Shown here piece by piece: positions 1 through 34,562 of a stretch of DNA of 34,562 bases (the stretch's first letter is position 1; the number at the start of each line of letters is the position of its first letter). The DNA is from Candidatus Woesearchaeota archaeon (lineage in GTDB: Archaea > Nanobdellota > Nanobdellia > SCGC-AAA011-G17 > JACPIM01): NCBI GenBank assembly GCA_965603615.1, contig CBFDDQ010000002.1, forward strand, positions 1 to 34,562. Direction: 5' to 3'. The translations under genes and the position numbers were made by a program. The notes beneath the pieces are model-generated. The model had not been told where the DNA came from. It searched no databases and saw nothing but the letters and a program-made list of their open reading frames with translations.

Positions 1-40
1 GACACAAACATGAACTGCATAAACAGTTTACTAAAAGAAA

Positions 41-451
41 TTATTCTTCCTTCTTAAACTCTTCCTCAACATCTAAATCTTTTGCCTGAAAACTTTCAGC
101 AATGTCAATAAAATATTTTCCATCTTCTAATTTAAAAACTAGAGGCTTCCCTTTGAACATATCAACCAAATCTAATTCATATTTCCCAGAACCAAGAACT
201 TTTATTGTCTCTAAATCAAGAATAATTGGTTTGTCATCTTCTTTCTCACCAATTATATCCAGAACATCTTCTTCCATTTGTATTTTCTCAGGAACACTCA
301 TCTTCTCTAATTTCTTAGTTACTTGTTTAGCTTCTCCTAATTTCTCCTTACGTATAAAAAAAAAGAATCTCCCGCCACAACTACAGCCTGTTAATATCTC
401 TTTAGAACCATCATCATATAATTTATTGCACCTGACACATTGGTGTGGCAT
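41..451 (-). CDS. Zn-ribbon protein (archaeal DUF2072-like), distal gene of the GTPase operon
   Basis: 136-aa ORF. N-terminal Cys knuckles CVRC...CSCGG. Its ATG (449-451) overlaps the upstream stop by 1 nt (TAATG). Family name recalled from the archaeal GTPase/DUF2073/DUF2072 neighbourhood. Confidence 0.6.
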   Translation of the reverse strand: MPHQCVRCNKLYDDGSKEILTGCSCGGRFFFFIRKEKLGEAKQVTKKLEKMSVPEKIQMEEDVLDIIGEKEDDKPIILDLETIKVLGSGKYELDLVDMFKGKPLVFKLEDGKYFIDIAESFQAKDLDVEEEFKKEE

Positions 452-849
452 TATTTTCTCCTTTTTTTGGAATTATTTTTCTTGTTATCAAAAGTATACA
501 AATAAATCTTATTAGGATCTCTCTTAATTTCCTTAACAACACTAGCAGGACCAACTATAGTTATCCCATCCCTGTGCCCCAATAAACCTTTAATAACACT
601 TGTAGTCAACTTCCTGAATATCTTCATACTTTTCTCTTCAGGATAAATTGTGCAAATTTCTATGCCTTTAAAATCCTTGTCAATTATTTCCATTGTATGT
701 TGTATTAATTTAGTTTCCTCAACAGGTTTTAAGCGCCCCTGCATCAAAACTATATTATCCTTCTTAACTATATCAAGTAATTTATTTATTCTTTCTTCAG
801 AACTTAAATAGACAATATCTGAGTAAGGAACAAATTGTAAAGTTAACAT
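451..849 (-). CDS. conserved archaeal protein of unknown function (DUF2073-like)
   Basis: 132-aa ORF wedged between the GTPase (3-nt gap) and the Zn-ribbon gene (1-nt overlap). No catalytic motif seen. Family assignment from memory only. Confidence 0.5.
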   Translation of the reverse strand: MLTLQFVPYSDIVYLSSEERINKLLDIVKKDNIVLMQGRLKPVEETKLIQHTMEIIDKDFKGIEICTIYPEEKSMKIFRKLTTSVIKGLLGHRDGITIVGPASVVKEIKRDPNKIYLYTFDNKKNNSKKRRK

Positions 850-852
850 TTT

Positions 853-1488
853 TTATTTCACCACCCTAAAGAGAGATTCATAAAACTCTTCCATATTATG
901 ACCCTTTTCTGCACTAACACCCACTACATCATACTGTGGAAAAGCACTCTCTACTTTTTTCAAATTTGCCCTCTTTAAGTCTATTTTATTAGCAACAACT
1001 AAAACAGGAATTTTTCTAGCAGCTAAATTTCCAATTATAGTTATATTAACTTGTGAATAAGGATTAATTGTAGAATCAAGAACAACTAAAACAGCATCCA
1101 TGTCATCAAGCCATTTTATAGCTTCAATCACACCTTTTGTAGCTTCCTTAGCTCTCTTCTTTGCTGCATCTTTTTTTAATTTAAACTTTTTAGTAAATTC
1201 TTCATAATCAATTTTTGTAGCAATACCAGGAGTATCAACCAGATTAAATAACATTTCTCTTCCTTTTGATTTTATTTCCACTTTTTCTTTCATACCTATC
1301 TTCCTGGTTTCGTGTGGAATCTTGCTTGCTTTGCCCATTGTTTCTCCAATCCAGTCTTTGCATATTTTATTTGCAAGAGTCGTCTTTCCGCTGTTCACAG
1401 GCCCATACAAACCAAGCTTTATAGAACTCTTTCTTTTAAATATCTGAAAAATCATACGTTTAACAAAATTTTTAATTATTTTTATCAA
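853..1488 (-). CDS. small P-loop GTP-binding protein
   Basis: G1 GPVNSGKTT, G3 DTPG, G4 NKID. The track start is TTG at 1488 with GAGGG 6 nt upstream. An alternative ATG lies at 1455. Confidence 0.8.
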   Translation of the reverse strand: MIKIIKNFVKRMIFQIFKRKSSIKLGLYGPVNSGKTTLANKICKDWIGETMGKASKIPHETRKIGMKEKVEIKSKGREMLFNLVDTPGIATKIDYEEFTKKFKLKKDAAKKRAKEATKGVIEAIKWLDDMDAVLVVLDSTINPYSQVNITIIGNLAARKIPVLVVANKIDLKRANLKKVESAFPQYDVVGVSAEKGHNMEEFYESLFRVVK

Positions 1489-1563
1489 ATTTATCCCTCT
1501 ATTATTATAACTCTAAACAAATTTTCTTAATAAATGTTTTGGTGGTTTATTATATATTCTTTA

Positions 1564-2985
1564 CTAACCTTTTATCACTGCTATAGGCCTTACCCGAGCA
1601 ACTAAATTACCAATGCCAGCCTCATGACTCACCCTGACTACCTCATCTATGTCCTTATAAGCCAAAGGAGCCTCTTCTGATATACCCTTCCAGCTGTGGC
1701 TCTTGATATATATTTTATCTTTCTCTAATTCTTTCTTAACTACTTCTCCTCTAAACTCTTTTTTAGCCTGGGCTCTGCTCATTATCCTCCCAGCACCATG
1801 TGCAGTAGAACCAAAAGTTTCTTTCATACCTTTTTCAGTTCCAACCAGCAAATAACTTGCAGTCCCCATACTTCCAGGAATAATTATTGGCTGTCCAACC
1901 TTTCTATACATTTTAGAAACATCTTTATGACCAGGACCAAAAGCTCTGGTGCCTCCTTTTCTGTGCATATACACCTTTACTTTTTTCCCATCAATAACAT
2001 GCTCTTCAACCTTGGCTATATTATGTGCAACATCATAAATTGTTTTAACTTCACATTTAAACATCTTCTCAAAAACTTTTCTAATATGATGAGCAATTAT
2101 ATGCCTGTTGCACCATGCAAAATTTGCACTAGCAGCCATAGCACCATAATAATCTTTGCATAATTTAGAACCAGCAGGAGCATAAACTAATTCTCTGTCA
2201 GGTAAACTTTTTATTGGCTCAGGATAAGTTCTCTCCATTTCTCTCAGATAATCAGTGCAAACCTGATGCCCCAAACCTCTAGAGCCGCAGTGTATCATTA
2301 TAGTTACCTGTCCTTCTTTTTCAATACCAAATATCTTAGCAATTTTCTTGTCAAAGATTTTATCAACATACTGGACTTCCAAAAAATGATTTCCAGCGCC
2401 TAAAGAATCAAGCTGGCTTCTTCCTCTAGCCTTTGCATGACTTGAAATTTTAGAAGAATCAGCACCTTTCATTGAACCATTTTCCTCGCAATATTCCAAA
2501 TCATCTTTAGTTCCATAACCATTCTCAACTGCCCACTTAGCACCATAATTCAAAACTTTATCCAAATCTTTATCACTTAATTTAATATCACTCTTGCTTC
2601 CCAAACCAGCAGGCACAGCCTCAAACATATTATTCAAAACATCATTAACTTTTTTTAGAACATCCTCTCTGGTTAAATTAGTTCTAAGCATTCTTACTCC
2701 ACAATTTATGTCATATCCAATGCCACCAGGACTTAATCCACCTTTTTCAAAATCCAGAGCAGCTACACCACCAATTGGAAATCCGTAGCCTTGGTGAGCA
2801 TCAGGTAGAGCAATAGCATGTTTATAAATACCAGGCAAAGCAGCAACATTTTGTATCTGTTCTAAAGTTTTATCCTGTTTTATACTGTCAAGCAATTTTT
2901 TACTTGCATAAATCACAGCAGGCACTTTCATCTTACCAGTTTTAGGAATCTGCCATTTAATCTCTGATATTTTTTTAATCTGCAT
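1564..2985 (-). CDS. rtcB: RNA-splicing ligase RtcB (3'-phosphate/5'-hydroxy tRNA ligase)
   Basis: 473 aa with RtcB signatures GYDINCGVR, GAGNHFLE, HCGSRGLGHQ, AHNIA, HRKGGTRA. Confidence 0.95.
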   Translation of the reverse strand: MQIKKISEIKWQIPKTGKMKVPAVIYASKKLLDSIKQDKTLEQIQNVAALPGIYKHAIALPDAHQGYGFPIGGVAALDFEKGGLSPGGIGYDINCGVRMLRTNLTREDVLKKVNDVLNNMFEAVPAGLGSKSDIKLSDKDLDKVLNYGAKWAVENGYGTKDDLEYCEENGSMKGADSSKISSHAKARGRSQLDSLGAGNHFLEVQYVDKIFDKKIAKIFGIEKEGQVTIMIHCGSRGLGHQVCTDYLREMERTYPEPIKSLPDRELVYAPAGSKLCKDYYGAMAASANFAWCNRHIIAHHIRKVFEKMFKCEVKTIYDVAHNIAKVEEHVIDGKKVKVYMHRKGGTRAFGPGHKDVSKMYRKVGQPIIIPGSMGTASYLLVGTEKGMKETFGSTAHGAGRIMSRAQAKKEFRGEVVKKELEKDKIYIKSHSWKGISEEAPLAYKDIDEVVRVSHEAGIGNLVARVRPIAVIKG

Positions 2986-3037
2986 AAAAATAAAGAATTA
3001 CTAGGAATATATATAATTTCCTAATTAAGGAATAATC

Positions 3038-3045
3038 TTTATATA
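3038..3045 (+). promoter_or_regulatory. candidate TATA box for the TolB-like gene
   Basis: tttatata centred about 34 nt upstream of the ATG at 3075, in an 89-nt divergent gap that also holds an AGGAA-N10-TTCCT inverted repeat (about 3004-3023). Confidence 0.3.
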
Positions 3046-3074
3046 CAGGTGAATCTTTACTAATCAACATAAAA

Positions 3075-4964
3075 ATGCAAAGATTTAGAACAAGAACAAA
3101 CAAAGAAAAACCAAGTTTATTTAGCAGAATAAAACAAAAGGCATTACCTTACTTATTTGGAGCTACAGTAGGTTTATTTGGTGGCTGTGGAGATGATGGA
3201 AGTGGTGGTTCTGGAGGTCCTGCACCAATAACAACTGGACCAGAAAAAACAGATGTACAAGGTGAAGTAGATATTAATGATACTTCTGGAAATGCATATC
3301 ACATTATAGTAAGAGATGAAAAAACTTTAGAGTTATTAGCTAATATAGATATTTATACAGTAAATCATTCTATTGAAATTCCTGCTATTGATGGATTAAA
3401 AGATTATATTGCTGAATTAAGAATATTACCTTCAGAACCTCAAACCCTAGAAGTTTTAATGTCAAAAGTAACAGATAGAGTTTCTGATAATCTCCCAGAA
3501 TATAAAACATGGTTCCATCCAGAATCTATAAACTGGTCAGGAGGAACAGAAAAAATAAATACAGAACCAATACCTATGTCAGAACTAGCTGATTTTTATG
3601 AAACTTATGAAAGTGATGCTATTGTAAATTTATTACAAATATTGCCTGATTTATGGGGAATTAATACTTTTGCACAATCTGCTGGTTTTTTTAGAGACAA
3701 AGTTATAGAAAATGTAAGTAATATATCTCAAATACTTGGTTTAAATCCAGATGAAATTTTTTATGATATTTATAGAGAAAATAGAACTGGTATGTTATAT
3801 CATGTAAGAGTAGATGGTATTAGTGTGAGTAATACTAGACCTATAGTTGAAATGCCTTATTTAAGAGGAACTTTTTCTGGAAACATTACTATACCTTATA
3901 ATTTAAAAGATACTGAACTAGATTTATGTAATCTCTTAGTAGAATATTCTAAAGATGACCTTACTTTTTTTACAGCAACACAAGGAATAGGTAGTGATGG
4001 TATAACTAATTTAACTTCTTCTTTAACTGGAACAAATCATATATTTGTTTGGGATTCAAAAGTTGATAATCTTGGTTTAACATTAGAAGAAATAGTCAAA
4101 CTTAGAATAATTCCTTCTGATGCTGGAGGAAATGGACAAAAAGGAGAAAGAAGTATTTCTATCAATAATAATTTACAAAAAATTGTTTTCTACTCAGATA
4201 GAGATGGAAATAGGGAAATTTATATTATGAATGCAGATGGAACAGAACAAACAAGATTAACTAATAACTCTGCTTACGATAAATTTCCTTCTCTATCACC
4301 TGATGGAAATAAAATAGCCTTTATTACAGAGAGGGATGGAAATAGTGAAATTTATAGTATGAATTCTGATGGAACTAATCAAATAAATTTAACAAATAAT
4401 CCTACTCCAGATGAATATCCTTCTTGGTCACATGATGGAACAAAAATAGCTTTTAATTCAACAAGAGGTGGAAATACTGAGATTTATGTTATGAATTCAG
4501 ATGGTTCTGGATTAGTAAGATTAACAAATAATTCTTATTATGATTATAGGCCTACATGGTCTCCTGACGGAACAAAAATAGCTTTTGCTTCATCCAAAGA
4601 TGGAAATTATGAAATTTATGTTATGAATTCTGATGGAACTAATCAAATAAATTTAACAAATAACTCTGCTAATGACTATAAACCTACATGGTCTCCTGAC
4701 GGAACAAAAATAGTTTTTTATTCAGACAGGGATGGAAATAATGAAATTTATGTTATGAATGCGAATGGAACTAATCAAACAAATTTAACAAATAATCCTG
4801 CTTGGGATGAATATCCTTCTTGGTCTCCTGACGGAACAAAAATTATGTTTACTTCACTTAGAGATGGAAATAGTGAAATTTATAGTATGAATTCTGATGG
4901 AACTAATCAAATAAATTTAACAAATAATCCTGCTCTTGATGTCGGACCTTCATATTCTCCATAA
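3075..4964 (+). CDS. secreted lipobox protein with C-terminal TolB-like (PD40/WD40-like) six-bladed beta-propeller
   Basis: 629 aa. The N-terminal signal ends in LFGG-C followed by a Gly/Ser/Asp linker ([13 protein letters not shown]). The C-terminal third has six ~44-aa repeats of the form [KR]DGN.EIY.MN.DG[TS]..x.LTNN......P.WSPDGTKI. Confidence 0.85.
4179..4961 (+). repeat. six tandem ~132-bp coding repeats (PD40 blades)
   Basis: The period is visible in both protein and DNA. Blades 2 and 6 share a 69-nt perfect match (4335..4403 = 4863..4931). Confidence 0.85.
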
Positions 4965-4969
4965 ATAAT

Positions 4970-5434
4970 TCACTTTCTCCAAAAATAAACTCTAACATAC
5001 TTCACATTATCACTAAAATATATAAATATAGCACCAGGATAAACAGACTTCTCAATTGTCTTTGAAGGTAATCCAGTACAAGGACCTACTTTATTACATA
5101 CCTCACAATGATATTCAAAACCAGGAACTAAATGTCTATCTAAAAATTCTTCAATAATTGAAACACAATCAGAATTTGCATATGGAGCTTTTAAACAATC
5201 AAACCCATTGGAACCAGCAATAGGAGCTATTGAAACAGAATTAACACACTCTCTAATTTTCTTATTAGTTAAAAATTCCATCAAAATAAAACTTCTAGCA
5301 GACTCTATACCTTCAGGAATACTAGACTCAGCTAACACAGGTGTCCTAGGTAAAATATAAAGTAAAAAACCAAGAACTAAAAGAATTGCTATAACAGCTT
5401 CCATTGTTCTTATAAAACCTTTCTTGCCTACCAT
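4970..5434 (-). CDS. pilin-like protein with class III (prepilin-type) signal
   Basis: N-terminus MVGKKG-FIRTMEAVIAILLVLGFLLYIL: basic residues plus Gly, then a hydrophobic helix with Glu at +6. Last gene of the pilus block, overlapping the upstream ORF. Confidence 0.55.
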   Translation of the reverse strand: MVGKKGFIRTMEAVIAILLVLGFLLYILPRTPVLAESSIPEGIESARSFILMEFLTNKKIRECVNSVSIAPIAGSNGFDCLKAPYANSDCVSIIEEFLDRHLVPGFEYHCEVCNKVGPCTGLPSKTIEKSVYPGAIFIYFSDNVKYVRVYFWRK

Positions 5435-6147
5435 ACTCTCAAATATACAACCACAGGAACAGTATATCCATTTTCATTAACTATTTGATTATCAATCCTT
5501 CTCACAAAAACATTTGCCTGTTCAGAAGGTTTCACACTTTCTATATTATAATCATAAGTACTGCCGTCAATCTCATCAACATAAATTGAAAATTCTTTTT
5601 CTTGAGGAATTCCCCACTCACTTTTCAACTCAGCATAATCCAAACTACTCAAAACTTCATAATTTAAACCTCTAATATTTCCAACAATACCAAGCTCAGC
5701 ATTACAATAATCAGGATCATCAGGTACACATTTCACCATAAAATTTGGAATACCTTCTAATGATTCATAAAAATAAAAATAAAAAGGAAAATAATTTTCA
5801 TTTTTTTTAAAAACAAATTCAATATCACAAATAAGTGTTTTAGATTTAGATTCTCCATTAATATCTTTAACACCAGCTAATGTCCAGTTTCCATTTTCAT
5901 CATCAACACTAATCTCAGAAGGACTTTCTCTTTCAGGTGATGTTCTGCATTTTCTAATAAACAAAGGAACAGTCTTAACAACCCATATAACATCTTCATT
6001 AAACTGCTCTTCTAAATTATCAAGCAAAGCTGTAGGCCTGTAAATAGGTTTAACACCAGGTCTTAATAAAACAAAAAGTGCAAATATATAAATAATAAAT
6101 ATACCCATGCTGATTACCCAGTCTACATGCCCTCCTTTCTTGTTCAT
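5428..6147 (-). CDS. pilin-like protein with class III signal
   Basis: N-terminus MNKKGG-HVDWVISMGIFIIYIFALFVLL. 4-nt overlap with the upstream TadC-like gene. Confidence 0.5.
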   Translation of the reverse strand: MNKKGGHVDWVISMGIFIIYIFALFVLLRPGVKPIYRPTALLDNLEEQFNEDVIWVVKTVPLFIRKCRTSPERESPSEISVDDENGNWTLAGVKDINGESKSKTLICDIEFVFKKNENYFPFYFYFYESLEGIPNFMVKCVPDDPDYCNAELGIVGNIRGLNYEVLSSLDYAELKSEWGIPQEKEFSIYVDEIDGSTYDYNIESVKPSEQANVFVRRIDNQIVNENGYTVPVVVYLRVW

Positions 6148-7019
6148 AACAAACCCCCTCTGGCAGTTGTAATAATCATGGCAGCTGATGTCATTAAAAT
6201 TAAGGAATGTATTAAACCTTGTTTTAATGTTCCTTCTGAAAACTTGCCTATCATTATCCCTGCAAAAAATCCTTGTATTAATATTAATCCAACAAATACA
6301 AAATCAAGATTAACAGGCTCTGCTCCTGTTCCGCTGCCAGCCATACCTAATGCACCCAAACCACCGCCCATAGTTAAAGCACTTAATTTAGGAAACAGCC
6401 ACAATTGCAAAACAAGCATTATACCAATGAATATGAAAAATACTATATACCCCTGAACAACTTGTGAATAAGTACTTGCTCTTCTTTCTTCCTTCATTTT
6501 TTTAACACTAATAACACTCTCAGCAACAGAGGCCATAACATCAGCTATATCACCGCCGGATTCATCAGCTTCTATAATTATAGATATGCTTCTCTTGATT
6601 ACAGAATTTCCAGTATCATCTGCAAATATAATCAAAGCTTTATGAAGAGGAATACCCCACTCAACCTGGTGTGATAATTTTTTAATATAAGGTGTCAAAT
6701 CACCAAAATCTTCTTTGGAAACATGCATTATACTCATAGGAATTGTTATGCCGGATTTAACAGTCTCAACCAAACTTCTCACAAACTCTAAAAATTGCAG
6801 CTCAATACCTTTCTGTCTTTTAATTTCCTTGTAATAATCAATCCAGAAATGCAGCCAGCCTATAGTCAAAGATAAAATAAATATTGGCCAAAAAAATCTT
6901 CTAAGAAAACTTTCAGTAAAAAAATAAATAAATAAATTAATGCCTAATATAATCACAGCTATGAAAATGCTTACCAAATATATTTTTCTGAATTTTATTC
7001 TCATCTTATTCTTCCCCAA
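6144..7019 (-). CDS. FlaJ/TadC-like polytopic membrane protein (T2SS-F domain)
   Basis: 291 aa. N-terminal TM pair, a cytoplasmic helical T2SSF-like domain (FLEFVRSLVETVKSGITIPMSI...GIPLHKALIIFADD...IIEADESGGDIADVM), and C-terminal TMs. Confidence 0.75.
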   Translation of the reverse strand: MGKNKMRIKFRKIYLVSIFIAVIILGINLFIYFFTESFLRRFFWPIFILSLTIGWLHFWIDYYKEIKRQKGIELQFLEFVRSLVETVKSGITIPMSIMHVSKEDFGDLTPYIKKLSHQVEWGIPLHKALIIFADDTGNSVIKRSISIIIEADESGGDIADVMASVAESVISVKKMKEERRASTYSQVVQGYIVFFIFIGIMLVLQLWLFPKLSALTMGGGLGALGMAGSGTGAEPVNLDFVFVGLILIQGFFAGIMIGKFSEGTLKQGLIHSLILMTSAAMIITTARGGLL

Positions 7020-7055
7020 ATTTCCATAAAGTTTCTACATCTTTTAAATTTGTCA

Positions 7056-8363
7056 TCATACTTCAGGTTGCACCATACTCAAAAATATAGCATAAGCTAC
7101 ATTCAAAAAAGGAATAACTCCAAATGTTCCAATCATAGCTAATGTCTTAACATCCATGCTTCCAAGCTGCCCACCAATTCTATTTATTATAGCCAGAGTA
7201 ACTAAAAACAATAAAGGCGCAGCAATAAAAGCACCAGTATAAATATCTGAATAAGTTGCTAAAGTATCAGTATATTTTTTTCTATCCATTTTATATGTAT
7301 TCATAGCATCATCAGCTTTTGATTTCAAATAACCTTTCAAATCACCGCCGGTTTCAACAGTAGCAACTACACCAGTCAACAATTCGCGAAAAGCCCTGCA
7401 TGGAGTTGTTACAGCAACAGTTCTCAAAGCATTAGTCAAACTATAGCCAAACAAATTAACATAATTTACAATCTTTCTAATCTCACTCTCTATACCCTTG
7501 TACTCTCCAGAGCTTAAAACTAAATTAAACATACTAATCGGCTGAGCACCAGAGCCAGCAACAGCAGCCATATGAATTATAACAAAAGGCAGATCATTTT
7601 TTATAGCTTTATTCTTGCTTCCAACCACAACACTCGGATAATAATACAAAAAACCAAACATTGCAACCGCACCTAAAAAAGCAAAACTAACCCCTCTTAT
7701 CAAACTAGACACAACACCAGCTTGTAAAACCAAAGAACCAATTAAAACTAAAAACAAAACACCAATAAAAGTTAGTATACTTGAAAATATAACAATGCTG
7801 TCATAAGTCTTTGATAAAATTTGTATACCAGAAGACTTCAAGGCTTTATGCTCACCCTTAAAAAAAGTAGGATAATTTCTATTCAAATATAAAGTCAGTC
7901 TCTCAACAAATCTGTTAGCTAACTTTCCATATTTTGTAGTTTCATACAATGTATATTTTATCTCTTTAGTAGAAATTTTTTCTTTTCTTTTCAAAGCTCT
8001 CTTCAAATCCCCTTTTTCTATTTTTAACTCTTTGATTAAATTTTTCAATTCTTTTTTGTTTAATCTAGAAAACTTCCCGACACTAATAGTATCTTCTTTT
8101 TTAAACTCCTTGTCAATTAAAATTTCAGCAACCTGGTTGTTTAAGTTCTCAACATCACCAAGCATATCAGAAATTTTCTTTCCAAAATATTTTTCCCAAT
8201 ACTTTTCATCTTTGCCTTTAAGAAGAGACTCTCGCTTGCTCTTATCTTTAATATCTTTAAAAAATCTATCTCTCTTAGTCTTCAAATGTTCCAAATCTTC
8301 CAAAACACCAGTATTTTGTTTTATATAATTTTCAATGCGGGACATTTTTCTTTTCTTCCTCAA
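7056..8363 (-). CDS. FlaJ/TadB-like polytopic membrane protein with ~170-aa charged N-terminal extension
   Basis: 435 aa. T2SSF-like segment NDLPFVIIHMAAVAGSGAQPISMF...GYSLTNALRTVAV...VETGGDLKGYLKSKADD flanked by TM helices. The start may be the second Met (8345). Confidence 0.75.
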   Translation of the reverse strand: MRKKRKMSRIENYIKQNTGVLEDLEHLKTKRDRFFKDIKDKSKRESLLKGKDEKYWEKYFGKKISDMLGDVENLNNQVAEILIDKEFKKEDTISVGKFSRLNKKELKNLIKELKIEKGDLKRALKRKEKISTKEIKYTLYETTKYGKLANRFVERLTLYLNRNYPTFFKGEHKALKSSGIQILSKTYDSIVIFSSILTFIGVLFLVLIGSLVLQAGVVSSLIRGVSFAFLGAVAMFGFLYYYPSVVVGSKNKAIKNDLPFVIIHMAAVAGSGAQPISMFNLVLSSGEYKGIESEIRKIVNYVNLFGYSLTNALRTVAVTTPCRAFRELLTGVVATVETGGDLKGYLKSKADDAMNTYKMDRKKYTDTLATYSDIYTGAFIAAPLLFLVTLAIINRIGGQLGSMDVKTLAMIGTFGVIPFLNVAYAIFLSMVQPEV

Positions 8364-8544
8364 TTAAGTCTTTTACCTTCCCCAACAATTTCAAAATATA
8401 TTCTCTTTTCTTATCCATCTCTTTTTCAACATTAGCTAATTTTTTCTTATCTGTAGTTGTATTTCTAATACCTATCAGCTCATTATAGCCTTTAATAACT
8501 TCTAAAACACTCTTCATATTTTGCTGGATTGTTTCAATAGACAT
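8332..8544 (-). CDS. small charged coiled-coil protein, unknown function
   Basis: 70-aa ORF 1 nt downstream of the ATPase stop, on the same strand, with a heptad-like K/E/L pattern. No homology recognised. Confidence 0.4.
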   Translation of the reverse strand: MSIETIQQNMKSVLEVIKGYNELIGIRNTTTDKKKLANVEKEMDKKREYILKLLGKVKDLIEEEKKNVPH

Positions 8545-8545
8545 T

Positions 8546-11500
8546 TTAAGAAATATTAAATTTTTTCAAAACTTCCTTTGAATCTTTATAATAAGAGTTT
8601 ATAACATCATAAACTTCTTTAAAACCAAAAATTTTCTTCTGATATAAAGTCATTAACAATTTAGTTCTCATCTTAAATTCATTAAATAATTCCTGTTGGG
8701 ACATACCGCTCTTTGCTACCAACTTTTTTAAAACATAACTGTCAAGCTTAAAATAAAACTTGTCTGTTCTAGGATCCCACATAAAAGGCATATTTGTTTG
8801 CAAACTTCCAGGCTGCTCACCAATTTTAATAATTTCTGTAATTTGTTTTACTCTTCTGATTGGTTTTTTTCTCATCTTAGCCTGAGTCATAACAATAACA
8901 GCATCAAGACTTTCAACCAAAGCAGGAGATAAATTAATAGGAGGAGTTTCTAATCTTCTGACCATAGTCTCAACATCCTCAGCATGCATTGTTCCATATG
9001 AAGGATGTCCACTTGACATACCCTGGAATAAAACATAAGCTTCTTTGCCTCTAATTTCACCGACAATAACATAATCAGGTCTCTGCCTAAAACTTGCTTT
9101 TAACAAATCAAACAAACTTATCTCACCATAACCTTCCTTAGCACCCATACCCAAGCCTTTTCTTGCTACACTTGGCAGCCAGTTTTCATGCATCAATGCT
9201 AATTCTTTTGTGTTATGAACAAAAATATTATTACACAAGAATTTTTCATATTTTGGAATACTTAAATCAAATACCTCAATTTCATTAGAACTAATTTTCT
9301 TAACTTTCTTAACTTTATCCCACAAAATATCTGTATGTGAAACATCATTAAATTCTGAACCAACAGGGGCAATTCTTTGTAAATAAGGTCTTCCAATATT
9401 ATTAAAGCCATTTAAATAACCCCAATCTAATTTTGTATTTGAAATTTCATTTAATTTATGCATTTTAGACACACTTAAAGGAATAACATCAGAGCAGGAA
9501 TGATGTGCTTTTTTATTTAACAAATTTAATTTATCATTTTTTCTTTTTTGCAAAAAGTTTATTTCTTTAAATCTGTTTATATTTTCAAAACTAGACACAG
9601 ACATACTAATGCATTTATCTTTTCTTTTAGAATCATTTATTCTAGATATAATATTTAATCTCAAAAACAAAGATTGTAAATCTTGTAATAATTCATAACT
9701 CTGGGATGTGCAGGAAACTTCATATTTCAAAACTGTTCCGTCTGCACTAAAATACCCTCTAAGAAAATGTTTAATTTGTTCATTAGAAAGGTTAAACATA
9801 AAATTTGGTATCTTCTTTGTACTAGAGTACCCATCAAACTTTAAAACTTTTTTCATAAATTTGTAAAAAACAGTGCTATGAAGTCTTAAAGAAACACCAC
9901 CATCATTCATTTCAGAATAACCACAATTTAAATACCTGGAAATTTTTCTAAATATTTCTCTGCATTCATTATCTGAATTAGATAAAATTACAGAATTCTT
10001 ATTATAATTATCATAACTTCCATCCCCCACCCATAATCCACAAAACTCTAAAAATTCTTTGTCAATTTTAAACAAGCAAGGAATAGAAGAAGTATTTTTA
10101 CTTTTTATCCTCAATTTTTTTAACTCATTATAAGAAAATTTAATATCCAATTTTAAAAATTCTTCAATATTTATTAAATTATATCTCTTCCACCATCTAT
10201 ATCTTTCTTTTGCAACACCTAATTGTTTATAAGAATAATTTTCAAATATTTTACTAACAGGCTCTCCAACTAAGAAATCTTTTTTAAAATGATGTAAATG
10301 TTTAATAAGATCTATTTCTTTAACTTCTTGTCCGCAAATAGGGAGAGCTCTTGGAACAGCTATAAAGGATTTATTTTCTTTTAAGTCAGTTGGTTTTACT
10401 TCTTTTAATAAAGCATCATCCCCTAATGAAAAAAGAGAATGGTCTTTAGTAACTTTTATTTTCCTTCCAGTAGAGGTTACAACCTCATAAATATCTTTTT
10501 TAACAGCATGTTTAATATAATCAGAAGGTTTAACAAAAATTATTTTGCCTTTTTTATTAATAGTCATTACCTTAGCATTTATTCTATTATCAACAAAATC
10601 TTTTATAGTAACATTACTAATTTTTCCATTTTTATTTATTATTATTCTAGAATCCCCTGTAACACTGTCTTCAATACTTACAACTCTTGCAGCAGGAGGT
10701 ATAAAAAAAGCTAAAACATTTAGCAAAGTAGTTTTTCCAGAACCAGTCCCCCCAATAACAATCATATTAGACTCATGCTCAACAAGCATCCAAAGATAAG
10801 CTAACAGCTCAGGACTTGCAGTTTTAAATTCTATAAGTTTTATTGGGCTCCAAGGCTCTTTTGTAAATTTCCTGATAGTAAAAGTAGGACCTTTTGAACT
10901 AATCTCCTGCGTATATGTAGCATTAATTCTAGAGCCATCTGGCAGCGAACCATCTAATATAGGTGAAGCATAAGATATATATTTGCCGCACTTCTGAGCT
11001 AACTTCTCAACAAAACTTGTCAAGCCCTTTTCATCTCTATAAATAACATTGGTTCTCAAATTTCTATACTTTCTGTGAACTATATATATTGGTGAATTCA
11101 GACCATTGCACTCTATATCTTCTATATAATAATCATTCATCAAAGACTCTATCTTATTCAAGCCTACAAAATTTCTCCAGATATAATACATAATCTTGAC
11201 AAAAGTTTCCTTATTCACATTAATATTAAGTTCATTTAGCAGAATTTTAACATTCTTTTCTAAATACTCAATCACAGCCTCTTCTGTTTTCAAAGCTAAA
11301 AAACTCAGACTGATTAATTCCTCCAAGCCAGACTCTACTATTTTAAACAGCCTTATTTCTTTCTCATTTAACTCAGGCTCTAAAATTTCATATAATACTT
11401 CTTTCTTTTTTGCACTCCAGTGAATATGAACATCAACAAAAGGCTTGATTAAAGGATACTTAACATCAATCTCACTTTTGCTTTTAAAATCAGGAATTAC

Positions 11501-11629
11501 AGGAGTTTCTACTTTTTCAACCTTAAAAACCGTGCTAATTTTTAATTTTTTCTCAGTCTTAGCCTTTACAATTATTGTTTTCTTTTTTTCAAGTGTTTTT
11601 TTAGAATCTTTTTTTACCTCTTTTTTCAT
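8546..11629 (-). CDS. archaeal type II/IV secretion-family ATPase (FlaI/PilB/VirB11-like) interrupted by an intein
   Basis: Walker A GGTGSGKTT, Asp box SIED|..intein..|TKEL, Walker B RPDYVIVGEIRG, His box GHPSYGTMHA. 1027 aa in total, 542 aa after removal of the intein. Confidence 0.9.
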   Translation of the reverse strand: MKKEVKKDSKKTLEKKKTIIVKAKTEKKLKISTVFKVEKVETPVIPDFKSKSEIDVKYPLIKPFVDVHIHWSAKKKEVLYEILEPELNEKEIRLFKIVESGLEELISLSFLALKTEEAVIEYLEKNVKILLNELNINVNKETFVKIMYYIWRNFVGLNKIESLMNDYYIEDIECNGLNSPIYIVHRKYRNLRTNVIYRDEKGLTSFVEKLAQKCGKYISYASPILDGSLPDGSRINATYTQEISSKGPTFTIRKFTKEPWSPIKLIEFKTASPELLAYLWMLVEHESNMIVIGGTGSGKTTLLNVLAFFIPPAARVVSIEDSVTGDSRIIINKNGKISNVTIKDFVDNRINAKVMTINKKGKIIFVKPSDYIKHAVKKDIYEVVTSTGRKIKVTKDHSLFSLGDDALLKEVKPTDLKENKSFIAVPRALPICGQEVKEIDLIKHLHHFKKDFLVGEPVSKIFENYSYKQLGVAKERYRWWKRYNLINIEEFLKLDIKFSYNELKKLRIKSKNTSSIPCLFKIDKEFLEFCGLWVGDGSYDNYNKNSVILSNSDNECREIFRKISRYLNCGYSEMNDGGVSLRLHSTVFYKFMKKVLKFDGYSSTKKIPNFMFNLSNEQIKHFLRGYFSADGTVLKYEVSCTSQSYELLQDLQSLFLRLNIISRINDSKRKDKCISMSVSSFENINRFKEINFLQKRKNDKLNLLNKKAHHSCSDVIPLSVSKMHKLNEISNTKLDWGYLNGFNNIGRPYLQRIAPVGSEFNDVSHTDILWDKVKKVKKISSNEIEVFDLSIPKYEKFLCNNIFVHNTKELALMHENWLPSVARKGLGMGAKEGYGEISLFDLLKASFRQRPDYVIVGEIRGKEAYVLFQGMSSGHPSYGTMHAEDVETMVRRLETPPINLSPALVESLDAVIVMTQAKMRKKPIRRVKQITEIIKIGEQPGSLQTNMPFMWDPRTDKFYFKLDSYVLKKLVAKSGMSQQELFNEFKMRTKLLMTLYQKKIFGFKEVYDVINSYYKDSKEVLKKFNIS
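9212..10666 (-). mobile_element. 485-aa intein with LAGLIDADG homing-endonuclease domain
   Basis: Block A SVTGDSRIII (Ser1), block B KVTKDHSLF. Two LAGLIDADG motifs: LEFCGLWVGDGSY and LRGYFSADGTV. Block F/G VFDLSIPKYEKFLCNNIFVHN followed by Thr+1. Removal restores the family consensus IED-TxEL. Confidence 0.85.
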
Positions 11630-11937
11630 TTCTTAACATACCCCTTTATCTCAATCATATTTTGTTTTAAATCACCCATGTCTTGTTTTAAATCACTCAT
11701 ATCTTGTTTTAATTCACCCATATCTTCCTTTGCTCTATCAAAACTGTTTATTGTTTTAGTTTTAAATTCACCAAACTCCCTGTTAAGATTAAAAACTATA
11801 TTACTTAAAAAAATAAATAATCCAATCATTATAGTTAAATTAGTTGCAGAATGCCCAAATATTCTTGTAAGAATAAAATATACAGATAACAAAAATAAAA
11901 ATATCAACCATAAATCAAATAATCTAAACTTTCTCAT
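11626..11937 (-). CDS. small 2-TM membrane protein with C-terminal heptad repeats
   Basis: 103 aa. Two hydrophobic helices, then DMGELKQ DMSDLKQ DMGDLKQ. 4-nt overlap with the ATPase start. Paralogue of ORF 22659..22904. Confidence 0.6.
   Translation of the reverse strand: MRKFRLFDLWLIFLFLLSVYFILTRIFGHSATNLTIMIGLFIFLSNIVFNLNREFGEFKTKTINSFDRAKEDMGELKQDMSDLKQDMGDLKQNMIEIKGYVKK
11662..11724 (-). repeat. 3 x 21-bp tandem coding repeat
   Basis: ttgttttaaatcacccatgtc / ttgttttaaatcactcatatc / ttgttttaattcacccatatc, encoding the DM[GS][ED]LKQ heptads. Confidence 0.9.
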
Positions 11938-12107
11938 GGTAAAGGAAATCCCTCCTTTATTAATATCATAACTAACAATATTGTAAAAGTTATAATAACT
12001 ATCATCAAAAAATAATCATACCAATCTTTTTTTACCTCTTTTTTATCCAAATATATCACCAACTAGTTTAACTTAAAAATAGAATTTAAACTTATATAAT
12101 TTGCGGT

Positions 12108-12902
12108 TTAACTCACATAAATGCCAACAGTTACTTTTTCATTAGCTTTACCATCATTGCTTATAGCAATTAAATAACTTCCAACTAAAGGGCCTTTTAT
12201 TTTATTATTTTCAGTGTATTCAATATTTATTCCTTTATTACTATAATCTAATAATAAATTTACCATATACTCATCTACAACAAAAGTATCAAGCAAATAC
12301 ATCTCTACATCCCCTTCTCTTTGAATTAAATTAGTATCACTGCACTCATTATTTTCATCAATTTCATCTAAAGGGCAGGACTCCATCAGCATAGTTTCTG
12401 TCTTCATCTCCCATCTAACTTTATTAGTAGGATTAGTATCAAAAATTAATTTACCACCTTTTATTATAACAGGATCTAATACTCTCCTGCTTCCAGGACC
12501 TTCAGTAACAACAGTAGATATAGCATCAGATACAGCATGCATCATTGTCTTTGATTCTATAACAGTATTTCTCTCTTTCATCCTGTTAAGCATAGGTAAT
12601 CCAGCTCCTAAAATCACTGTCATAGCTACCAAACTTAAAGATATATACAAAACAGTAGAAACCCATATCTGTCCTTTTTTCCTTTTAGGTTTCTTAGGCT
12701 CAAAAAAGAATTTTAATGCACTAACAATCAAGCCAAGAATTATTCCTATCGGAACAAAAATCAAAACAATCACAGGATAAGTTTTTAAAACACTAAAAAT
12801 CTCAGCAGTAGCACTTGTTTTAGCTAAAAAATAAACTATTGCTCCATAAATCAAACTAACTATACCAAAGCTTACTATTCCACCTATTTTCCATCCTTTC
12901 AT
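12108..12902 (-). CDS. pilin-like protein with an extra N-terminal 2-TM domain ahead of the class III motif
   Basis: 264 aa. Residues ~1-75 form two TM helices, followed by KRKKGQ-IWVSTVLYISLSLVAMTVILG (prepilin-like) and a ~170-aa soluble domain. There is no in-frame ATG/GTG/TTG just upstream of the KKG motif. Confidence 0.55.
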   Translation of the reverse strand: MKGWKIGGIVSFGIVSLIYGAIVYFLAKTSATAEIFSVLKTYPVIVLIFVPIGIILGLIVSALKFFFEPKKPKRKKGQIWVSTVLYISLSLVAMTVILGAGLPMLNRMKERNTVIESKTMMHAVSDAISTVVTEGPGSRRVLDPVIIKGGKLIFDTNPTNKVRWEMKTETMLMESCPLDEIDENNECSDTNLIQREGDVEMYLLDTFVVDEYMVNLLLDYSNKGINIEYTENNKIKGPLVGSYLIAISNDGKANEKVTVGIYVS

Positions 12903-12920
12903 TTTAAAAAAATAAAAAAA

Positions 12921-13391
12921 TTAACATTCATAATCTCTTGGAACATCTCCGCATGTTAAGTCCTTTCCGCCAGATGATATTGTAGCTATAGCTTCAACTC
13001 TTACTACATCAGTTCCATCACATACTATATCATCAAAAGTCACTATACCATAAGCACCAACTACAACAGTTTCATCTGTTCCAGGACTTATTATATTAGG
13101 ATTATCAATTGTTACATCAGCAAGTCCGCCACCAGGACCATACAATCTAAATATTAATTTTGTAATATCAACATTGCCTCTGTTATCAACCATAATCTTT
13201 CCATTATCTCCTTCTTTCAAATCAAAATTAAGCTCAGTAACACAATCAAATTGTCTTGTAGCTTCTGTAGTTTTCTCTTGTTGAGTTTTAATTGTCTTTG
13301 TCATCCATGGCATTATCAACAAAATCATTGCAATAACTATAGCAACTAATAAAACTGTACCAATCAAAGGACTTATACCTTTCTTATTCAT
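12921..13391 (-). CDS. archaeal type IV pilin
   Basis: MNKKG-ISPLIGTVLLVAIVIAMILLI matches the classic archaeal pilin N-terminus (G-ISP[LV]I[AG]T[VI]LL). Confidence 0.8.
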   Translation of the reverse strand: MNKKGISPLIGTVLLVAIVIAMILLIMPWMTKTIKTQQEKTTEATRQFDCVTELNFDLKEGDNGKIMVDNRGNVDITKLIFRLYGPGGGLADVTIDNPNIISPGTDETVVVGAYGIVTFDDIVCDGTDVVRVEAIATISSGGKDLTCGDVPRDYEC

Positions 13392-13402
13392 ATTTTAACC
13401 TC

Positions 13403-13840
13403 CTATATTCTAACTAATTTATTTTTACTTGAACATGGAATTGGTGGAGCTCCTATACCAGCTGGCCTAACTAAAGGTATAATATTAACCTGTGTAGGAG
13501 TGCCAGAAATTATATACCTATTAATATCAATAACAATCTGGTCATAAGAATTGAGCACACTATTATCCTGCCCTGAATCACCATTATCAAATTTTAATAT
13601 AAAACCATTTATTTTATTAGTTCCAGTATTTCTTATTGTAACTCCATCACTACTAACACCTAAAATTTCCATACCAACATTACTCTCACATTCTAATTTA
13701 ATAGCAGCCACTTCACCTTTTTTCTCCATTAATTCAGTAACATACTGCTTTCCCCAGAATAATATCACACTAGCTAGTATAACAACAAAACTAACTAACA
13801 AAACTGTAGCAATTAATGGACTTATTCCTTTCTTATTCAT
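13403..13840 (-). CDS. archaeal type IV pilin (paralogue of 12921..13391)
   Basis: MNKKG-ISPLIATVLLVSFVVILASV. I chose the Met at 13840, not the track start at 13861. This removes the overlap with the upstream gene and matches the MNKKG starts of the neighbours. Confidence 0.8.
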   Translation of the reverse strand: MNKKGISPLIATVLLVSFVVILASVILFWGKQYVTELMEKKGEVAAIKLECESNVGMEILGVSSDGVTIRNTGTNKINGFILKFDNGDSGQDNSVLNSYDQIVIDINRYIISGTPTQVNIIPLVRPAGIGAPPIPCSSKNKLVRI

Positions 13841-13841
13841 T

Positions 13842-14234
13842 TTAGATACAAATATTTTCATCTATTATCAAATCTCTATTTGGACAACCATATTCTTTTC
13901 CCTCTATTTTTATAAAAGGAATAACAGTAAGGGGTGTTTTTAAATTTATCGTTGCAGTTTCCTCATTAAGAGTTAATTCACTACCAATGTATTGGTTATT
14001 AGCCTTAAGTATAATTTTATAAGAACCAGTATTTTTTATCCCTGCAAAAACTTGCCCATTACAAATAGGAGCTATAGAAACTTCAGCACATCTCTGCTCT
14101 GCTTCAGATTTATCAAAACTTTTTTCAAATCTCCCTGACTGTCTTATCATCCAACCTCCAACCATTATACCTATTACAACTGTAAAACCAACTAGCAAAA
14201 CAAAAGCTACCATTTGACCTTGTCCTTTTTTCAT
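13842..14234 (-). CDS. pilin-like protein with class III signal
   Basis: MKKGQGQ-MVAFVLLVGFTVVIGIMVGG. 130 aa, 1-nt gaps to both neighbours. Confidence 0.65.
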   Translation of the reverse strand: MKKGQGQMVAFVLLVGFTVVIGIMVGGWMIRQSGRFEKSFDKSEAEQRCAEVSIAPICNGQVFAGIKNTGSYKIILKANNQYIGSELTLNEETATINLKTPLTVIPFIKIEGKEYGCPNRDLIIDENICI

Positions 14235-14235
14235 C

Positions 14236-14838
14236 TTAAATCACCTTCTCTCCTGTTACAAATTCTTCATTTAAATAAACTTTAGTTTGATTACCTTTTT
14301 CTTCCCTGCTTATTATTATTAACTGTGGAATATTTGGTTGTAAAATTAAAGAATATTCTATATCTCTAATTTTAATAGAATTTATTGTACCATTAACAAC
14401 TGTTGATTCTCTAGGTATAGCTATAGAAACTCCTGTATCTCCAACCTGCATACTAGCATCCATAGTAACAAGAGTAGCTCTAATTTCAGGTCTAAACTCA
14501 ACATCCTCAGTTTGTAAATAATACCCAACCAAAGGTATATCTTTATAATCTAAAACATAAACAAACTCAAATTCAGGATTTTCAACTTTCGCATACTCAG
14601 TAAAAGCATGAGTAAAACTTGTAAATTCACCCATAAGTTCTACCTCAGTTAAATCACTGTCTCCAGCTAACAATGTATTCATAAACTTACCGCTCTCAAC
14701 ATCAAAATTTTTGGAAATCTGCTCAAAATCATCTTCAAATAAAATTCTCTGAACAAAATTAGTTTGAGATATCAGCATAAACAAAGCTACACTTAAAATC
14801 AAAGCACCTATAATATAAACCTGTCCTTTTTTATTCAT
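14236..14838 (-). CDS. pilin-like protein with class III signal
   Basis: MNKKGQ-VYIIGALILSVALFMLIS. 200 aa, first gene of the pilin run. Confidence 0.65.
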   Translation of the reverse strand: MNKKGQVYIIGALILSVALFMLISQTNFVQRILFEDDFEQISKNFDVESGKFMNTLLAGDSDLTEVELMGEFTSFTHAFTEYAKVENPEFEFVYVLDYKDIPLVGYYLQTEDVEFRPEIRATLVTMDASMQVGDTGVSIAIPRESTVVNGTINSIKIRDIEYSLILQPNIPQLIIISREEKGNQTKVYLNEEFVTGEKVI

Positions 14839-14848
14839 AAAATAATTA

Positions 14849-15460
14849 TTATTTCTTTAATTTAAATAATTTCCTAATATCAATATAAACCTCATCTATA
14901 CTTCTCTCACCATCAATATCAATTAATAATCCATTCTTCTTGTAATAATTAATAACAGGCAAAGTCTCTCTCTTAAAAACTTTCAATCTTTCCCTAATTA
15001 CATCTTCTGTCTGGTCACTTCTAGAAACCAACTTCCCATTGCAAACATCACACTTATTTTCTTTCTTAGGTTTCTCAGTAATTATATTATAAATTTTCTT
15101 GCACTTATTACAAATTCTTCTGTTTAACATTCTTGTTATTATAACCTCATCAGAACAAACTAAATTTACAGCCTTGTCAACATCAACATTTATCTGCTTC
15201 ATAGTTCTTGGAAAGCCGTCAAAAACAACATCATCTTTTCCAGCCACTCTTTCATTTACAATCTCAAGTATAATTTCATCAGGGACTAACCCGCCTTTAC
15301 TCATAAATTTTTTAACTTTCAAACCCAACTCACTTTTATTACTAACTTCTTCTCTTAAAATATCACCAACAGAAATAACATCAACTTTAAAATTATTACC
15401 CAGTCTAGAAGCATAACTTCCCTTTCCACTTCCAGGAGGACCTAGTATCGTTAATCTCAT
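14849..15460 (-). CDS. adk: adenylate kinase, long bacterial-type with Cys4 Zn lid
   Basis: P-loop GPPGSGKGS, DGFPRT, lid CNKC...CDVC. The start is set at MRLTILG (15460) because the longer track ORF runs into the tRNA-Thr gene. Confidence 0.9.
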   Translation of the reverse strand: MRLTILGPPGSGKGSYASRLGNNFKVDVISVGDILREEVSNKSELGLKVKKFMSKGGLVPDEIILEIVNERVAGKDDVVFDGFPRTMKQINVDVDKAVNLVCSDEVIITRMLNRRICNKCKKIYNIITEKPKKENKCDVCNGKLVSRSDQTEDVIRERLKVFKRETLPVINYYKKNGLLIDIDGERSIDEVYIDIRKLFKLKK

Positions 15461-15470
15461 TTTCTCAAAA

Positions 15471-15543
15471 GCCTCGGGAGAGATTCGAACTCTCGACCGT
15501 TGCCTTACCATGGCAATACTCTACCAGACTGAGCCACCGAGGC
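15471..15543 (-). tRNA. tRNA-Thr (anticodon GGU)
   Basis: The reverse complement folds by hand. Acceptor GCCTCGG/CCGAGGC, D arm GCTC-AGTCTGGTA-GAGT, anticodon arm TTGCC-ATGGTAA-GGCAA, T arm GAGAG-TTCGAAT-CTCTC. No encoded CCA. Confidence 0.85.
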
Positions 15544-15556
15544 GATAAATATAAAT

Positions 15557-15698
15557 GCGAGGGACAGGGTTCGAACCTGCGTAGGCACTAAGCCACAGGA
15601 TTTCTTCAAGAAGGACTTAAGTTTGGCAAATTTCTTTCCTGCCCGTTAAGCCCAGGTCTTAAATACTAAAACCTGTTTGACCACTCCGGAACCCTCGC
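15557..15698 (-). tRNA. class II tRNA, best parse tRNA-Leu (UAA) with three introns
   Basis: Acceptor GCGAGGG/CCCTCGC, T arm GCAGG-TTCGAAC-CCTGT, long variable arm GGC-TTAGT-GCC. At 142 nt it is about 59 nt too long. Removing 15647..15676, 15623..15637 and 15602..15615 yields an 83-nt cloverleaf with anticodon loop CTTAAGA. No encoded CCA. Confidence 0.65.
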
Positions 15699-15726
15699 AT
15701 AATATAAAATTAGAAATAGTAATTTA

Positions 15727-15864
15727 TTAAACTTTCTCTTTCAATTTATCCTTATACTTGCTCTGGCACTTACTGCAAACCACTTTCTTCTTAACATAAC
15801 TTCCCTTTATTTTCCCTAAAAATAATTCTTCAACCTTCCCCTTGCATATAGCACACTTAACCAT
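15727..15864 (-). CDS. 45-aa Cys4 zinc-ribbon protein (below the ORF-track size cut-off)
   Basis: Hand translation: MVKCAICKGKVEELFLGKIKGSYVKKKVVCSKCQSKYKDKLKEKV. CxxC-N22-CxxC with ATG and TAA. It fills an otherwise empty gap. Confidence 0.5.
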   Translation of the reverse strand: MVKCAICKGKVEELFLGKIKGSYVKKKVVCSKCQSKYKDKLKEKV

Positions 15865-15885
15865 AAATTTACCAAAATAATCACA

Positions 15886-15894
15886 TTTATATAA
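15886..15894 (+). promoter_or_regulatory. candidate TATA box for ABCE1 (leaderless-type spacing)
   Basis: tttatataa centred ~26 nt upstream of the ATG at 15916, with no Shine-Dalgarno motif in between. Confidence 0.4.
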
Positions 15895-15915
15895 CTTACC
15901 ACTATAAACACAAAT

Positions 15916-17676
15916 ATGTCAAGAATAGCCATAGTAAAAAGAGAAGATTGTGCTCCAAATAGTTGCGCCTATCTCTGTGTAAAACTCTGCCCAGTTAACA
16001 GAACAAAGCAGGACTGCATAATAAAAAAAGAAAAAATAACAATAAATGAAGACCTCTGCACAGGTTGTGGAATCTGTCAAAATCGTTGCCCATTCCAGGC
16101 AATCCAAATTGTAAATCTTCCGGAAAAACTAGAAAACCCAATTCACAGATATGGAGCAAACCAGTTTGAACTTTTCAACCTGCCAACAATCAAAAAAAAT
16201 AAAATAATAGGAATCATAGGAAGAAATGGTATAGGTAAATCAACTTCATTGCAAATATTAACAAACTCAATAAAGCCAAACCTAGGTAACTTAGAAACTC
16301 AACCAGATAATAAAGAAATAATAAACAAATACTCAAACACATACCTAGCAAATTATTTCAAAAATCTCTTCTCAAATAAAATTAAAGTTTCTTACAAACC
16401 GCAAAGAGTAGAATTATTAGCAAAATTATACAAAAATAAAAAAGTTATAGACTTAATCAAAAAAATAGATGAAAAAAAACAAGGAGAAAACCTCCTAAAA
16501 CAATTAGACATAGAAAATATAAAAAATAGAAAAATAAATGAATTATCTGGCGGTGAACTCCAAAGACTTGCAATAATTGCAGCAATAATAAAAAAAGCAG
16601 AAATATATTATTTTGATGAACCAACATCTTTCTTAGATATAACACACAGAATTAAAGCAGCTAACATAATAAAAAAATTAGCAAAAAATGCAACAGTTAT
16701 AGTAATTGAGCATGACTTGGCAACTTTAGACTACATCTCAGATGAAATACAAATTATCTACGGAGAACCAGCAGCTTATGGTATAATCTCACAGCCAAAA
16801 GCAATTAGAAGAGGAATAAATGAATACCTGGATGGCTATCTCCCAGAAGACAATGTTCGTTTCAGAAATTACTCAATAAAATTCCAAAAATCACCAAAAG
16901 AAAGACCAAAATCAAAAGATATTTTATTCTCATTCCCAGAACTGGAAAAATCATACAAAACTTTCAAATTAAAAACATCTAAAGGAGATATTTACAAGCA
17001 GGAAGTATTATGTGTAATGGGTTCAAATGGTTTGGGTAAAACAACTTTCTTAAAATTATTAGCAGGCATAGAAAAACCAGACAAAGGAGAAATACAAAAA
17101 CAAACAATCTCCTACAAACCTCAATACTTAGAAATTTTACCAGGAACAGTTCTGCAAAATCTGCAAAAAGCAGCAAAAGAAAAACTAAACTCTGGATGGT
17201 TCAAGCAAAATATTCTAGAAAAATTAGGTTTAAACAGAATCTTAAACCAAGAAACCAAAAACCTCTCAGGTGGAGAGCTTCAAAAACTTCACATAGCTCT
17301 TACATTATCAAAAGATGCAAAAATCTTGGCATTTGACGAGCCATCAGCATTCATAGATGTAGAAGACAGGTTAAAAGTTGCAGAAATAATAAAAGAATTC
17401 ACGCAAAAGCAGGAAATCTGCGCTATAGTAGTAGACCATGACATCCAATTTATTGACTATCTGGCAGACTCAATGCTAGTATTTGAAGGCACACCAGCAA
17501 AAACAGGAATAATTAATGAACCATGCTCAAAAAAACAAGGAATGAATAAAATTTTAAAACAACTTAACATAACCTACAGAAAAGACAAAGAAACAAACAG
17601 GCCGAGAATTAACAAACCAAACTCGCAGTTAGATACTCAGCAAAAAAACAAAGGAGAATATTATTATACTTCATAA
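15916..17676 (+). CDS. abce1: ABCE1 / RNase L inhibitor-type ribosome recycling ATPase
   Basis: N-terminal 2x[4Fe-4S] Cys clusters (CAPNSCAYLCVKLCP, CTGCGICQNRCP). Two ABC cassettes with Walker A GRNGIGKST and GSNGLGKTT, and signatures LSGGELQR and LSGGELQK. Confidence 0.95.
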   Translation: MSRIAIVKREDCAPNSCAYLCVKLCPVNRTKQDCIIKKEKITINEDLCTGCGICQNRCPFQAIQIVNLPEKLENPIHRYGANQFELFNLPTIKKNKIIGIIGRNGIGKSTSLQILTNSIKPNLGNLETQPDNKEIINKYSNTYLANYFKNLFSNKIKVSYKPQRVELLAKLYKNKKVIDLIKKIDEKKQGENLLKQLDIENIKNRKINELSGGELQRLAIIAAIIKKAEIYYFDEPTSFLDITHRIKAANIIKKLAKNATVIVIEHDLATLDYISDEIQIIYGEPAAYGIISQPKAIRRGINEYLDGYLPEDNVRFRNYSIKFQKSPKERPKSKDILFSFPELEKSYKTFKLKTSKGDIYKQEVLCVMGSNGLGKTTFLKLLAGIEKPDKGEIQKQTISYKPQYLEILPGTVLQNLQKAAKEKLNSGWFKQNILEKLGLNRILNQETKNLSGGELQKLHIALTLSKDAKILAFDEPSAFIDVEDRLKVAEIIKEFTQKQEICAIVVDHDIQFIDYLADSMLVFEGTPAKTGIINEPCSKKQGMNKILKQLNITYRKDKETNRPRINKPNSQLDTQQKNKGEYYYTS

Positions 17677-17904
17677 TTCCATAATATCATTTTTAATATT
17701 TTTCAATTTTTTGTTAAAAGCGTGTCTAAAATACACAATAAAAAGCAATAAAGCCAACATAGTTAGTACCTTAAATTTTATAGAATAATCACTTAATATT
17801 AAACCAATAACCAATGTACCAACCAAAATAAATACAACATTTTGATTGTTTAAAATTCTATTATATTCTAAATCATACAAATTTTTTTTAATTTCTTTTT
17901 TCAT
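17671..17904 (-). CDS. small 2-TM membrane protein, unknown function
   Basis: 77-aa ORF with two hydrophobic helices. Convergent with, and 6 nt overlapping, the ABCE1 end. Confidence 0.45.
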   Translation of the reverse strand: MKKEIKKNLYDLEYNRILNNQNVVFILVGTLVIGLILSDYSIKFKVLTMLALLLFIVYFRHAFNKKLKNIKNDIMEL

Positions 17905-18059
17905 TATACTACATCCAAAAGATAAACTAATCCAAAAAGAGATAAAGATATACCAGCAACAGGATTTTCTAAATTAAAAAACAAGATTATTCCAACCACT
18001 AATAATATAGTAGAAATTACTTTTTGTGTTTTATCATTATTAAAAGGCCATAAACTCAT
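17904..18059 (-). CDS. possible 51-aa membrane protein (not in the track)
   Basis: Hand translation: MSLWPFNNDKTQKVISTILLVVGIILFFNLENPVAGISLSLFGLVYLLDVV. Its TAA overlaps the next ATG (TAATG). Confidence 0.3.
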   Translation of the reverse strand: MSLWPFNNDKTQKVISTILLVVGIILFFNLENPVAGISLSLFGLVYLLDVV

Positions 18060-18095
18060 TTTATTATATTAATTCCTATTTATATTTAAATCTTC

Positions 18096-19274
18096 CTAAA
18101 TATTAACTTTCTCATCTAAAAAATAAAAACTAAACTTCTCAGCAATAGAAGCTAGAATTATAGAATACAAAATAAACAAGAAGCTCAAATCAATTATAGG
18201 CTTCAAAGCAGGAACTTCTGCAACCTGGGAAACAAGAATAAAAGCAACAACAGCAACTGCAACACCTTTAGCCATATTCATCCCCATAAACAATTTATGT
18301 TTAATACTCAAATGAGTACTTCTGAAAGCTAAATTTACAGCAACAAACCTGATCAAAATATAAATTAAAAATAATATTCCAGACTTAATCAAAAAGTCAA
18401 TATCTCTAAAAGGTATTTTAATTAACAAACCAAGTAAAATAAAAACCATTATTTTTAAAAAAGTAGTAAATGTTTCAGAAAAGCTTTGCAAAGTTTCTTT
18501 ATGTTTTATACTCATAATCCCATATATAATTCCAAGGGCAGTAACAGCTAGTATTCCTGAACCTCCAATCAATTCAGCTAAAGTATAAGTAATCAAAGCA
18601 GAAGCTATAATAACTATTGGCGACAATATATGCGAATAACTCTCTTTCATTAATCTAAAAACAATCAATCCTACAACTATACCTGTACCAACACCAGTCA
18701 TTATACTTTGTAAAAAAGTTGTAAACAATTGCCCAGCAACTAAACTACCTTTATAGATATCCAGCAAAACCAGAGGCATAAGAACCATCAAAGGTGTGTT
18801 TAATATGCTCTCAAATTCTAAAATTTCAACAATCTTATTCTTGCTCTCTTTCAACAAGCTCAAAACAGCTGAAGGTGAAGTGCCAGACATTAAAGCAGCA
18901 AACAATCCAGAGATTAAAAAAGCCTTAATAGTAAAAGCTTTATCAAAAATTAAATGGACTGATAAAGTTAAAAATACAAGAGTGAAAATAAAAAATATTA
19001 GAGCTAATTCTAATGCATAAGGTGAAACAGTTTTTATCTCTTTAGGTTTAAACCTGGAAGCAGATGAAAAAATAATCATTATCAAAGCAAAGATTGCAAA
19101 CCCGGTAATAAAACCAGGATGTAATTTTATAGGTTCAAAATGCCCTACTATTATACCAAAAACCAATAAAAGTAAAACATCAGAGATTCTTATCTTTACA
19201 GAGATAATAGAAATTATTATTCCTACTAATAAGAACAATGAAAACCATGTTAAATCAACAAGATACGGCTGCAT
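18096..19274 (-). CDS. cation/proton antiporter family (CPA1/NhaP-like) membrane protein with substituted ion-binding motifs
   Basis: 392 aa, ~11-12 TM helices. It aligns by eye to the CPA motifs S-x-T-D-P-x-A-V (here SGTSPSAV) and E-S-x-L-N-D (here ESILNT). Confidence 0.6.
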   Translation of the reverse strand: MQPYLVDLTWFSLFLLVGIIISIISVKIRISDVLLLLVFGIIVGHFEPIKLHPGFITGFAIFALIMIIFSSASRFKPKEIKTVSPYALELALIFFIFTLVFLTLSVHLIFDKAFTIKAFLISGLFAALMSGTSPSAVLSLLKESKNKIVEILEFESILNTPLMVLMPLVLLDIYKGSLVAGQLFTTFLQSIMTGVGTGIVVGLIVFRLMKESYSHILSPIVIIASALITYTLAELIGGSGILAVTALGIIYGIMSIKHKETLQSFSETFTTFLKIMVFILLGLLIKIPFRDIDFLIKSGILFLIYILIRFVAVNLAFRSTHLSIKHKLFMGMNMAKGVAVAVVAFILVSQVAEVPALKPIIDLSFLFILYSIILASIAEKFSFYFLDEKVNI

Positions 19275-19305
19275 ATTTACCTCTTTTCTAATAAATAAGA
19301 ATAGA

Positions 19306-19316
19306 TTTATATATAA
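19306..19316 (+). promoter_or_regulatory. candidate TATA box for cca (leaderless-type spacing)
   Basis: tttatatataa centred ~25 nt upstream of the ATG at 19336. Confidence 0.4.
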
Positions 19317-19335
19317 ATTTAACTCAATTTAAATT

Positions 19336-20472
19336 ATGTTAAAAAACATTCTTGAAAAAATTAAACCAACAAAAGAAGAAGAAAGAAAAGTAAGAGATGT
19401 AACAGAAGAAATAATAAAAAAACTTAAACAGCTAAATCTCAATCCCATACTAGGTGGTTCAGGAGCAAAAGGCACCTGGTTAAAAGGAAATCATGATTTA
19501 GACATATTTGTAAAATTTAAAAAACCTAAAAACATCTCAAAAATCTTAGAGCAAAAACTAAAGAAAAAATTCAAAATTGAAAAACTTCATGGCTCAAGAG
19601 ACTATTTCAGAATACAAAAAAAGAAGTTTACACTTGAAATAATTCCTATATTAGATATAAGAAAAGCTTCTCAAGCACAAAATATAACAGATGTTTCTCC
19701 ATTGCATATAAAATGGGTAAACAAGCACAAAAAATATATTGATGATATAAGACTGGCAAAAGCATTTGTAATATCACAAAACCTCTACGGTGCAGAATCA
19801 TACATCAAAGGCTTCTCAGGTTATGTTCTTGAAATACTAACTATCCATTACAAAGGTTTTAATAATCTAGTTAAAAATGTAGCAAAATGGAAATCAAAAG
19901 TTATAATTGACACAGAAAAACAACTTAAAGATCCTCTTAAAGAACTAAATATTTCAAAAATACAATCTCCATTAATCCTTGTAGACCCAGTAGATAAAGC
20001 AAGAAATGCAGCAGCAGTCTTATCTGTTGAAAACTTTGAAAAATTCAAAAAAACCTGCAAAGCTTACATTAAAAAACCATCTGAAAAATTCTTTGTTGAA
20101 AAACCAGTAAAAATACCAAAGGAAGCTGTTATTATTAAATTCAAAACACCAAAAGGCAAAAGAGATATAGTAGGTGCCAAACTGCTCAAAAAAATTAATT
20201 TCTTAGTTATGAAGCTTAATAAAGAAGGTTTTAAAGTCAAAATTTCTGGCTGGTCCTGGGATAAATACTGGTTTAAAGCTAAATACAAAGAACTGCCTGA
20301 ATTAAAGGAAATTCAAGGACCTCCTCTATTTATAGAAGAGCATGTTAAAAAATTCAAAAAAGCGCACAAAAACACCTATATTAGAAGCAAAAGACTATAT
20401 ACCAAAGTTAAAAGAAAACACCCAAAAATAGAAAATTTCTTAAGATACTGGATGAAAAATCAGGTATTTTGA
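19336..20472 (+). CDS. cca: archaeal class-I CCA-adding enzyme (tRNA nucleotidyltransferase)
   Basis: GGSGAKGTWLKGNHDLDIFV nucleotidyltransferase motif and overall archaeal CCA layout. At 378 aa it is shorter than the ~440-aa archaeal enzymes I recall. Confidence 0.8.
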   Translation: MLKNILEKIKPTKEEERKVRDVTEEIIKKLKQLNLNPILGGSGAKGTWLKGNHDLDIFVKFKKPKNISKILEQKLKKKFKIEKLHGSRDYFRIQKKKFTLEIIPILDIRKASQAQNITDVSPLHIKWVNKHKKYIDDIRLAKAFVISQNLYGAESYIKGFSGYVLEILTIHYKGFNNLVKNVAKWKSKVIIDTEKQLKDPLKELNISKIQSPLILVDPVDKARNAAAVLSVENFEKFKKTCKAYIKKPSEKFFVEKPVKIPKEAVIIKFKTPKGKRDIVGAKLLKKINFLVMKLNKEGFKVKISGWSWDKYWFKAKYKELPELKEIQGPPLFIEEHVKKFKKAHKNTYIRSKRLYTKVKRKHPKIENFLRYWMKNQVF

Positions 20473-20548
20473 TACTACTTTAGAGTAACTAATAAACGAA
20501 AGATTTATAAAGGTATAATTCTACTAAAATACTATAAAGGTAATTAAA

Positions 20549-21802
20549 ATGACAGAAAAAAGAAATAAAGGACAATTTGCAAAAGGTAATACTCCTTGGA
20601 ATAGAGGTATGCATAGTCCTAAAAAGCCAGAACCTAAAAAAACACCATATCAAATATTTATGCAAAAAAAAGCTCTTAATCAAAACAGAAATAAGCAGGG
20701 AGATTTTATAAAAGAAACTGAATCTACAAAACCTGCTGAGAAGTATCAACCAGCTTCAAGTTCTGAACATGATGAAGAACCTGTATTTAATGAAGAACCT
20801 ATATTTGAGGAAGTACCTGAATTTTATGAAACATCACCTTTTATATTAGAACAATCTGAGGAAGAACCTGTATTTGATGAAGAAAGACATGAAAGACTAA
20901 GAAGAGAATATGATGAATTCCTAAACAGAACAGAAGAAAGAGCTAGAGAACAAAGTAGACCAGAAGAAGTTACAGAAGTTATAGATGAAAGTCCTAGAGA
21001 ACCAGCTTCAAATAATCTTAGAATTGTTAGAAGACCAACTACTCAAAGTAGACAAGAATCTGTTAGAGAACCAAGTAGACCTACTCAAAATAGACCAGAA
21101 CCTGCTAGAGAACCAAGTAGACCAGCACCTACAAATGTAATTCCTAGAAGACCTACTGGAAATGTGGATAGTGGAGATATAGGAGTAGAAAAAGTAAAAG
21201 CATATATGGATGTTATTAGCGGAAAGGATAGACCAAATAATCTTTCAATCCCTAAAATTGCAAGTATAATTAAAAAAAGCGCACTAGATACATATTCCCA
21301 AAACACAGATAGAGAAGGAAAAGCTTCTGAAGATTATACAACTACAGCAGAAAATATTTATCAAAGTATGATTAATTTTATTAATTCTGAAAGTGTATGG
21401 GGTAATATTGATTCAATACCTAGTGAAAAAGGAAAAAAAGAACACAAAAGAAGATCTAGAGAAGTTTTAGGTATAAAACTAGAAGAGTTTAAAGAAGAAT
21501 TTAAAGGTGCTGTAGATTGGGATGATTTATCTAGCACATACATAAGACCTGCTACAAAAAGATTGAGTGATAGGTTAACTGAAAATGAAACAATAGATTT
21601 AGTAGAAAATGAAGAAATGTTACTAAGTAATACTGTTAAAGATTATTTAGCTAATAGAGGAAGAGAAGCAGGTATGGATTACATAAGAGAAGACAAAATA
21701 GTAACACTTACTGATGTAATGGAACATATCAGATCTGTTTTAAATCAAGAAGCACATAGAGAAGGTGTAGAAAAAGCCTTAGGTTATAGAGAAGCAGCAT
21801 AA
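20549..21802 (+). CDS. hypothetical protein: basic N-terminus, 149-aa Lys-free acidic/Pro/Arg repeat region, globular C-terminal half
   Basis: 417-aa ORF with an AGGT 7-8 nt before the ATG. Repeats EEPVF[ND]EE and REPSRP. No family recognised. Confidence 0.6.
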   Translation: MTEKRNKGQFAKGNTPWNRGMHSPKKPEPKKTPYQIFMQKKALNQNRNKQGDFIKETESTKPAEKYQPASSSEHDEEPVFNEEPIFEEVPEFYETSPFILEQSEEEPVFDEERHERLRREYDEFLNRTEERAREQSRPEEVTEVIDESPREPASNNLRIVRRPTTQSRQESVREPSRPTQNRPEPAREPSRPAPTNVIPRRPTGNVDSGDIGVEKVKAYMDVISGKDRPNNLSIPKIASIIKKSALDTYSQNTDREGKASEDYTTTAENIYQSMINFINSESVWGNIDSIPSEKGKKEHKRRSREVLGIKLEEFKEEFKGAVDWDDLSSTYIRPATKRLSDRLTENETIDLVENEEMLLSNTVKDYLANRGREAGMDYIREDKIVTLTDVMEHIRSVLNQEAHREGVEKALGYREAA

Positions 21803-21806
21803 TTTT

Positions 21807-22619
21807 TTATTTTTTTTCTATAAATTTTTTCATACCACTAACAAAAGTCTCAGCTAGTTTTCTATATTTTTCATACTCAGCCCCAGAAATACTTTTAATC
21901 TCCCTGTGAGTAATTTTTTTAGACAACTTATATAATTTCCTCATAACATCTGCATACTTTCTATTTATATGTCTCTCACCAACCAATCTTCTTTCAAGTA
22001 AATCAGCAACATGGTCAGGACTCGGTGGTATCTCGCCTAATTTCATCAAAGCAGCATGAGCAGCATCAATTGCAGCCCAATACAAATCTATAGTAGCAGT
22101 CAGCAGATGCTGTCTGCTTCTGTGCAGTGAAGCAGGAGCCATTGTAAAATAAGTATAAATTGCTTCCTCACTAGGTCTTATTCTCCCCTGGTCTAACAAA
22201 GCCTGTAAAGGGTCAAAAAACCCAGTATCAACAAGAGCCAAACCACTTCTCAAAATATTTATAGCAACAGGATCCCCAGCCCTGACATACTCCCAGAACT
22301 GTGTAAACTTCATTGATTGTATATGCAGTCTTTGAGGGTCAACAGCAGCAATGCACTTTTGTGTTATAATTCTGTAAGTTTCAATTAATTCTTTGGAAAA
22401 CAAAACAGTAACATCATCCAGCACAATTAACACATCCAAATCCCTATACTTGGCTCCAGGTGTTTTAACAGAACTCCCAAATAAAACTATAGCCTTAATA
22501 AAAGTACCAAACTCTTTGTACATCAACTTAGCAAACTTTCTTGCTATATTAATATCATGCTGAAGATACTTGTCAATTAACTTAGCTCTTCTCTCAGACT
22601 TAGTTTCTTTAAATTTCAT
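21807..22619 (-). CDS. fused nucleotidyltransferase (Pol-beta/MNT-type) - HEPN-like protein
   Basis: NTase motif LFGSSVKTPGAKYRDLDVLIVLDD. The C-terminal helical half (AAIDAAHAALMKLGEIPPSPDHVADLL...ERHINRKYADV) resembles HEPN. Confidence 0.7.
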   Translation of the reverse strand: MKFKETKSERRAKLIDKYLQHDINIARKFAKLMYKEFGTFIKAIVLFGSSVKTPGAKYRDLDVLIVLDDVTVLFSKELIETYRIITQKCIAAVDPQRLHIQSMKFTQFWEYVRAGDPVAINILRSGLALVDTGFFDPLQALLDQGRIRPSEEAIYTYFTMAPASLHRSRQHLLTATIDLYWAAIDAAHAALMKLGEIPPSPDHVADLLERRLVGERHINRKYADVMRKLYKLSKKITHREIKSISGAEYEKYRKLAETFVSGMKKFIEKK

Positions 22620-22658
22620 CTCAACCTCTTTTTTAATAATTAAATACTTATCATTTAT

Positions 22659-22904
22659 TTAATTATGCTTTTTTAGATGCTCTTCAAATCTTACTCTAAA
22701 TTCTTCAAACCTTGTTTTAAATTCTTCAAATTTACCATGAATTTTATTTATAACACCATGATTTTTGACAGATAAACCAACATTAACTAAAAATATTCCT
22801 AAAATCAACTGTTCAAATGTTGGAGAATTTCCAAATATATACCAAAAAAATAAAACTAGCAATACAATAAACCCAACAATCAATACTATATCCTCTTTTT
22901 CCAT
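22659..22904 (-). CDS. small 2-TM membrane protein with C-terminal EEF[KR] repeats (paralogue of 11626..11937)
   Basis: 81 aa. Shares IFG[HN]S[AP]T, [IL][MI][IL]G[LI]F[IL] and [GE]EFKT[KR] with ORF 11626..11937. The tail is FEEFKTRFEEFRVRFEEH. Confidence 0.55.
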   Translation of the reverse strand: MEKEDIVLIVGFIVLLVLFFWYIFGNSPTFEQLILGIFLVNVGLSVKNHGVINKIHGKFEEFKTRFEEFRVRFEEHLKKHN

Positions 22905-22905
22905 T

Positions 22906-23001
22906 TTAATTTTTTACAAATGAAAGTATAAACACTATAATTATAATCACTAATGTAACCCACATTACTATTTCAACCCAATCAATTTTCTTACTTTTCA
23001 T
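22906..23001 (-). CDS. possible 31-aa single-TM peptide
   Basis: MKSKKIDWVEIVMWVTLVIIIIVFILSFVKN, preceded by the same 25-nt GAGGT-containing leader as gene 21807..22619. The longer track ORF (to 23166) overlaps the end of the upstream gene. Confidence 0.35.
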   Translation of the reverse strand: MKSKKIDWVEIVMWVTLVIIIIVFILSFVKN

Positions 23002-23044
23002 CTCAACCTCTTTTTTAATATAGCTAATTTTATTCTTTTTAAAT

Positions 23045-25015
23045 TTATTCCAACTGAGTTTCGCTCCACAAAGTCCAGTCTTTTGAAGGAGCATAATCCC
23101 CAACCAAATAACCTGGGCTTCCAGTTCTTCCAAAATAAGAACCTTCAATATCACTCCATGAAACACCAGCTGTATCTATTTTATAAACAGGTGATGATAA
23201 AGTTCTCCAAGCACCTGTCATAACCTTGAAAGACTGAGCTTCAGGCTGTGCTCCCCATTCAGCTATAAATTTCCCTTTGTAGCCATGCTTCTCCAATTTA
23301 TCAGCCAATTCTTTTATTGGAACATTACCTTCTCCTGGAGCTAGATGCTCATCATAATAACCAAAATTATCACTTACATGAACATGGCCAATTATACCTT
23401 CTTTTTGTAATTTTTCTACCTCATTCCCCATCCATTTTTTAAATCTCTTGTCAGTCTGCTCAGAAGTCTCACCTTTTTCAGCAACAAAGAACTTCTTCCA
23501 GATATTTGCATGACCAACATCAAATGTAGCTTTTACATGCCCATCAGCTATCTTTCTAGCCTCAGACATTGATAAATTTCTGCTTTTATCATCATGTAAG
23601 AGTTTAGCCATCTCCTTTCTAGACTCAACAACTAAAGTCCTCAATTCTTTAGGATGAGAACCAAACTGCTCAGGAAAAACATTTTCAGGAGCAACAAACA
23701 AAGGCTTGTCCAGTTTCATAGTTCTTTCCTTGTCATAAGCATATATACCAGACCTTGCCAAAGCATCTGCTGATTCTTTAACCCCAAACTCTTCCAGAGG
23801 TTTTGCTCTCTCTATTTGTTCCTTTATCCCTCTAATATCTTGAGTAGCACCAGCCACACCCTCCCTAAAATGTTTTCTTTGTTCTTCAAGATAATTTTTT
23901 TGCCTTTTTAAACCTTCTAAATCTGCTTCTATTTTACCTTCCTCTTCTGAGAATTCAATACCATGCCTCATTAAGTCTTTTTTCAATTCTGTAATTTCTC
24001 TTTTTTGCTCCTTCCGTCCTTTTTCAGTTCCAGCTTCCATTTCAGATTCTTTTCTCTTTATATCTTCTTCTATTTTTTTTAGGTTTTCTAGCATTCTATC
24101 AGCACTATTATAATGTTCCAAACTATAACCTTTATTAAACTCTATTTGTTTCATTCTGGATTCATTTTGTTCTCTCCAAGCCCACTGCCCAGGTGTTAAC
24201 TGTTTGTCTTTAGCATGTGTTTTATTCCAAAGTTCTGCTTGCTCTTTAAAATACTCCCATTTTTTCATTTCTACATCAACTTTACCTGTTTTATCTATAA
24301 CAGGTATTCTTTCTTCAAAAATATTTTCAGGTTTTATTTCTTCATCATTTTCATCTAAATAAACATCTCTTCCATCCACTTTTACTGGCTTTCCATTCAC
24401 TTCTTTAACTTTCCAAACAGGAACTGGTATCTCTATATCTTTTCTAAGCTCAGAAATTAATTTCCCAGTACGCTCATCAACCAAATACTCAGGAGCCTTC
24501 TCTTCCTCTTTAGGAAAAGATCTAAATACAGGTTTTTCTTTTCCTTCTACTTTTATCTTTTCAATCTCAGCTATAGGTCTAACAAATTCTCCAGTATGAA
24601 CAACAACAGCCCCACCACCAGCAACATCAGCAGCAAAATCTATAGTCCTATTAATCTCATGAACAGTTTTTTCTTTTACCTCTGGATTAAATGTACCTTG
24701 GTGAAAACCAGAAGTACCCATTATTCCAGAAACTGAAGCATGTGTACTCAAATCAACCTCATTAACCTTAGCCATCTGTCTAATCTCTTCTCTTTCTTCT
24801 TTAGAATGCATTCCAGGTGTTGTTCCACCCTGGCCTAAATTTCCTTTTTCTTTACCCATAAAACCAATTTCAACATTTCTAGCACCCTCAAAAACTCTGG
24901 CTTTTAACTGATCTAACCCTTTCTTAGTTATAGAAGTACTAACACCAATCCTTTCAGGATTTATAGTTCTCATAGAACTTTTTTGATCCAAAGAATGCCA
25001 ATAATCAGTTTCCAT
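23045..25015 (-). CDS. xylose-isomerase-like / AP-endonuclease-2-type TIM-barrel protein split by a ~300-aa charged insertion
   Basis: N-terminal part ARNVEIGF...STHASVSG...GAVVVHTGE. C-terminal part ATFDVGHAN...GHVHVSDNFGYYDEHLAPGEGNVPIKELADKL (the H-x-H-x-x-D-N ... D-x-H-x-x-x-G-x-G pattern of that fold). About residues 150-470 are K/E-rich helices and a beta-rich piece. Confidence 0.6.
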   Translation of the reverse strand: METDYWHSLDQKSSMRTINPERIGVSTSITKKGLDQLKARVFEGARNVEIGFMGKEKGNLGQGGTTPGMHSKEEREEIRQMAKVNEVDLSTHASVSGIMGTSGFHQGTFNPEVKEKTVHEINRTIDFAADVAGGGAVVVHTGEFVRPIAEIEKIKVEGKEKPVFRSFPKEEEKAPEYLVDERTGKLISELRKDIEIPVPVWKVKEVNGKPVKVDGRDVYLDENDEEIKPENIFEERIPVIDKTGKVDVEMKKWEYFKEQAELWNKTHAKDKQLTPGQWAWREQNESRMKQIEFNKGYSLEHYNSADRMLENLKKIEEDIKRKESEMEAGTEKGRKEQKREITELKKDLMRHGIEFSEEEGKIEADLEGLKRQKNYLEEQRKHFREGVAGATQDIRGIKEQIERAKPLEEFGVKESADALARSGIYAYDKERTMKLDKPLFVAPENVFPEQFGSHPKELRTLVVESRKEMAKLLHDDKSRNLSMSEARKIADGHVKATFDVGHANIWKKFFVAEKGETSEQTDKRFKKWMGNEVEKLQKEGIIGHVHVSDNFGYYDEHLAPGEGNVPIKELADKLEKHGYKGKFIAEWGAQPEAQSFKVMTGAWRTLSSPVYKIDTAGVSWSDIEGSYFGRTGSPGYLVGDYAPSKDWTLWSETQLE

Positions 25016-25047
25016 TATATAAACATATCATCCTAGCTTTAAATAAT

Positions 25048-26493
25048 TTACCAAGCCATCAAGCCATGAGCTTTCTTAAAAATATCATAAGCTAAAAAAG
25101 CTAATTTTTTTGCTGCATCTTGTGCTGCTTTTTTTTCAACTCTTTCCTGAGCCTTGCTTATACTAATCTCCCCTTCTTCTTTAACTTCACTTTTAATTCT
25201 AAAAGCTCCAAAGATTTCCTTAAAACCTCTAAATACCTCACCAAAAGGACTTATTTTTTCCTCTTCTTTTTTCTCCTTCTCCTCAATAATCTCCCCAGCT
25301 TCTTTCAAATAACCTCTAAACTCCTCTCCCAAAGCTTCCATTGATTCAAACACAGAATTAATTACTTCCAAATCTTCTTTCTCCTGCTCATTTTGGTACT
25401 TCTTAATATCTTCTTCACTCACAACAACACCTTTGAATAAAATCTCTGTTGTACCAGCATGTATAGCTCCCTTCTGATACTCCTGCTGATAAGCCATCAT
25501 TGGTATAGCAGTAAATTTCAAGCTAACCCACACACCTGGCATATATTTTTTAAATTCCTTGGAAATTTCATATCCTTCTGGCGTAGTCTCCTGATAAGTT
25601 CTTTTTACACCTATAATTTCTAAATCAATTCTTGAAGTGTCAAATGCCTTAGCTAAAGCAGCATCTGTAGTCTCACCCTGCATTTGCAATTCTCGAACAT
25701 TTCTCAAATAAGGTCTCAGCCAGTTCATATATAATTTAATTGTATTATAATGCTGTCTTAAATATTTCAAAACAAAACCCTCTCTGCTTGTTAATTCATC
25801 ATAAGTTTTTTCCTTCCAGACTAAATACTGTTTTAATTTTCTGCCCAAAACCTCTATAATCTTTGGACCTATACCCAAACTTTTCTTTATTTTTTTAAGC
25901 TCACTATCTATATCATCAGATTTCTTTGGAAAAACTCTGAAAAACAAATCAGGTAAAGTAGCAAAACCAACTTGTGTTGATAAACCATAAACAGAACCAG
26001 GATTTTTAGCTCCACCTTCTACCATATCAATCCATGTTCCTTTCAAAGCAATATCAGCTGACAAATCACCTTTTGCAGAACTATTATAAAAAGTCAATCT
26101 TTCTTTAATTATTCTTATCTCACGAACAATTTGAAAAGTATCTTTAACCATCTTCCCAACAGAAGCCAGCATATTCATAGCTTTTTCCTGCTGAACACCT
26201 TTCCTCTGCTCTACTGCACCCCAATAAGAAGAAGCCACACTAGCTGTATATATATCCTTCAACTTTACAACCTTTCCCTCTTTACCAGACATGCCCAAGC
26301 CAAAATGTCCAGGCTTTTTCAAAAAATCAAGAATCCAGTAATAATGAGGTTCAACATTAGCCTGCATAGAATCCATATGTAATTCATACTTGGATTTCAA
26401 GCCTTCAACATCAGGAGATTTTACAACAAATTTCTCAAAACTGAACTTTTCCTCTTTTTTTTCCTCTAACATATAATTAAAATATAATTTCAA
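25048..26493 (-). CDS. hypothetical 474-481-aa protein, unknown family
   Basis: Long uninterrupted ORF with 32-nt spacing to the downstream TIM-barrel gene. The track start is TTG (26493); the first ATG is at 26472. Acidic C-terminal region followed by a possible amphipathic terminal helix. Confidence 0.6.
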   Translation of the reverse strand: MKLYFNYMLEEKKEEKFSFEKFVVKSPDVEGLKSKYELHMDSMQANVEPHYYWILDFLKKPGHFGLGMSGKEGKVVKLKDIYTASVASSYWGAVEQRKGVQQEKAMNMLASVGKMVKDTFQIVREIRIIKERLTFYNSSAKGDLSADIALKGTWIDMVEGGAKNPGSVYGLSTQVGFATLPDLFFRVFPKKSDDIDSELKKIKKSLGIGPKIIEVLGRKLKQYLVWKEKTYDELTSREGFVLKYLRQHYNTIKLYMNWLRPYLRNVRELQMQGETTDAALAKAFDTSRIDLEIIGVKRTYQETTPEGYEISKEFKKYMPGVWVSLKFTAIPMMAYQQEYQKGAIHAGTTEILFKGVVVSEEDIKKYQNEQEKEDLEVINSVFESMEALGEEFRGYLKEAGEIIEEKEKKEEEKISPFGEVFRGFKEIFGAFRIKSEVKEEGEISISKAQERVEKKAAQDAAKKLAFLAYDIFKKAHGLMAW

Positions 26494-26516
26494 ATATTTT
26501 AAACCTTTTGGTAAAA

Positions 26517-26936
26517 TTAAAGAACTTCTTCCAATTTAAATTCAACATGTTTATCATGATGACCTTGCTGTTGTATCTCTCTAACTGTTTGTTCTCTTAG
26601 AGCATCTAAATCTTGATTAGTTAAATCTAAATTTACATATGCATTAGTTCTTGCCCTGTAAGCTCCATTTTCTGTATTTCCAGTTATAAGAATTTTTCTT
26701 GCTTCTGGATTTTCAAACAATAACTCTGAATAAATTAATCTTATTTGTGGATTTTCTGGTAAATTTGCTTCTTTATAAAAACCATTACTTAATAGAAGTT
26801 GTGTAAATTCTTTAACTTTTTCTTTTAATGTCTTATAATCTTGGGCTTCTGTTGCTCCGCCAATCTTTTCATGTACAGGCGAAGCTAGATACCAGCCATC
26901 TTCTTGCTTCCTAACCTTAAAAACTAATTCTTTCAT
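26517..26936 (-). CDS. HicB-like (UPF0150 fold) protein without recognisable DNA-binding tail
   Basis: N-terminus FKVRKQEDGWYLASPVHEKIGGATEAQDYKTLKEKVKEF fits the HicB pattern (eedG.y.a.vP...G..tqG.t.eEa). 139 aa, 30 nt downstream of the HicA-like gene. Confidence 0.45.
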   Translation of the reverse strand: MKELVFKVRKQEDGWYLASPVHEKIGGATEAQDYKTLKEKVKEFTQLLLSNGFYKEANLPENPQIRLIYSELLFENPEARKILITGNTENGAYRARTNAYVNLDLTNQDLDALREQTVREIQQQGHHDKHVEFKLEEVL

Positions 26937-26966
26937 TTTTGAGTGTATACAAGGGGTAAACTTCCT

Positions 26967-27338
26967 TTATAAATGTTCCTCCTCAAATTTTTGTTTATAT
27001 TTCCTGTAAAGTTTACCGCTTCCTTTGAAATAAATCTCTAATTGCTCACAAGGGATTTTAGTAGCCTGTGAAATATCTTTCATTGCTCTGTCAAATACTC
27101 CAGAGGATACTTCATCCTCATGACCTTTTTGTCTTGGTGACCAGCCTACTCTCATTTCTCCTACATTTATTACTCTATGGCTTCCTTCTTGATGAATTAT
27201 ATCATTACCATATGTTCTCGCTATTCTTTTTACCTTTGTTTCAAAATCATTTAATGATATAAATTGAGGTAATATTTTTCCCCAGCTTTTTTCTGCTTGT
27301 TCTGTTAATTCTTCTAAACTTTTTTCTTTTTTATTCAT
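26967..27338 (-). CDS. HicA-like protein with ~45-aa N-terminal extension
   Basis: HQEGSHRVINVGEMRVGWSPRQKGHEDEVSSGVFDRAMKDI resembles the HicA core (GSH...~20 aa...H....g....i.k). 123 aa. Confidence 0.45.
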   Translation of the reverse strand: MNKKEKSLEELTEQAEKSWGKILPQFISLNDFETKVKRIARTYGNDIIHQEGSHRVINVGEMRVGWSPRQKGHEDEVSSGVFDRAMKDISQATKIPCEQLEIYFKGSGKLYRKYKQKFEEEHL

Positions 27339-27400
27339 CTAAATTAATGAAAATTTATAAGTTTATAAAGATATTTCTATTACAAAAGCTAAATTTTATT

Positions 27401-28123
27401 TTAAACCTTAGCAACCTTCCACAACAATTCAAACAACTTCCTCTCAGTATCAACTATTTGTTTATTCTCTATTATAATACCAATAGAATTCTCCTTCTCA
27501 AAAGTTAGTATAGCTAATTTATTTCCATAGATTATTTTTGTAGTAGGTAATTTCTCATCTATGAATTTTATATTTACATATTTTTTAGGATTGTTTCTCT
27601 TATAACCTCTCATTCTCTTGCAGTCTAAAGTTATCACTTTTGAGAACATTCCTTGTTTTCTTTTCTTTTTTATGAAGTGCGGGAAATAGAAAGGGATAGC
27701 ATCCATGAAATCAGGATCTGCTATAAACCAGGATTCTTTATTTTCTTTTAGAATATCTTCTATTATAGTTTTTAATCCTTTAATTCCCTCATATACTTCT
27801 ATAGAAGGCTTCTCTTTTACAGATTGCTTTAAAGCTTCTAAATCTGGCAGTATAGACTTTAATTTAGCTTGTTTTTCTTGTAAATCTCCAAGTAATTTTC
27901 TAGGCTCTGCTGATTCAAAATATTTAACTCCTGACTTAATCACATAGGAAACAAGACCTTTTTCCTGTAAATACTTCAAAACATCATAACAGGTAACTCT
28001 ATTCAAATTAGCCTTCTTAGCTATTAAATTCACTGTGGACTGCCCTAGTTTTAACAGAGTTAGATATATCTTAATTTCCTTGTCTGAGAGTCCTAATTCC
28101 TTCAATATTTCTTTTATTGGCAT
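27401..28123 (-). CDS. TrmB-family transcriptional regulator
   Basis: N-terminal wHTH LGLSDKEIKIYLTLLKLGQSTVNLIAKKANLNRVTCYDVLKYLQEKGLVSYV, followed by a coiled linker and a TrmB-type C-terminal domain. 240 aa. Confidence 0.8.
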   Translation of the reverse strand: MPIKEILKELGLSDKEIKIYLTLLKLGQSTVNLIAKKANLNRVTCYDVLKYLQEKGLVSYVIKSGVKYFESAEPRKLLGDLQEKQAKLKSILPDLEALKQSVKEKPSIEVYEGIKGLKTIIEDILKENKESWFIADPDFMDAIPFYFPHFIKKKRKQGMFSKVITLDCKRMRGYKRNNPKKYVNIKFIDEKLPTTKIIYGNKLAILTFEKENSIGIIIENKQIVDTERKLFELLWKVAKV

Positions 28124-28160
28124 AAGATTAGTTTGTTTTTCTTGTATTTAAAGTTTATTA

Positions 28161-28217
28161 TTGTAGTAGAATTTCTACAACATATCTTTAAGAATACCCT
28201 TGTCTAACTATGTAGTA
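28161..28217. promoter_or_regulatory. candidate operator in the TrmB / cassette divergent control region
   Basis: Inverted repeat TTGTAG(28161-28166)-N8-CTACAA(28175-28180) plus a third half-site TGTAGTA at 28211-28217, inside the 144-nt divergent gap. Confidence 0.35.
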
Positions 28218-28267
28218 ATGAAAAGTCAATACCTCTAGACTTAAAATGAGGTAGGAAAAATATTAAG

Positions 28268-28711
28268 ATGAATAATAATAGATATGCAATAATGGCTGAA
28301 AGAATACCTGGGTTAGAAGAAGCTATAGATAGATCTTGTAGAAATGGTAGAATTAGTTTAGTAGATTTAAGAGTTATGCCTGAAGAACAAGTTGCTGTAT
28401 ATATAATTGATAGGTTAGCTACAAATCAAGACCGTTCAACTAGAATCTATGCTTTTAGAAGAGGAAGAGAAGGAGTAAGAGAAGCTTCTACTGATTGGTT
28501 TACATATCTTAATACTTCCCAACGTTTTTCCCAAGAAGGTGGTGTTAGACCTAGTTTACGGTATTCATATATAGTAAATATAGAAGTTGGGGAAAGGAGA
28601 ATTACAAGATATTTAGGTTTAGAAGGTTTAGAAGTTGAGAGAAGAAGAATTAGAGCTAGAGTTACAGCAATGAATGGTCAGGGTATAGAAACTTTTGAAT
28701 TTGATATTTAA
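28268..28711 (+). CDS. hypothetical protein, lysine-free (24 Arg, 0 Lys in 147 aa)
   Basis: ATG-to-TAA ORF with GAGGT upstream. I read every codon and found no AAA/AAG in frame. No family recognised. Confidence 0.6.
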   Translation: MNNNRYAIMAERIPGLEEAIDRSCRNGRISLVDLRVMPEEQVAVYIIDRLATNQDRSTRIYAFRRGREGVREASTDWFTYLNTSQRFSQEGGVRPSLRYSYIVNIEVGERRITRYLGLEGLEVERRRIRARVTAMNGQGIETFEFDI

Positions 28712-28712
28712 A

Positions 28713-29189
28713 ATGGAAAATATAAGAGAACAAATTGAAAGAGAATTTAGAGAGAGAGAAGAAGATTCTATTGAAACAGAAAGAATATTTAGAAAAAGTG
28801 ATCCAAATTATACACGACCAGATGAACTTGAATTATTTGTTGGATATTTTAATAATTTTTGTGAACTATTACCTGGTGCATCTAGAAGAAATAGGGTTCT
28901 AACAAATGGAAATCTAGATGAACTAGATGAAGTATGTGGAAATGGCTCTATACATGCAATAAGTGAAAGAAGAGCAAGAATGACTCCTAGAGAATTTTAT
29001 CAAGATGTTGATAATGCAATTACTGAGATTGGCCTAGATCTAAATGAACTTGAAAGACTTTATACATTTACTAATGCTGAAAATGGAAAGGAGAGATTTG
29101 AAGGTTTTAGAAATCTTTACCAATATACATCTTCTCTTTATGAAATATTAAGAGAAAGAGGTTATAGTAAGAGAGATTTAACTTCTTAA
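28713..29189 (+). CDS. hypothetical protein, lysine-poor (20 Arg, 3 Lys in 158 aa), paralogue of the next ORF
   Basis: The ATG at 28713 lies 1 nt after the upstream stop (the track used TTG at 28695). The C-terminal tail LYEILRERGYSKRDLTS matches VYERMLERGYTRGDLCG of ORF 29203. Confidence 0.6.
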   Translation: MENIREQIEREFREREEDSIETERIFRKSDPNYTRPDELELFVGYFNNFCELLPGASRRNRVLTNGNLDELDEVCGNGSIHAISERRARMTPREFYQDVDNAITEIGLDLNELERLYTFTNAENGKERFEGFRNLYQYTSSLYEILRERGYSKRDLTS

Positions 29190-29202
29190 TGAGAGAAATA
29201 AA

Positions 29203-29574
29203 ATGGAAAACGAATTTAATAATTTTCACTGTTGGTTTCCAGGAGGAGCTTATAGAGCTAATTGGCAATTTCCTGAAGGAAAAGATCCAAGAATAATTGA
29301 AAATTTGGATGCTGTTTTAGAAGAAACAGGTTTTGATATTGATAGGTATCAAACTTTAGATGAGAGATTTAGAGTTCTTGATAATGAAGTAACAACTATA
29401 TTATTTAAAAAAGCTAGAAAAGAAAATAGAGAACCAACACAAGATGAACAAAGGAGATTACAAGAGATAGAGGAAGAATGGAATCCACTTGTTGAACAAA
29501 TACATGATACAATAAGACCTGTTTATGAAAGAATGTTAGAAAGAGGGTATACTCGTGGTGACTTGTGTGGATAA
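29203..29574 (+). CDS. hypothetical protein, lysine-poor (13 Arg, 4 Lys in 123 aa)
   Basis: Starts MEN- like the previous ORF. Shares the DA[IV].E..G[LF]D[LI] motif and the ERGY[ST][KR].DL tail. Confidence 0.6.
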   Translation: MENEFNNFHCWFPGGAYRANWQFPEGKDPRIIENLDAVLEETGFDIDRYQTLDERFRVLDNEVTTILFKKARKENREPTQDEQRRLQEIEEEWNPLVEQIHDTIRPVYERMLERGYTRGDLCG

Positions 29575-29643
29575 ATTTATGAATTACTTTAACGAAAGAA
29601 TTTAAAAGAATAAAAATCTTTAGATTAAATAAAAGAGGTTGAG

Positions 29644-30186
29644 ATGAAAATAACAATAGAAACTAAGAAAAATAAGAATCTCTCAAAGGCAGAAAAAGAT
29701 TTAATTAATAAGCATAGAATCAAGGAATTTGGGAAAAGTGAAGCTAAAGACTTCAAAAAGAATTATGAGCCAAATACAGAATGGTTTTTTGTTAAGGAAG
29801 ATGGCAGGATTGTTTCTTTACTTGGATTAAGGCCAATAAAAGTGAAATACCTTGGGAAAACATATAATATTGGAGGAATATGCAGTTTGATTTCTATTAA
29901 AAAGAAATTAGGTTATGGAAGAATTTTGATTAGGAATTTATTGACTTATTTAAGAAAAACAAAGAAATCTGCTTTAGGTTTCACACACCTGACAGAGTTT
30001 TGCAGAAAAGTAGGGCTTGGGACTAAAAAAGATTTCATCAAGAGGTTTGTTTATATTAATCCTAAGACTGGAGAAAAGGTAATTGATGAAGATGGAGATG
30101 GAGTTTATTACAATGGTAAAGATAACTTAATCAAGAAAATGCTTTCAACTAAAAGAACTGCTTACATAGAGGTAATACACTGGTGA
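29644..30186 (+). CDS. GNAT-family N-acetyltransferase
   Basis: 180 aa. Acetyl-CoA motif A-like KKKLGYGRILIRNLLTYL after a beta-strand core. Lys-rich (32 K, 9 R). Confidence 0.6.
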   Translation: MKITIETKKNKNLSKAEKDLINKHRIKEFGKSEAKDFKKNYEPNTEWFFVKEDGRIVSLLGLRPIKVKYLGKTYNIGGICSLISIKKKLGYGRILIRNLLTYLRKTKKSALGFTHLTEFCRKVGLGTKKDFIKRFVYINPKTGEKVIDEDGDGVYYNGKDNLIKKMLSTKRTAYIEVIHW

Positions 30187-30188
30187 GA

Positions 30189-30689
30189 ATGAAAATACAA
30201 ATCAGAAAAACAAAGATGTCTGATGCAAAAGACTTGCATAAAGCAATTAATGATAAAGATATAATAAATCAACTTGGAGGTTATCCTTATCCCTGTCCGC
30301 TAAGCAAGATTAAAAAAGATATTTCTAAGGGTTTGCAAGATTGGAAGAAAAGGAAAGCATATCCTTTTACAATATTGGTAGATGGAAAAATCGCAGGACA
30401 AGTCATTTTAGAAAATCCTGATAAGAACAAGACACATTATGAGATTGGCTACTTTGTAGGCAAGGATTATTGGAAAAAAGGCATAACAACAAGAGCTGTT
30501 AAAGAAGCGGTGAAATTTGGTTTTGATAAACTAAAACTAAAGAGAATTTGGGGAGACAATGATTCTGATAATCCTGCTTCTGGCAAAGTTATGAAGAAAG
30601 CTGGATTTAAGTTAGAAGGGAGATTAAGAAAGCATGCTTTCAAAAATGGGAAACATTATGATGTTTTGATTTGGGGAAAGGTGAGATGA
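30189..30689 (+). CDS. GNAT-family N-acetyltransferase (RimJ/RimL-like)
   Basis: GYFVGKDYWKKGITTRAVKEAVKFGFDKLKLKRIWG...NPASGKVMKKAGFKLEG is typical of the Acetyltransf_3 type. The ATG is 3 nt after the upstream stop (the track used GTG at 30183). Confidence 0.75.
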   Translation: MKIQIRKTKMSDAKDLHKAINDKDIINQLGGYPYPCPLSKIKKDISKGLQDWKKRKAYPFTILVDGKIAGQVILENPDKNKTHYEIGYFVGKDYWKKGITTRAVKEAVKFGFDKLKLKRIWGDNDSDNPASGKVMKKAGFKLEGRLRKHAFKNGKHYDVLIWGKVR

Positions 30690-30844
30690 AAAAGAAACCA
30701 AATTGGAAAGTTGTGATATTTTCGTTAATTGCTATAGTATGTTTGGTTTTAGTTTTTGTAGTTAACTGGCTGTTCATCATCCCAGCTGTGATTTTACTCA
30801 TTTTAAACCAGAAAGAGCTGATGAAAGACAGGAGAAAAAACTGA
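30686..30844 (+). CDS. possible 52-aa 2-TM peptide (not in the track)
   Basis: Hand translation: MKKKPNWKVVIFSLIAIVCLVLVFVVNWLFIIPAVILLILNQKELMKDRRKN. ATGA overlap with the GNAT stop, and it ends 1 nt before the next ATG. Confidence 0.4.
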   Translation: MKKKPNWKVVIFSLIAIVCLVLVFVVNWLFIIPAVILLILNQKELMKDRRKN

Positions 30845-30845
30845 A

Positions 30846-31382
30846 ATGAATCTAAACCAACTACACAACCAAGAATTAAAACTATTGCTAAAACACTATA
30901 ATTTCAAAAATAAAAGAGTTCTAGATGTAGGATGTGGTAGAGGTGAATTAACATCTAAATTAGGTAAATATTGCAAGGAAATAATAGGTATAGATTCTAG
31001 TATAAAGAAACTAAAACAAGCAAAGAAATCTAAGAAAGTTAAATATAAAAAAGCATTAGCTGAAAAATTACCATTTAAAGATAAATCCTTTGATTGTATA
31101 ATCATTATAGTAACATTACATCATATGAAAAATAAAAATAAGATTTTAAGGGAAATAAAGAGAGTATTAAAAGATAAAGGCAAATTAATAATTTTAGAAA
31201 GTGGAATTCACACCAAATTTGAAAAAATTTGCAAAGACCTTAAGAAAGAATATCCTATAAGAAAACAAGCAAAATTATATCTAAATAAACAGAGAATATT
31301 AAAGAAAGAACTATACAAAATAGTAGAATTTAAAATTAATGGTATATCACTAAAAAACACATTTTATATTTTTAAAAAATAA
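30846..31382 (+). CDS. class I SAM-dependent methyltransferase
   Basis: Motif I VLDVGCGRGELT, post-I IGIDSS, and FDCIIIIVTLHHM typical of Methyltransf_11/25. Confidence 0.8.
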   Translation: MNLNQLHNQELKLLLKHYNFKNKRVLDVGCGRGELTSKLGKYCKEIIGIDSSIKKLKQAKKSKKVKYKKALAEKLPFKDKSFDCIIIIVTLHHMKNKNKILREIKRVLKDKGKLIILESGIHTKFEKICKDLKKEYPIRKQAKLYLNKQRILKKELYKIVEFKINGISLKNTFYIFKK

Positions 31383-31435
31383 AAGAGGTTGATAAAACCA
31401 AAACATTTATAATGTAGGAAATAAATCCCACATTT

Positions 31436-31948
31436 ATGAAAAACAAACTCCAAAACCTATTCTTCATTAATCCTATGTCTAAATTTCATGTAAGAGAATT
31501 AAGCAGAATAACTAAATTAGACACAAAAACAGTTATGAAATACCTTAAAGAATTAGTAAAAGAAGAAATAATCATAAAAAGAAAAATAAAGCATAAATAT
31601 CCTTATTATGAAGCAAACAGATCATCATATATATATAGATATGAAAAAAGCAACCTTATAATCAAAAAAACAATAAAAAGTAAATTAATTGAATATTTAA
31701 ATAAACAACTGCACCCACAAGTAATAGTTTTGTTTGGTAGTATGCAAAAAGGAACTTATCATAAAAAAAGTGATATTGATTTATTTATAAAGACAAAATA
31801 TAAAAAAATTGATTTTAACAAATATGAGAAAAAGATTGGGTATAAAATTAATCCTTTATTTGAACAAAATCTAAAAAAATTAAGCAAGGGATTATTGCAA
31901 AATATTTATAATGGATATATACTTAGTGGAAATTTAAAGGTAATCTAA
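31436..31948 (+). CDS. nucleotidyltransferase (MNT-type) with N-terminal wHTH
   Basis: LFGSMQKGTYHKKSDIDLFI (the GS-x-G-x-SDIDL motif). N-terminal FHVRELSRITKLDTKTVMKYLKELVKEEII. Confidence 0.75.
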   Translation: MKNKLQNLFFINPMSKFHVRELSRITKLDTKTVMKYLKELVKEEIIIKRKIKHKYPYYEANRSSYIYRYEKSNLIIKKTIKSKLIEYLNKQLHPQVIVLFGSMQKGTYHKKSDIDLFIKTKYKKIDFNKYEKKIGYKINPLFEQNLKKLSKGLLQNIYNGYILSGNLKVI

Positions 31949-32397
31949 TGGCAAAAAGAAAAAGTTATGATGAATGTATAAAAGAGAATAATTTAATTCA
32001 AACTATTCCTGATAAAAATAAAGCTGAAGAATTATTAAAATTAGCCAAACACAGAATAGAATTTTGGGAAGAAATTAAAGAAAAATCAGATAAATATACT
32101 TCTTTATTCATAGAAGGACATTATGAGATAATAAAGGAGCTTTTTACAGTAATAGTGTCTCTAGATGGATGGAAAGCGCTTAATCATGAATGTTTATTTG
32201 CTTATATTATTCAAAATTATAAAGATAAAATTGAAATAGACTTTGAATTTTTATTAGAATTGAAAGATACAAGAAACTCTATAGATTATAGAAGAATTAT
32301 GTTAGGAAAAGACAAGTGGGATAATGTTAAGCTTAAAGTTGATGTATCTATAAAAGCTTTAATAAACTATATAAAAGAAAGAATTGAAGAAGAATGA
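31948..32397 (+). CDS. HEPN-domain protein, partner of the upstream MNT
   Basis: 149-aa all-helical ORF with a TAATG overlap to the MNT gene. TRNSIDYRR lies in the position of the HEPN R-x4-[HY] motif. Confidence 0.6.
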   Translation: MAKRKSYDECIKENNLIQTIPDKNKAEELLKLAKHRIEFWEEIKEKSDKYTSLFIEGHYEIIKELFTVIVSLDGWKALNHECLFAYIIQNYKDKIEIDFEFLLELKDTRNSIDYRRIMLGKDKWDNVKLKVDVSIKALINYIKERIEEE

Positions 32398-32768
32398 AAA
32401 AATATATTCCAATAGCAGTAATACTTATAATTTTAGATCAAATAATTAAAACAATAGTCACAAAATATTACACTTTTTCAAAAAACACAGGAGCAATTTT
32501 TGGAATCTTATCAAACCACACTTATATTATCATTCTTCTAACATTCTTTGCTTTAGGTTTCTTAATCTACTACACACCAAAAATAAAAAACCAGATAGGT
32601 TTGGCTTTAATTTTTGCAGGACTGATAGGAAATTTAATAGACAGGCTAGTTTACAGATATGTTATAGACTACATAAGAATATACACTTATCCAGCATTCA
32701 ATCTAGCAGATATATTCCTAACAGTAGGAGTTATAATTATAATTATTCACTTAAGAAATAAGTTCTGA
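32394..32768 (+). CDS. lspA: lipoprotein signal peptidase (signal peptidase II)
   Basis: LDQIIK, NTGAIFG, IGNLIDRL and FNLADIF cover both catalytic-Asp boxes of LspA. Compact at 124 aa. ATGA overlap with the HEPN gene. Confidence 0.8.
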   Translation: MKKYIPIAVILIILDQIIKTIVTKYYTFSKNTGAIFGILSNHTYIIILLTFFALGFLIYYTPKIKNQIGLALIFAGLIGNLIDRLVYRYVIDYIRIYTYPAFNLADIFLTVGVIIIIIHLRNKF

Positions 32769-33179
32769 AATTCTTCTGCTCTTAGGTATAAGCAATTTTC
32801 CTTTAACAACCTTGCCACATCCTAAATAATCTTCACCGCACTTAACAATTACATACCCTTTCAATTTAGTATCAACTTCAATATTCTTTCCCAAAAACCA
32901 ATCACCAAAATCATCCAAAACCAAAACATTCTTCTCAGCTTTAGAACCAAATAACTGTGAACCCTCTACACTCATCCTAATGCCATCCACTTCTTTCTTA
33001 AAAACATACAAACCAACTGTATTAATATTAAAATCTTCTAAATTAATTTCATTAATCTCTTTATTCACAATGAAAATCCTTCCTTTCTTGCTCTCAACAA
33101 ACACATAATCAAAACCAAGTTTAATACCAAACTGTTTATTCAACCCTCTAATTATCTTCCTAATCTCAGTCTTGGACAT
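32751..33179 (-). CDS. NIP7-like / PUA-domain protein (ribosome biogenesis, UPF0113-like)
   Basis: ~142 aa starting at MSKTEIRK. The C-terminal GYVIVKCGEDYLGCGKVVKGKLLIPKSRRI resembles archaeal NIP7/PUA proteins. The 3' end overlaps the lspA end convergently. Confidence 0.5.
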   Translation of the reverse strand: MSKTEIRKIIRGLNKQFGIKLGFDYVFVESKKGRIFIVNKEINEINLEDFNINTVGLYVFKKEVDGIRMSVEGSQLFGSKAEKNVLVLDDFGDWFLGKNIEVDTKLKGYVIVKCGEDYLGCGKVVKGKLLIPKSRRISELIS

Positions 33180-33242
33180 TATATGCATACTGCAATATAC
33201 ACATAGTAACATTTATAAATATAATCTCTGTAAAAACTTAAC

Positions 33243-33932
33243 ATGGAAGTCCCAAAACATATAGGTCTTATTTTAGATGGAAATAGAAGATTTGCTAAAA
33301 AATTAATGCTTAAACCTTGGAAAGGTCATGAATGGGGATATGAAAAAATAAAGGCACTTATGGACTGGACAAAAGAATTAGGAGTAAAAGAACTAACTCT
33401 TTATGTATTCTCAATTAAAAATTTTAACAGGCCTAAAGAAGAATTCAAATATATAATGGATTTATTCTACAAAGCTTTCACAGAAGTTAAAGAAGACCCA
33501 AAAATAAAAGATATTAAAATAAATTTTATAGGAAGAATCCACATGTTCCCAGAAAAAGTTCAAAAAGCTATGACAGACTTAATGGAAACTACCAAAAATA
33601 ATAAAGAATACACAGTTAACTTTGCAATGGCTTATGGCGGAAGAGAAGAAATCATAGATGCAGTCAAAAAAATATCAGAACAAGTAAAACAAGGAAAATT
33701 AAACATAGACCAAATAAACAAAGAAACTTTCGGAAGCAACATGTACATGAATGATGATGTAGAACTAATAATAAGAACCTCAGGAGAAAAAAGAACATCT
33801 GACTTCCTACCCTGGCAGGGACACTACGCAGAATGGATCTTTCTTGATAAATATTGGCCTGAATTTGAAAAAGAAGATTTTGTAAACTGTATAGAAGAAT
33901 ATAATTCAAGACAAAGAAGATTTGGAAAATAA
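33243..33932 (+). CDS. uppS: cis-prenyltransferase (undecaprenyl-diphosphate synthase family)
   Basis: HIGLILDGNRRFAKK, LTLYVFSIKNFNRPKEE, IRTSGEKRTSDFLPWQ. Confidence 0.9.
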   Translation: MEVPKHIGLILDGNRRFAKKLMLKPWKGHEWGYEKIKALMDWTKELGVKELTLYVFSIKNFNRPKEEFKYIMDLFYKAFTEVKEDPKIKDIKINFIGRIHMFPEKVQKAMTDLMETTKNNKEYTVNFAMAYGGREEIIDAVKKISEQVKQGKLNIDQINKETFGSNMYMNDDVELIIRTSGEKRTSDFLPWQGHYAEWIFLDKYWPEFEKEDFVNCIEEYNSRQRRFGK

Positions 33933-34458
33933 TTCTAAAATGCAAAAATTAATAGTTGTAAATAATAAAGATGAAATCCTGGGATACAAAGACAAAGAAG
34001 AATGCCACAAAGGATTAGGCATAACACACAGAGCTTTCTCAGTTTTTATATTAAACAGCAAAAATCAATTACTAATCCAAAAAAGAAGCAGACAAAAACC
34101 TCTATGGAATGGTTATTGGGCAAATTCCTGCTGCTCTCACCCAAGAGAAAATGAAAAAGATATAATAAAATGCGCAGAAAAAAGACTGCAGGAAGAACTA
34201 GGTTTTACAACAAAACTAAAGCCATTATTTAAATTTCATTATCAGGCAAAATTCAAAGATATAGGCTCAGAAAATGAGCTTGATTATGTTTTATTAGGTA
34301 ATTACAATGGAAAAGTAAAACCAAATCAAGAAGAAGTAGAAGAATACAAATGGGTTAATTTAGAATATCTAAAACAAGATATGAAAACAAACCATAAAAT
34401 ATACTCACCTTGGTTCTTAATTGCTTTCAAGAAATTAACTAAATATTTAAATAACTAA
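33922..34458 (+). CDS. idi: isopentenyl-diphosphate delta-isomerase, type 1 (Nudix)
   Basis: HRAFSVFILNSKNQLLIQKRSRQKPLWNGYWANSCCSHP and SENELDYV. An alternative start lies at 33940. Confidence 0.85.
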   Translation: MENNSKMQKLIVVNNKDEILGYKDKEECHKGLGITHRAFSVFILNSKNQLLIQKRSRQKPLWNGYWANSCCSHPRENEKDIIKCAEKRLQEELGFTTKLKPLFKFHYQAKFKDIGSENELDYVLLGNYNGKVKPNQEEVEEYKWVNLEYLKQDMKTNHKIYSPWFLIAFKKLTKYLNN

Positions 34459-34474
34459 TTACTATTATAAATCT

Positions 34475-34562
34475 ATGAATAAACAGATTTTAGCCTTCGC
34501 TCTGCAAAATGCTATAAAATACAAAGGAAAAGCAAACATAAACGCAGTCATAGGTCTGGCAT
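34475..34562 (+). CDS. 5' fragment of a CDS, probably archaeal glutamyl-tRNA synthetase (runs off the window)
   Basis: MNKQILAFALQNAIKYKGKANINAVIGLA resembles the ALxNA[IV]KHxGKAxxxAV[IM]G N-terminus I recall from archaeal GluRS. Only 29 codons are available. Confidence 0.35.
   Translation, partial: MNKQILAFALQNAIKYKGKANINAVIGLA

Follow-up and report, generated by a model that had tools for sequence, protein, structure and literature searches.

Lysine avoidance is a recognised mark of proteins that survive near Lys-directed tagging or modification. Lysine deserts, defined as Lys-free regions that either reach 150 aa or, in proteins no shorter than 150 aa, take up half of the sequence or more (PMC10665810), have been described in components of the ubiquitin-proteasome system and in pupylating Actinobacteria, both in their proteomes and in their phages (PMC10169902, PMC10665810). 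They combine long Lys-free stretches with Arg carrying the positive charge, and have been read as a protection from Lys-directed tagging. These examples come from eukaryotes and Actinobacteria, the latter being GC-rich so that the low Lys content is partly compositional. Archaea are never mentioned in the text of the lysine-desert survey, and no archaeal example of lysine avoidance was found in that literature. The A chains of AB toxins that translocate from the ER (ricin A, cholera A1, Shiga A1 and CdtB) also favour Arg over Lys, with 22 Arg and 2 Lys in StxA1 and 24 Arg and 2 Lys in CdtB (PMC4030972). In bacteria, the ribosome-dependent mRNA interferases YafQ and HigB cut Lys codons (PMC4652777, PMC4931118), YafQ acting on AAA in the A site of the ribosome (PMC4652777). 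The selection expected from enzymes of this type falls specifically on AAA codons in frame. Transcripts without target sites escape sequence-specific toxins.

A cassette of three genes almost devoid of Lys codons lies in the window analysed here, a 34.6-kb stretch of archaeal DNA. ORF1 (28268-28711, 147 aa), ORF2 (28713-29189, 158 aa) and ORF3 (29203-29574, 123 aa) are all on the forward strand and are separated by gaps of 1 nt and 13 nt respectively. ORF1 contains 24 Arg but neither Lys nor His (pI 9.3), while ORF2 has 20 Arg and 3 Lys (pI 4.8) and ORF3 has 13 Arg and 4 Lys (pI 4.7), the last two being acidic with a net charge of -10 each. The positions, lengths, gaps and residue counts given in the original prediction were reproduced exactly, as was the count of 32 Lys and 9 Arg in the next gene. 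Glu and Arg are very abundant in the cassette proteins (13.3% each), GRAVY values lie between -0.6 and -1.0, and no signal peptide or hydrophobic segment was found in any of the three. The extreme Arg:Lys bias (24:0, 20:3 and 13:4) is limited to the cassette, against 7:40 and 9:32 in its neighbours. It resembles that of the AB-toxin A chains (22:2 and 24:2, with 24:0 and 20:3 for ORF1 and ORF2), where partner genes are likewise normal; unlike those toxins, the cassette has no toxin or enzyme domain and no delivery system, and elsewhere the family of ORF2 and ORF3 is single-copy in a housekeeping context. As in the lysine deserts, the Lys-free stretches are long and Arg carries the positive charge, but here the background is an AT-rich and Lys-rich archaeal genome, the family is uncharacterised and no tagging system was identified. 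The in-frame depletion of AAA matches what YafQ or HigB would impose, although no such toxin was recognised in the scanned window ORFs and profile searches gave no likeness to a toxin-antitoxin system.

Measured against the published definition (PMC10665810), ORF1 is Lys-free over all 147 of its residues, 3 short of the 150-aa length filter. The longest Lys-free run of ORF2 takes up 97 of 158 residues (61%), a desert under the 50% rule, and that of ORF3 50 of 123 (41%), below it. A further long run occurs in a 417-aa protein encoded on the forward strand at 20549-21802 (GC3 0.09), which has no match in Pfam or NCBIfam. Its residues 66-214 (20744-21190) form a Lys-free stretch of 149 residues with 20 Arg and 31 Glu, which covers 36% of the protein, falls one residue below the 150-aa threshold and is in part a low-complexity Pro/Glu/Arg repeat; the next longest run outside the cassette has 88 residues. 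It forms a fourth lysine desert, possibly related to the cassette.

The background for Lys and Arg usage consisted of this genome's 34.6-kb window and of related loci. The K/(K+R) ratio of the 34 other window ORFs of at least 90 aa ranges from 0.46 to 0.88 (mean 0.72, sd 0.10), placing ORF1, ORF2 and ORF3 at z = -6.9, -5.6 and -4.6. Taking 0.73, the ratio of the pooled window, as expectation, the binomial probabilities are 2e-14, 3e-9 and 3e-5 in the same order, and the 0/24 of ORF1 has P = 6e-8 even with 0.5 as the baseline. In 11 related archaeal loci, the 74 ORFs with 100 aa or more all stay at or above 0.31, so that the anomaly first noticed in the Lys and Arg counts holds against both sets. 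Arg is encoded by AGA (47), AGG (5) and CGN (5), giving the predicted dominance of AGA/AGG (91% of 57 codons), and this synonymous pattern is that of the remaining window. AAA and AAG in frame make up 1.7% of cassette codons (7 Lys codons are left across the three ORFs) against 11.1% in other genes, while out-of-frame AAA/AAG trinucleotides are at or above background, which confines the depletion to in-frame Lys codons. The sum of Lys and Arg (14.9%) is nearly equal to that of other genes (15.3%), indicating an almost pure exchange of Lys for Arg.

The bias is not mutational. GC3 in the cassette is 0.07-0.13, compared with about 0.21 in most neighbours, Gly, Ala and Pro are not raised, and Asn, Tyr and Phe match or exceed host levels. 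Because GC3 is very low, Gly, Ala and Pro are normal and 91% of Arg codons are AGA/AGG, the cassette is no relic of a GC-rich donor, as had been argued originally and as the in-frame-only depletion also indicates. A-to-G hypermutation as a source of AGA was also ruled out, since GAA, AAT and CAA, far from being converted, are enriched. Lys makes up 11% of residues in the AT-rich background genome, and its depletion in such a genome opposes mutation pressure, which makes selection the most economical explanation. The extreme Lys-poor state was found in one genome only.

The family that includes ORF2 and ORF3 appears to be previously undescribed and restricted to DPANN archaea. The three proteins had been reported to match no family, which stands for ORF1 and fails for ORF2 and ORF3, for which an exhaustive HMMER search recovered 82 homologous clusters (including P0022, P0030 and P0037 for ORF2) with phmmer E values down to 5e-17, for the best homologue of ORF3. 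When ORF1, ORF2 and a family profile of 77 sequences were used in word-indexed searches, the only hits were the query itself or three known members. Homologue loci were located with narrower subsets of the alignment, broad alignments having no conserved stretch. Members come from Woesearchaeota, Pacearchaeota and Nanoarchaeia MAGs, so far only genomes of DPANN type, and no relatives were found in IMG/VR. The proposed paralogy of ORF2 and ORF3 was upheld by BLASTP (E = 1e-4) and by profile-profile comparison (probability 99.2%, E = 3.5e-19); the two motifs proposed for them proved real, with a register slightly off. Common to both paralogues are NNFxxxxPGxxxR, D-x-x-[LI]-x-E-x-G-[FL]-D-[IL] and Y-E-x-[LM]-x-E-R-G-Y-[ST]-x-x-D-L, and the signature of the wider family reads NNFxxxxPGGxYR ... 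D..[LI].E.G[FL]D ... P[VI]Y..[ML]...GY[ST]..[DE]L. Membership was defined by an N-terminal NNFxxxxPGxxxR, a central DxxxxExGxD and a C-terminal PxYxx[ML]xxxGYxxx[DE]L in a protein of about 110-170 aa, and both ORFs carry every family motif. ORF2 is a long-form member with an extra N-terminal helix, its start ATG at 28713 agreeing with the N-termini of homologues, and ORF3 is a short-form member. An AF2 model of ORF3 built on a 46-sequence alignment (pLDDT 95.5, pTM 0.84) is all-helical, with an N-terminal loop (NNFHCWFPGGAYR), a helix at residues 29-41, a long hairpin (46-70 and 80-113) and a short C-terminal helix. Foldseek matched this predicted fold to nothing in PDB or BFVD (best E = 0.5). 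At the sequence level, neither the individual proteins nor profiles had a match in PDB (best E = 0.014), Pfam-A, NCBIfam, PHROGs and PADLOC gave only sub-threshold hits to the cassette (DUF7020, E = 0.05; CARF, 0.02; Phage_TAC_11, 0.19), and no Pfam family recurs across 77 family members.

Near-absence of Lys is not a trait of the family, since its homologues span K/(K+R) ratios of 0.06-0.89 (median 0.50). The ratio is at most 0.30 in 16 of the 82 clusters, several of them at 0.2-0.3, and the lowest ratios belong to homologues (P0053, P0041 and P0068) that seem GC-rich or acidic. The original prediction had named homologues of ordinary Lys content as grounds for rejecting it, and these do exist, but systematically they contain less Lys than the genes beside them. 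In 11 of 12 independent loci the family gene has a lower ratio than the genes around it (mean -0.18, Wilcoxon p = 0.0015), with values of 0.22-0.68 in the loci examined elsewhere. The shift is most extreme for the window copies (-0.60 and -0.49), and reaches -0.37 in L016. The accompanying difference in GC3 averages -0.05 and is not significant (p = 0.08). Given its other composition, ORF2 is the family's strongest negative outlier in K/(K+R) (z = -2.7), whereas ORF3 alone is within the family range (z = -1.45). R18 alone is invariant in the family, Lys and Arg interchanging at almost all basic columns, and where homologues mostly have Lys the window proteins have Arg or a non-basic residue.

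In other genomes the family gene is single-copy per locus and lies among housekeeping genes, with S8e, TFB, MetRS, S17e, Alba and TYW3 as neighbours in the loci read, and no conserved functional neighbour was found. Adjacent long and short forms that are nearly Lys-free occur only in this genome. A UPP synthase gene is located 0.8 kb from the ORF2-like gene in L016 and 3.7 kb from the cassette in the window, a loose synteny that suggests a native locus. As a side lead, a 270-aa NTP_transf_2 protein recurs close to the family gene (L003 and L013) and is encoded 5.6 kb from the cassette in the window; the nucleotidyltransferase adjoining P0061 is not detectably related to it. MBL-fold genes flank two family loci, also noted only as a lead.

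ORF1 is a true orphan, specific to its lineage. No homologue was found in 5.8 billion sequences by word-indexed search or in 1.84 billion representatives by exhaustive HMMER search, and there was no match in phage or plasmid records, nor in Pfam, NCBIfam or PHROG, PADLOC giving only a chance-level CARF hit (E = 0.02). A tblastn search of the six-frame translations of the homologue loci L001-L006 was empty, and no ORF1-like partner was seen at family loci elsewhere. The hhalign probability of 0.5% against the family profile shows that ORF1 is no member of the ORF2/ORF3 family, and direct comparison with the 127-aa ORF preceding the family gene in L006 revealed no kinship. A gene fragment tightly coupled upstream of the Lys-poor homologue P0050 (L017 and L018) was unrelated to ORF1 on inspection. 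An identical copy of ORF1 is present on a 578-nt contig from another sample, and the chance of an open frame of this length at 30% GC is about 5e-6. AF2 on the sequence alone gave an unusable model (pLDDT 38); by this unreliable, low-confidence model the protein is likely beta-rich.

The cassette is divergent from a gene for a TrmB-like HTH regulator on the reverse strand (27401-28123; 40 Lys, 7 Arg), as originally proposed and now supported by Pfam TrmB at E = 2.4e-15. It is followed on the forward strand by two GNAT-type genes that are Lys-rich and have ordinary GC3 (0.27-0.28). The expected pair of acetyltransferases is solid for the second, RimJ/RimL-like gene (30189-30689; Acetyltransf_3, E = 1.7e-23) and only sub-threshold for the first (29644-30186; 23.0 bits against a cut-off of 25). 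A linkage of the family with TrmB or GNAT genes was not borne out, given that neither a standalone TrmB-type gene nor a GNAT flanks the family gene in the annotated or scanned loci, and no homologues of the window TrmB-like and GNAT genes were found in L001-L016. The sole HTH gene seen encodes an 825-aa protein in L016 with a faint TrmB match fused to a beta-propeller, about 1.7 kb upstream of the family gene. The intergenic region between the regulator gene and ORF1 (28124-28267) presumably holds the promoters of both. Reading of its letters gives two putative elements, an inverted repeat TTGTAG-N8-CTACAA (28161-28180) and, about 21-27 nt ahead of the start codon of ORF1, an A/T-rich sequence resembling a TATA box, TTAAAAT (28241-28247). 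A promoter scan of the region with a bacterial-type model gave chance-level results, and a terminator was not found. A HicA/HicB reading of 26517-27338 was dropped without Pfam or NCBIfam support.

The cassette is probably native to an AT-rich, probably DPANN archaeon rather than a mobile or defence insert. A mobile or defence module had been suggested originally, but the best PADLOC and PHROG matches have E = 0.02 and 0.27, the family has no relatives in IMG/VR, ORF1 matches no phage or plasmid record, and no insertion-type repeats flank the cassette. The companion suggestion of Arg-rich nucleic-acid binders is not supported for the acidic ORF2 and ORF3. No toxin or enzyme domain was detected in the cassette proteins by profile or fold search, nor was an E1-like, SAMP or Pup gene recognised among the scanned ORFs of the window. 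In toxin-antitoxin modules of the TacAT and AtaRT type, an RHH/DUF1778 antitoxin lies directly upstream of a GNAT toxin. This arrangement was rejected here, ORF3 being a predicted helical-hairpin protein with no RHH/DUF1778 match.

We tentatively read the cassette as a native operon whose products would form a small complex on which selection acts against lysine, perhaps as an escape from Lys-directed modification, with a rough probability of 0.4. The 1-nt and 13-nt spacing suggests that translation of ORF1-3 is coupled, and thus that the products probably form one soluble hetero-oligomeric complex, as judged from gene spacing. The shift towards Arg, mild across the family, would have become almost complete in this genome, where it also extends to the unrelated partner ORF1, and selection would act against Lys residues on the complex as a whole. 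Selection against Lys is suggested because the depletion is restricted to in-frame codons, runs opposite to the AT pressure that favours AGA to AAA changes, and is not position-specific, as follows from the interchange of Lys and Arg at almost all basic family columns. The most likely mechanism in view would be protection from covalent modification or tagging directed at Lys, candidate pressures being N-epsilon-acetylation, ubiquitin-like or SAMP conjugation and chemical damage to Lys. However, no Lys-directed modification system linked to the cassette was identified, the GNATs not being conserved neighbours, and one adjacent GNAT resembles the N-terminal acetyltransferases RimJ/RimL.

A possible, though doubtful, alternative is that nothing is avoided, Arg being preferred for structural reasons, for instance Glu-Arg salt bridges on the hairpin, and the window copies being the tail of a drifting distribution. 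ORF1 would then be a recent, rapidly evolving gene, with no function of its own attached to the lack of Lys. The family-wide shift to Arg with several homologues at 0.2-0.3, the position of ORF3 inside the family range, the abundance of both Glu and Arg and the almost entirely helical model are all in keeping with this. However, the free exchange of Lys and Arg at nearly all basic columns implies no Arg-specific structural requirement, the most extreme protein is the unrelated ORF1, beta-rich by its low-confidence model, and a drifting gene should move from AGA to AAA under the strong AT pressure indicated by GC3. Quite unlikely, in our estimate, is selection at the level of translation, where Lys codons rather than residues are avoided and the mRNA remains intact or open to translation while the decoding of Lys is impaired, be it by limitation of Lys or tRNA-Lys in an auxotrophic symbiont, a tRNA-Lys anticodon nuclease or a YafQ/HigB-like A-site AAA interferase. 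A strictly in-frame depletion suits selection on codons as well as on residues, and the trait is common to all three cistrons of one transcript. Against this, 7 Lys codons persist, the moderate family shift in other genomes is simpler to explain at the protein level, and no RelE/YafQ/HigB-like or PrrC-like gene is found in the window ORFs scanned with Pfam and NCBIfam (18 smaller ORFs lie outside the scan). We know of no archaeal precedent for such selection.

By analogy with the AB toxins, the proteins may be effectors passed from the DPANN cell to its host archaeon, Lys-free to evade SAMP tagging and the proteasome, an idea we regard as distinctly improbable. The Arg-over-Lys bias has the magnitude of that in StxA1 and CdtB (PMC4030972), the family occurs in DPANN-type MAGs only and ORF1 is lineage-specific, as effectors often are. 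Signal peptide, hydrophobic segment and toxin or enzyme domain are nevertheless all absent, no linkage to a secretion system was seen, and elsewhere a single copy of the gene lies in a housekeeping context. A relic of transfer from a GC-rich or halophilic, Lys-poor donor, or a mobile Arg-rich nucleic-acid-binding or defence module, is highly improbable and already largely refuted. The GC3 of the cassette does depart from that of most neighbours, the most Lys-poor homologues look GC-rich or acidic, and ORF1 is basic, but GC3 lies below the host value rather than above it, Gly, Ala and Pro are not raised, and Phe, Tyr, Met, Ile and Asn are host-like. The absence of flanking repeats, of significant PADLOC or PHROG matches, of IMG/VR relatives of the family and of phage or plasmid matches to ORF1, the strong acidity of ORF2 and ORF3 and the loose synteny with UPP synthase all point the same way.

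A broader and unlikely extension of the preferred reading, selection against lysine, is that the cassette marks an undescribed Lys-directed tagging or modification pressure in DPANN archaea, with its products acting as host-delivered effectors that evade SAMP or ubiquitin-like targeting to the proteasome, or as core parts of a Lys-modifying machine that spares itself, and the family as a DPANN-wide component. Should the bias reflect nothing more than structure, what endures is the definition of a small helical family that is new, confidently modelled and without a known fold relative. If selection against lysine is the true explanation, the cassette would provide a handle on an uncharacterised, apparently DPANN-restricted family and on a post-translational or translational pressure in these symbionts, and the shift from Lys to Arg relative to genomic neighbours may offer a simple calculation with which to screen for additional members of such a system.

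Three closely spaced plus-strand genes within 28268-29574, ORF1 (28268-28711), ORF2 (28713-29189) and ORF3 (29203-29574), are separated by gaps of 1 and 13 nt and encode proteins of 147, 158 and 123 aa containing 0, 3 and 4 lysines against 24, 20 and 13 arginines, respectively, while the next gene downstream encodes 32 lysines and 9 arginines. The lysine share of lysine plus arginine, K/(K+R), ranges from 0.46 to 0.88 in the 34 other window ORFs of at least 90 aa (mean 0.72, sd 0.10), placing ORF1, ORF2 and ORF3 6.9, 5.6 and 4.6 sd under this mean, with binomial P values against the pooled window ratio of 2e-14, 3e-9 and 3e-5. In 11 related archaeal loci, all 74 ORFs with a length of 100 aa or more have ratios of 0.31 or higher. 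The lysine depletion of the original prediction is therefore confirmed, its counts being exact; the anomaly holds up with strong statistical support, and its extreme state is known from one locus of one genome.

The genes themselves look real because a 147-codon open frame such as ORF1 is improbable (chance probability ~5e-6 at cassette base composition), ORF1 recurs in a second assembly, ORF2 and ORF3 have homologues, and the opposite strand of the cassette carries no long ORF. The recurrence is on L001, a contig of 578 nt assembled from a different sample (ERZ25073475, coverage 1.8), which carries an identical ORF1 and is 100% identical to window positions 28191-28713, a stretch that begins ahead of ORF1 and ends with the start codon of ORF2. 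Its last 55 nt diverge and match nowhere in the window, so that the contig is an assembly chimera or else represents a variant lacking ORF2 after ORF1. Between the divergent TrmB-like gene (27401-28123, minus strand) and ORF1, a perfect 6-bp inverted repeat, TTGTAG-N8-CTACAA (28161-28180), is a candidate operator, although it could be a chance occurrence in AT-rich DNA.

Total lysine plus arginine is nearly the same in the cassette (14.9% of residues) as elsewhere (15.3%), so lysine has simply been swapped for arginine; glutamate is raised (13.3% versus 7.7%). The arginine codons (AGA 47, AGG 5, CGN 5) follow the synonymous pattern of the other window genes. In frame, AAA and AAG make up 1.2% and 0.5% of cassette codons compared with 8.5% and 2.6% in other genes, while in the two other frames they occur at background level or higher. 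Because the depletion is confined to the reading frame, neither A-runs nor a sequence motif independent of frame can be what is avoided. As originally proposed, the bias is not the relic of a GC-rich donor, which predicts the opposite of what is found: glycine, alanine and proline are not elevated, asparagine, tyrosine and phenylalanine are at or above host level, and GC3 (0.07-0.13) is below that of most neighbours. The bias is not mutational, and since silent sites are under strong AT pressure, the persistence of AGA in place of AAA is less readily explained if selection is left out. Window GC skew tracks the direction of transcription very closely (~+0.3 on the coding strand, -0.3 to -0.45 at minus-strand genes), and low-GC3 window genes tend towards a smaller K/(K+R) (Spearman 0.46, p = 0.004, cassette included; 0.31, p = 0.07, cassette excluded).

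None of the three proteins matches Pfam, NCBIfam, PHROGs, PADLOC or PDB sequences, and word-indexed searches with ORF1 and ORF2 returned self matches only. With the three proteins concatenated as query, exhaustive HMMER searching of 1.84 billion representatives found 82 clusters homologous to ORF2 and ORF3 and none to ORF1; the latter also gave no tblastn match in phage and plasmid records and no counterpart in the homologue loci searched. Of the three presumed orphans, only ORF1 is thus, by these searches, a true one. It is basic (pI 9.3), and an unreliable single-sequence model (pLDDT 38) suggests a beta-rich structure. ORF2 and ORF3 belong to a family undescribed until now, with a short, ORF3-like form (~120 aa) and a long, ORF2-like form (~130-170 aa) bearing an extra N-terminal helix, and their predicted paralogy is borne out by a match between the short- and long-form profiles (99.2% probability, E = 3.5e-19). 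Family members share an N-terminal NNFxxxxPGGxYR motif with an invariant arginine, a central D-x-x-[LI]-x-E-x-G-[FL]-D and a C-terminal P-[VI]-Y-x-x-[ML]-x-x-x-G-Y-[ST]-x-x-[DE]-L, and across 77 of them no single Pfam family turns up repeatedly. The AlphaFold2 model of ORF3, built on a 46-sequence alignment, is very confident (pLDDT 95.5, pTM 0.84) and predicts that an N-terminal loop leads into a helix, followed by a long helical hairpin and a short helix at the end; Foldseek searches of PDB and BFVD with this model returned only generic coiled-coil hairpins (best E = 0.5).

K/(K+R) of the 82 homologues spans 0.06-0.89 with a median of 0.50, and hence near-absence of lysine is not intrinsic to the family. 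However, the family gene is poorer in lysine than ORFs of the same contig at 11 of 12 independent loci (mean difference -0.18, Wilcoxon p = 0.0015), the most extreme differences being those of the window copies (-0.60 and -0.49), followed by homologue loci L016 (-0.37) and L003 (-0.35). The lysine shift is a graded trait of the family and peaks in the window. When K/(K+R) is regressed on FYMIN minus GAP, a proxy for AT composition, ORF2 stands out as the family's strongest negative outlier (z = -2.7), with ORF3 within range (z = -1.45). Lysine and arginine interchange at nearly all basic family columns, R18 being the sole invariant, and ORF2 and ORF3 have arginine or a non-basic residue where most homologues have lysine, indicating that the shift is general rather than position-specific.

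Genome matches of the family come from MAGs of Woesearchaeota, Nanoarchaeia and Pacearchaeota. In the window, ABCE1/RLI, a CCA-adding enzyme of archaeal type, TrmB and a PilB-like ATPase of type II/IV secretion serve as archaeal markers, and combined with the DPANN-only occurrence of the family they suggest a DPANN archaeon. The family gene was examined at 21 loci, where it occurs as a single copy with mostly housekeeping neighbours, including S8e and TFB (L006), a MinD-like ATPase and MetRS (L005), S17e and Alba (L009), TYW3 (L003), and a DHH phosphoesterase, acylphosphatase and UPP synthase (L016); long and short forms are adjacent at none of these loci. No standalone TrmB-type regulator or GNAT flanks it where neighbours were annotated or scanned, and the sole HTH gene noted, ~1.7 kb upstream in L016, encodes an HTH domain fused to a beta-propeller (825 aa) and matches TrmB faintly. 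The linkage with TrmB and the GNAT genes (29644-30186 and 30189-30689) is incidental. The cassette is read as native rather than mobile because two IMG/VR scans found no relatives, no insertion-type repeats flank it, and UPP synthase lies nearby both in the window (33243-33932, 3.7 kb away) and in L016 (0.8 kb from the ORF2-like gene).

A 270-aa NTP_transf_2/Pol-beta-type protein is encoded in the window (21807-22619, minus strand), L003 (4827-5627) and L013 (260-1114), with 55% and 37% identity; its gene adjoins the family gene in L003, is one gene off in L013 and lies 5.6 kb from the cassette. Conserved synteny or a functional relationship may lie behind this. The nucleotidyltransferase beside homologue P0061 shows no detectable kinship to it. 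At two loci unrelated to each other, the family gene is flanked by a gene of the metallo-beta-lactamase fold (Lactamase_B_2/3/4, RNase Z-like or Apyc1-like): L002 (1357-2172, P0061) and L019 (210-1124, P0011).

Elsewhere in the window, an intein with a LAGLIDADG homing-endonuclease domain interrupts a 1027-aa PilB/FlaI-type secretion ATPase (T2SSE; 8546-11629, minus strand), beside which runs of small minus-strand genes (12108-14838 and 4970-6147) encode products starting MNKKG(I/Q) followed by hydrophobic residues, which by sequence resemble the type IV pilin-like proteins of archaea that bear a class III signal peptide. At 31436-32397 (plus strand), a gene for a 170-aa HTH plus minimal nucleotidyltransferase protein (Polbeta/NTP_transf_2) shares one base with a 149-aa ORF without family match, a layout resembling an MNT/HEPN-type toxin-antitoxin pair with a putative HEPN partner. 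The mechanically predicted ORF 14849-15511 (minus strand) overlaps at its 5' end with the window's only tRNA, tRNA-Thr(GGT) (15470-15543, minus strand), and its true start is therefore probably further downstream. A further lysine desert lies 6.5 kb upstream of the cassette in a gene of cassette-like GC3 (0.09; 20549-21802) encoding a 417-aa protein without family match: between a lysine-rich N-terminus and a normal C-terminal part, residues 66-214 (nt 20744-21190) form a 149-residue lysine-free, Arg/Glu/Pro-rich stretch (20 R, 31 E), partly low-complexity repeat. This stretch may share a common cause with the cassette or be just a low-complexity linker.

In composition, the cassette resembles published lysine deserts (PMC10169902, PMC10665810), a class whose definition also includes a functional connection to a lysine-directed system; ORF1 (100% lysine-free) and ORF2 (61%) fall within the compositional definition and ORF3 (41%) outside it. 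Archaea are unmentioned in the published survey. Its arginine-over-lysine bias is similar to that of AB-toxin A chains (StxA1 22:2, CdtB 24:2; PMC4030972), which would fit effectors delivered into a host and evading ubiquitin-like tagging, but the cassette proteins have no delivery signal or toxin domain, making this quite improbable. Origin by horizontal transfer, a defence cassette or an Arg-rich nucleic-acid binder, the last two originally suggested, is scarcely tenable given the composition, the housekeeping context, the negative PADLOC, PHROG, IMG/VR, phage and plasmid searches, and the acidity of ORF2 and ORF3 (pI 4.7-4.8, net charge -10).

Codon-level selection, by which the mRNA would stay translatable or intact under compromised lysine decoding, for instance by a YafQ-type A-site AAA nuclease (PMC4652777), is compatible with the in-frame depletion; we consider it unlikely, as no such factor was recognised among the scanned window ORFs. 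Structural preference combined with drift accords with the family-wide shift and Glu/Arg-rich helices and is possible, if doubtful, since it leaves the free interchange of lysine and arginine and the lysine-free, unrelated ORF1 unexplained. Our tentative preference, with a probability of roughly 0.4, is that the cassette is a native operon whose products, the basic orphan ORF1 and the acidic, helical paralogues ORF2 and ORF3, would form a small complex under selection against lysine, most plausibly as a means of escaping lysine-directed covalent modification or tagging.
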